This document shows positions 1-64,000 of a stretch of 64,000 bases of DNA, in pieces (position 1 is the stretch's first letter; each line of letters opens with the position of its first letter). The translations under genes and the position numbers were made by a program. Origin of the DNA: Octopus vulgaris (lineage: Eukaryota); assembly GCA_951406725.2 (NCBI GenBank), contig OX597818.1, positions 59,520,001 through 59,584,000 of the forward strand, given 5' to 3'. Under the pieces are notes generated by a model, which was given only the letters and a program-made list of their open reading frames with translations, searched no databases and was not told where the DNA came from.

Positions 1-65
1 ATTAGCACTTGATGCATAACACTTGACGTCATTTCGTCTGTTTTCACATCCTGACTTCAAATTCT

Positions 66-295
66 TATTTCTTTATTGCCCACAAGGAGCTAAACATAGA
101 GAGGACAAACAAGGACAGACAAACGGATTAAGTCGATTATATCGATCCCAGTACGCAACTGGTACTTAATTTATCGACCCCGAAAGGATGAAAGGCAAAG
201 TCGACCTCGGCAGAATTTGAACTCAGAACGTAGCGGCAGACGAAACACCGCTAAGCATTTCGCCCGGCGTGTTAACGTTTCTGCCAGCTCGCCTT
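66..295 (-). mobile_element. SINE family A (tRNA-like head, Deu/Nin-like central domain), monomer nested in an older + strand relative (1-65, 296-440)
   Basis: Reverse complement reads AAGGCGAGCTGGCAGAAACGTTAA..GAGTTCAAATTC (A/B boxes)..GCCTTTCATCCTTTCGGGGTCGATAAATTAAGTACC..AAAGAAAT. TSD-like TCCTGAYTTCAAATTCT on both sides. Confidence 0.85.
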
Positions 296-1207
296 CTTCC
301 TGATTTCAAATTCTGCCGAGATCGACTTCACCTTTCAACCTTACGGAGTCAATAAAAATGTACCGGGCGGTCACTGTTGCTGTTGTAACCGATTGACCAT
401 CTCTCTAAATTGCTGGTCTTGTGAAAACATTTAAAGCAATATATCGAGTAATTTTGTAAAGAATATCAGTCATGTAGTGCGTGTTATGTTCCTTGACGCT
501 TACAGCCGTTATCGACATTGGATTCTTCCGAAGTATACAAAATAATTCCCTTTCAAGTATTGTACTAATGTAACAGCACGCCTTCGCTATCGTTCTTTAG
601 TTATATACAAATGTAAGAACCGGTTATATATCATCTTCACTTGTTTTGTTTTGTTCGTTTTTTGCATTAAATCGATGCTATATTTCTGTTGATTAGTTAC
701 AGAAGCATCCTTCTGTCCTCAATTCGAAATAATGTACTTTGTTGAAGTTCAGCTCTTATCAAAAGTTTACTTCCTCTGAGTCCAGTTCTTTTAAGTTAAA
801 ACAGAATAAATGCACTCAATGACTGTATCGATTCAGACGTCATTGTTATTATAGCTTGAAGCAAGATCGCTACAGCAGGGAAGTTAATGCGAACGATTCG
901 CTAACTTTGTTTTTAGATATAGATAAAAGAATAACCAAATAACTACTTTTGAAATACTTGGTATATCTGTGAATACAACACCAGGAGAGGAGGACTGTAT
1001 TATTCCTACGAATGATTGAACTGACGGACTTATATAAAACGAATATATAAAGGGCGTATTGGGAAATTCCATGCATTTATATAACTTTGTTAGGCGTCTT
1101 TTTTTTTTCTAGAAGTAAATTGCATCCCGTTTAATCAACTCATCTTGAATCACTTGGAAGTGGTTTCAGTGAATTACTGTCGAATATCGCGCGTCACAGT
1201 AGTAGTA

Positions 1208-1423
1208 AGTTAGTTAGTTAGTTAGTTAGTTAATTTTTGGGCTCAAAAGCAAAAAGCAAGGCCATGTAGGGGGACATGGAGTTAAGTACAGAGTGGTGTT
1301 CATGTAAAGAGTTCAGGCCACTTGAGGTCAAGGGAGACTTTGAACAAAGCGGTCGTCGGCATCTTCGTCTGGCAGCTTGTTCCACGGATCCCCAACCCGG
1401 ACGGAGAAAGCTCCTCTCCTTCG
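1208..1423 (-). mobile_element. CR1/L2-group LINE 3' fragment with (TAAC)n tail
   Basis: Minus strand encodes RRRGAFSVRV..PWNKLPDE..KVSLDLKWPELFT* (frameshifted), the CR1-type ORF2 C-terminal motif, followed by a short UTR and a TAAC repeat. Confidence 0.7.
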
Positions 1424-1424
1424 T

Positions 1425-1455
<31 letters not shown>

Positions 1456-1527
1456 CAGTAGCTGCAGCAGCTGTATTTTTCGATATAGTCTTTGTTATTT
1501 AAACCCCATATATTGCCCAGATCAAGA

Positions 1528-1940
1528 TCTCTATATATATAAACGGCAAAATGTCTTTCTCTGTGTGTGTTTGTGTGTGTGTGTGTGTGTGCGTGTGTAT
1601 ATGTGTGTGTGTGTGAGTGTGTGCGTGTCCTTTATATAAAACCACAATTTTTCAGTTAGAGGGCTCGCACTTTCTATGGTTATTCAAAACCGTCCAAGGG
1701 TGGTCGTGCACATCTTTACATTTCCCCAGTCAGCGCGCCAAGCGATTAAAAATCAATAGAAGTGAATTTTTTGTGAATTTTCTATCCAAAACCCAATCAA
1801 AATGCCCGAAACTTGATACGCCAATTGAATGCCAACTAACTATATGTGATTGGTCGGAAATTTGGACAGTACTTGTGTGTATGTGCGCACGCACGCAGCT
1901 GTCTATGATAAAACGTGTTTCAACTGTAAAACCGTGACCA
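1528..1940 (+). mobile_element. Probable non-autonomous Helitron 5' portion
   Basis: Starts A|TCTCTATATATATAAACGGC followed by an internal (GT)n, the same 5' style as the Helitrons at 16862 and 54322. No 3' hairpin/CTAG found, so the right boundary is uncertain. Confidence 0.4.
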
Positions 1941-3352
1941 TGCCGTCTTTTATGACAACATCGCATATTTCTTTGCTTGTTTCAGGGATAACAGGGATTT
2001 CATTTCAGCTGGAGGTAGCTATTATTTCTTGCTGGCTGAGCAAATGCATAAAGATTTCAAATAGCAGTAGGATGGATGGTGGTGATGATACTGTTTGACG
2101 ATTGTTAAAGAGTATTGCTGATAGCCTTGATGATGTGTAAAGGGGGACCTCTAAACGTTTGTAGAGCTGTTAAGAATATTGCTGAGAGCGGTTTTATTTG
2201 AAATGGTGGTGAGAGTAGTGATGGCGTATTTTTTATTGAATGCTTGAGATGGATTTTTTCTGAAAGTTTTATTACTCTAAGAAAAGATAAATATATTTTT
2301 TATTCTAGTTGAATAAAGATAAGCGTCACTATCATTCCAATTAGCCTAACACAAAAGCAAAACCATAAAAGCAACCAACAGAAGGCAGAAAATTTGAAGA
2401 TGCTGCAAATGTGATTATTATCAATTTTACACAGGAACACCATGTCAATGCAGTGGGAATATATAACGAAAAAATCCTCAAAGATGGTTAAAAAACGAGA
2501 TGTATGACAACTTATAGGGATTCCCACCTGATGATTTCTGCGGTGGGAAATGCGAGCATCAACAAAGGAAAGCAAGTTAAATGGTACTTTGTTAGCTGTG
2601 ATTAAATTCAATATTCTTTATTCATTCAATAGAAATAAAAATACGAATGCGTATCATACATGCATGCATCCCTTCATATATACATATCACGTGGTTGTCA
2701 ATTCGTAGACATGTACGACCAGCATGGCCGCAGTCAAATGACTGAAACAAGTAAAAGAGAGAGAGTAAGTACATAAAAAGGCAGAAAAATTATTCTTAAA
2801 AGAGCTGTCGGTTACATAATTTTATTAGAATCATATCCTACGTCGAAATGCGTATTGAAGGATCAATGGATATTAATAACAAGTTTTACGCACGGTTTTA
2901 GACCACATGAAGCAAGGTCGAAGTACCTGCCAGCATATTTTAGGTGCATACGAGAATATAATCCCATGGAATAGTTTGAATAGCAGGAGATAGTTTAGCA
3001 CAAAACTGGCATTCCGACAGTTTTGACGACAAGAATTCAAGCTGTTCCGATCAGGGAATAACATGCGCATGAAATTAATGCCCATGAAATTAATGGAACA
3101 CGCCAGACATGCTTATCTTTAACGTAGTACTCATGGTGGGTTAGCATCACGTTGCGTATGACAGTGCCGGCCGTTTGAATTACAAGTACAACTTATTCTA
3201 GCTAAATGGACTCGAAAACGTGAGATAAAGTCTCTTGCTCATGAAAACAAGGTGCAGCCAGGACCCGAACTCACGGCCGTCAGTCGAATACCCTAAGCTG
3301 TTAGACACCCACCCGTTCACTCAATATAAAATAACTGAGGCAATATTTGTAC

Positions 3353-4139
3353 ATACCTATTTCTTTACTACCCACAAGGGGCTAAACACAGAGGGGACAA
3401 ACAAGGACAGACAAATGGATTAAGTCGATTACATCGACCCCACTGTGTAACTGGTACCTAATTTACCGACCCCGAAAGGATGAAAGGCAAAGTGACCTCG
3501 GCGGAATTTGAACTCAGAACGCAGCGGCAGACGAAATACCTATTTCTTTACTACCCACAAGGGGCTAAACACAGAGAGGACAACCAAGGACAGACAGACG
3601 GATTAGTCGATTATATCGACCCCAGTGCGTAACTAATACTTGATTTATCGACCCCTAAAGGATGAAAGGCAAAGTCGACCTCGGCGGAATTTTAACTCAG
3701 AACGCAGCGGCAGACGAAATACCTATTTCTTTATTACCCACAAGGGGCCAAGCACAGAGGGGTCAAACAAGGACAGACAAACGGATTAAATCGATTACAT
3801 CGACGCCAGTGCGTAACTGGTACTTAATTTATCGACCCCGAAAGAATGAAAGGCAAAGTCGACCACGGCGGAATTTGAACTCAGAACGTAGCGGCAGACG
3901 AAATGCCTATTTCTTTACTATCCACAAGGGGCTAAACACAGAGAGGGCAAACAAGGACAGACAAACGGATTAGTCGATTATATCGACCCCAGTGCGTAAC
4001 TGGTACTTAAGTTATCGACCCCGAAAGGATGAAAGTCAAAGTCGACCTCGGTGGAATTTGAACTCAGAACAGAACGGCAGACGAAATACGGCTACGCATT
4101 TCACCCGGCTTGCTAACGTTTCTGCCAGCTCGCCGCCTT
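3353..4139 (-). mobile_element. SINE A tetramer: one head plus four tandem ~183-bp units
   Basis: Units restart near 3353, 3536, 3718 and 3903. Single A-box head at 4090-4139. TSD-like TTTG(T/G)ACATACC. Confidence 0.9.
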
Positions 4140-4851
4140 CTTTGGACATACCATGAATGTCACGGTGTCACGGTGTTTCGGTGTCCTTGGTCTCCTTGTG
4201 GTTCGACGCGACCCGACACATTGATATGTGCAAAAGGGAGTTCATTGTATGATAAGCAACTAGATGAATCCTTTGTATGAAAGGGAGTGTCGGATTTAGA
4301 TGTAGCATAAGATCATTTGAACCACAACAGCCGTAATTACTGCATACGCGCTTATTTAAAGTTAAAACACAATGCTGAGTACGTGGGATAAGAAATGCAT
4401 TTCTAATCCAAACTTAATGTATTTTAAATGTGCTTCGCATAAACTCACTCAATTAGAATTCTTAAATTAATTTCCATTCTAGTTGATAAACAAGAATTTT
4501 AAATTTTTTTAATCAGGTTTTGTTGTTATTAATTCATTGTTAATTTATTGTTAATTTCAACAACTGTGCAGTTGAAACTTTACTGAACAAAGATAATATG
4601 AATAAAAAGCAATTAGAACACGATTGTTAAATAGCACTTATACTACACTTTAATAATAAACCATTATCATAGACATTATGTGTCACCTGCTTATCTTCAA
4701 TCGTTTAATAATTGAAATAATCTCACAAAAATTTCTTACAATCCCGTACTCAAAGTTGAAACGATTATATTGAGAGACAACGTGTGAGTAATGTGTTCGA
4801 ATCAGTTATGGTGTGAAAACAAATGGCTAGAATTAGATAAAGAATTAGATA

Positions 4852-5266
4852 TATATTTCTTTACTACCCCCAAGGGGCTAAACACAGTGGAAACAAACAA
4901 GGACAGACAAACGGATTAAGTCGATTGTATCGACCTCAGTGCGAAACTGGCACTTATTTAATCGACCCCGAAAGGATGAAAGGCAAAATCAACCTCGGCG
5001 GAATTTGAACTCAGAACGTAGCGGCAGACGAAATACCTATTTCTTTATTACCCACAAGGGTCTAAAGACAGAGAGGACAAACAAGGGCAAACAAACGGAT
5101 TAAGTCGATTATATCGACTCCAATGCGTAACTGGTACTTAATTTAGGATGAACGGATGAAAGGCAAAGTCGACCTCGGCGGAATTTGAACTTAGAACGTA
5201 ACGGCAGACGAAATACGGCTACGCATTTCGCCTGGCGTGCTAACGCTTCTGCCAGCTCACCGCCTT
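4852..5266 (-). mobile_element. SINE A dimer
   Basis: Head at 5220-5266, two units joined at GAAATACCTATTTC. Confidence 0.88.
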
Positions 5267-6211
5267 TAATAATTTAGATATGGTAGCATGTAACGAGAAG
5301 AAGTGATCTGTTGAGATTTCACCAACGTATAACTTTCTTTTTCTTATAAATAATGCGTTACATCCATGTACAGATAACATGTCCCCCGGCATCCTAATTT
5401 AAATAGACAACATAATATAACCTAATATAATTAGATAGGAGCACAATGGTAATGATGACACAGACGTCACTGATCAAAGGGTATGTTGTTTATCGATTTG
5501 TTATGCTTAATTCAGTTTCTCTTACGGTTGTTGACCGAAAAGGAATTAATTATTTCCAGCCGATGTCGCCGATTAATCTTTGAAGAAAACGTTATGATAG
5601 AATGGTACGGACATTTTGTGTTCATCGGGCACCACCGAGCATTTAACATATCTTGAATTAGCATATTTGCAATGCCAACACATTTTATTAACGAAAAATG
5701 AGTCAAATAATTCACGCATATTAATTTCAAATTTGGTTTTGATATTGAAACATAAAATATCAATTTGATTTAATAAAGAGACTTTAATTATGTTTATTAA
5801 ACGTAGGCCTGTGTGCCCGTAGAGAAGTTACGTCAATTTATAAGGAGTAAATGCAGTTTATACAAAGTATAAATTTGAATAGATTGTATACACATTTAAT
5901 CGGTGCATTTCAAAGTCCCTCACTTCATCATTGCATATTTTGAAAATAAATTAAAATGTAAAATATCCCCCCTACCCACCCAATTATTCTACGACTACAA
6001 AAACATTTCAATTGATCAAAGGAATCAAGCTTAATATAATGAAGTAGTTTGTTCGCTACGCAAATGTTTCTGGCGACAACATATGGCGATGTGGAAAAGA
6101 AGCATGATCTGTAACTACTCGGTTTCAATTCCCTGCGTCTCTTCTACTGTAGCCAACGGCTGAACTATCTTTTTGAGTGAATTTAGTACACGAAAACTGT
6201 AGAGATCCCCT

Positions 6212-6400
6212 CCATCGGTAACCACTACACACATTTTGTTTCTCTCCTTGTTTCTTTTTGTGATCCTTTTTGTGGAAGAACGTAGGCTCGAAACGTAAAA
6301 GACTTTTTCAATTCTTGAGCGTTATACTATACTAATACATCTGTTTGTTTTCTACACCACCTGTCTTCGTCTTTTGTTTCTTTTTCGTGAATTCTCCGCC
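6212..6400 (+). mobile_element. Penelope-like 3' terminal fragment with degenerate hammerhead, ending in (TA)n
   Basis: Homologous to 27201-27395. Contains TTTTGTGGAAGAACGTAGGCTCGAAACGTAAAAG and ends TTTTCGTGAATTCTCCGCC(TA)n. Confidence 0.6.
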
Positions 6401-6414
6401 TATATATATATATG

Positions 6415-6485
<71 letters not shown>

Positions 6486-6486
<1 letters not shown>

Positions 6487-6822
6487 CGCGGGACATAGAA
6501 ATAATCGGACTGAATACCCGATCGCGCGGTTAAACCAGTGGGAGTGAAGGACTCCTAGCCTTTGTTAGGGCATCTTTCTAGGAGAAGGTAACTCAGGTAA
6601 CTGGGATAACTCCGACATAAAACCTGCGGCTCAGTGGTTACCGATGATGTTGACTTGTTCTTCTTTTCGGATTATGGTTGTTGTTGCTTAGTGAGTGGGA
6701 TTGACTCAGTGCACAGCCTTTCCTCACTTTAAAAAAAATTTTCTTGCAGAGGCATTGCACAATAACAACATTGATTAAACTTCGTTCAATGGCCATACTC
6801 GATAACGAGGGCGCAGCCGCCA
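6486..6822. mobile_element. Unassigned repeat between two microsatellites, possibly RTE 5'UTR-related
   Basis: GC-richer block containing TCTAGGAGAAGGTAACTC..ATAAAACC, reminiscent of RTE-clade 5'UTR and RTE-related SINE motifs. Single copy in the window. Confidence 0.3.
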
Positions 6823-7317
6823 TATAAATATATATATATATATATATATACATTTGTGTTTCTTGCAGCACCGGCATGACATGGTTTGTTTACGTTCTTC
6901 TTCGACATAACCGAACAACCTGATAAATACCGGACTTTAAATTATAACTAATGGAGTCAAACGGTTAGACTAGGCACTCCAGTGTGGTGCGCCAATTTGG
7001 TTGAGGTTTGATGACTGAAATAGTACAAGGGTTAAATGTCTGCTTTGACATGAAAACAACGCTAAATATTAGATACAAATATATAAATATTTTCCTGCTA
7101 GTTACAATTAAACTATTTGTAAAAGTAGTGAATGGCATGGTAGGCAGAACACCATATTACATGATGGTGCGTTATGTTTATTGGAGTACCTTTCCTGGTC
7201 TCAGTTCAAGTCTCTGTCAAGAGACTTCATTTTACATGTTTAGATAGTTGAGAAAATATACATAAGTCATGGACTGATGATTGGCAGTACTGAAGGTACA
7301 GTCTCCTTGTATGGTGC

Positions 7318-7610
7318 TTATATCACGTGATCACGTGACCGACCAGACCATCAGATGTTGTTACACATCGCTGGTCACAATGCGTTCGCATTGTTTTAGC
7401 CTTCGAATGACGCCAGCCCGCTGGCTAAGCGAGCAGGCCAACAGAAGAAAGAGTGAGAGAAAGTGTGGTGAAAGAGTACAGCAGGGATCACCACCTCCTG
7501 CCGGAGCCTCGTGGAGCTCTTTAGGTGTTTTCGCCCAATAAACACTCACAACGCCCGGTCTAGGAATCGAAACCGCGATCCTACGACCGCGAGTCCGCTG
7601 CCCTAACCAC
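7318..7610 (-). mobile_element. SINE C head with tail type 2 (ends GGTCACGTGATCACGTGAT)
   Basis: tRNA-like head AGTGGTTAGGGCAGCGGACTCGCG..GGTTTCGATTCC. Tail shared with the copies at 36438 and 44070. Confidence 0.85.
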
Positions 7611-7939
<329 letters not shown>

Positions 7940-8996
7940 CATACATATATATACATACATACTATCGCCATTGCTTGACAACCGATGTTGTGTTTACGTC
8001 CTCATACTTTAGGGGCTCGGCAAAAGGGGCGGATAGAATGAGTACTAGGCTAACAAACATAAGTAAAGCAAATTTGCGCAAAGATGATGCTTCTACAATT
8101 CAATGATCAGAAATCAACGGGTTCTATAGCATATCTCGTAGAATATTTTGTGCCCTGATGAAAATATCGTTGATGGTAAAAACCTGTCTGAAAATAATTG
8201 TGAAACCAGTTTTACATAGTTAAGAAAATATCACTTCACATTTCCGAATGAAATAAAGGAGATTCTAGGTGTTCATTCTACCTTTTAGAATTCGTAGCAA
8301 AATATACCTTAAATAGCATCATAGCGATCCCTTGCCTGTCGTGTGTATCACGCCTATGCATCATATACTGTGATACATATTAGCATTTTTTTCACCCATT
8401 AGAGTAATTCGGGAATTATGAAAGAAAACGTTGCATTGCTGAGAACGTATGAAGCTTAGGACTCGAAACAAGCATTAACGTGTAGGTCAAATCCATGAAA
8501 ATTATTTTGACAGAAAAAAGGGGTTAAAATATAGAGAACAGGTTGGATAATATAAGCGAGAATATACTATGCATCAGAAGAAATAGACAGCATAGCCATG
8601 GGTCTTCTCAAACGAAAGATAACCTGGGACTGCATAACGACAATAACGACAGAAGCAATAAAACAGCTCCCAGAAATAAAGGAGATTTAGAAATAGCAAT
8701 TTAAAGCTATTTATTTAAAAGGGCCTGCAACATTATAACAGAATCAACACAAATAGCACGTCAGTGTTTCAAATTTGTTTGAAGGAAAATTGATTCCTTC
8801 ATATGAAGTATTTTCTCTCCTTTATTTCCCTAAAATCTTTAGTGCGGTAATGAGGAACTGGAGCAGAAGACAAGTACGATAAATGGATAAATAATGGAAT
8901 GAAGGAACGAATAAAGGAACTGAGGAGAGAATAAATTAATCAATCGATGAATTACGTAAAAAGCTGCGCTTAGATATTTCTCATCACGAACGTGTA

Positions 8997-9101
8997 ATTA
9001 AGTGCATATTATATCAATTTGGCTTCACGAACAGATACGAATTGACTTGAATTCATAAATAATTATATGTACACACATATATATATATATCTAAATATGT
9101 C

Positions 9102-9162
<61 letters not shown>

Positions 9163-9274
9163 GTATATACATATACATATTTAGATGTATGTATATGTGT
9201 ACATATAATTATTTATGAATTCAAGTCAAATCATATCTGTTCGTGAAGCCAATTTGATATAATATGCACTTAAT
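8997..9274. repeat. Inverted repeat (~100-bp arms) around a (TA)n spacer
   Basis: 8997-9100 is the reverse complement of 9175-9274 with few mismatches. Confidence 0.9.
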
Positions 9275-9354
9275 ATATATTATATGGTTGTGTGTGTGTA
9301 TGTATATACTTACATATAAAGACAAAAGTATATATGTATATATATGTATATATA

Positions 9355-9415
<61 letters not shown>

Positions 9416-9559
9416 CATACATACGATTATATATACATATATATTGAATGGGATCTAATTATGCATAAATACGTAAAGATATATGTGTGATTGCGTATTT
9501 GTTCATAAATATCTTAATAGAAATTATAGTCGTAGCATAACATACAAGAACCAAGCAGG

Positions 9560-10020
9560 GATTTGCATTACCTTCGTGCGCTCAGGACAGCAGATCCGTT
9601 TCAAGAATTTGAAACTTACTGTGAGAGATAAAAATTGGAACCGCTATAGGGAAGGAGCAGCTGATTTACCACGGTGGCAAGGATTCTTTCCGATCCCAGT
9701 TATGATTAAAAAAAAATCGGATATTTTAATTTGGTGTGAAAGAAAGTGGTTAATCTAATCGAGTTAACGCTTCCTCATGAAGATAACATGAACGCCGCTC
9801 GGGCTCGAAAGATTGACACTTATGTAAACCTACTTGAGGAATTTGAAGACGCGGAAAGTGAAGCATTTCCCCCCGATGTCGGATGTAGAGGATTCACGGG
9901 ATTCAAGTGTGAGGTGACTGTTGCTATCGTAAAGCCTAAATCATCGTAAACCAAATACCAACATGAACAGTAGCCATACTACAGTGGAAACGGCTAGCAA
10001 TTGGATTTGGTTAAAAGGTA
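9560..10020 (+). mobile_element. HERO/NeSL-like RLE non-LTR retrotransposon C-terminal relic
   Basis: KSDILIW..VNLIELTLPHEDNMNAARARKIDTY..DVGCRGF..ASNWIWLK matches the PD-(D/E)xK restriction-like endonuclease pattern (ELTVPWE, EVGCRGF, RWLWLK). Frameshifted. Confidence 0.75.
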
Positions 10021-10066
10021 ACCATGGGCGATGACTAAAAAATACCGAGCTTTACTTTATAACCAA

Positions 10067-10460
10067 ATAGCAGTATCGCCCGGCGTTGCTCAGGTTTGTA
10101 AGGGAAATAACTATATAAGCATTTTTAGAGAGTTATAGCCAAAAATAGCAAACAAATGCATTAAAAATGGAAAAAAATGATGGTAATTTTTTTTTTTAAT
10201 CGTTGACTCATCGTAGACATTTTTAGAGAGTTACTTCCCTTATATACTAGCGAAAAAAATGCATTAAAATGGAAAAGAATGATGGTAATTTTTGTTTTTA
10301 AATCGTAGACTCATCGTAGACGCGCGCTAATACCCAGAAGGGCTCGATATGAATCACGACTATAAGATACCCGGTTTTGGTTAAACTGCACCGCAAAATG
10401 TGGGAGTAGTTAGGAATCTAAATCGTAGGAGACAGACACACAACCTCACTTTTATAAAGA
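10067..10460 (-). mobile_element. Non-autonomous Helitron with an internal ~100-bp duplication
   Basis: Homologous to 54322-54563. 5' TC at 10460, 3' hairpin CCTGAGCAACGCCGGG then CTAT (variant of CTAG). Confidence 0.8.
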
Positions 10461-10912
10461 TTTATCTAGTAAGCGGGACCTCATATCAGTGGATGGGTAC
10501 ATTGCTCAATGATGCCGTCAAGAGATAGGCACCCAAACGGCGCGTAGTGTCAATTGATGACCCCATAAACTTGCTGGCTTCTGGTAAGCAGAGCTTTCGA
10601 TTGGTAACACTTGCATGCGCAAAATATTTGCAAAACACACACACCCACGCATGTATCTATGTATGTAGTATATATTACATGCGTACACATAAAGAAACAA
10701 AATAAATACATGTAATAGCATATATACGTGTATAATTGTATTCACAAACACTCAGAACTAATATACGCACGTATCTACGTAATTATATAATGGAGATGGA
10801 GATACAGCGGCCATGCTGATACACTCACTCACACGCGTACGCTCACACATATATAACATACATAAGGTATACCCCTAGGTAACTGCATGCTCATACATAT
10901 ATATTCACATCT

Positions 10913-11283
10913 AGGCGCAGGAGTGGCTGAGTGGTAAGTAGCTTGCTAACCAACTACATGGTTCCAGGTTCAGTCCCACTGCGTGGCATCTTGGGCAAGT
11001 GTCTTCTGCTATAGCCCCGGGCCGACTGATGCCTTGTGTGGATTTGGTAGACGGAAACTGAAAGAAGCCTGTCGTATATATATATATATGTATGCGTGTG
11101 TGTTTGTGTGTCTGTGTTTGTCCCCCTAGCTTTGCTTGACAACCGATGCTGGTGTGTTTACGTCCCCGTCACTTAGCAGTTCGGCAAAAGAGACCGATAG
11201 AATTTGCTCGACTAAAGGCGGTGCTCCAGCATGGCCGCAGTCAAAATGACTGAAACAAGTAAAAGAGTAAAAGAGTAAAGAGT
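10913..11283 (+). mobile_element. SINE B (tRNA-like head, CORE-like CTTGGGCAAGT, internal microsatellite, (GAGTAAAA)n tail)
   Basis: GGCGCAGGAGTGGCTGAGTGGTAAG..GGTTCAGTCCC head. At least seven further copies in the window. Confidence 0.88.
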
Positions 11284-11841
11284 ATTGAACATTCCAAGCA
11301 GTAAAATTGTATATATTTACGCGAAGATTCTAATCATCAAAAGCAATTTTTTTCGCGTCGCTATAGAAAGGTCCGTCTACTGTTGACGTCGTTGTCAACA
11401 ACGTCGGTAATCTATGCAGTGTTTACTAGAAACGGGAAGTCAGATTAAGTAAAAAAAATTGTTGCGGACCCAGGGCTATTAAATTGTTGTTCCAGTATCA
11501 AAAGAAAATAGTTTGATCATTATGTTATACAGAAGTAAGTGTGTGAGAATCTGCGTGATTACGTGCGATTACACTTCATTGATTTTGTGTAAATAATTAT
11601 ATATGTATAATAGTAGCATTCGAATCTGTTGCTTCCTGGTCTGTTTTGATGGGAGAGATCTATGACAACGCCACTCATTTCTTTCTCTTTCGAAACAGCG
11701 TATCTACATACTGCAGTGTCTATGACTGCATGAATTATTAGAAGAACATTTTGGTGCGCCTGTCGTTTCATAAAACATACATATGCTTATACTACGTATA
11801 TATCTGTTTGTGTGTGTGTATTTATATACCAGTGTTTTTGC

Positions 11842-11842
<1 letters not shown>

Positions 11843-11872
<30 letters not shown>

Positions 11873-11963
11873 TGTATGTATGTATGTATGTATGTATGTA
11901 TGTATGTATGCATGTATGTATGTATGTATGCATGTATGTATGTATTTATGTATGTATGTATGT
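11843..11963. repeat. (TATG)n microsatellite
   Basis: Direct inspection. Confidence 0.95.
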
Positions 11964-11964
11964 A

Positions 11965-12179
11965 TTCTTTTACATGTTTCAGACATTTGACTGCGGCCAC
12001 GCTGGAGCATCGCCTTAAGTCGACCAAATCGACCCCATGACTTATTCTTTGCTAGCCTAGTACTTATTATATCCGTCTTTTTTTGCTGAACCGCTAAGTT
12101 ACGGGGACGTAAACACGACTATTGGTTGTCAAGCGATGTTGGAGGGAAAACACAAACACAAACATATACACACACATAC

Positions 12180-12262
<83 letters not shown>

Positions 12263-12400
12263 CATATATATACATATATATATATATATATGTATATGTG
12301 TATATATATATATACACGATGGGCTTCTTTCAGTTTCCGTCTACCAAATCCAGTCACAAGGCTTTGGTCGACCCGAGGCTGTAACAGAAGACATTTGCCC
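11965..12400 (-). mobile_element. SINE B, 5'-truncated, with expanded internal TA/CA tract
   Basis: Matches the SINE B body. Internal microsatellite about 150 bp. Confidence 0.85.
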
Positions 12401-12738
12401 AAATATTCTCGATTATATTATCCAAAGAGGAATCTATGCGAGAGATCGTACAGTTGAACAGAGAATATTTCTTTTCAAATTACTTTATGGATTTTTATGA
12501 TTCAGCAAAGAGACTTCGCTGTCGCCAATTCAGAAATTAGGAAAAATTGAAACATTAAATCTAGAAAATGATAAATAAATAAATACATAAACACAAGCAT
12601 TTATTTACACACACATATACGTGTACGTTTGTTATAGATATATGTGTGTGTGTATGTGTTACACACTTACGTGTATGGTTGATTATATAGGGAAATTTCG
12701 AACTTGGGTTCTCATTCCTAAGGTATTTTTCGATGTTG

Positions 12739-12773
<35 letters not shown>

Positions 12774-12881
12774 TGTAAGCCTAGTACTTATCCTATCCGA
12801 ATGGTTCAGGAGACAGAAACACACCGAAGTCGGTTGTCGAGCGATGGTGGGGACAAGCACACACAAACACAGACACATACA

Positions 12882-12964
<83 letters not shown>

Positions 12965-13059
12965 ATTTATATATGTATGTAGGTATGTATATATGTATAT
13001 ACAGAGAGTGTAGAATAGAATGTGAATACTTACTGAAATGAAATGGGAGAGAGCTAGAG

Positions 13060-13613
13060 AAGTTCATTTTCATGCACGCTTGCCATTCGAGCGGTTCGAA
13101 GCTGTGCTGTTTTATGCAAAACCTCCACCCTTATTGCAGCCCCTATTTGTTCCACGTACTTCTCGAGATTTTTGCTCACTGTTCCCAGGATTCCGACAAT
13201 TATTGGTACTACTGCTACCTTTTTCCTCGACCACAACTGCTTAACTTCCCAAGCTAACTTATCATATCCATCGAATTTTCTTTCTTCCGTCTCGCAAACC
13301 TTGTTTTCTACTGGGCATGCTATATTTATGATCTAGCATAGTTTAGTTTCTTTCTAAATTATCACCTATGTCCGTCTTCCTATTCTCTATCTGATGGTCG
13401 CACTGAATCATAAAACCCAATAGGATCTTTGCATATGTATTTTCGACGATGCCTTCAGGTTTGTGGCCGTACCAATCCTTTATCTGTCAAGTACATACTT
13501 GTTGCAGAGTGTCAAATGTATAAGCCTGGCTATATTGTCGTAGCGTCAATTATAATCCTTTTGGGCTAATGGCGTACATTGACTGGTAATATGCCATACG
13601 GTTTCACCGTTTT
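13060..13613 (-). mobile_element. R4/Dong-like RLE LINE 3' fragment
   Basis: Encodes WSRKKVAVVPIIVGILGTVSKNLEKYVEQIG..LHKTAQLRTAR, with an upstream zinc-knuckle/RHD relic. Homologous to 57034-57445. Confidence 0.75.
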
Positions 13614-13634
13614 AGTAGTAGTAGTAGCAGCAGC

Positions 13635-13680
<46 letters not shown>

Positions 13681-14189
13681 TTCTCATTAAATCTGTAACG
13701 TAACATAATGAATATGTTACTATATTTGATATTATTTGAGTGGGAGAGAGACTATTATTCAACATCGTGAAATTCCACGGAAGAGATGGCTCCTTTTTAT
13801 CCGGGAATAGCGCCACATGCGAATGACATGAAAAGGCAAATAAGAACTACGAAAAATAGAAAATACATAACAAAGAAACAAAGATACTTTACTGAACACA
13901 CAAACACATGGCAGGAATATTTCAACAAAAAACATCGCGTAACCGTCAACGTGAATGCCAAACACAATTACAACACATTTGCAAAAATCTATCAAGTTTT
14001 GTTTGATATTGAATTTCATGCTATTATTTCAAAATACAGTATAGATAATCGCTCGTATTAATGTCTAAATACTTTATCGTATTAATAGTTTTGACATTTT
14101 ATACAAAGAGCACTCATTGTAGATTCAATGTATAATATTCTAACAGAATATATTTCATTAATAATATATGCATATATATGTATACCTGA

Positions 14190-14445
14190 GTGTGTGTTGT
14201 GTGTGTATGTATATATCTATGTCGTTGTGTCTGTTTTTGTCCCCCATCCTTAATTAACAACCGATGTTGGTGTGTTTACGTCACCGCATTTTCTCGGTTC
14301 GGCAAAAGAACCAATAGAATAAGTACTAGCCTTACAAAAAATAACTCCTGGGGTCGATTTCTTCGGCTAAAAACCATTTAAGGCAGTGCTCTAGCATGGC
14401 CACACTTAATGACTTAAACACCTGAAAGAATGAAAGAATAAAAGA
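14190..14445 (+). mobile_element. SINE B 3' half (diverged)
   Basis: ACAACCGATGTTGGTGTGTTTACGTC..GATTTCTTCGGCTAAAA..GCATGGCCAC. Confidence 0.75.
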
Positions 14446-16025
14446 AGACTAGATATTTTGGAGATCCAGAAAAAAAAACGAGAGGGAAAGTAAGTTGAAG
14501 CCAAATTTGAACTTACGAGCAAATGCTTGGGGAGAGCGCCACCTGATACAATGTCTGGCCTACAAACGGGTCTGACATTGCGCTGCGTTTAGAGTAAGAC
14601 GTCATAATTAGCCAATACAATTCTGTTTAGCAATTTATCGTTTCTGCTAAATAAAATTAGAAAAAAAGTATAATTGGAAGCGACAGTAAAAAAAACAAAT
14701 TTTCAATGCTTGAACCTGATATAAATCAATACGCCACCGATGCGTTTGAAAACCTACGACTAAATTAGCTAAAATATATCTTGAATTAACTCCAACAAAA
14801 ATTGAGCGAGTGAGAACGAAAGGCCGCATCTATTGTTGCTTCAGAATTTATACCAGAATTTTGATACGCCTGAAATCGATAAACCGGTCAGTGATAGCGT
14901 TTTGTAGTGTGGTAGCGATTTACGTACGAAAAGATATTTATCAATACTTCTTGACAAAATCAGTCAGCCGTGAAGTTTTGGGGTCAAAGTAACTATTCAT
15001 GCACAAGTGCATATGGTTTTTAAGCTTCACTTATTTAACATTCTATATTGAATATTGAGTTGGAGGTTTTATAGTTCAAAAATAAAACACTCTGGAGAGG
15101 AGTTTTGTACAACGGATTTTGTTTTTCATTGTTTACAGGCCATTAAAAAAATATACACGCCGGATATATGAACCGCAAATGAATTATTCCTGCTGTTCGC
15201 TTGCCAGATTAATACATTTATTTTTAATAGAAATGAATATGCTTATAACATATTTTCTGTTAGGCACTGAGCATTAATCATCTCACATTGTTATTTTGTG
15301 GCTGCGAGGCATCATTAGGATAAATATTTGATTTAAAGAGAAAGCGAAAAGAGAAAGCTGTTTAATATGGCGTATAAAATAAACCACCCTCATGTTTGTT
15401 TTTGTACTATATTACTCTCTCTCCTCTGAACTTAGCATTCAGAACTTACTAGTCATGTGTTCTTCGCCAACATTCTTTTAATATCTGTCCTTTGCTATAT
15501 ATATATGTTTATATTTATACGTGTGTATGCATGCCTGTGTGCACGTGAGTGTATGTGTGTGTATGAACATAGATAGATATATAGATAGATATGATTTATG
15601 TACTGTTCTCGCATTAAGAGCTATACTCCAAAAGCATTGGTTAGCCCGAGGCTTCACTGGAGTATTCATAAGCAAACTATCCCACAATATAGATAGAAGA
15701 ATGGATTAATGGAAGTAAATCTTTAAAAACGAAGCTATAAGTGCGCTTCTCATATAATCATGTTGTATTGCGCTGACAAATATTAACCCTATCCCCGGCT
15801 AGTTTGCACCAACCTTTCTTTCAGAAACTGGATACTCGAAAATGGAATTACGAAATGTAATGAATTGTCACCGTTTGAGCAATATCAGACAATGAAATAC
15901 ATTTTAATGTTTCGTAAAATATAGTTATACAACCACACGTACAAGCTTTAGTTCGTTACATTAAACCAGAGCCTCAACCCTTTGAAAATAATGTAATCGT
16001 ATTTACAGTTTTAATGAATAGTAAA

Positions 16026-16352
16026 AGGAGCACTCCGTCGGTTACGACGACGAGAGTCCCAGCTGATACGATCAACAGAACAGCCTGCTCGTGAAATTAA
16101 CGTGCAAGTGGCTGAGCACTCCACAGACACGTGTACCCTTAACGTAGTTCTCAGGGAGATTCAGCGTTACACACAGTGTGACAAGGCCGGCCCTTTGAAA
16201 TACAGGTACAACTCATTTTTGCCAGCTGTGTAGACTGGAGCAACGTGAAATAAAGTGTCTTGCTCAAGGACACAACGCATCGCTTGGAATCGAACTCACG
16301 ACCTTACAATCGTGAGCCGAATGCCCTAACCACTAAGCCACGCGCCTTCACT
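16026..16352 (-). mobile_element. SINE D (different tRNA head plus CORE-like domain) with tail type 1
   Basis: Head GGCGCGTGGCTTAGTGGTTAGG..GAGTTCGATTCC, then GTGTCCTTGAGCAAGACACTT, then the same tail as SINE C at 35794. TSD TTTAATGAATAGT. Confidence 0.88.
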
Positions 16353-16861
16353 TTAATGAATAGTTTCGTTTTGCTTACAGCGAACAGATGCATATGCTTT
16401 TCTTGGCTGGTAGATTAGAGTTATAATTGGAATTCTTCACAGAGTATCTGCCAAAGTTCAATGACATGTAGACTTCCCACTCCGTACGCTTAATGGTTAA
16501 TCAAATTAGATATCGGAATTCTCTTCGTTGCATTTCTGAGAAAGGATTTTCATTAACGTTAATAACATTTCTTCTCATTTATCGGTGAAATTCCAAATAT
16601 ATTTTGTTCTGTTTGAAACTCGTTTCCGAACAAATGGACCAAGATTAGTTTAGTGCAATTATTGTACACATAAAACCGTGACTGAACAGCAGCTTAGTTA
16701 TTCCAGGATTAATTATCTCTTGTATAATCAGCTGAACGAGTTTTCATTTTAGCCTGATTGCGCGGGGTTCTGAAAATAGTGCGCATTGTGACAACGAGGT
16801 TTCATGTTAGGTTACACTACAGGATTGGTACGCAAGATAATTTTAGACTTCACTTCAGTTA

Positions 16862-17235
16862 TCTAACTAAAAGCTGAAGTTGTCTGTGTATGGCAGGTTT
16901 GGTAGCCTTCAACTAACACTATCTCCTCCGCGATAGTTGAACAAAATTGAGAGTATGATAGAAGGCTGGCTCCTCTTCATTCCGTAGAAGACAAAATTGA
17001 AATCGGACCATTTTAGCACCAAAAAATATTTACATCAAAAGGTGCTTTTTTTCTATGAAAATCCCTATTTTGTACGATTTTTTTACTGCTGTGTCGCCAT
17101 TTTTCGGTGTATTTCAACCGGAAAAATGTTCACTTAAAGAGAATAACAAGCTACATAATGCAAATTTTTACTTTTCAAAAATTCCAATTCTAAAAGGTCG
17201 AAACAAACCCGAGCAACGCCGGGTGATACTGCTAG
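16862..17235 (+). mobile_element. Non-autonomous Helitron
   Basis: A|TC start, CCCGAGCAACGCCGGG hairpin, then GATACTGCTAG|T end. No TSD. Confidence 0.82.
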
Positions 17236-19718
17236 TTTTCACATAAGATAGATTCTTGGTAAACAGGTTATGCGGAACATAAGCATATACATATATACAT
17301 ACACGTGCGTGTGTGTGAATTACAAAGCCTGTCACGTGAGACTTGATGTTTGCTTCCATCAACGTCAATTTAGTATGCGCGTGTGTACGCGTGTACGTAT
17401 GTGTGCGTATAATATTTCGCGAAATAAACTCAAGAATTTGAGTGTGCGTGAAGCGTGTAACCAACGACGTTCATCAAATGCGAAATGAAAAGGCAAACAT
17501 GAATATATATTTGTCCTGTCTGTGTACGAGAGGATCTCGAATAGTCTAAATGCGTAATGACCATACAACAGTTATGGTTATCACTTTATTTTATTCTGGA
17601 ATAATGTATTTCGGATAAATGCATTCTAGCATTTTAAAGTGCTACATTTTTGTGTTTTGCGGAATCATATATTTTTTGTATTTCCTCCATAGAAAATCTT
17701 TTTGTATCAACTCATTTAACATTTGCCTTGTTGGTTCGAATGTCACTTGCATATATATAATCCATTGCCCTTTACAATACTGTATTCTTATCTTACCTCT
17801 AGCAGAATCCAAACCCTTTTCGGCACAGCCACTGCTTTTTCATTCACGATATTTACTTTATCGGAGTACCTCTCTAATTTCCCTTTCTATTGTAGTACTC
17901 TGTAATTTTTATTTACACCTCTCCTTCTTTATTCTAGATACCTTTTTCTCCTTCATGTACTATTCCTTCCCTGATTATATTTTTCTGTCATCGATTGCAG
18001 ACGATATTACAAAAACACTGATTCATAAAGGAAACTATTAACTGTATCGGCGCGCTCAAGAGAATAAATGGCAATCTTGACTGCAAGATTAGATCACATT
18101 ATTTTAGAAGAACAGAAATTGAATCATTCAAAGAATTTTAAGCTATTCTACGTGTCACCGCCCTTTCTGGTAATAAATAATGAGTTTAAGCCAACCATTT
18201 CATGCATAAATTAAGTTACAATTCATAATCTATATATTGCTAGCAATGTTTCATTTTTACGACCATATTGATCAATGAGACAAACATATAATGATACCCC
18301 TCTGCACAAGCTTCTATGTGTGTAAATGCTTTTATTTTATGCGTGAGAACATTTCGATATTTACATACTTTTCTGTTTATCAATTAGTATATCGTAACTT
18401 CACTCCAATGTCTGCAATGCTGAAGTGTCTAGTGTTAATAGATATTGCGGTCATAAATACCCTTCCCATTCGTGCGATATTACGTTGATAGACACCAGGA
18501 TTACGTTTTCTAACGTGCATTTCCTGTTTTGTTTTAACAGTAATGGTGGAGTATTTCGCTGCTATTTCCAGCAGATCAAACGACCATATATAGATACCTA
18601 TTTTGGTTCGTACATATCTGGTATTTTTATTAAGCGACTTCAACTCGCAGAGCCTGGCATGGTTGCTTGTAAAAGACCGCCAATTTTAGCAATTGAAGTT
18701 ATCATTTAAGGTCTTTTCTCAGCTTATTATCAGTTCATTTGGGTTAGCTGGTTAATGGGATTGCATCAATTAATGACGATGAAGGGAAATGATATGGAGT
18801 GCCTAACACTCGACAGTAAAGTATAGTGTATTAAATGCAGTAATTCATACAAATGTAAAATGGCTTGTTGCCCGTAATCTATTCATTATGTAACTTATTT
18901 TACTGGGATGAAAGTGATTTGATTGCTCTTTCATTTTATGTAACATACTTGAGATTATAGAGGATGCGTCAACAGAAATTTGATGCCAAGTCCTTTGGGA
19001 ATATTGTGTACACTAGCATTATTATTTATCTGTTGGAATAAATGAACCCCGCTTAATAAACTAGATGCTAAGATATTAACGTTGCCTATTATCGTACATT
19101 TACGTTAATTATAGCTGGCAATTTGCCGCGACAGATATCTGGATCGTGGGTGAATTAACGCATAGAGAATTCACCAATATAATCAAAACTGCATTTGAAT
19201 AGAACGTGCATAGACACTCGAACTGATTTCGAAATTAATGAATCTCTTGAATCAATTCTGTGCTGACGCATGCGGTAAGTATGAAAGGATGTGATGTTTT
19301 GAGTGGTTGTGCATCTCTTAGAAGTGTTCGAAAACAGCATATCAACATACGAGATACATAAACTCAGTGCGTTGGCAGATTCATTAACTCGCTGGGGAAA
19401 ATGCTTAGCGCTATTTATTGCAGTTTTATGTCCTAAGTTCAATGGCCGCAAGGTTCGACTTTGCTTTTGATCTTTTTCAGTATTTACAAATTAAGTAGCA
19501 ATTAACTATTTGGGTTGATGTTATCGACAAGGCCTTCTACCGACAGTGGACAGAAATATATGAGATATGTATAATATGTTGAGATTATATGAGAGGAAAT
19601 CACTGGGATTTGAACCCCACACATGAATATATATTCTAGACTTGAAAACCTGTTCTAGAACATATTTCCATCAATTGGTGTTGTTGTAGTTGGTCAGCCA
19701 GTGCTAAATTCTGTCGTT

Positions 19719-19925
19719 GATGACAGTCAAGGCTGATCTGGAGCACAACCTAGGCCCCCATATCTACGGCGTTCGCCGCTGTAATAAAGAGTGGTTAGAG
19801 ATCACGCGGTCGTTAGCCTCAAATTGACATATCTGGTCGGCGTTTGTGAGAGATGCAGCATTGAGGATGAATGAAGCCAGCTCAACCCACCCCGGGTTAA
19901 TGCTGTCACAAGACAAGACAAGAAG
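19719..19925 (+). mobile_element. RTE-clade LINE 3' fragment with 13-bp TSD
   Basis: TVKADLEHNLGPHIYGVRRCNKEW..WSAFVRDAA..SSTHPG, (CAAGA)n tail, TSD AAATTCTGTCGTT at 19706-19718 and 19926-19938. Confidence 0.85.
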
Positions 19926-21324
19926 AAATTCTGTCGTTCACCACAAAGGGTTTAAAACTTTGATAAAGAGCGTAAGCTTTGCGACGAGTGATTTGATATG
20001 ATTATACTTCTGAAGACGCAAAACCAAGGGGCCATATGAGTTTGTTATTTCCGGATTGCTAATTGGCAGGAATATCATTATTTCCGGTCGTAAGTACAAA
20101 ATAATATGACTACTTTTGTATCTTCACGGCGTGTGGTTAAACGATTTCCGATTGGTAAAGCATTCTTGTAGATTTAGAGTCTTAAAGACCGGTCACTGCA
20201 GGCCTCTAGCAGAATCGAAAGTTAGTGATTTCGAATCTCCCCCAAGTATTACTGAAAACGAGAGATAGACTTGAGGAATGCATGTGTGACTTAGAAGAAA
20301 TACTTTGGTTGTAAATATTGTCCAGATAATGCCATGTCATAATGAAGATATCTGCTTTATTCCAGAATATTCAACGGAATGTTTCCTCACTTAAATTATC
20401 CAATGCTGCAAGATTAATTCTCGAAATGGTGAAGATTCCATGGCCGATATTTTCCAGGATCTGCTTTTCATAAATACATACATACACACATACGCACGTA
20501 CATACATACATACATACTTGAACTGTGGTTGGCCACTGTCATATATCTGACATTCTTACAACTACACCTCGCTCTAAACGAGCTGCAGCCTGCATTAAGG
20601 ATTGACCAGAGAATAGACTTGATATCGTGATCCTTAAAAGGCTGTTAGAGTCATTTTCTATTTGGCTAAGGGGATTTTACAGAGTACATATATCGGCTTA
20701 CAGCAGAACGCAAACAAGGCATCGCAGAAAATGTATTATATAGCCTTTAGATTTGCATTTCAGTATTAAACCAGAGGGCACCACTGCAACAACAGCATGG
20801 GAGAGGAATCAGTTGGAAATAAATAATCGATCTGTGGTAAATTATCATTGTTAATTAAGGTTTTTATGAAAAGCTCGTCTCTACCTTTCTTTAGTGGGCG
20901 AACTGATAGTTCTGGCTTAGACTAATGCCAACGTTGAGATTGTTAACACAGGGGATGGCGTGAAAAGAAACGGTCGTCAGACGTTTGCTCTCCCATGAAA
21001 TAGTTTTCAACTTATTAAACAATCATTTGATGTGAAGCAAATGGTGTGGGTCAACAATAGAATATATACCGTAAATCACGAGAGAGAATAGCAAATTTCC
21101 TCGAAAATGGATCGGTTCCTGAGTTTCGCTTTGTAACTGATGTCAAAAGAGATTGTATATTAGGAAGAAAATGTCCCCTTTTATGCCTGTTAATTTACTT
21201 AATGGTAGATGTTCAGTTTCTGCATATTAGCTTACGCACTCCATCAAATCGACATTGCCTGAACGTCACGTGTCGAGCCAGACTTCAAATAATGAAGTAA
21301 ACAATGAGCAATGTTCTTTCTTTT

Positions 21325-21543
21325 TTCTTTAGTACCCACAAGGAGCTAAACACAGAGGGGACAAACAAGGACAGACAAACGCATTAAGTCGATTACATCG
21401 ACCCCAGTGCGTAACTGGTATTTAATTTACCGACCCCGAAAGGATGAAAGGCAAAGTCGACCTCGGCGGAATTTGAACTCAGAACGTAACGGCAGATGAA
21501 ATATGGCTCCGCATTTCGCCCAGCGTGCTACCGTTTCTGCCTT
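21325..21543 (-). mobile_element. SINE A monomer
   Basis: Family A consensus. TSD-like AGCAATGTT. Confidence 0.85.
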
Positions 21544-23035
21544 ATAAATAGCAATGTTTGATTTAGTGTTTTTCTTAAGAACGCAACACACCACCCAGTC
21601 AAGTATTGAACGCACGGTCTTGTGATCGTGAATGCAACACCTTAACCACTCAGTCTTGTGATCGTGAGTGCAACACCTTAACCACTCAGTCATGTGGCCT
21701 CACATTACTCAAATATAATGGTCAATATAATTGCCGATATCTCTCCCCACCAAACGTTACTCGTCGCATTGTACTTATGTGGAAAAAAAAAAACATTATC
21801 TTTAGGCTAGTTACGTCCATACCACCGATTCTCCTTCGTTGTTAACTTTATTTTTTCCGATATTTCAAGCATCTCATTACATAAAAAAAAATATTTTTGT
21901 CTGTCGGTTTTGCTGTAATTTTTTCTTGTTTCTTCTAAAACATTTCTGTGTCTTGTTTTCCTGATTTCTATAACTGTGTATCAGTATCAGTCACGGATGT
22001 TTTTTTCTTCTCACTCTTTCATGTAAATATTTTGTTTTTCGATACAACGGATTGAAACACTAGATGCTTGTTTATTACGTGTCGTGTTATTTTCTTACAT
22101 TGTTATTTATATTATCATTCTCTGTATATAGATTTATGGTTTTGTTTTCTTTTTTTTTTTTATATACACTGTGTTAATTTTATTTTTCAGTTGACATTAA
22201 AGGATAAATATTTTTGTCCACCTTCTTTTCATTTTTTTAATAATTTATTTTTTATTATTGGATATGGTTTGTTTTTTTTTCACTCATAATTTTTCTATTC
22301 TTTAGCCAACCCAACTCAATATATCACCTATAATGCTGGAAGCATTATCGGCGAATGGATACTTGTAATGATGATACACGTAAATCTGTGCAAATCCTTT
22401 TAATGTCTCCTCTTATTACTTCCTTCTTAATTGCCAGTAGTATTTTACCTCCTGATGAAGTATCTTTTTTTTACCTTCTCGTATTGTCTATTTTACATTT
22501 ATTCATAGTTCGCCATTATTTCTATAAATCTTACCAACTTAAGGACTTATTTAAGTGTATTTATTTTTTTGCCCTACACCTGTACTTTTGGCTTATGTTG
22601 AATATTTACTGCCTCTTTATTTATATGATTTTGTATATTCTTATGCGTTTACCCAATCTAAACAATCTTTATTGATGTTTTAATATTTGGGTTTGTCTTG
22701 ATTTTGTTATTGCTACAGACATTTCCGATCACTTAACCTTTTGGCTAACAAATCAATTATTTTTACTAACCTTTTGAAATGTTTCTAAACGAATTATCCT
22801 ACCCTGTACATTAGTTAATTAAAACCAATCAATATTTAGAAAAGAGTTATTATATTAATTGTTCTGTTTATTTTAGAATTTGTTTTCTTTCATCACAGCA
22901 AATTTACATGTCATGATTTTTTGTTTTTCAGAAATCACATTGTGTAGTTCCTCTCCAGCCGCTCTAAAATTATCTTGTAGTTATTATATGGCACAGTTAG
23001 AGAGGAACCTTCGAGGCCTACAGCTTTTCGTTGGA

Positions 23036-23272
23036 AAGGCGGTGAGCTGGCAGAAACGTTAGCACGCCGGGCGAAATGCTTAGCCGTATTTCGTCTGCCG
23101 TTACGTTCTGAGTTCAAATTCTGTCGAGGTCGACTTTGCCTTTCAACATTTCGGGGTCGATAAATTAGGTACCAGTTACGCACTGGGGTCGATATAATCG
23201 ACTTAATCCGTTTGTCTGTCCTTGTTTGTCCCCTCTATGTTTAGCCCCTTGTGGACAATGAAAAAAAATAAG
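23036..23272 (+). mobile_element. SINE A monomer
   Basis: Family A consensus. Confidence 0.88.
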
Positions 23273-24199
23273 AGGCTTATATGTTGGTAGAATAAGAACC
23301 AGCGCTGTAAAAAGTTAGTCATACTTAATTGATATTTTATCACCAGCTTACGGTGTACGTATTGTATCACAGCGATTGTGTACAAATTAATAATTCAAAT
23401 GCCATATTCTAATTAGCAATAATATTTTTACTGCATTTTGGAAATAGAGGAGGTAACTCGAGGCATCTTTTAGAATATGAAGACGATTAATACCGAAATA
23501 TTGTCAGCAATTGTCCAACATTCATGTCAAGATAATTTACAAACTATTTGTCTTTGAGAAGTCAAATATTTTCCTCACCATATAAATATATTTTATTATT
23601 TTTAGTTCCTAATGCATTAAATACGTTAACACTAAGTTAATTACTATTTTTTGCTGCTGTTACGTTTTCCAATGTCGATGGATAATTCCTTTTCCAAAGG
23701 AATCTAACTTTTAAATTTAATAGTTTGCATGTTTATACATGATACGGATTCCAAATTTTGTTGCTTTATTTTCCCAATATTTAAGCTTTAAAATTCCTAA
23801 GACCTATACATTTCATATTCATCCAGAGTTTTACAGTTTCTTATTAAATTTTAATAATGGAGAATTTCTCTTGACTCGCACACCTGTGATCTGCACGAAG
23901 GCTATATTTGTATTCCCTATTAATAGATCGATCCGTGATAATCAATGTCTTTTTTATGAGTTGCATTCATGGTGGTGATTTGTCAGAGTCTACTGAAAAA
24001 TATTAATAATGCTAAACGTAGAAGATCAAACAGAATAGCATTATAAAATAAATAAATTTGTCATCGTACTCAATATATGCTCTCGTAAACAGTTTATAAG
24101 CTTGTTCTTCTATCGAGTTGCAAATCTGTATTGTATATTATCATTATCTTTTATCTTTATTCGAATAACTATATTTTTATAATATCCTCCGTTGTTGTC

Positions 24200-24238
<39 letters not shown>

Positions 24239-24268
24239 GTTATTATTATTATTGTTATTATTATTATT

Positions 24269-24627
24269 ATAGCGTACTTTCACTTCACTACCGAGCGCAG
24301 GTCTGTGTGCCTTGGGTATGTGCTGTGATTTGTTGTGATGCTCTGATGGTTACTGTATTGAAAGTGTTCTGCGTAGGATGTGTGCAGTGCCTAGTAGTGC
24401 AATTTGCTGTATGCTATATGTGTTTGTATGTCCTGGTGTTTTTGTTATGTATTTGTCTGAATATTCTTTTTATGATACCTAACGCACCTACTATGATAGG
24501 AATTATTTCTTTTTAGATTCCACATTCGAGTTACCTCTATTTCCAGGTCTTTGTATTTTGAAAGTTTCTCCATTTCTTTTAGAGACACGTTGCCATCTGC
24601 TAGTATTGATACATCAATTAGAAAGCA

Positions 24628-24628
<1 letters not shown>
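24269..24628 (-). mobile_element. R4/Dong-like LINE 3' fragment (copy 1) in (TAA)n array
   Basis: Diverged duplicate of 24699-25060, with (TAA)n on both sides. Confidence 0.8.
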
Positions 24629-24681
<53 letters not shown>

Positions 24682-24685
<4 letters not shown>

Positions 24686-25262
24686 TAGTTTTATTTTTAT
24701 AGCGTGCTTTCACTTCACTACCGAGCGCAGCTCTGTGCTTTGGGTATGTGCTGTGATTTGTTGTGATGCTCTGATGGTTATTGTATGGAAAGTGTTCTGC
24801 GTAGGATGTGTGCAGTGCCTAGTAGTGCAATTTTCTGTATGTTATATGTGTTTGTAAGTCCTGGTGTTTTAGTTATGTATTTGCCTGAATATTTTTTTAT
24901 CATGCCTAATGCATCTACTATGATAGGAATTGTTTCTGTTTTTAGATTCCACATTCTGGTTACCTCTATTTCCAGGTCTTTGTATTTTGAGAGTTTCTCC
25001 ATTTCTTTTAGAGACACGTTGTCATCAGCCGGTATTGATACATCAATTAGAAAGCATTTTTTTCTTCATGATCTCTGACAACTATATCTGGTCTGTTGGC
25101 CTTAATTTCTCTATCTGTGTGTATCGGCATATCCCAGAGTATGGTTGCTTTCTCGTTTTCTGTGACCTTTTCTGGTGTGTGCCTATACCATCTTTTTTCT
25201 GTTGTTATTCCATAATGTTGGCATAGCTTCCAATGTATGTAGGTTCCAATGTATGTAGGTTT
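24682..25262 (-). mobile_element. R4/Dong-like LINE 3' fragment (copy 2) in (TAA)n array
   Basis: KEMEKLSKYKDLEIEVTRMWNLKTETIPIIVDALGMIKK..IQKIALLGTAHILRRTL, with upstream ILWDMPIHTDREIKANRPDI (RLE domain). 3' end runs into (TAA)n. Confidence 0.88.
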
Positions 25263-25804
25263 TTATTATTATCATTATTATTATCATCATTATTATTAGA
25301 ACGGCGTACTGGTGAAATCTCTAAGCACTTTGCGGTATGTAATTGCATTTCTCTAATCTCTGTGTTCAAATCCCTGTGGTTTATATCTTGATGGATTCGA
25401 TAAAATCAGTACTAGTCAAATGCTGGAGTGGATAAGGCCAACTATATCGGTTTCAGTACTTGACTGGTGTGTAGATCCTTACTTTAGTGGTCACGGCGTT
25501 GCACTCATAAAGGCGAGATTGTGATTTTGATGCCTGGAACGTGCAATACTTTCCCTTTTCATCTTTTTCATTGATGCAGTTCAGTCGGCTCTTCAAAAGC
25601 GATGAACCTGCGTCCCGTCCAATGGCAGGTAATATATACACCACAGAACCCAGGAAACCGGGTTTATGAGCTTATAACTTGAGAAGGACATTTCACTTGC
25701 CTAATATAAATATCAACCCCAAATGGATGAATGTTAACATTCTTAAAATATATGACGTTTGGTAGAAACAACTTTTATTCTTATTATTATTAATGGTACT
25801 GCAA

Positions 25805-26194
25805 AAGGCGGCGAGCTGGCAGAAACGTTAGCACGCCGGGCGAGATGCTTGGCGGTATTTCGTTTGGCGTTACGTTCTAAGTTCAAATTCCTTTCGGGGT
25901 CGATAAATTAAGTACCAGTTACGCACTGGGGTCGATATAATCGACTTAATCCGTTTGTCTGTCCTAGTTTGTCCTCTCTGTGTTTAGCCCCTTGTGGGTA
26001 GTAAAGAAATAGGTATTTCGTCTGTCGCTACATTCTGAGTTCAAATTCCGCCGGGGTCGACTTTACCTTTCATCCTTTCGGGGTCGCTAAATGAAGTACC
26101 AGTTATGCACTGGTGTCGATGTAATCGACTTAATCCGTTTGTCTGTCCTTGTTTGTCCTCTCTGTGTTTAGCCCCTTGAGGGTAATAAAGAAAT
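25805..26194 (+). mobile_element. SINE A dimer
   Basis: Two units. 20-bp TSD TTATTAAT(G/T)GTACTGCAAAA. Confidence 0.88.
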
Positions 26195-27200
26195 TATTAA
26201 TTGTACTGCAAAATCAAAAAATTGCTGACCGAAATTTCTAAATTAATTGCATCTCTTTCATTCTGAGTTCAAACAGCCCCAGTATAAACTCTGTATTTTC
26301 CCTTTAGGGACCCATAATATAACCAACATAGAAGTTGTGAATTACTGTGTTATTCGAATTATTCTCCTCTTCCATGACAATATGTGCTTTTTTGATTATG
26401 CATTCACGTATTATCGCTATTAATGTGCATTATAATAGCAACGTATCTGCGGTTAGAATTATGTTAATGAAATCACATCGAATCTTTAATTCCATCGCTA
26501 AAAACTAATAAGTCTCTCATGTAAAAGAAATATGCATAAGTGTACTTTATTCACGATGTGAAACATTTTTTTTTTAGTGACGCCGCTTAATTAACCGCTA
26601 ATTAGGTTTTCAACAAGAATACATTATCTGGCGAGAGAGTATTGATGAAGATCGATACAACGCATCGGACTTATCTTTGTTAAGAAAATGAAATGATCTT
26701 ACACCGTCTGTTGAAATTAATGTCATTAGTTCTGCTAATTATGATAGCTATTTATAGCTGATATCTACCGTTATATTTTCTTTCGTATAATTATTTTACA
26801 ATATGTCAGTCAACCATTAGTCATCGTACATCTACGATCTGATAACAACTGACTCATTTATTTTTTCTACTGATACTAAAAGATAAAATTGAAAGAAAAG
26901 AATAATTTGTTACTGTATTTCAGTAGCTTCTTTCGATAGTCATGAGAGACGAAAAACAGAGATCTAAAATATTGTGGTTTCATATCAGTCGTTATACGTG
27001 TATCGTCATACACAGTGTCTTTACTCTGGGTTATTTGTAAAATAATCAATATATTTGATAATTACGTGTTGTTAGCAATTTTAACGATAAAAGTTTATTA
27101 GAAAAATTAATTTCGATTCGCTCGACTAAAGTCGGTGCTCCAGCATGGCCGCTGTCAAATAACTGAAACAAGTAAAAGAATAAAAGAATATATATATATC

Positions 27201-27395
27201 AGTCGCCATGATAGATCGGTAGCCACTACACACATATTTTTCTTCTCTCCTTGTTTTTCTGTGTCCCTTTCTGTAGAAGAGCGTAGGCTCGAAACGAAAA
27301 AGACCATTTCAATTCCCGAGCGTTATACTAATACATCTGTTTCTTTTGTACACCACCTGTCTTCATTTTTTGTTCTTTTTTCGTGAACTCTCCCG
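27201..27395 (+). mobile_element. Penelope-like 3' terminal fragment with variant hammerhead
   Basis: CTTT-CTGTAGA-A-GAGC-GTAG-GCTC-GAAACG-AAAAAG. Second copy of the 6212 family. TA-flanked. Confidence 0.65.
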
Positions 27396-27419
27396 ATACA
27401 TATATATATATATGTATTT

Positions 27420-27770
27420 TCATGTACATGTATCTTTAATTTTGTATTTTTTTCTTGTATGTATTTTTTGTGCAGTTCTTTGTTACGTCCCTTTTTGTGT
27501 TACATTTTTTCTTGCTCATTTACCCCTCTACGAATTTATTTTATTTCTGTCTCTGCCTTCGAAACACGTGTCTGCTAGCGACAGCTGATGAAGGGGATTT
27601 TTCCTTGTGTAGCATGTCCTGTACTTCGTTTTTCTGCTGCACATAATTGTTTTTCCCGTTTTCGTTTTCGTTTCGTCTTGTTCCACGTCTCTGTCCTTCT
27701 GTTGTAACAAAATGTCTTCTCCGTTTTCGTTCTGTTGATTTTTCGTCTTCTTGTGATGTCCTGTACGTAT
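27420..27770. mobile_element. T-rich, TA-flanked element with hammerhead-like halves
   Basis: CCTTCGAAACACGTGTC..ACAGCTGATGAAGG at 27557-27593, between TA tracts. Confidence 0.4.
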
Positions 27771-27894
27771 ATATATATTTATATATGCATGTATATATTA
27801 CATGTAGATGTCGGTACGTACATATATGTTTGTATGTATGCATATATTTTATTTATTACACTATATATATATATCTGTGTGTGTGTGTATTACG

Positions 27895-29410
27895 TTTATA
27901 TATTCGTTTAGCAAGATTCTTGATGTGAATCCGTGTTTTGAAACAGTATTGCATTTGGGGATGGTCATGATGCCTGTTTAGCCAATAAAACACTCGCACT
28001 ATGTATTTGGTGTAAATTTGCTTCAGCTTTATTTATTTTTACGTTAATCGTATTTCGGCCAGAGTTTATTCATCACACTTCTGTGGACCTCATCACTGGT
28101 CCTTTGCTTTCTTCTTTCTTATTTGTGTGTCTTTCCTTACTAACGATCAATCATTTTATATTTTGTATTCCTATTGTATGTGTCTTGATTTGCGCATGCG
28201 TATACTCCTATGTGTGTCTATGTTTAGTAAGTGTGTGTGTGGAGGAGTGTCTGTATTATCTGTATCCCCTGTTTATACGCGTTCGTTTAATTTGTTTTTA
28301 TTTATTTTGTTCGTGTGTTTATACCTACTTATTTTTTTCTATGCGTTCTTTTTTTGTATTTAATTTAATTTAATTTTCTTAACGAGTATAGTTATTTAAT
28401 TCCATTTGTTTATCTGTGTAGTGTATTTTATTTTGTTCATATTGTTATCAGTTAATGGGGATCTTATTGTGAAAAAAGAGTGTGGTGTTTTGGGGGGTGC
28501 TAGTGTTCCATTCCAGTTTCCTATTCAGGCTAGTTTTATCTTCTATTATGTGTGTAACTTCTGTAATTGATCTAAAGGTTGCGTCTATTCTATGTGTGGA
28601 CAAGATTTCCACTTCTATGTTTTTGAGTGAGTCCCCGTGTTCCTGCTCGGCGTGCTGGTACAGAACCGATGAACTCTTCTCTTCCTTAAGTTCCCTCCAA
28701 TGCCCATTTATCCGCTCTCCTATGCTCCGTGCTGTTTCCCCTTCGTACGTCGTTCTCTTGTTACTGCATCGTCCCGCTGTACATCTTATACCATAGACTA
28801 CATATCTGGGTTTACAGTTTGTTTGTGGGATAAATCTACATATAGTACAGTTCCTACCAGTACAGGGGGTTCTACTAAAAGGACAGATTCTATAGATTAG
28901 GGATTTGATAGGATTGCCTAGCATTTCAACAACCTTAATTCTTAGCTTAATTTTGTCTAGGGCTCTTTCTGAAGCGGTACGCGAGTTCGCCTTTAGAGGT
29001 GATGTCAACGAACATGACACTCTGGTATTTGTGGCTATCATACCATGAGTTAGCCTTCCTTATTCTCTTCTTAGTTCTTTCAATAGTGTTCCATGACTTG
29101 CTCCTATAGAGTGGACAAATCCCATTCCTATCGTTACGTATGATAGTTTCGAATTTCCTCATGGCTCCTTTGTATACTCTGATCCTTTCTCTATGGCTGT
29201 AACCTGAGAACTGCATGCGGTTAACGAAATGTTGTATGTGTCTCTTTGACTCTATAGAGTCGCACATGCGGGGCACATTTCGCATTACTCTGATATATAT
29301 TGAATTTGGCATTGTACGCGATAGGTGAGTTCCGGTAGATCAGGTATTTGGGCTAAATATATAATGCATGTGTTTTATTGGCTAAACTGGCAAAATGACC
29401 GTCCCCAAAT

Positions 29411-29417
<7 letters not shown>
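27895..29417 (-). mobile_element. 5'-truncated Penelope-like element with inverted pseudo-LTR arrangement
   Basis: GIY-YIG ORF and A-rich 3'UTR on the minus strand. 27947-28010 is inverted at 29353-29416 (53/64 identity by eye). Followed by (TA)n. Confidence 0.85.
28448..29312 (-). pseudogene. Penelope-like RT C-terminus/linker plus Cys cluster plus GIY-YIG endonuclease, frameshifted near 28970
   Basis: FVNRMQFSGYS..PLYRSKSW..VMFVDITSKGELA / IKVVE..CTGRNCTIC..NC..VVYGIRC..C..YEGETARSIGERINGH..LYQHAEQEH..EVTHI..LNRKLEW. Confidence 0.9.
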
Positions 29418-29450
<33 letters not shown>

Positions 29451-29454
<4 letters not shown>

Positions 29455-29875
29455 AAAGAAAAACAGAAATGGAGTTAAATGGAGGTGTTGTTCAAATCTT
29501 TATAATTCCAACATAATTCCAAATAATACGTTGGTATTATTCCAGAGGGAATAACATGATGTAAAACAATGCGATCATCTTGTCAGGGAAAGAAAGAGAA
29601 ACAACTTCTATAAGAAAATCGCATTGTTTTACATCATTTTATTACCTCTGGAATAATACCAATGTTTTCTTCGAAACATATGTCGGAAGTATAAAGATTT
29701 GAATAACCCCTGCGTTTAACTCCATTTCTTTCGTTTTCTGTTATACAAAAACCATTTCACTAAACCCTGGAATTTCTACCTTTTAAGTAGACTGTAACAT
29801 CCTTGGTAAATATGTGATTTTTTGCTACCCTGGTAACTAAATTTTTTCGTGTTATTTGTACACAATGAAAAAATA
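29451..29875 (+). mobile_element. Asymmetric hairpin element (arms ~29452-29581 / 29612-29745, unpaired extension 29746-29875)
   Basis: Arms pair by eye, e.g. GAAATGGAGTTAAA/TTTAACTCCATTTC and TTGGTATTATTCCAGAGG/CCTCTGGAATAATACCAA. Microsatellite on both sides. Confidence 0.85.
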
Positions 29876-30668
29876 CACACACACACACACATATATATTA
29901 TGTTATTCTTTAATAGAATCTGCTGTGTATTAGCTAACTGCAGGCTAGTATTAACTGAGTGTTAGCAGGCTGCAGGCGATGTGAAGAACATATATGTATA
30001 CAGAGGGTATTAGCTTGTCTATTTATACGACATATTCTTGGTTAGGAGATAATAACATCGGAAATATTTTTATTTGGTCTCAACTTTAGTAATCACTCTT
30101 GATTAATACCCTTCGTTAAGCAAGAAGATACATGGTATATGATTTCAAAATTTATTGAGTAGAGCAGTTCTATCGGAACATGTGCATCACCGGGTGCGTT
30201 GTACTACGCAATTTTTTCTATTTCTCATTCATCTAACAGAATCCGATTTCATTGGGAAAAGTTCTTTTTGCAATATTTATGACGATAGTATCTGCTCGAT
30301 CATAACTGGAGAGTATGTTAACGAAGCACCACAAATGTTCAGTTACATGATAAAAATCAGTGGATGCATTTTTTTTGGAGGGGGGGGTCTTTGCCCAAAA
30401 GATTTATCATATGGCCGAGGATAATTGTGCTTCAACTGTATTTTGAACATACACTTCGAGTACGGAATAATTACGAGTTTGATAAGATAACAATAATAGC
30501 GACGAAGAAAACTCCTCAATTAATGTGAAAATATTTATGACCCATTCTTCATTTTATAGCAGAGTGATGAAACTTAATTTGACAATCGATATAGCAGCAA
30601 CATTGATTGAAACAGCAACAACATTGAATGAAGCTCAGCAAATCACATTGGTATTCTATATCCATTAT

Positions 30669-30908
30669 AAGGCGGCGAGCTGGAAGAATCGTTAGCACCC
30701 CGGGCGAAATGCTTTGCGGTATTTCGTCTGCCGCTACGTTCTGAGCTCAAATTCCGCCGAGGTCAACTTTGCCTTTCATCCTTTCGGGGTCGATTAAATA
30801 AGTACCAGTTACACACTGGGGTCGATACAATCGACTTAATTCGTTTGTCTGTCCTTGTTTGTCCCCTCTGTGTTTAGCCCCTTGTGGGTAGTAAAGAAAT
30901 AGGTATTC
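30669..30908 (+). mobile_element. SINE A monomer
   Basis: Family A consensus, ending AAGAAATAGGTATT. Confidence 0.88.
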
Positions 30909-31814
30909 CATAACCATTTTTGCGATTGTGCCACAGTACACGAGTCCATAATTCGGTCGCCCGTCGTGTTAGATAGAGCTGCAAGATCTCTCACTAACCA
31001 CGTTCTACTACCTTTTTAAAATATGAACGCCTATTAAATAATCGTCCATTTTCAAGTAATAATATTTTTTTACTGAAAACAGCAATACTGTCACGGAGAG
31101 AATGCATTTGTACGTCTGATCCATCAGCACTGTCTATTGTTAAAAGATAACCGCACCAGCAGCAGCATCAAGAGTGATGACAGTCTGCTAATGTGTTTTA
31201 AGATCTGGTAGGATTGCCATAATATGTGACTTAATGGTGAAATCTTGTTTGCTATTAAGTAAAAAATGTTCACAAAATCAATGTTCTGAATTGTCAGTTA
31301 TAAGCATTGATCTTTCTATTCATTTTAATGATGATTCAAAGCAGTGAAATTATTAATGTGGGAAGCTTTAGGAATCGCCCTGCCTTCATATGTATACGTT
31401 ATACGCCGATCATAAAAATCCGTCAAGTGAATCGGCTCCACCATTCCACGATTTCATAGCTAACACATCCTTATATATTTATCGTTTCTTTTTTCTTTTA
31501 TTTCCGCTTTCCCGTGTTTCTATTATATTTTCTCTTCAATTCGTGCCTTTTAAATGACGGAAATCAATAGTGATGTAGACACTATTCTATGTTCAAAACA
31601 TCCTATATTAATAATATGGGGGGTTGTGATGTTTGGCCTCTCTTGGATTGTGTGTGTGTGTGTGGGGGGGATTTCCTATTATTTCTATCATTGGTGTATG
31701 ATTAAAAACTTCGCTTCTCAATCACGTGCCTTTCGGTTCGGTCGCAGAACACGCCACCTTGTCTTCTAATGTAGTTTCATACTGTTAGTGCTTTGGGAGA
31801 AAATCACTCTCTCC

Positions 31815-31847
<33 letters not shown>

Positions 31848-31853
<6 letters not shown>

Positions 31854-32156
31854 AGAAAAAGGGACAGGCAAAACAGGTTGCTTGACCGCATACCGAAAAA
31901 ATTGCATATGTGAATTACAGGGTCTGTCATTCCCGGAGTCCAACTTTGATAGAAATAAGCATTCTTGACTGCTATTTCTATTTTTTCGGTATGCGGTCAA
32001 GCAACCTGTTTTGCCTGTCCCTTTTTCTTATATACAATATATATACTGAACTTTACAGAAGTTCCTGCCGGTAATCGGCTATATTTACATACCGAATTCT
32101 ACCAGTAAATAATTGGGGTTTTTTAAAAGCCTTTATAGAAATTATTTACTCTTATC

Positions 32157-32160
<4 letters not shown>
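31848..32160 (+). mobile_element. Asymmetric hairpin element (perfect ~55-bp arms 31848-31902 / 31980-32035, extension to 32160)
   Basis: AAGAAAAAGGGACAGGCAAAACAGGTTGCTTGACCGCATACCGAAAAAA and its exact reverse complement. (TA)n at both ends. Confidence 0.9.
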
Positions 32161-32193
<33 letters not shown>

Positions 32194-32494
32194 GTATAAA
32201 AGGGAAGTTGACAAGTTGATAGAATTCTTGAAACGTCACGCACGCTGCTTTTCAGTATCAATTCTGGCTCTCTACGCTCTCAGTTCAAATCCTGCTTGTG
32301 TGAACTATACTTTTCAACCTTTGGGGTTGATGAAATAGTGTAATAGTGTACCAGTTCAGTACTGCTATTTACATCCTCCTTCTCTTAAAATTGTTAGTTT
32401 AGGACTAAACTAAGTGAAAATTATGTTTTCATTTCAGTAGGAGTCCTCTTTCTCCCAATAATGTCACAAACAATATTCAAAATAAGAAATATTT

Positions 32495-32840
32495 TTTCTA
32501 CTTTAGGCACAAGGCCCGAAACCTTTGGGGATGGGGCTGGTACTTAATTTATCCACCATGAAAGATAAAGTCAACCGCGACGGAATTTCAACTCAGAACA
32601 TAGCGGCAGACGAAATACCTATTTCTTTACTACCCGCAAGGTAGGACAAATGAGGACAGACAAGCGGATTAAGTCGATTATATCGTCCCCAGTGCGTAAC
32701 TGGTACTTATTTAATTGACCCCGAAAGGATGAAAGGCAAAGTCAACCTCTGCGGAATTTGAACTCAGAACGCAACGGTAGACCAAATACTGCAAAGCATT
32801 TCGCTCAGTGTGCTAAAATTTCTGCTAGCTCGCCGTCTTT
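32495..32840 (-). mobile_element. SINE A, 1.5-mer ending in an alternative (older-type) tail
   Basis: Second unit ends GGGCCTTGTGCCTAAAGTAGAAA. TSD AAAATAAGAAATATTT. Confidence 0.8.
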
Positions 32841-33059
32841 AAAATAAGAAATATTTTAAAGTTAAGGGGTGCGCTGTAGTCAACGTAATCGTCTTACCCC
32901 CACCCCGAACATGTTATGCAAAATTTAAGAACAATCTTCCGAAGTATAAAAGATGAAGAATATCCATCGAAACGTGACCGTCTTTCTTCTTTATAAGGTT
33001 CATATGAAACCAGAAATTTATTTATATGTTAGGTATACTTTGTTCGGCATATTTCTCTG

Positions 33060-33430
33060 TGTAGATACAATTGCCCAGTGGTTACGGCAGCGGAATCGCG
33101 TTCATAGGATCGCGGTTTCGATTCCGGGCGTTGTTAGTGTTTATTGAGCGAAAACACCTAAATGTCTGTGGGGCTCCGGCAGTGGGGGTTGTGAAGCCTG
33201 CTGTACTTTTCATCACAACTTTCTCTCTCTCTTTCTTCCTGTTTCTGTTGTACATGTATTTCAAAGAGCCAGCCTTGTCACACCCTGCGTCACGCTGAAT
33301 CTCCTCGAGGGCTACGTTAAGGGTACGCGTGTCTGTGGAGTGCTCAGCCACTTGCACGTTAATTTCCCGAGCAGGTTGTTCCGTCGTTCGGATCAAGTGG
33401 AACCCACGTCGTCGTAACCGACTGAGTGTC
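33060..33430 (+). mobile_element. SINE C plus tail 1
   Basis: Family C consensus. Confidence 0.85.
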
Positions 33431-33578
33431 ACAATATTTCTATATGTGGCACTCCATCAGCACGTATCTGAAGAGAGTTAACATTTATTTAGATTACAAA
33501 ATCAGCCAACAGGAGTTGTACACGCAGCATAGAGCTACACAAAACATGAAACACTGCGCTAAAATGATGATACAAATA

Positions 33579-33998
33579 TATATTTCTTTACTGCCCACAA
33601 GGGGCTAAACACAGAGAGAACAAACAAGGACAGACAAACGGATTAGGTCGATTACATTAACCCCAGCGCGAAACTGGTACTTAATTTATCAACCCCGAAA
33701 GGATGAAAGGCAAAGTCGACCTCGGCGAAATTTGAACTCAGAACATAACTGCAGACGAAATACCTATTTCTTTACTGCCCACAAGGGGCTAAACACAGAG
33801 GGGACGAACAAGGACAGACAAACGGATTAAGTTGATTATATCGACTCCAGAGAGTAACTGGTTCTTAATTTATCGACCCCGAAAGGATGAAAGGCAAAGT
33901 CGACATCGCCGGAATTTGAGCTCAGTACGTAAGGACAGACGAAATATCGCCAGGCATTTTGGCCGGCGCGCTAACGTTTCTGCCAGCTCGCCGCCCTT
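33579..33998 (-). mobile_element. SINE A dimer
   Basis: TSD ATGATACAAATA. Confidence 0.88.
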
Positions 33999-35793
33999 CA
34001 TGATACAAATAGCACTGGCAAGGAATAATATAGTTTGATAAGAAGCAAACGGATTTATCTGACGCCTCAAAAGCTTCATCTGCGACAATGACTCCTGCTT
34101 CGATCGAAGTTTGAAACCTGAGACTCAAACGCATAATTCTGATTTTTTCCGTGAGAAATATATTCTGCCTAACCCTTTAAGAGTGAAAATAATAAACCGG
34201 AGTTTTCGTTCTGAAACCTTGTTCCTCAGCGTTCTTCAGTTTAAATGTCTTCCGTGTTTGTAAATCCTTTGTTGTGCAACTCCAAAAATTTCAATAACCT
34301 CATTCATAGCAACATCGATTTACAATTGATAATCAATATGAACAACTGTTGTCGTTTCATTACAAACAATCTGACATGTAGTTTTTCAAGTCCTTCAAAA
34401 ATGTCAACAAATTCAGGGCGGAACTTTTACCGCACAACTTTCATATTTCTCCCTCCCATCTTTTTGTTTCGAGGTCCCTTTTTTTTTTTACTACTTTATA
34501 TTTTACATCACCTAAGACATTGAATGGTTTTCATATAGTTTTTTTTTTGGGGGGGGGGACTTTTTTCTTTTAAGTATTGAACCTTTTTTTCCTTCATCAA
34601 TAGGATTTCGTAGCTGATCAAATATGTATCGAAGTCAATATGCTTTTAATAACGACTTGGTCATCTGTTTGCAAAAGTGACAGATTTGGCAGCAAAACTC
34701 ATTAACTGAACAATTCTGTTGAAGATGCTATGGCGATTCTGGGTGACAAGGGGCAAAATCTACGATCAATAATATGTGAACGAGAACAGTTTTGACTTCA
34801 CAATATATAATAATAATAATAATAATAATTATTATTATTATTATTATTATTATCATTTTTATTATCATTAGTATTATCATCATCATCATCATCATTATTT
34901 TTATAAACCGATCTCCGAACAGGTATGCAGCAGGCCAGGCTATTTCTATCCCCCTTCTTTTGTGAACTGGATTATCGCATTTATATTGTATTTTTAGGGT
35001 TTTCGACACGATCCACAAACATTGATTTTACGTTACACCTTCACACATGCATTGCCTTCAAACAATGGCGGTACTTGATCTTTAGCTACTTTAAAACATA
35101 ATATCGCTGTCTCTGTTGCTCTTTTTTCCCCGTTTCCTTTTGTTTTACCGTGTGGATTCTTGCTGTCAGGTACTTAACGAATACATGACTTTCGTTTACT
35201 TTAACCGTGTTCTTCTATTATTTCTTCAGGCTGTTTTGGGAGTAAAACTGTTATTTCAATATCAACGCCCGCTGGTTCTCATGCCCTGTTACATTATCTT
35301 AATTCCTATATCCCTACGACATGCATTGCTTGTGGTAAACGTTACGTCATTCGCTGCATTCTTGGCGTAGCCATCTTAGATAAAATTGGTAACAATTCGC
35401 CTAATAAACTGCAGTTATCATTGTGTTCAAACATTGAAAGATACGAGGAACAATGCTGCTCACTTCTTTATTTCGTACCTTCTGAAAACGAAAAATTTCT
35501 CACATGAAATTTCATTCAAGCATTGTTTATATTTACAAAAATCTGACATATAGCGCGTTGACCTGAAGAAAATTTCGAGGTCTTTGTCCAGTTATGTCAT
35601 CGCACTTCGCTTCTAAAGTAATTTCGTGTATCTTGAATTGGTCATTATGCCTATAAATAAGACATGCACTGATTCTAAGTAATTTCTTTAATGTTTATTA
35701 GTCAATTAGTAACCTATTCAACCAATTAACTAACCGATCTTTAGATAATGCTTTCGTTTAATCAATCACCGGGTTTTTAATATAATGAAAGGT

Positions 35794-36175
35794 GGAGGCG
35801 CAATGGCCCAGTGGTTATGGCAGCGGACTCGCGGTCATAGGATCGCGGTTTCGATCCCCAGACCGGGCGTTGTGAGTGTTTATTGAGCGAAAACACCTAA
35901 AAGCTCCACGAGGCTCCGGCAGGGGATGGTGGTGATCCCTGCTGTACTATTTCACCACAACTTTCTCTCACTCTTACTTCCTGTTTCTGCTGTACCTGTA
36001 TTTCAAGGGGCCAGCCTTGTCACTCTCTGTGTCACGCTGAATATCCCCGAGAACTACGTTAAGGGTGCACGTGTCTGTGGAGTGCTCAGCTACTTATACG
36101 TTAATTTCACGAGCAGGCTGTTCCGTTGATTCGGATCAACCGGAACCCTCGTCGTCGTAACCGATGGAGTGCTTG
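35794..36175 (+). mobile_element. SINE C plus tail 1, full length
   Basis: GGAGGCGCAATGGCCCAGTGG..TAACCGATGGAGTGC. 16-bp TSD TAATATAATGAAAGGT. Confidence 0.92.
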
Positions 36176-36437
36176 CATAATATAATGAAAGGTATTGATG
36201 GCTACAATGAAAGGACACAAGGAAAGACTAGTAATCCTTCGCGTTTGTCACTTCATAGCAAAATGCCCTCAGCCCCATCCGCTGCATTAAGAACTTGCAC
36301 GGTTTGCAATAGGATTATAGCAAGAAATGTGGGCATAATTAAATAATCTACAGAAATTACTGCTAAAGTATTATTAAGGAGCATCTAGGTACTCAACTGT
36401 GCAAAATCACTAATTTTTGTGATTATATATAAGTACT

Positions 36438-36712
36438 GTGGAGGCGCAATGACCCTGTGGTTAGGGCAGCGGATTCGCGGTTACAGGATCGTGGTTTCGA
36501 TTCCCAGACCGGGCGTTGTGAGTGTTTATTGAGCGAAAATACCTAAAGCTCCACGAGGCTCCGGCAGGGGGGGGGATCCCTGCTGTATTCTTTCGCCACA
36601 ACTTTCTCTCACTCTTTCTTCTGTTGACCTGCTCGCTTAGCGAAGCGCATTGTGACCAGCGATGTGTAGCAGCATCTGATAGCCTGGTCGGTCACGGGGA
36701 TCACACTGATAT
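36438..36712 (+). mobile_element. SINE C plus tail 2 (internal deletion)
   Basis: Lacks the ~35-bp CAGCGGGGTGGCGTCATTTGAAGG segment seen in the copy at 44070. Confidence 0.85.
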
Positions 36713-36913
36713 AGGTACTAGCTATGTTTAGAGACAGATTAAGTTAAATTTTATCTTTGGTGGATACAAAACATCAGTAATTGTTCATGTTGATCCAATT
36801 TTCTATATCCTGAGAGGAAGGAAAAGACATTTATTTATTTATCCTTGTCTAGGTTTGCTACACTACAACGATAGTTATGGCTGCGCAAACAATTCGTGGT
36901 ATTTCCACCAAGC

Positions 36914-37336
36914 AAGGCGGCGAGCTGGAAGAAACGTTAGCACGCCGGGCGAAATGCTTAGCGGTATTTCGTCTGCCGTTACGTTGTGAGTTCAAATTCC
37001 GCCGAGGTCGACTTTGCCTTTCATCCTTTTGGGGTCGATAAATTAAGCACCAGTTACGCACTGGGGTCGATGTAATCGACTTAATACCTATGTCTGTCCT
37101 TGTTTGTCTCCTCTGTGTTTAGCCCCTTGTGGGTAATAAAGAAATAGGTATTTCGTCTGCGTTACGTTGTGAGTTCAAATTCCGCCGAGGTCGACTTTGC
37201 CTTTAATTCTTTCGGGATCGATAAATTAAGTACCAGTTACGCACTGGGGTTGGTGTAATCGACTTAATACCTATGTCTGTCCTTGTTTGTCCCCTCTGTG
37301 TTTAGCCCCTTGTGGATAATAAAGAAATAGGTATTT
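36914..37336 (+). mobile_element. SINE A dimer
   Basis: TSD CACCAAGCAA. Confidence 0.9.
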
Positions 37337-37910
37337 GCACCAAGCAACTGGAATCTCAAAGATGATTTCTCTCCATTATGTATTTCGTTGACTCATAAGA
37401 ATGTGTCTATGTATGTGTGTCTGTGTGAGGTGCCTATGCGTGTGGTGTAAAATAAAAATATTTTACCAATAATTAAGGCTACCTCACTGCGTGCATGTGT
37501 GTTTGTGTGTGCATGATGAGTTAAAAAGTATTATGCCCAAAATTAAGGCTTTGTTCAGTCAATCTTAGAGTAACTGAATAATCGCTAATATGTAGATAGA
37601 GAACAGAGAAAGAGATACAAACATCAAGTTGCTAATACGCTGTGGAAATGCAGCATTCTTTCAATGAATGTGGGGAAATCTCGTTGCGGATTGAAGCGGA
37701 CGGTAGAGAAACCGTTGAGATAATGTGTCGTTAATGACTCGACTAAACCGTGGGCCAGATTATAGTTTAGTTTTAATTACAACTCATAGTCTTCTATCAA
37801 AATCTATAAATTATTTCTTTATGTTTGTATGTCCAATATTCATACTAACTGGACTTACACACATATGTCTGTATATGTATGCGTTTGTGTGAGTGAGTTG
37901 AAATATACTA

Positions 37911-38255
37911 CGGCACTCTGTCGGTTACGAAGACGAGGGTTCCAGTTGATCCAATCAACGGAACAGCCTGCTCGTGGTAAATAACTTGCAAGTGGCTAAA
38001 CACTCCACAGACACGTAGTTTTCGGGGATACTCGGAGTTTGGTAAGGGTCGGCCTTTGAAATACAGGTACAACAGAAATAGGAAGACAGAGTGAGAGAAA
38101 GAGTACAGAAGCGTTCGCTACCAGTGCCTGCCGAAGCCTCGTAGAGCTTTAAGTGTTTTTGCTCAATAAACATTCACAACGCCCGGTCTGGGAATCGAAA
38201 CCGTGATCCTATGAGCGCGTGTCCGCTCTCCTGACCACTGGGACGTTGCGACTCC
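37911..38255 (-). mobile_element. SINE C plus tail 1 (diverged)
   Basis: Family C consensus with deletions. Confidence 0.8.
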
Positions 38256-38376
38256 ACTAGTTGATATATAGTCATACATTGTAAGTACTTTCAGTAAGAA
38301 ATTGCTATATATGTGACTTGTAACTTCGAAGACACTTATTCTTGATTGTAGTTCACAATAGTATTTCGGAGAGACA

Positions 38377-38605
38377 AGGAGTTTGGTAAGGGTCGGCCTT
38401 TGAAATACAGGTACAACAGAAATAGGAAGACAGAGTGAGAGAAAGAGTACAGCAGCGTTCGCTACTAGTGCCAGGCTATCAGATGCTGCTACACATCGCT
38501 GGTCACAATGCGCTTCGCTAAGCGAGCAGGTCAACAGAAGAAAGAGTGAGAGCAAGTTGTGGCGAAAGAATACAGCAGGGATCACCACCATCCCCTGCCG
38601 GAGCA
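38377..38605 (-). mobile_element. Chimeric SINE C fragment (tail 2 piece joined to tail 1 piece)
   Basis: 38377-38472 is a near copy of 38033-38130. 38473-38605 is an inverted near copy of 36557-36688. Confidence 0.75.
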
Positions 38606-39233
38606 TCTCTTCATAATATGTGTTCACGCATCTGCCCCTGTGATTAGCCTATCTCAGTGTACATACTTTAAAAATTTGGGCTGCCTTTAACTATTTTATC
38701 ATGCATTTTGATTCCCGCCATGTGCATATATCATAATGCAAGCATCGCCCTACTATCTGTTATATCCAAATCTGCCACAGCTATTGACATCTTTTTTTTA
38801 CAAAGATTGGAAAACTAAGGGAACAGAAAACATTATGATTGCATTTACTTTATCTTTGGTTTTTTTTTTTTTTACTTCTTATAGCATCGCTTTAAATCGG
38901 TGCAATCAGAGTGGATCCGGTGTTAAATTAGATTCCTTTGTGAACTTATAAAATTCTCCAAAGCTGATTTCTGCATCGTGAACCTAGTTAGATAAGATCT
39001 AACATATTTAATGGAGCGGCGCTTTAAATGCATAACGAAATGGAAAGTTTCAAACATCAAGAACAGTTCTTGTCAAAGCAGGCAAGAACGAAAACTCGGT
39101 AATTTAAATTTATTAAAAATCAAACGGAGATCTGCATGAATGGATCGAAAGATGAATATTGAGCAGGAACAATATTGCAGCAGAATTCATATGTTACTGA
39201 TTATGAAATCATTATTAGAAATTTGTAGAATAA

Positions 39234-39678
39234 GGCGTAGGAGTGGCTGTGTGGTAAGTAGATTGCTTACGATCGACATGGCTCCCGGTTCAGTCCCACT
39301 GCGTGGCACCTTGGGCAAGTGTCTTCTACTATAGCCTCGGGCCGCCCAAATCCTTGTGAGTGGATTTGGTAGACGGAAACTGAAAGAAGCCTGTCGTATG
39401 TATATATATGTATATATATGTGTGTGTATGCATGTATATGTGTGTGTATATGTTTGTGTGTCTGTGTTTGTCCCCCACCAACATCGCTTGACAACTGATG
39501 CTGGTGTGTTTACGTCCCCGTAACTTAGCGGTTCGGCAAAAAGAGACCGATAGAATAAGTACTAGACTTACAAAAATAAGTCCTGGGGTAGGTTTGCTCG
39601 ACTAAAGGCAGTGCTCCAGCATGGCCACAGTCAAATGACTGAAACAAATAAGAGAGAGTCAAAGAGAGTAAGAGTAAG
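39234..39678 (+). mobile_element. SINE B, full length
   Basis: Family B consensus. Confidence 0.9.
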
Positions 39679-39931
39679 ACAGTATCATCAGAACTTAGTA
39701 CGGACTGATTAGGGAAAGATTTGACCATAATCCTTACTTGTTGCGTGTTCGTTAAGGAGATTTGAACTGGAATAAAATATTCACCTGATATTTGATCGTT
39801 TCAACAACATCAATCCCAGACATGTTTCTCTGTTACTAGATTTCTTTACCGAATCTCTGTTTAAAGGGAACAACCAAATTATGTGAGTGGAAACTATACA
39901 CTGATCAAACTAATTATAATAATGAAATAAG

Positions 39932-40163
39932 AAGGCGGCGAGTTGGCAGAAACGTTAGCACGCCGGGCGAAATGTGTAGCCGTATTTCGTCTGCCGTTAC
40001 GTTCTGAGTTCAAATTCCGCCGAGGTCGTCTTTACCTTTCATCCTTTCGGGGTCGAGAAATTAAGTACCAGTTTCCCACTGGCGTCGATGTAATCGACTT
40101 AATCCCTTTGGCCGTCCTTGTTTGTCCGCTCTATGTTTAGCCTCTTGTGGGCAGTAGAGAAAT
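39932..40163 (+). mobile_element. SINE A monomer
   Basis: TSD-like TATAAYAATGAAAT. Confidence 0.85.
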
Positions 40164-40725
40164 ATATAACAATGAAATCACAAAACTTTAGGTATTCAGC
40201 ACATTTTTTCGACCTGTTTTTCTCTTTCTTTTCTTTATCACCAAACGGTCATTCCAGTATAAGTCATATCAAGACTTCGTTGACATCGTCTCAGACAAAA
40301 TTTTGGTGTTTCCTCTTTACTTTAAACTTTACTTTTTATTTAATGCAGTCTATAAATAATTTTTCATCGTAAGGCGACGAAATTGCAGAGTCGTTAGCCC
40401 GCCGGTAAACCACCTAGCAGCATTTCATCCGTCTTTCCGTCCTGAGTTCAAATTCCGCAAAGTGTTATTTTATCTTTCACCTTTTCGAGGTCCCTAAAGC
40501 AAGCACCAGTTTCGCATCGCAGAACACAGTAGTCGAAATGCCACACTCCCCAAATTGTTGGTCTTGTTCGAAAATTAGAAACCAATATTCTTTCGTCTTC
40601 ACAACATACACTACAGGTTCTGAATCATATACGTTAATTCCCTTGACTGTAAAAAAAAACATTTTTGCCTTCCCCAAGAGTATTAGTTTCTCTTTATTCA
40701 TTACTAAATACCCCACATTTACACA

Positions 40726-40726
<1 letters not shown>

Positions 40727-40775
<49 letters not shown>

Positions 40776-40842
40776 ATGTATACATGTATATATATATATA
40801 TATCTATCTATATATATATATATATGTATGTATATATGTGTG

Positions 40843-40873
<31 letters not shown>

Positions 40874-40874
40874 G

Positions 40875-40913
<39 letters not shown>

Positions 40914-41042
40914 ATAAATGCGTATATATATATGTGTGTGTGTATATATATATATATGTGTGTATATATATGTATATATATATATATATATATGTGTGTG
41001 TATATATATATATATGTGTGTGTATATATACATATATGTGTG

Positions 41043-41073
<31 letters not shown>

Positions 41074-41160
41074 GTGTGTATATATATATATATATGTGTG
41101 TGTATATATATATATATGTGTGTGTGTATATATATATATATGTGTGTGTGTATATATATA

Positions 41161-41208
<48 letters not shown>

Positions 41209-41222
41209 ATGTATATATATAC
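40727..41222. repeat. ~500-bp compound (TA)n/(TG)n microsatellite
   Basis: Direct inspection. It is the source of the 238-251 aa pseudo-ORFs. Confidence 0.95.
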
Positions 41223-41879
41223 CTGATATCATATTTACATATTTGTGGAAAAGATCTCTATCTTTCTGTAATTATATTTCATGGATTTTTTAATAGTCCA
41301 TTGTGTTTACGTCCTTACGTTCTTATCGCGCCTTGCTTATTAACATATATATGTCTCGCTACTTCTACACTATTTCCATAGCTTAATGACCGAGATCTTT
41401 ATCCTCTTAGTATTTAGCCTAGTTTTAAGAACCAATCGGAAGTGCCAATAATATCACTTCTTAAAAATATTTTTTATTATGATGAATTTTCTTTTGTCTT
41501 CTCATCTTCTCATTTCTTTCAAATCTTTGGTCGCCTAATTATCTTCTCTCTCATTATCTCTCCTTCATTATCTAAGATGATATGAGAGATTTTTTTTTTT
41601 TTGAAATCTTTCGAAAATAAAATAAGTGTCACACCAAATTCCCAACGGAAGCCTTGTCCTGCTCTAATGGCTTTTCAAGATGAGTATCGTTTGATTACCG
41701 TCTCTTAAGACTTCTATCCGCGCACCTAGTCCAATATTAAAAGAAACAGTCAAATGCCGCAACTCCAAACAGAAAAGGTGTCGTACTAGAAGTCTTCCTC
41801 TTGAATATATTTCTCTCACAAATTCCTTTCATTCCTTTCCTTCCATTACAAATCTGTTTTCGTTTCGGTTTCCCTGTTT

Positions 41880-42110
41880 ATCTCTTACTCTTTACTCTTT
41901 ACTCTTTTACTTGTTTCAGTTATTTGACTGCGGCCATGCTGGAGCACCGCCTTTAATCGAGCAACTCGACCCCGGGACTTATTCTTTTGTAAGCCCTGTA
42001 CTTATTCTATCGGTCTCTTTTGCCGAACCGCTAAGTAACGGGGATATAAACACACTAGCATCGGTTGTCAAGCAATGCTAGGGGGACAAACACAGACACA
42101 CAAACACACC

Positions 42111-42160
<50 letters not shown>

Positions 42161-42323
42161 GTACGACGGGCGTCTTTCCGTTTCCGTCTACCAAATCCAC
42201 TCACAAGGCTTTGGTCAGCCCGAGGCTATAGCAGAAGACACTTGCCCAAAGTTCCACGCAGTGGGACTGAACCCGGAACCGTGTGGTTGGTAAACAAGCT
42301 ACTTACCACACAGTCACTCCTGT
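41880..42323 (-). mobile_element. SINE B, full length
   Basis: Family B consensus. Confidence 0.9.
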
Positions 42324-42444
42324 CATTTAATTATTTGATATACTTATTTTATTCAAGTTCAGATTTTCTTAAACAACACACAAATAAGGATTGCGGTCAA
42401 ACCTTTCCGTTATCAATCTGTGCTAAGTTCTGATAATAATTTCT

Positions 42445-42796
42445 TATAATAATAATAATGAAATTATTGTATAGAGTGCTCAGATGCCCCACAACTTGTC
42501 AAAAGTCCGTATAAAGCATATGCAGTAATGTACAAATGTCTGGGAAGTGAACAGTATATGAGTCAGATACATGTTTGCGTGTTTATGGAGGGGAGAAAAT
42601 CAAGTGTAGTGTTGGCGAATCTCAGGAAGCATGGAAGTTTTGAAGGATGCAGTGCTCCGACAACTAACAACTGATGCAGGCAGTTTGTTCCATGCTTCAG
42701 CAACTCTTAGCGTGAAAAAATGTTTCCAAAAAATCAGGGGAGCTGTGATGTTTTCTGACATTGTAAACATGTCCAAAGGTGTTAGACAGATGGAGT
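42445..42796 (-). mobile_element. CR1-like LINE 3' fragment with (ATT)n tail
   Basis: FWKHFFTLRVAEAWNKLPASVVSCRSTASFKTSML..* followed by a UTR ending AATAATTTCATTATTATT. Confidence 0.82.
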
Positions 42797-43189
42797 TTAT
42801 TCTATAAATTTCTTATAATGATTTCATAATCAGTAACTGATGTTTCCATTCATACGAATTCTGCAGCAATACTCTTTCTGTTCAATATTCATCTTTCGAT
42901 CCTTTAGACAAAATAACCTTTCTGTTACAGACACAAGGCCTGATATTTTGAAGGAGGAGTACAGTCGATTACATTGGCCCCAGTGATCAAGTGATAGTTA
43001 TTTCATTGATTCGGAGAGGATAAATGGCTAAGTCGACCTCGGGGAAATTTGAACTCAGAACGTAGCAAAGCATTTCGTCCAGCGTGCTAACGACTCTGCC
43101 AGCTCGCCAGCATGAAACTTCTGATGTCTCAATACAGTTTGAACATATTTCAGGTAATAATAATACCATTAAAGTTTCCTAGACGTTAT

Positions 43190-43460
43190 GCAGCAGCAGC
43201 AGCAACAGTAGCAGCAGTAATAGTAGTAGTAGTAGTAGTAGTAGTAGTTGGTAGAAGCCATACTAGTTCTAGTAGGAGCAGCAATAGTAGCAGTAGTAGT
43301 AGTTATACTAGTAGTAGTGGCATTAGTAGTTCTAGCAATAGTAGCAGCAACAGCAGCAACAGCAGCAGTAGTAGTAGTAGTATTAGCAGCAGCTATTCTA
43401 GTAGTAGTAGCAGTAGTGAATGTAGTACTATTAGCAATAGCAGCAGCAACAGCAGCAATA
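43190..43460. repeat. Mixed (TAG)/(CAG)/(CAA) trinucleotide tract
   Basis: Direct inspection. Confidence 0.9.
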
Positions 43461-44069
43461 ATTTCTTGGAAGAAGTTTCGGCGAATTTTCAAAGCATCGA
43501 GCAAAATGCTATGTTCCATATGTTCTAACCCTTTAAGTCGAGGTTTCAACCCGTCAAACTTTGCCGAAGGGGAGTTGACCTGATTACAAACTGAATATTA
43601 TACACTTAATGTTATTCATTGTGTTTCTAATACAATAGCATCACAGCACGCTGCTTTTGCATCACATTGGAGCAAGGTGACATACGATGTCGACAATTAC
43701 GGAGTATTTCTGTTTTTTTTTTATAAAAATGTCATGGGGGAAAATGTTCTGTTCAATATAATCTAGTTGATTGATTGTCTATGCACAAAACGTCAACAAC
43801 ATTTTCAAGTAACAATTCTGGAAGGCCGTTGGAGATTCATATGAAGAATTGTTCTTGAATCATTTCACGGCTGCTCACGTGCATATTCAAGTTTATCATT
43901 CTCAAAGCTAAGAAGCAACATCGTTTTACAATATGGTGTGTTAGTCTTTTAAAAATGCACGCTACCCAAATGCTATTTTTGGTTTCATAGGATTTAAGAA
44001 TATTATGACATAATGTAATGCTGGCTGCCTAATTCACGCCGAATTATTGGATCAAGTCCAATTATGTAT

Positions 44070-44363
44070 TAGTGGTTAGGGCAGCGGACTCGCTGTCGTA
44101 GGATTGCGGTTTCGATTCCCAGACCGGGCGTTGTGAGTGTTTATTGAGTAAAAACACCTAAAGCTCCACGAGGTTCCGGCAGAGGGTGTTGGCGATCCCT
44201 GCTGTAAACTTTCGCCACAACTTTCTCTCACTCTTTCTTCTGTTGACCTACTCACTTAGCCAGCGGGGTGGCGTCATTTGAAGGCTAAAACAATGCGAAG
44301 CGCATTGTGACCAGCGATGTGTAACAACATCTGATGGCCTGGTCGGTCACGGTGATCACGGTG

Positions 44364-44366
<3 letters not shown>
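44070..44366 (+). mobile_element. SINE C plus tail 2
   Basis: Family consensus. The tail runs into (TA)n. Confidence 0.87.
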
Positions 44367-44426
<60 letters not shown>

Positions 44427-44427
<1 letters not shown>

Positions 44428-44833
44428 TTCAACAATTGAGGGTAAAATTAATTAGTTATTAATCAATTTCACCAAGCATTCAGTATGTAAAGGGACCATT
44501 TAAGGCGAATTCAAAATATTACATTGTATAAAAGGGCTTAGTAAAATAAACTTCTTTGCCACATACTGAACTCATTAGAAATAGCAGCCAAAAAAATATT
44601 TTTTTAGCCATTTCTAATACTTAAAGAAAATTTCTCTCAGAGAGTGTTTACTCAAAATAACCCACGAATGTTTTTACCCCCATACCTTCGTGGGTTATTT
44701 TGAGTAAACACTATCTGAGAGAAATTTTCTTTAAGTATTAGAAATGGCTAAAAAAAATCTTTTTTTGGCTGCTATTTCTAATGAGTTCAGTATGTGGCAA
44801 AGTAGTTTATTTTACTAAGCCCTTTTATACAAT
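44427..44833 (-). mobile_element. Asymmetric hairpin element (146-bp arms 44523-44668 / 44687-44833, extension 44427-44522)
   Basis: Arms differ at about 3 positions, 18-nt loop, (TA)n on both sides. Confidence 0.92.
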
Positions 44834-44860
44834 ATATATATATATATATAAATCATATAT

Positions 44861-45238
44861 AGGATAAAATTTTTCGAAAAAATTCTATCAATGGTCAGCA
44901 TATTAAAAAATACCTTTAAAGGTTAATTTTATAAGCAATTTATAAACAAGGGCAAAAGAAAAGAATTCTAATGCCAAATATGACGAAAAGAGACAAATCG
45001 TCAATAACCATATAATTTATCACTATAAGCACGCGTCTCGAATCAAGCCGACAGAAATTTCTAATTCCGATAATAACGGAATTTTTAGAAATTTCTGTCA
45101 GCTTACTTCGAGACGCGTGCTTATAGTGACAAATTATAAGGTTATTGACGATTTGTCTATTTTCAGCATATTTGTCATTAGAATTTTTCTTTTGCCCTTG
45201 TTTATTCGCTGTATTTTGTTTTGTTTTTCGTAAACTCT

Positions 45239-45241
<3 letters not shown>
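44861..45241 (-). mobile_element. Asymmetric hairpin element (arms 44942-45064 / 45085-45205, extension 44861-44941)
   Basis: Arms about 90% complementary, TA-flanked, with an extra 36 nt at the right end. Confidence 0.9.
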
Positions 45242-45304
<63 letters not shown>

Positions 45305-45741
45305 CAAAAATACAATTTCTTTACAAGCACGTTTAAATAAAGAAAATTTATTCATCGAATAATACAGAACACGTATAAATATGCACGTATAACCGACTTT
45401 GATCTCTCTCTATATTTTAATTCACGATTAGTTTTTGAATTGTCGTGTATATATATATTCCTGCCCACTATCGAAAGATGAACAATTATTTCCCCTATTC
45501 GCAATAATAATGATAACCAATTTCCACCGCCCACCATTACATTTTTCTACTTGTTGGATCATTCATTCATAAAATCCACGCACAACTTGAACTAAAAAAA
45601 AAAATTTTAAGAAAATACGTAATGATTAGCGAAATATAATGATTAGCGAGAGCGAAGCCCGTCGGCAAACACAATATAAGATATAGTAAAAAGAATATTA
45701 AAATGATGTAAAGTATGTGCATTTTCCTTATTTAATTTCTG

Positions 45742-45773
<32 letters not shown>

Positions 45774-46049
45774 AAAGGAAGTTAATTTCGTGAAAATATA
45801 TGCCACGCAAAGTTATGCGTTAATAACTAGCATAGCTGTTGATCTATGTACAAGAAAAGGGTGTTTTTGTACTACTTAAGCTTCAGAAGCCTGGTCCAAT
45901 TCGTTGATGGAATTTTAGGTGCAGTGAGCTAGTAAAATGAGTTTTGATATTTGGTTTCTACCAAAATATACATGTTTTATTCTAGGTTAGCCACTTTTCA
46001 CATACATAATTTTATTTTTTATCTAAGCCTAAATATTTACAAGAATGTT

Positions 46050-46548
46050 GAAATATCCAGCTCCATTGTTATCTCGCCATCCGCTGCTGTCTCCTTCCAA
46101 TCAGGACTCACGCCATTAGCCACAAAGAATAATCTGTAATTTGAGTCTACCCTAAGCTACTAAGAATGCGTGTGGCAACTTGAAGATCCACCCACCACAC
46201 GGGGTAGACTGGCGGTTATCCTCATTCTGTAAACGTTGGCTTTTAACTGGTGGAGAGCTGAACCATCCTGGGGTACATAGGATTCGCAATCTAGACTAGG
46301 GTCTGAAAGTTTACCACACCATAGTGAGTTACACCATGGTTCCTCTGCTTTTTGGCAGAACTAGGAAGAAAGAGTGCGAGAAAGTTGTGGTGCAAAGGGT
46401 ACAGGGGGGTTCACCACCATCCCTTGCCGGAGCCTCGTGGACCTTAGGTGTTTTTGCTCGATAAACACTAACAATGTCCGGTCTGGGATTCGAAACCGCG
46501 TTCTTACGACCGCGAATCTGCCGCCCTAACCACTGGGCCTTCATCCCG
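46050..46548 (-). mobile_element. SINE C head followed by an unassigned tail (type 4)
   Basis: Head and body at 46360-46548 match family C. The sequence beyond differs from tails 1-3, and its left boundary is uncertain. Confidence 0.6.
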
Positions 46549-46599
46549 CTTCTGTTGTCGTTGTCGCTGTTATATATAACACGGACCAAGGATATTTAT

Positions 46600-48560
46600 A
46601 ACTCTACTGGTTTCTTTTCCCGAACATGAAGTTGCTACTTTCGTCTTCAGATATTCAGTCCGCTACTGTAAATTCGTGCTCTAGCGAGGAAATATTCTTC
46701 CTGCGATATCACGTTACTTATTATGATGATTATATAAAAAAAAACCTATTTGGTGATATTTTCGAATGCTACACCTCTCAGCAGAATGAAACCATTTTAA
46801 ATTCCACTTAAAGCCCTGATATTTATTTAGTCACAGTTTCTTAATTCTTCCCCTTGCAATCAAATAGACTGGTTACATATTTCGTCATAGAAATTCTGAT
46901 ATATTTTTCAATTATAGAGATAAATATTCCAATTCCTAGTATGCCAAGCTTTTCATATCCGATAAAACTTTTACCTGATCATTTTCAACATTTAATTGTT
47001 GGTCAACGTTCGTAGCGCTTTCTTTTCTTGAACGCGCAAAATTATCTGCGTAGGACTAATGCAATATTCTCGTCTATCTCGCCTCTCTGCATTGCTTCAC
47101 TGTCAGCATATTACACTATGAGACTATGTCGGTTGCAGTCTTTTCTCTTTTGTAAAATAATCGACATATAGGCACAAGAGTGGCTGTGTGGTAAGAAGCT
47201 TGTTTACCAACCACATAGTTCCGAGTTCAGTCCCACTGCGTGGCACCTTGGGCAAGTGTCTTCTACTATAGCCTCGGGCCGACTAAGGCCTTGTGAGTGG
47301 ATTTGGTAGACGGAAACTGAAAGAAACCCGTCGTATATATATATATATATATGTGTGTGTGTCTGTGTGTGTGTGTGTGTGTGTATGTTTTTGTGTCTGT
47401 GTTTGTCCTACCAACATCGCTTGACAACCGATGCTGGTGTGTTTACGTCCCCGTAACTTAGCGGTTCGGCAAAAGAGACCGATAGAATAAGTACTAGGCT
47501 TACAAAGAATAAGTCCCGGGGTCGATTTGCTCGACTAAAGGCGGTGCTCCAGCATGGTCGCAGTCAAATGACTGAAACAAGTAAAATAGTAAAAAATAGT
47601 AACGCTACGCTACTCTATATCTGTTTGTGATCTGATTGTTCGTGTTCATGTTATATGTTCGTGGACATCTGTGTCATATTTCAGATCATGTTTATTCAAC
47701 CAGTCCTAAGGCCCAGTAATTTTGCATGAAAAAAAACATTTCAATCATTTTTCATGTTAATTTTTCTTGCGAGCTTTCAATGCTATCTTAGCTAATTTTT
47801 TCAGGAATGTCTTCTTTTTTCACAGCTCTCAACACGTTTTATTTTATAAATATATATTTTCTTTACTTTTTAACACATCTTTGTACAGACAGTGTTTCTG
47901 CATTGTAACATTATCTTCTACGCTCATGAAATCTTCTCCAACATAATTGCATTTCCTATACAGTCTAATAAATATCGTTTTTTATTTTTTTTTATCATAC
48001 AACAACTTTTCGAATTTCTGTTCAATATCCTGCAGTCTCTGGGTATACCAAATGAAGACACCTACATTGTATCGAAAGATTGAAACAGCATCCAAGTTGA
48101 AATCTCTCCTAACATTTATACTTTTCTGGTAAGATATTAATATTTCCTTGGCTCTTCTAAATTCTATTCATTATTACCTGGCTTCTCTTTTCTTTTATAC
48201 TATCGGCTTCCCGCATTCAAATTACTTCTATCCAATTTTTTTCCCAATTTCTTTGATATTTTTTTACAGTGGAGGACTTAATTACTCTTCTGTCAAACAA
48301 TTTGTCCCTCTTTATTTCAAATTTGCCCCGTTTATTAATGGTGTAAGCTTTCTTATCCTAGCTAAAAACTCATATCAACTTGCTTTACACACTTTTCCGA
48401 TCCTCCATAAATGATACATGTTCCATGCGTTGTTCATATTCTCTTAATACACATCCTGTTCCTTACGTTAAGAGCCGCTGGATTTAGACAATATTAAAAG
48501 CAACAGACTTCTCCCACGAACTTATTCTCTCTAATTTTACTTTCCCACTAAATAACGTCC
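46600..48560 (-). mobile_element. Old, decayed R4/Dong-like RLE LINE interrupted by SINE B
   Basis: Minus-strand relics FRYNVGVFIWYTQRLQDIEQKFEKLL, RLYRKCNYVGEDFMSVED and WLNKHDLKYDT resemble LRYxxGIIxW..IDRKTRKLL, RLYxxRxxGGRGLxSxED and WLxxGDLKxET. Confidence 0.5.
47170..47602 (+). mobile_element. SINE B, full length
   Basis: Family B consensus. Confidence 0.92.
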
Positions 48561-48635
48561 CGTTGAATTTTTTTCCCAGTATTTGATAATCCAAGTACCC
48601 GTAGCCATATTTTGCTTTTGATTACACTCACGTCG

Positions 48636-49140
48636 GTGGAGGCGCAATGGCCCAGTGGTTAGGGCAGCGGACTCGCGGGCGTAGGATCGCGGCTTCGATT
48701 CCCAAACCGGGCATTGTGAGTGTTTATTGAGCGAAAACACCTAAACTCCACGAGGCTCCGGCAGGGAGGGACCCTGCTGTACTCTTTCACCATAACTTTC
48801 TCTCACTCTTTTTTGTTCCTGTTTCTGTTGCACCTGTATTTCAAAGAGCCAGCCTTGTCACACTCTATGTCACGCTGAACCTCCTCGAAAACTACGTTAC
48901 GGGTACACGTGTCTGTGGAGTGCTCAGCCACTTGCACGTTACTAAATGAGCTGCAACGTCACTGGTGCCAAGCTGTATCGGCCTTTGCCTTTCCCATGGC
49001 TAACATCGGTGGCGAGGAGAGGGGAGGCTGGTATGCGTGGGCGACTACTGGCTTTCCATAAAGAACCTTGCCCGGACTTGTGCCTCGGAGGGTAACTTTC
49101 AAGTTGCAATCTCATGGTCATTCATGACCGAAGGGGTTCA
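48636..49140 (+). mobile_element. SINE C plus partial tail 1, switching to tail type 5
   Basis: Tail 1 stops at CTTGCACGTT (48940), then AAATGAGCTGCAACGTCACTGGTGCCAAGCTG..CATGACCGAAGGGG. Confidence 0.8.
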
Positions 49141-50573
49141 CAACTCTCAAGTCGGTTCCAGTAAATTATTACTGTCAGTCTCGGCCATTGATGATCATCT
49201 CTTTTTAAGTCCTCAGAATATTATTTATTCTATAAAGAACTGAACTACTAGTTTCTGTTCATTTGGCAGCAGTTGTTATTCCAATGCTCATCAATTAATC
49301 TGGACATTATACCGGTAAGCATTTCCCATATTACAGGTGATAGTTCTCTACTTGTCTTTTTCATAAGATTTACACCTGCATTGTATTAATGGTATTTTCT
49401 CTGCATTTAGTTACACACATAGAAACACAATAAGAATTGAGACTTTCGTTTAACATTTCCGCTATTCTCTACTTTAGCGGTGTTAGACTCTTTAAAATTT
49501 AAGATGTTCTCTGTAGGCCTAGACATATTCATCACAAAAATATGTGCATGATATGGTTTTCTCATATCAAGATAAACAGCGCGTGACCTTGCAGGTGGCG
49601 CCCAGTTAGGAATATCAAAAGGGTCGAGTAGCCCATCCGCTTCAAAGGTTCCTGAATCCCATTATCTTAAAGAACACACAACAAGTAAGGATTACGGTCA
49701 AACCTCTCCAGGTCATGTGATGTAGAAAGAAGGGGAAGAAAGACAGAGAGAAAAATGGAAAAGTAAGAAAAATATATAAATGTATACAACGAAAATTAAG
49801 GGCAAAAACGGAAAAAAAATTCACAGTAAAAATGCTCTTCTCGATGCGTGTTGAGTACCAGTTCAGACAATATTTTGCACTTCAGGCATGGATTGTAATC
49901 CAGGGATCATTCTAAGATAACTTTCAGTTCTTTTTATGATCATTCCAAGATCTCCTACAAGCACTGGTATTGTAACCGTCTGGAGACGCCATCTTTCCTC
50001 CTACTACTGTGTGGTATTACTGAATATTGTTAGTTTCTATTTCCCGTTTTGTACTTGAGATAATCATAAATATGTGATGGCTGGAGAAGATAGTAGGAGG
50101 AAGAGAAGCAGCTTGGTGAATAGACCAAATTCCAAGGGTCAGTAAATACGTTCGGCAAATGGTGAGAGGGCGGTCAACAATGGAGTTTCGCATTCCTGTT
50201 CGATCAGGAGACGAAAGAGGCGTTCTACCTTGCAGTCAGCAGAAGTCAAATGTGGTTACCACAATTAGCAATCAATAATAGCGCTGATCATGGCCTTGGA
50301 TTTTAATTACTGATAGAAAAAAAATAATAATATAAAGAAATAATAATAACTTTTTTCAGGATTAAATAAAAAGATAATAAACGGAAAATTCGACATACCT
50401 ATATACACATATATATATCTTTTGTGGGAGATGTTTAAATTTCCCTTCTCTTTTTATAAGTTTTGCTGTGGTTTATAGTTTTGGCAGTTGTGCTCTTTGT
50501 ATATATTGGCAGGTGCTTATCTCGTTAATTTTTATCAGGCGTTTAATCTGTGGCAATAAAAGGTATGTTTTTG

Positions 50574-50860
50574 GGAGGCACATTCACCCAGTGGTTAGGG
50601 CAGCGGACTCGCGGCTGGAGATTGCAGTTTCGATTCCCAGACCAGGCGTTGTGTGTGTTTTTTGAGCGAAAACACCTAAAGCTGCACGAGGCCCCGACAG
50701 CGGGTGGGGGCACCCCTGTTGTAATCTTTCGCCCCAACTTTCTCTCACTCTCTTTTCCTGTTCCTTGAGTAACACTGCGATGGACTGGCGTCCGTCCAGG
50801 TGGGGGCAATACATACGCCACAGAAACCGTGAAACCGGGTTAGGCTTCAAAAGGGCGCAT
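50574..50860 (+). mobile_element. SINE C head plus tail type 3 (CTGCGATGGACTGGCGTCCGTCCAGG..ACAGAAACCG)
   Basis: Head matches family C. A related tail relic lies at 25600-25670. Confidence 0.8.
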
Positions 50861-52009
50861 AAATAAATAATAAGAAAGGTATTTTTACATATTCGAGTAT
50901 CCAGGGAGAAAAGAAGAGTAAAATTTGCACAGAAAGTTGCTGATATTAAATTTTTTAAATTTTCTAAAGATGCTCCTTTGTATGTCCGGCCGGACAAAAG
51001 TGTAATGTTCTTGCAATAAAAATGATCTTTATGTTCTCGAATATCCAGGGAGAAAGGAAAGGAAATAAAAGAAGAATAAAATTTTCACAGAAAATTGTAT
51101 ATATAAAAGTTTTTTACATTTTCTATAATGATGAGCGTTTTGTATGACCGACCAGAGAAATCTGTAGTGTTCTCGCCTTATTATTATTATTAGTAGTAGT
51201 AGTAGTAGTGGTAGTAGTAGTAGTATCATCATCATCGCCATCATGACCATTATCTACTTCCTTCTCTTCTTTCTCTCCTTTTTTTCTTCCTCTTCCTCTT
51301 TTGGTTTCTTTCTTTCATTTCGTTATCTTCTGCAATTGCTTGCCGAGCCGTTACCTATGACATATTCTAAGAGACGACATGTCTCTACCAACACTTTCAA
51401 ACGCCTGCGATGCTGCCAACATATAACAAAAACGGTCTGCGTCAAAGCGAAGAAAAACACTCGTACGTATATGATAAATAGTATGTACGTGACATAAAAC
51501 TGAAATATTTGTTTGCTGTACGCGTGATATAAATGTTTATGAAGAAAAGTGCTGCATTGCGTTAGAAATAAAAAAAATATATATACAATCGTAAGCATAA
51601 AATGGAAATGAATATGGATGGAATGTGCAAAATTAATAAGAATATTTTGTATTTTATTATTCAGTTCTTTCAGTCATCGAAGTGCTGCCATCTTATGGCA
51701 TCGGTCTCAGAGTTTTATTGGGACAAATCATCTTCAGTACTTAGCTTTTAACTCTGGTACTGATTCTACGAGTCTTTCATGGAACCGCGAAGTTATAGCA
51801 TGATAAGGAAGAAAGCATCGGTTATGAAAGGTGATGAGGGACGAACACAAAAACATACACACACACACAAACACACACGCAAACACACACGCACAAACAC
51901 ACACACACATAAACGCACACACACACAAACATACATAAACACAAACACACACACACATACAAACACACACACACACGAAACGACACACGCACACATATAT
52001 ATATTCTGT

Positions 52010-52395
52010 TATTCTTTCATTTGTTTCAGTCATTTGACTGTGGCCGTGCGGCTATGCTGGAGCAACGCATTTGGCCGAGTAAATCCTCCGCAGGACTTAT
52101 TCTTTGTCAGCCTAGTACTTATTTATCAGTCACTTTTGTCGTACCAGCACTAGTTGTCAAGTGATGTTGGGGACACAAACACAGACACAGAAACAGACGG
52201 ATAGATACATACAAAGGCACACATATATGTATACGACGAGCTTCTTTCAGTTTCCGTTAACCTAATCCACTCACAAGGCTTTGGTCGGCCCGAGGCTATA
52301 GCAGAAGACACTTGCCCAAGGTGTCATGCTGTGGGATTAAACACGGAACCATGTGGTTGGTAAGGAAGCTATTTACCTCACAGGCACACCTGCAT
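52010..52395 (-). mobile_element. SINE B (diverged)
   Basis: Family B consensus with deletions. Confidence 0.82.
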
Positions 52396-52451
52396 ATGAG
52401 TTTTTATGTATGTACGTGAGTATGCATTTGTGTATATATATATATATACAA

Positions 52452-52514
<63 letters not shown>

Positions 52515-52522
<8 letters not shown>

Positions 52523-53176
52523 TTTGTCTATTTATTCGTTCATTCCACTCTTCGTTCTTTCGTTCCCCCTCTTTCACATTTGTTTGCCTTCTCTTCTTAC
52601 TCAGTTTCCCTCCACTGTTCACTTCACTCTGTCGCTGTCATTTTTCTCGCCCCTCCTTAATTCTTTTGTCCCTCTGCTTCTTCTTCTCCCTCTTCTCTAC
52701 CCACATGACCGGTGCCTGCACAAGCCTGTTCTTTTTTCCTGGTCGGCCGTTGTCCGTGCAACATCGATATTCTTCCCTGTGTTTGTGAGAACTTGTATCT
52801 CTGCCGTAAGGGTTTATTTCCACACACGCCAGCTTGATTTAATTCGTTCTAAGTCGAAAGACACCTGTTGTTATATCCTGTGTTTTGTAGTTGTGTAACA
52901 TTGTCCTTTTTCTCCGCCCTTCTTTTTGTATACATTCGCTGCTTTCTTCCAAGGAATCGAATGCTCCTAGTTTAGTTTTTCCTTGGAGCTGGCCAGATTG
53001 GAGCAATCTCAAGTATAATCAGCCGAAATTGCGAAGATAATCTTGTACCTGACTGAGGAGAGAAAAGTTCGAATGACCCGTCCTTGTTTCTTTGTATTGT
53101 CTATCTGTATGTTTTGTTGTCCCATTTTTGTATCACCGAACTGCCCGGATGTTTTGGGTTCTTGTCCCATGTTGTA
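52515..53176. mobile_element. Pyrimidine-rich element bounded by (TA)n arrays (possible PLE terminal region)
   Basis: Sharp TA boundaries and a strand bias like 27420-27770. No ORF of note. Confidence 0.35.
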
Positions 53177-53184
53177 TATATATA

Positions 53185-53227
<43 letters not shown>

Positions 53228-53727
53228 TAGTCCTGCGTCTGTCTGTCTGTGTGAGAGGGTATGTGTGGGTGGGTGTGCTGCGGAATAAAGAAGGAGTAAT
53301 TCAAGTTGAACTTGTGCAAGTTAGCAGCTCCTCAATTTGATTGGTATCAAGCCCGAAGCTACAAGGATAAATGGGATCCTCTTGATATTAGTAGGTTGTA
53401 TTGACCACATAGCTGCAATATCGATCTTGAGGACAATGCAGTCGTTTAATTTTTCAATTTCTTTCTAGAATATATTGTATTGTCCTGGAAAACCAAAATC
53501 AATAATCTGGTATTGACTCATATTTCTGTTCGGAAATATTGTATCAAATCTGTTTTGTTGTTCTGGCTTGATGTTTGCTTGAATGGTAAAATCCTTATCA
53601 TCAACACTTTCCTCATCATCATCATCATCATCATTCTTATTTTGAGATTTTCTTCTTTCAATTTTGCTTCCATTTCTTGTTAAGTGTCTTCCCGACCCCA
53701 TAAGGCAGACTTACCGTATACATTGAT

Positions 53728-54102
53728 CATCATCATTCATCATTGTTCGACCGTGGTCGACACAATGGAATTTACCATGCTACGCCAGACTTCACGGTCC
53801 ATCATGGCATTACGGAGTTCCTGTTGCTGGATGCCTGTATCCCTGGAGATTACATCAGGGTAGGAAAGTGTGCGCCCTCTGGTATTGCGAGTAGATGGCT
53901 TCCAGAGGAGAAGAGTAGAAATTACCTCTTTTTCAGCTCTACAACAATGTCCAGCAAACTGGACTCTGTTACCTTTCACAAGAGATGACACAGGTGGTAG
54001 TTTCCCATATATTTGCATTTTGGTTGGATGGCGCTTCCACGAGAGATTTTGATCTCTCATAAAGAGGTGAGTGTAGGTTCCATCCAACCGACTTTCAAGC
54101 TT
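53728..54102 (-). mobile_element. RTE-clade LINE 3' fragment (ORF 53740-54105) with (GAT)n tail
   Basis: RLDGTYT..NLSWKRHPTKMQIYGKLPPVS..RVQFAGHCCR..LLLWKP..RG..YPD..MMDREVWR. TSD CATTGAT at 53721 and 54103. Confidence 0.9.
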
Positions 54103-54321
54103 CATTGATAGGACAATAAGTAAAACACACCAGGTTCTACATTTTCAAAATTAAATGAAGTTAAGAGTACAAAGAAATTAAATTCCCTCGGTGGTAGTCG
54201 TTTGATTATCAGTGAAGCTCTTCTCGATGCGTGTGACGTACCAGTAGAGACAAACTTCTCCACTTCTTGCTTGGATGTTATACCAGCAATCATTTTCGAA
54301 TAATTTTCAGTTCTTTTTGCA

Positions 54322-54563
54322 TCTTTATATATAAAAGTAAGGTTGTATGCTGTCTGTCTCCTACGATTTAGATTCCTAACTACTCCCACATTTTGCGGTG
54401 CAGTTTAACCAAAACCGGGTATCTTATAGTCGTGATTTATATCGAGCCATAATTTTTTTTCCATTTTTAATGCATTTTTTTCTATTTTTTGGCTATAACT
54501 TTCTAAAAATGCTTTATAGTTATTTCCCTTAGAAACCCGAGCAACGCCGGCCGATACTGCTAG
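54322..54563 (+). mobile_element. Non-autonomous Helitron
   Basis: A|TCTTTATATATAAAAG start, CCCGAGCAACGCCGG hairpin, GATACTGCTAG|T end. Confidence 0.85.
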
Positions 54564-54759
54564 TTTTCTATAAATTATACAGGTTGCACACAAGTCTTAA
54601 TCTGAGACGTCTACAGACAAGTTCTGGCACCTTAAGGTGCTTACAGGTGAGGTGGTATGCAATTGAAAAACTGAGGTCTCTGGGACAAAAAATTCTTTAT
54701 AAAATTTATAATAACTCTAAATGAATAAGATTCTATTTACATAGAGAGGGATTAAGATA

Positions 54760-55429
54760 TATAGATGTTTTCCATCTAGTTTGGAATCTTTGCCATCAAA
54801 TTTGAATTCTTTGCAATCAAATTGGAATTCTTTGCCATCAAATTTGAATTCTTTGCAATCAAATTGGAATTCTTTGCCATCAAATTTGAATTCTTTGCAA
54901 TCAAATTTGAATTCTTTGCAATCAAATTGGAATTATTTGCAATCAAATTTGAATTTTTCAATTGGTTTTCAAGCCTTGAAAAAAAAAAAGAGAGAGAATT
55001 AAACTACATCAGCCGTAATGGAATACATGTCTAACTTATGTAACTCGTCCAGTAGAGCCTACAAATTGATATCTGAAAAGTTCGATGAAATAACTCATGA
55101 ACACTGCGATAGCTTCTACCAAAAGATACCCCGTTACGTTCACCGGTCTGATCAAGGGGAGATAATAGAAAAAGAATCATTCGTTTATTATCTCCCCTTG
55201 TTCAGACGGGTCGATGTAATGGACCATCTTTTGGTAGAAGCTATCGCAGAGTTATTTCATCGGACTTTTCAGATATCAATTGGTGGGCTCTACTGGATGA
55301 GTTAGATAAGATAGACATGTATTCCCTTATGGCTGATGGAGTTTAACTCTCTTTTTTTAAGGCTTGAGAACCAATTGAAAAATTCAATTTTGATGGCAAA
55401 TAATTCAAATTAGATCGAAAACATCTATA
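54760..55429. mobile_element. Foldback MITE, palindromic almost end to end, with a 21-bp tandem array in the left arm
   Basis: Termini TATAGATGTTTTCCATCTA / TAGATCGAAAACATCTATA. Arms pair inwards to AAGGGGAGATAATA / TATTATCTCCCCTT around 55178. Confidence 0.9.
54781..54957. repeat. 21-bp tandem repeat TT(G/T)GAATTCTTTGC(A/C)ATCAAA, about 8 copies
   Basis: Direct inspection. Confidence 0.95.
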
Positions 55430-55469
55430 ATATGGTGAGAATAAATACCCGTATGCTGTATGTTGTTTT

Positions 55470-56270
55470 GCAATTAACATACTGAGAGACACCAGAATTT
55501 CGGTTTACATAACAACAGTAATGTTGTTTGACATTTCACATTCTAATTTCTGTATCCAAGTCCTTATATTCGATCGAGCACTCAAACTTTTTAGAGATGT
55601 GTTTTGTCAGCAGGAGTACCAACGTTTATAATGTGTTTTCAACATAATATTTTACTATTGTGTCTTGGTGGCTAGCTTCAGTTTCTTGTCCAGTCAGTAC
55701 TCTGAACTGCCAAAGGTTTGTAACATCTTCACTGTTGGCAACTTGTGATGGATTATGTTCCCACTCGTTCTCTTTGCGAGGAAAGTTGCATATGCAGTAT
55801 ATTGACCATTGTTTTTACTGAGATGCCCTTTGCAAGTATTTTATCGATACACATATCTTGTTTCTGGATTTGCGCTTCTTATGCGAAACGAAGGGCTGCC
55901 ATCCATCTTTAAGAAGCGTACAGTGGTAATGTCTAGTCGTAGTTTCCAGTTTCAGGCTAAAGTATGCATTTCCACTCAATGGGTTGTTCTATATCAGGGC
56001 CCCAGTTCCAATCGGTTATTTGCCATGCAGTGGTTTTGGTACCAAGTTATCTTTAGTTTATTGAAGAATGATTTCTTTTGTAATTTTCATTGTTTGCTTC
56101 GCCTTTCTAGATGCGAGGACATATTCTTCGGTTACTGGTTCATCCTGAATCTATATTATTGCCTATCCTGAAGGTATGTTATCGTATTTCTTCTTTCCAA
56201 GTGCAATGTTCTGGTTTCTTCATTTAGAACCACCTTTAACATTCAGCCATTTGCTTCTTGCAGGTAGGCA
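55470..56270 (-). mobile_element. Old R4/Dong-like RLE LINE relic
   Basis: KPLHGK..WEHNPSQVANSEDVTNLWQFRVLT..YKDLDTEIRM on the minus strand. Confidence 0.65.
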
Positions 56271-56990
56271 GAATGTCTCATGCGTGCAATTTCCTATGAG
56301 AAAGAAAAGTCGAGACATATAACATGTTGGCTTGGGAAGTTAAGCAGTTGTGGTTGATGAAATGGGTAGCAGTAGTACCAATAATTTTCGAAGCCCTGGG
56401 AACAGAGAGCAAAATCTCGAGAAGTACGTGGAACAAATAAGGGCTGTCTTCTTTTTCCTAAAGTTATGCCTCTTTCGAGTACTGCATGTAATGCATTGTC
56501 ATCAGCTTTCGGATTTGATATTGGCTTTGCAAATTCCAGAGATGAACCAGTTAAAGATATTGAAGCTGTATGCGATTACGTGCATGGCTGATGTGTTTAT
56601 TGTCACAATTTGGTTTTTGGCATTAAATTCGGTTTCCAGGATAGCTCTCACTCTTTTCCTTTCTTATCTCTTCTCTCATTGGTGAGTGCTTAATTGCATC
56701 TTTTACACAATTTGATATTTGTAACAGCCCCAGATTCTTATTATGTTTTTTTCTTTTGCATCTCAAATTACGTTGCTATTATTACCAGTGGATGTTGCCG
56801 TATATCAGAATCATTAGCGCGCCGGACACGATGCTTATTGGAATTTCTCTGACTCGTTATGTTCTTGGTTGAAATTCCACCGAAGTCCAATTTACCTTCC
56901 TTCCTAAGATGATGCTGTCGGTTACTGAGATTGATGCAGACGACTTACTACTCTTCTCACAATCACTGGTCTTGTGCCAAACAGTGAAGC

Positions 56991-57033
<43 letters not shown>

Positions 57034-57035
<2 letters not shown>

Positions 57036-57445
57036 ATTTGCATAACTTCTAACGCTGGAGACGTACTACAGTGTCAGCTATTCATTACCAGTGAACTCAG
57101 GTAACACCTCTTATCTTTCGAGCACCTTCCAGAGTATTCGAACGGTTCCAAGCACTGCTATTTTCTACAAGTGCTCCACCCTTATTGCAGTCCCTATTTG
57201 TTCAACGTACTTTTAGAGATTTTTGCTCACTGTTTCCAGGGCTCCGACAATTACTGGTACTACTGCTACCTTTTTCATCGACCACAACTGCTTAACTTCC
57301 CAAGCCAACTTCTTATATGTCTCGACTTTTCTTTCTTCCTTATCGCATACCTTGTTGTCGGCTGGGAATACTATATCTATGATCCAGCTTAGTTTGTTTT
57401 CTTTCTCAATTAAGACTATGTCTGGCTTACAGCACTCTTCGCAGT
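57034..57445 (-). mobile_element. R4/Dong-like LINE 3' end abutting (TAA)n
   Basis: LWSMKKVAVVPVIVGALETVSKNL..VENSSAWNRS/RILWKVLE. The 3' end runs into the TAA array at 56991-57033. A + strand fragment of the same family lies at 56325-56445. Confidence 0.82.
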
Positions 57446-57833
57446 ATTACTATTATTATCATTGTTGTTGTTGTTGTTATTGTTCCTTCGCAACACAGTG
57501 TAGGTAAGAATGCACCGGAGTCTTTGCTCAACTGTGAAATCAAAACAAGGACCACAGACAGATAATTTCGTTAAGATGTGTGCTGTGTACAATAACCCTG
57601 TTTTTTGCAAAACATCAATCTTGCATGAGATTTCCAGGTACCATCATTAATTAAAGCGGCGGGCTGGCAGAATCGTTAGCACGCCGGGCGAAAAGCTTAG
57701 CAGTATTTCGTCTGCTACTACGTTTTGAGTTCTAATTCCGCCGACGTCGACTTTGCCTTTCATCATTTGGAGGTCGATAAATTAAGCACCATTTGAACCC
57801 CTACCCAAGCTGCCTTTATTGTAACAATTTGAA

Positions 57834-57868
<35 letters not shown>

Positions 57869-57874
57869 TATTAC

Positions 57875-58294
57875 TCTCTCTCTCTTTACTCTTTACTCTT
57901 TTACTTGTTTCAGTCATTTGATTGCAGCCATGCTGGAGCACCGCTTTTAGTCGATCAAATCGACCCCGGGACTTATTCTTTGTGAGCCCAGTACTTATTC
58001 TATCGGTCTCTTTTGCCGAACCGCTAGGTGACGGGGACGTAAACACACCAGCATCGGTTGTCAAGCAATGCTAGGGGGACACACACAGACACACAAACAC
58101 ATACACTTATATATATATATACACATATATACGACAGGCTTCTTTCAGTTTCGGTCTACCAAATCCACTCACAAGGCATTGGTCGGCCCGGGGCTATAGC
58201 AGAAGACACTTGCCCAAGATGCCACGCAGTGGGACTGAACCCGGAACCGTGTGGTGGGTTAGCAAGCTACTTACAACACAGCCACTCCTGCGCC
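57875..58294 (-). mobile_element. SINE B, full length
   Basis: Family B consensus, between (TAA)n tracts. Confidence 0.92.
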
Positions 58295-58296
58295 TA

Positions 58297-58336
<40 letters not shown>

Positions 58337-59492
58337 TTGAATTTATTATAATCATTCCAGTTCTTCTTCTTCTTCATCACTGTCTTACTACTTTCGTTTT
58401 TAATGTTATTACAATTATTATCCTCTCGCATACGAGTTCTACTGAAGTTCCTTTTTGTCATTCTGTGCATTTTCAGTCTTTCAATATCTTCTTTAATTAA
58501 GAAAGACAGGTATTTCACCCGTCCGCTGCTGTTAGCGAACAATCAGCTCATATAAAAATGTCAATAACAGTTCTTGATTTTGAAAGAGAAGAGGCAGCCT
58601 TGACAGTCGTAATAGCTCTACCGCTGAAACTATTGGCTGATTAGAAAATTATGTTAGCAAGGGAGAAACAGATTTTGTTAATATAAAACTTTTGGATGTC
58701 TGGCAACATCATCACCACCGACAATAACGTTAACAAGGAATTCGCAATTACAGCACCAGCAACAGCAACAACAACAACAACACCGACAGCTGTAGCCTCA
58801 CCAACGACAGCAAATATACAAATAAAAAAGACCAACAAGAAGAGTTTTTTTCAATTCATTATTTTTAACGAAAGTAGGAATTCCGATGCTACACGTCTCG
58901 AGGGAGAGCGTCGTTGGCAACGAGTCCAAAAGCAAGCATGACGACAAGAGAAAAGAGAAATTAACTTTAACATCATTGCCAATGTTTCGACTGAGATGAC
59001 GACGACGACGGGAACGACTCTGATGACCAGACAAACCATCTTCAACTCTATTCAGTTCACCAGTAACATCTCCACCACCACCACCACCACCAACTAAAAT
59101 CATATTTTTTTCTCTCGTTTTCCTCTATTGTATCCATCACTCCTTTCCTTACCAAGAGATCTCTTATCATGAACAGTTGCTGCATATGAAGCAGATTGAA
59201 TAAGTTCACTTCGAATATGAGCTTCATTACACGAGCTACAAAATTATTGAACCAGTGTTTTTGAAAGAGAATCAAATAAGCTGGAAAGAAGCTCAAATGC
59301 ACGTAAAGACGACAGACATAATAAGCACATTAATGTACTGCCTTACAGCGAAACGTGTAGGATAACATACACGGGTCACTGAGTGGAAAGGTCGTAGAAA
59401 CCCTGATAGAGAAATAACTGAAACGAATAGTACTAGAGAATATGGTTTTATTTCACAGAGACATTGTAATGTCCTGTACATCATTATATATA

Positions 59493-59657
59493 TATTTCTT
59501 TACTGCCCAGAAACGCCTAAACATAGAGGGGACAAACAAACACAGACAAAGGGAACAAGTCGATTGCATTGACCCCGGGGCGAAACTGGTACTTTATTTA
59601 ACGACCCCGAAAGGATGAAAGGCAAAGTCGACCTCGGAGGAATTCGAACTCCAAACG
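59493..59657 (-). mobile_element. SINE A, head-less copy
   Basis: Family A body and tail. Confidence 0.82.
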
Positions 59658-59683
59658 TTAGTTCATGATATATATGTGCGTAT

Positions 59684-59918
59684 AAGGCGGCGAGCTGGCA
59701 GAAACGTTAGCACGCCGGGCGAAATGCATAGCTGTATTTCGTCTGCCGCTACGTTCTGAGTTCAAATTCAGCCATGGTCGACTTTGCCTTTCATCCTTTC
59801 GGGGTCGATAAATTAAGTACCAGTTACCCACTGGGGTCGATGTAATCGACTTAATCCGCTTGTCTGTCCTTGTTTGTCTCCTCTGTGTTTAGCCCCTTGT
59901 GTGTAGTAAAGAAATAGA
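59684..59918 (+). mobile_element. SINE A monomer
   Basis: Family A consensus. Confidence 0.9.
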
Positions 59919-60958
59919 TATATATGTACGTATGTATGTATGTGTTTATGTATTGATGTATGTATGTGTGTACATGTATGTGCGTATGCATATGTATACA
60001 TGCATATGCATGTGTGCATGTATATACGCATGTATGTATGTAAGTATATACGTATGTACTTATGTATGTGAGTATCAAGGAGAGTGTGTAGACGTGTCTG
60101 TGTGTGTGCGTGCATGTGTATGAACATGTGAACGTATGTTTATGTACTGATATGTGTCTGTTCAAGTTAATAATATTATAATTATAATATTAATATTAAT
60201 TGATATTATAATTATACACAAATTACTTAATACTCTAAACAAGTGAAACTCGTAAATATATTGGTCTTACAGGTAGAATAGCATAACAAGTAATGTGCGC
60301 CCAGGCGGAATTTGAACTCTTAATCGTGAGAAAATATTTAGTTGATATTCATGTGTTGTGCTCAATCGTAAATAAATCCGATGTCAGTCAATCTATTGAT
60401 AAGAATTTTGTTTAGTCGATAAACAAAACCAACAAAATTGGAATACCTGATAGGAAATTATTGACAAAATAATAAAAAAAAATGTTTCTTAGTATAATCA
60501 TTGCCACATTATTAAACTGCCAGAAGAGATAATTTATACCTTATACCAATCTGTCAGACCAGATTATATCATAACTGACTAATCTTTGTGCTAGGGATGA
60601 ATTTCTGAGATAAGATATTTATTGAATAACATAAGTAGCTAATCACGCCGAATACGTCTTTTTTATTTCCATCCTGGAGACTCCATGCATATTTTTTGTC
60701 CTCTTTTATGATTGCTTTGTATTTTTGTTCATAACAGAATCTTTTCGGCAGCATTATTTATATATAATTTCGTACACTTTTTTTCTCTTGAAAATGATTT
60801 ATTGAAAATAAGAAATTGCCGAGTAGATAAAAACAAAACAAAAACAAAAAAAAACACCGTTATAACTGTGGTTGGATACACGGTTCAAGATTTCAAATAC
60901 GTGCAGTCATTTTATATTTGAAGGTCGAGCTGTCAAATTAGATGTAGTTTTCAATGGA

Positions 60959-61310
60959 GGAGGCGCAATGGCCCAGTGGTTAGGGCAGCGGACTCGCGGT
61001 TTCGATTCCCAGACCGGGCGTTGTGAGTGTTTATTGAACGAAAACACCCAAAGCTTCAAGAGGCTTTGGTATGGGGTGGTGGCTAACCCTGCTGTACTCT
61101 TTCACCACAACTTTCTCTCACTCTTTCTTCGTGTTTCTGTTGTACCTCCATTTCAAAGGGCCAGCTTTGTCACAGACTGTGTCACGCTGAATCTCCCCGA
61201 GTACTACGTTAAGGGCACACGTGTCTGTGGAGTGCTCAACCACTTTCTCGTTAATTTCACGTAGATCGGATCTACTGCAAGCCGCGTCGTCGAAATCGAC
61301 GGAGTGCCAC
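60959..61310 (+). mobile_element. SINE C plus tail 1
   Basis: Family consensus. Confidence 0.85.
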
Positions 61311-61837
61311 GATTTTTCAGTTAATAAATTTTACGTATAATTTCGTGTTCCATGTCTCCAAAGATGACACGATTAGCATCTTTACTCTTCGTAAATTTTG
61401 AGGTGTCATATTAGGCCAAGAGTGGCATAAAATCTATGATAAGTTTGAAACTCCTTGCACAGTCGTCCTCTCTCTCGAGCCTTTGATCATTTCGAATTCT
61501 CAGTGTTGTACTCCTGAATATACAGCACCATACCACACTAAATGACCTTGATCAAAGTTGTTTGAAGTAGTCTTTTTTTAATAAACAGTATTCAAGAATT
61601 TAATTGACCGTGTGCTGAAGAGAATTTTCTTTTCTGTACTGCTCAATAAAATGATTTACTTTTATTATACAACAATTATATTCCATTCGATTATTTTCGC
61701 CGCTGCAACACTAAAATACATGTCCTCACTCTCAATTTTGTATTTTCCAAGGATATAAATATTCTTCCGCTTATACTAAATTATATATTTAGTAAATAAC
61801 TAAATTTATTTTTTCCATACATCATTTTGCGATGCAT

Positions 61838-62063
61838 CTGGCAGAAACGTTAGCACGCCGGGCGAAATGCTTAGCAGTATTTCGTCTGCGTTACGTTGTG
61901 AGTTCGAATTCCGCCGAGGTCGACTTTGCCTTTCATCCTTTCGGGGTCGACAAATCAAGCACCAGTTACGCACTGGGGTCGATGTAATCGACTTAATACC
62001 TATGTCTGTCCTTGTTTGTCCCCTCTGTGTTTAGCACCTTGTGAGTAATAAAGAAATAGGTAA
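61838..62063 (+). mobile_element. SINE A monomer
   Basis: Family A consensus. Shares the TAATACCTATGTC variant with the dimer at 36914. Confidence 0.88.
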
Positions 62064-62400
62064 TATTTCCTTGGGTCATTGTTCTTTCTGGTCTTTCTGA
62101 ATCAGAGAGCCTCACCCAGATTGGATTGCTGAAGTCCCAGCTTGTATTCAGTTAGCACATTTAAGGGCCCTCATCACCTGATCCGCAGCCACCTTCAGGC
62201 AAGCTCTGCTATCTTCCTAGCCAGTCTGATGTCCTTCCACCTACCAGTCCCTGTGATGCTTAACACGTTGTAATCGAAACAGAGGGGAAACTGCTTACGA
62301 CCTCTCTACACTCCACCTCCATACGATCACATCCTGCTTGCCAACTTATTTCGTTCTCGTTCTCTCAGTTGCCACATCGATGCAGCCACCCCAGGAAAGG
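62064..62400 (-). mobile_element. HERO-like RLE LINE 3' relic
   Basis: Minus strand MEVECREV..IAELA*RWLRIR resembles EVGCRGF..AExAxRWLWIK. Confidence 0.45.
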
Positions 62401-63437
62401 GAGTTTTCTAAATTAAAATATGCATAATAATATCCCTCGTTACTTACGAGGTGAATGACCAGTTAGAATATAAATTATTTGGGTATCTGAGTAACACCAA
62501 CAATTATGAACACCGTTTTGAAAGGCTACAACATTTTGTCAAGCAATATAAGACACAACGTCTATCATAAACATCGATTCCATATATAAGACCACTCTGG
62601 TTCTCACTCTCTCTCTCTCTCACTCTCTTACCCACTGTCTGTATTCTCTCTTTCTCTCTCCGTCTCTGTCTCTCTCTCTTGTTCGCTTAATATATTGCAG
62701 GCGACTGTGGCAATTAATATATTTTTAAAAACATTTTTATTGAACCATGTTAAATAATAATTGAATAATTGGATAAACATTTTTTTCAAAGTCCTTTTAA
62801 ACTAATCATATTAAGTATACAACCATAGAACACGGTCGACAGCAGCAATAAAATTATATCAGGACGCCTGGTTTTTATTCATTATTAGTGGCTAGGAATG
62901 AATTTCAAGTAGACACTGTATATATGTTTGCTCAATGCCAGTAAATTTATCAGAAATCTGAAAATAAATTTTCTTATTTTTAATAGTGTAGCGCGAAGGA
63001 TATAAATCATTTATTTGCGTTATATCTTCAAGCATTAACACTGGCGAATCTCATTAACGTTTTATTCATACGCCATCAGAGGGGCTAATTTTAATTAGTA
63101 TAGTTATTAAGGCTTAGGTTACTTATTTGTACCCTAAGCTTTAACAGGGGATACAAAAGAATGAATAGTTTGAACTAGTGTAAACTCTTCAAAATTGTTT
63201 GTGGCGTTCAATTAACTACTCCTACTTTCTGGGAAAGGAACAAATCGAAGTTGCTTCATAAATGTTCCTAAGGACGGCAATATGATAATGCAGGTATGAC
63301 GGATTTATTCGTTAATCGTAAAAAAATGTAACATAAAATATTTTATTATATTTCATTATGTTAGAAACACTTACACAAACAGGCACACACACACACACCT
63401 ATTTATACGTAATACTAACAAAATAATTTGACATTGT

Positions 63438-63820
63438 GGAAGCACTCCGTCGGTTACGACGACGAGGGTTCCGGTTGATCCGAATCAACGGAACAGCCTG
63501 CTCGTGAAATTAACGTGTAAGTGGCTGAGCACTCCACAGACACGTGTACCCTTAACGTAGTTCTCGGGGATATTCAGCGTGACACAGAGAGTGACAAGAC
63601 CGGCCCTTTGAAATACAGGTACAACAGAAACAGGAAGTAAGAGTGAGAGAAAGTTGTGGTGAAAGAGTACAGCAGGGATCACCACCATCCCCTGCCGGGG
63701 CCTCGTGGAGCTTTAGGTGTTTTCGCTCAATAAACTCTCACAACGCCCGGTCTGGGAATCGAAACCGCGATCCTATGACCGCGAGTCCGCTGCCCTAACC
63801 ACTGGGCCATTGCGCTTCCA
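63438..63820 (-). mobile_element. SINE C plus tail 1, full length
   Basis: TSD AATTTGACATT. Confidence 0.92.
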
Positions 63821-64000
63821 CAATTTGACATTATGCGTTACATAAATATAATCACGTATGTATCAATCTTTTGAAGGAAGTCAATACACGCAATGCTTTT
63901 TGCATCATCAAACCCAAGGTTATCATCTTCCCTGCTGTTATAATGAACTTTGCCTCATTTCAAGGAGGTGAGGAGTGGTGGTTCCACAGCAGGGATTGTC

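What the first reader, a model, noticed from the sequence alone, without database searches (positions are those of the whole stretch)
27895..45241. Family of TA-embedded asymmetric hairpins linked to a Penelope-like retroelement
Seen: four elements (29451-29875, 31848-32160, 44427-44833, 44861-45241) share one architecture: (TA)n, an unpaired 80-130 nt extension, an arm, a short loop, the inverted arm, then (TA)n. Their arm sequences are mostly different. Read towards the arm, the extensions share a motif: TTTCACCAAGCATTCAGTATGTAAA (44467), TTCTATCAATGGTCAGCATATTAAA (44883), TTTACTGGTAGAATTCGGTATGTAAA (32109-32084, minus) and TTTACCAAGGATGTTACAGTCTACTTAAA (29810-29782, minus). The same motif sits in the same position beside the inverted repeat of the GIY-YIG element (TTTAGCAAGATTCTTGATGTGAA, 27907). 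In the four hairpins the arm starts at a TGTATA/TTATA motif. Known: Penelope-like elements form inverted pseudo-LTRs with a 3' extension. Inference: these MITE-looking hairpins are extremely truncated insertions from a diverse PLE radiation that targets TA microsatellites and folds back at an internal TA-like site. That process would deposit ready-made long dsRNA/cruciform hairpins.
Basis: partly seen in the sequence, partly recalled or inferred. Interest (0 to 1): 0.85.

Follow-up and report, generated by a model that had tools for sequence, protein, structure and literature searches.

The report
Folded-back Penelope-type stubs in TA repeats
Four short hairpin-shaped repeats sit in or next to TA microsatellites; three share a folded core and are likely head-to-head end pieces left by Penelope-type retrotransposons (a known insertion pattern), although no sequence tie to the neighbouring Penelope-like gene was found.

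Summary
The four asymmetric hairpins (H1-H4) are real, and so is the neighbouring 5'-truncated Penelope-like element G (C-terminal GIY-YIG, inverted repeat, one-sided 60-nt tail). In H2, H3 and H4 it is one strand of a 9-10 bp stem that pairs with the arm and closes a multi-branch fold with compensatory changes; these three are diverged relatives. Thousands of contigs from four public runs (four organisms) lie on H3/H4. Outer ends are well covered, cover falls inward, inner junctions vary, and the loop continues the longer arm. That is the known Penelope insertion signature: two 5'-truncated copies head-to-head, with a tail on one. Differences from described elements: tails of 81-127 nt (published 30-40), no hammerhead, no link to an ORF shown. 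A TA-targeting DNA-transposon origin is not excluded. This scan already noted fold-back Penelope stubs in other genomes. Verdict: new variant of a known kind, interest 0.4.

The parts
27889..27948 (-). G: one-sided 3' tail (60 nt), next to (CA/TG)n then (TA)n
27949..28017 (-). G: 3' pseudo-LTR segment (near arm of the inverted repeat)
   Evidence: 81% to 29346-29414
28039..28096 (-). G: degenerate hammerhead-like core (C3 read as G) in the 3' UTR
   Evidence: only hit of a strict pattern on both strands of the window; no Rfam hammerhead hit
28451..29294 (-). G: RT-thumb-side region, CX4CxxC linker and GIY-YIG endonuclease, frameshift near 28965, 5'-truncated
   Evidence: 881 relatives at E<=0.001, best 47%; two tblastn segments; invariant Cys/His/Arg; best hit named as an Octopus bimaculoides protein
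29346..29414 (+). G: inverted copy of the 3' end without the tail, joined to (TA)n 29417-29451
29452..29872 (+). H1: far arm 29452-29581, loop 30 nt, near arm 29612-29745, extension 29746-29872; same layout but no homology to H2-H4 shown
31854..32158 (+). H2: far arm 31854-31902, 'loop' 31903-31979 (its last 18 nt match H3's arm), near arm 31980-32036, extension 32037-32158; stem P1 31985-31993 with 32088-32096
44428..44831 (-). H3: extension 44428-44524, near arm 44525-44671, loop 12 nt, far arm 44684-44831; P1 44479-44488 with 44561-44570; P2 44535-44560
44861..45205 (-). H4: extension 44861-44941, near arm 44942-45072, far arm 45074-45205; P1 44895-44904 with 44977-44986; shares the TA tract 44832-44860 with H3
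45206..45241 (+). 36-nt piece like the 3' end of a TA-ending repeat family (27215-27398, 6214-6400), fused to H4's far arm

Best explanation
H2, H3 and H4 are related, highly repeated asymmetric hairpins in (TA)n that are likely two 5'-truncated 3' ends of a Penelope-type retroelement RNA joined head-to-head, only one of which keeps the tail. Inferred mechanism, by analogy with the in vitro result for the anole element PAc (PMC11167929): the RT/GIY-YIG protein nicks both strands of AT-rich DNA and primes cDNA from each. One cDNA starts at the outer start site (keeps the tail); the other starts at an inner site (no tail). Both stop early at variable points and are joined, so the 'loop' is the excess of the longer copy. 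The inner start falls at a TATA-containing stretch in the middle of a conserved fold (stem P1 closing hairpins P2, P3, P5), the predicted cis signal for the protein. Shown: layout, homology of H2-H4, high repetition, variable junctions, pairing pattern. Inferred: RNA intermediate, orientation, role of the fold, identity of the partner. G is a genuine, separate truncated element with the same layout and is not shown to be their master. H1 is probably an unrelated family with the same layout.
For: (1) 18 nt of H2's loop align with H3's paired arm. Contigs in two runs extend H3's far arm inward through and past its loop (loose ends at 44667-44669, one contig each). (2) Summed depth over H3 falls from the outer arms to 15-35% mid-arm and 1.5-5% at the loop in 4 of 4 runs; outer arms are 1.09-1.92 times the extension. 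(3) The 15 listed junctions converted to arm offsets keep -24 to 98 nt of the near copy and 22 to 134 nt of the far copy, each in one contig per run, most at single-contig depth. (4) H3's two arms share letters rare in the family (44526, 44551; 3% or less of laid depth), as expected from one template. (5) Longest perfect arm:extension stem 9, 10, 10 bp in H2, H3, H4-far (shuffle p 0.018, 0.009, 0.019), about equidistant from the boundary. 4 of 17 pairs change on both sides, 1 of 500 shuffles. H2 and H4 fold to the same topology, z -4.6 and -3.0. Majority letters at 44551, 44553 and 44983 restore pairs broken in these copies. (6) G shows the same layout with an ORF that fixes the orientation; a relative, L002, ends directly in (TA)n. 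(7) The published Octopus Naiad and Hydra families are listed as (TA)n-targeting. (8) H4's far arm is fused to the last 36 nt of another TA-ending repeat, which a template switch would give.
Against: No hairpin is tied to an ORF: 0 of 4 hit by tblastn with 165 relatives of G's protein. No match to published Octopus Naiad/Hydra ends (12 short motifs, 0 hits in context; ends compared by eye). Tails are 81-127 nt against 30-40 published. No hammerhead core in the 130-190 nt available. The covariance model of H2-H4 does not find G or H1 at E<=10. A thermodynamic arm:extension duplex test is significant only for H2 on one strand (p 0.013, 0.030; 2 of 20 tests). H3's copy folds no better than shuffles (z -0.96), and H4's near arm has no significant perfect stem. 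The structure was derived from these same three sequences, so leans towards it. The boundary hairpin is common in AT-rich DNA (6 pairs or more at 19% of sites). 12 of the 15 joints in table 5 have a side under 30 nt and were laid at 80% likeness, which the tool flags as unreliable; three are symmetric and three are deeper than single contigs (161, 273, 1088), as fixed subfamilies would be. Part of the depth drop at 44596 reflects this copy's private A/T run. Internal deletions of a long-TIR transposon also give variable junctions.
Confidence: 0.6

Rival explanations
1. H2-H4 are non-autonomous cut-and-paste elements (Mutator/foldback-like MITEs) with long inverted repeats, TA-microsatellite targeting and internal deletions; the extension is an extra terminal segment.
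For: Long inverted arms and very high repetition. TA-targeting Mutator-like MITEs exist (PMC4486113, abstract). Some symmetric or deeper junctions. Two symmetric TIR-type elements lie in the same window (8997-9274, 54760-55434). The three copies of the P1 word could be transposase-binding sites rather than an RNA stem.
Against: The outer ends are not inverted repeats of each other: one arm lies 81-122 nt inside. The extension is covered as deeply as one arm in three of four runs. One junction at about 25-fold single-contig depth lacks the near arm altogether (44500 to 44698). Arms behave as one linear sequence through the loop.
Confidence: 0.2
2. They are rolling-circle (Helitron2/Helentron, HINE-like) non-autonomous elements whose single-strand hairpins guide an HUH transposase.
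For: In the far arm the 10-nt P1 word lies 33-41 nt from the end, directly before a hairpin and a T run, like the 3' end described for Helitron2/HINE. Folding is as good with DNA as with RNA parameters for H2 and H4.
Against: No matching repeat within 0-4 nt of the other end; the inverted repeats are 49-147 nt rather than 8-15; the target is (TA)n rather than TT; the 'hairpin end' is present twice, facing outward.
Confidence: 0.08
3. One reading: all four hairpins and G belong to one radiation marked by a shared tail motif.
For: Same layout in all five. G's arm has a GG..CC segment of like length followed by an A-rich word, and a 7-bp arm:tail stem at the same arm-side offset (38 nt).
Against: That stem has p 0.29; no sequence, profile or covariance-model link; G and H1 do not fold better than shuffles.
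Confidence: 0.12

Closest known systems
Insertion units of endonuclease-bearing Penelope-like elements: 5'-truncated copy plus adjacent inverted truncated copy, optional tail (Craig et al. 2021 PMC8557442; Arkhipova et al. 2013 PMC3846280)
   Same: Head-to-head inverted repeat, tail on one side only, 5' truncation, (TA)n targets, up to tens of thousands of copies (Naiads).
   Different: Tails here 81-127 nt (G 60) against 30-40; H1-H4 not tied to any ORF; no hammerhead seen; a conserved multi-branch fold across the arm/tail boundary, which I did not see described in the passages read.
PAc (Poseidon, anole) internal RT initiation (Frangieh et al. 2024 PMC11167929)
   Same: Tail equals the sequence between two RT start sites; both strands of AT-rich DNA are cut and extended; initiation in a stem-loop.
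   Different: PAc starts in an AC-rich stem-loop not homologous to the target; here the inner boundary is a TATA stretch resembling the (TA)n target. Mechanism untested here.
Neptune/Nematis-type C-terminal GIY-YIG PLEs (for G)
   Same: RT-side region, then CX4CxxC linker, then GIY-YIG with Cys and His pairs; inverted pseudo-LTR; hammerhead-like core; TA site.
   Different: Truncated and frameshifted copy; clade not placed in a tree.
MuTAnT and other TA-targeting MITEs (PMC4486113); Helitron2/HINE (PMC3627910, PMC4067079)
   Same: Short, non-coding, high-copy, inverted repeats, microsatellite or T-rich sites.
   Different: MITEs have terminal symmetric TIRs; HINEs have 8-15 bp asymmetric repeats and TT targets; neither fits the ends seen.

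Membership tests
EN+ Penelope-like element, Neptune/Nematis type (element G) | RT followed by C-terminal GIY-YIG endonuclease | tested here: met
   Two ORF segments align in order to relatives up to 796 aa; two relatives hit Pfam GIY-YIG below the curated cut-off (E 8e-4, 3e-3); G's own ORFs have no Pfam hit; core RT is missing by truncation.
EN+ Penelope-like element, Neptune/Nematis type (element G) | CX2-5CxxC linker and CCHH residues | tested here: met
   C38, C43 invariant, C46 near-invariant; C65, H113 invariant, H108 near-invariant in 15 sequences; definition from PMC8557442 section 6.
EN+ Penelope-like element, Neptune/Nematis type (element G) | Inverted pseudo-LTR with one-sided tail | tested here: met
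   69-nt inverted repeat, 81%; 60-nt tail on the 3' side only.
EN+ Penelope-like element, Neptune/Nematis type (element G) | Hammerhead ribozyme in the pseudo-LTR region | tested here: inconclusive
   Pattern hit at 28096 with C3 read as G; no Rfam hit, but Rfam also missed the core visible in L001.
EN+ Penelope-like element, Neptune/Nematis type (element G) | Placement in the Neptune or Nematis clade by RT phylogeny | not tested
   No core RT in the copy; no reference set in the tools.
Penelope-like element insertion unit (H2-H4) | Two independently 5'-truncated copies of one 3' end, head-to-head | tested here: met
   Loop continues the longer arm; variable junctions with the tool's caveat.
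Penelope-like element insertion unit (H2-H4) | Tail on one copy only, 30-40 bp | tested here: not met
   One-sided yes, but 81-122 nt long.
Penelope-like element insertion unit (H2-H4) | Derived from or mobilised by an RT/GIY-YIG ORF | not testable with these tools
   No genome held; pattern scans found nothing; contigs laid are short; no protein match.
Penelope-like element insertion unit (H2-H4) | Hammerhead within the pseudo-LTR (absent in Naiads) | tested here: inconclusive
   None in the 130-190 nt present; in G the core lies about 80-150 nt inside the arm end, so some truncation could have removed it.
Penelope-like element insertion unit (H2-H4) | Insertion in (TA)n as in Neptune, Naiad, Hydra | tested here: met
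   6 of 6 ends of H2-H4 abut TA tracts.
MITE / TIR DNA transposon | Inverted repeats at both termini | tested here: not met
   One arm is 81-127 nt internal.
MITE / TIR DNA transposon | Constant length within a family | tested here: inconclusive
   Many different junctions, but short-sided and a few symmetric or deeper ones.
MITE / TIR DNA transposon | Fixed TSD and DDE partner | not testable with these tools
   TA tracts hide TSDs; no genome.
Helitron2 / Helentron (HINE) | 8-15 bp asymmetric repeats, 5' copy 0-4 nt from the end | tested here: not met
   Arms 49-147 nt; no P1 copy at a terminus (definitions).
Helitron2 / Helentron (HINE) | 3' repeat followed by a hairpin 20-60 nt from the end | tested here: met
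   P1 word then P2 hairpin in the far arm.
Helitron2 / Helentron (HINE) | TT target | tested here: not met
   (TA)n at the ends.

The most novel reading that the evidence does not exclude
H2-H4 are a ribozyme-free, non-coding, SINE-like parasite of TA-targeting Penelope elements: a roughly 110-nt multi-branch RNA fold with a target-like TATA hairpin sets the two reverse-transcription start sites 80-120 nt apart, and it has seeded on the order of ten thousand long hairpins per octopus genome. Its many copies would map the Penelope cis signal and test whether target mimicry defines the inner start.
Probability: 0.25. Interest if true: 0.65.

Novelty: new variant of a known kind. Interest (0 to 1): 0.4.

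Why it matters
Such repeats look like MITEs and would be filed as DNA transposons or 'unknown'. If they are Penelope ends, a large repeat fraction of octopus-type genomes is misassigned. The conserved fold across the arm/tail boundary offers a natural, many-copy test of how Penelope RT chooses its two start sites, which is known from one in vitro study only. The basic fold-back pattern is already published.

Tried and rejected
Exact pattern scans for H2/H3 and H4 cores: 0 hits in viral, metagenome and prokaryote genome contigs. Word-based protein search of G for longer forms: 0 of 567 candidates; the HMMER scan then found 881. PDB sequence search: none. Related PLE loci: 4 in metagenomes, none with an inverted pseudo-LTR in view, none similar to the hairpins; none in viral contigs. 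Rfam: only microRNA-type hairpin hits below cut-off. Ginger-type TGT..ACA ends rejected because 44526 is A in the family. A hammerhead reading of the extension motif rejected by inspection; a DIRS internal complementary region was looked for by eye only in the H1 and H2 loops and not seen. Summed depth is not a copy number (tool's warning); the crude ratio to single-contig depth is 9,000-62,000. The four runs are coded organisms sharing at most 0.37 of the words, so they may be relatives of the window's species. P1 coordinates for H2 in notebook entry 2 were off; those in 'parts' are re-read.
Full report
Setting. The window is repeat-rich animal DNA, 37% GC. The best protein relative of element G is named as an Octopus bimaculoides protein (47% identity), so the host is likely an octopus. 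No genome is held.

Observation. H1-H4 and G carry real inverted repeats, each above all 300 shuffles. Each has an unpaired extension on one side: 127, 122, 97, 81 and 60 nt. Eight of ten ends abut (TA)n; two lie behind short (CA/TG)n runs. G and H1 share one TA tract; H3 and H4 share another. H4's far arm is separated from (TA)n by 36 nt that match the 3' end of another TA-ending repeat of the window. The quoted motifs are at the stated places, but they fail as a sequence motif: pairwise shuffle p 0.026-0.74, G against any hairpin 0.07-0.69, and 10 leave-out profile runs never recover G's tail nor any held-out extension below E=11.

Element G. On the minus strand it reads: (TA)n, inverted 69-nt copy, an RT-thumb-side segment, a frameshift near 28965, a CX4CxxC linker and GIY-YIG domain, a 3' UTR with a degenerate hammerhead-like core, the 69-nt arm, and a 60-nt tail. 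Craig et al. 2021 (PMC8557442; passages, sections 6-7 in full, supplement searches and 2 of 59 supplement parts) give the linker as the mark of Neptune/Nematis/Naiad endonucleases and describe the inverted truncated copy, the 30-40 bp one-sided tail and (TA)n targeting. C3G abolishes hammerhead cleavage in PAc (PMC11167929), so G's core is likely dead. One of four related loci, L002, ends directly in (TA)n. G is an ordinary truncated copy.

H2, H3, H4 are relatives. Their arms align (H2/H3 p=0.001, H3/H4 p=0.015, H2/H4 p=0.086) and a 110-nt core spanning arm and extension is collinear. P1 encloses a two-part hairpin P2 in the arm, a TATA-containing hairpin P3 at the arm/extension boundary and one or two hairpins in the extension. 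H2 and H4 reach this topology as their minimum-energy fold (z -4.6, -3.0); H3's copy forms P1, P2, P5 but at z -0.96; G and H1 are at z 0.09 and -0.17. For H3 and H4 the arm-to-extension strand folds slightly better than its complement, matching G's sense; H2 folds well either way. Four of 17 pairs change on both sides, but the structure was drawn from these three sequences. Majority letters in the sequencing runs restore two P2 pairs in H3 and one P1 pair in H4, while two other majority letters shorten H4's P1 to about 7 pairs. Against: a duplex-energy test is significant in 2 of 20 tests, and boundary hairpins of 6 pairs occur at 19% of AT-rich sites. A covariance model of the core finds only the training elements and their far arms; G and H1 are absent at E<=10.

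Other copies. H3+H4 (44428-45241) were laid with contigs of 4 of the 24 listed runs, four coded organisms: 8801, 3174, 2773 and 1678 contigs at 80% likeness. Summed depth over H3's extension is 0.07-1.1 million against about 5-60 for most listed single contigs; the tool warns this is no copy number, but it implies very high repetition. Depth in both arms summed is 1.09-1.92 times the extension, then falls to 15-35% mid-arm and 1.5-5% at the loop; part of the first drop is due to this copy's private A/T run, and how contigs fitting both arms are counted is not stated. Of 45 joints 15 are shown (plus 12 of 29 in table 5c); 15 that I converted keep -24 to 98 nt of the near copy and 22 to 134 nt of the far copy. 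Each is one contig per run, most at single-contig depth; three are deeper and three symmetric, and 12 of the 15 in table 5 have a side under 30 nt, which the tool flags. Loose ends in two runs continue H3's far arm inward beyond its loop, and 18 nt of H2's loop match H3's arm: the loop is the excess of the longer copy. H3's arms share two letters found in at most 3% of laid depth.

Mechanism. Frangieh et al. 2024 (PMC11167929, parts 1-2 of 4) show that a Penelope protein cuts and extends both strands of AT-rich DNA and starts cDNA at two internal RNA sites, the tail being the stretch between them. Arkhipova et al. 2013 (PMC3846280, passages) describe head-to-head inverted copies and mobilisation in trans by pseudo-LTR sequence alone. 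The hairpins fit this: outer start gives the tailed copy, inner start at the TATA stretch gives the tail-less copy, and both abort early. This step is inferred. The partner is unknown: no tblastn hit with 165 relatives of G, no match to the published Octopus Naiad or Hydra ends (57 supplement parts were only motif-searched, and line breaks can hide a motif). Rivals are a TA-targeting long-TIR transposon (PMC4486113, abstract) and Helitron2/HINE (PMC3627910 and PMC4067079, passages); both fail terminal-structure tests, but the first also predicts variable junctions. By the membership test the hairpins work like Penelope insertion units but cannot be filed as members: the tail is two to three times the published length and no ORF link is shown.

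Novelty. The layout is published (also PMC8969392, passages). Ten paper searches returned no description of these octopus families or of this fold; Repbase and Dfam could not be searched, and bioRxiv supplements are closed. The retrozyme preprint (part 1 of 5) and PMC10294476 (passages) did not cover them in what I read. Earlier notes of this scan report fold-back Penelope stubs in other genomes; they are unchecked and not counted as evidence. What is new here is modest: long tails, no ribozyme seen, and a conserved fold across the tail boundary in very abundant families. Verdict: observation partly confirmed, interpretation partly supported, new variant of a known kind, interest 0.4.

Noticed in passing
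window 54760-55434: Foldback TIR element: about 250-nt arms at 80%, 18-nt loop, tandem 21-mers in the left arm, TATA at both ends.
   Followed up: no
window 8997-9274: Symmetric MITE-like repeat flanked by TTAA, arms 88% alike, with a (TA)n tract at its centre.
   Followed up: no
window 59485-59924: Two copies of the same SINE-like repeat head-to-head, both 3' ends in short TA runs.
   Followed up: no
window 27215-27398, 6214-6400, 7640-7820: TA-ending repeat family with hammerhead-like cores (canonical core at 7752 minus); likely Penelope or retrozyme-type 3' ends; its last 36 nt are fused to H4.
   Followed up: partly
window 27415-27767 and 52510-53184: TA-flanked units with split or partial hammerhead-like words, seen by eye.
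   Followed up: no
window 54336-54565: Ends in a GC hairpin followed by CTAG, like a Helitron 3' end (pattern recalled and as described).
   Followed up: no
window 53740-54144 (minus): 134-aa frame resembling the C-terminus of a LINE ORF (recalled resemblance); no Pfam hit.
   Followed up: no
window 49834-49935 and 54217-54318: Dispersed 102-nt repeat, 77% alike.
   Followed up: no
L001 3235-3275: Hammerhead core visible in the 3' UTR of a PLE relative, not detected by Rfam; the contig has a 123-nt direct terminal repeat.
   Followed up: no
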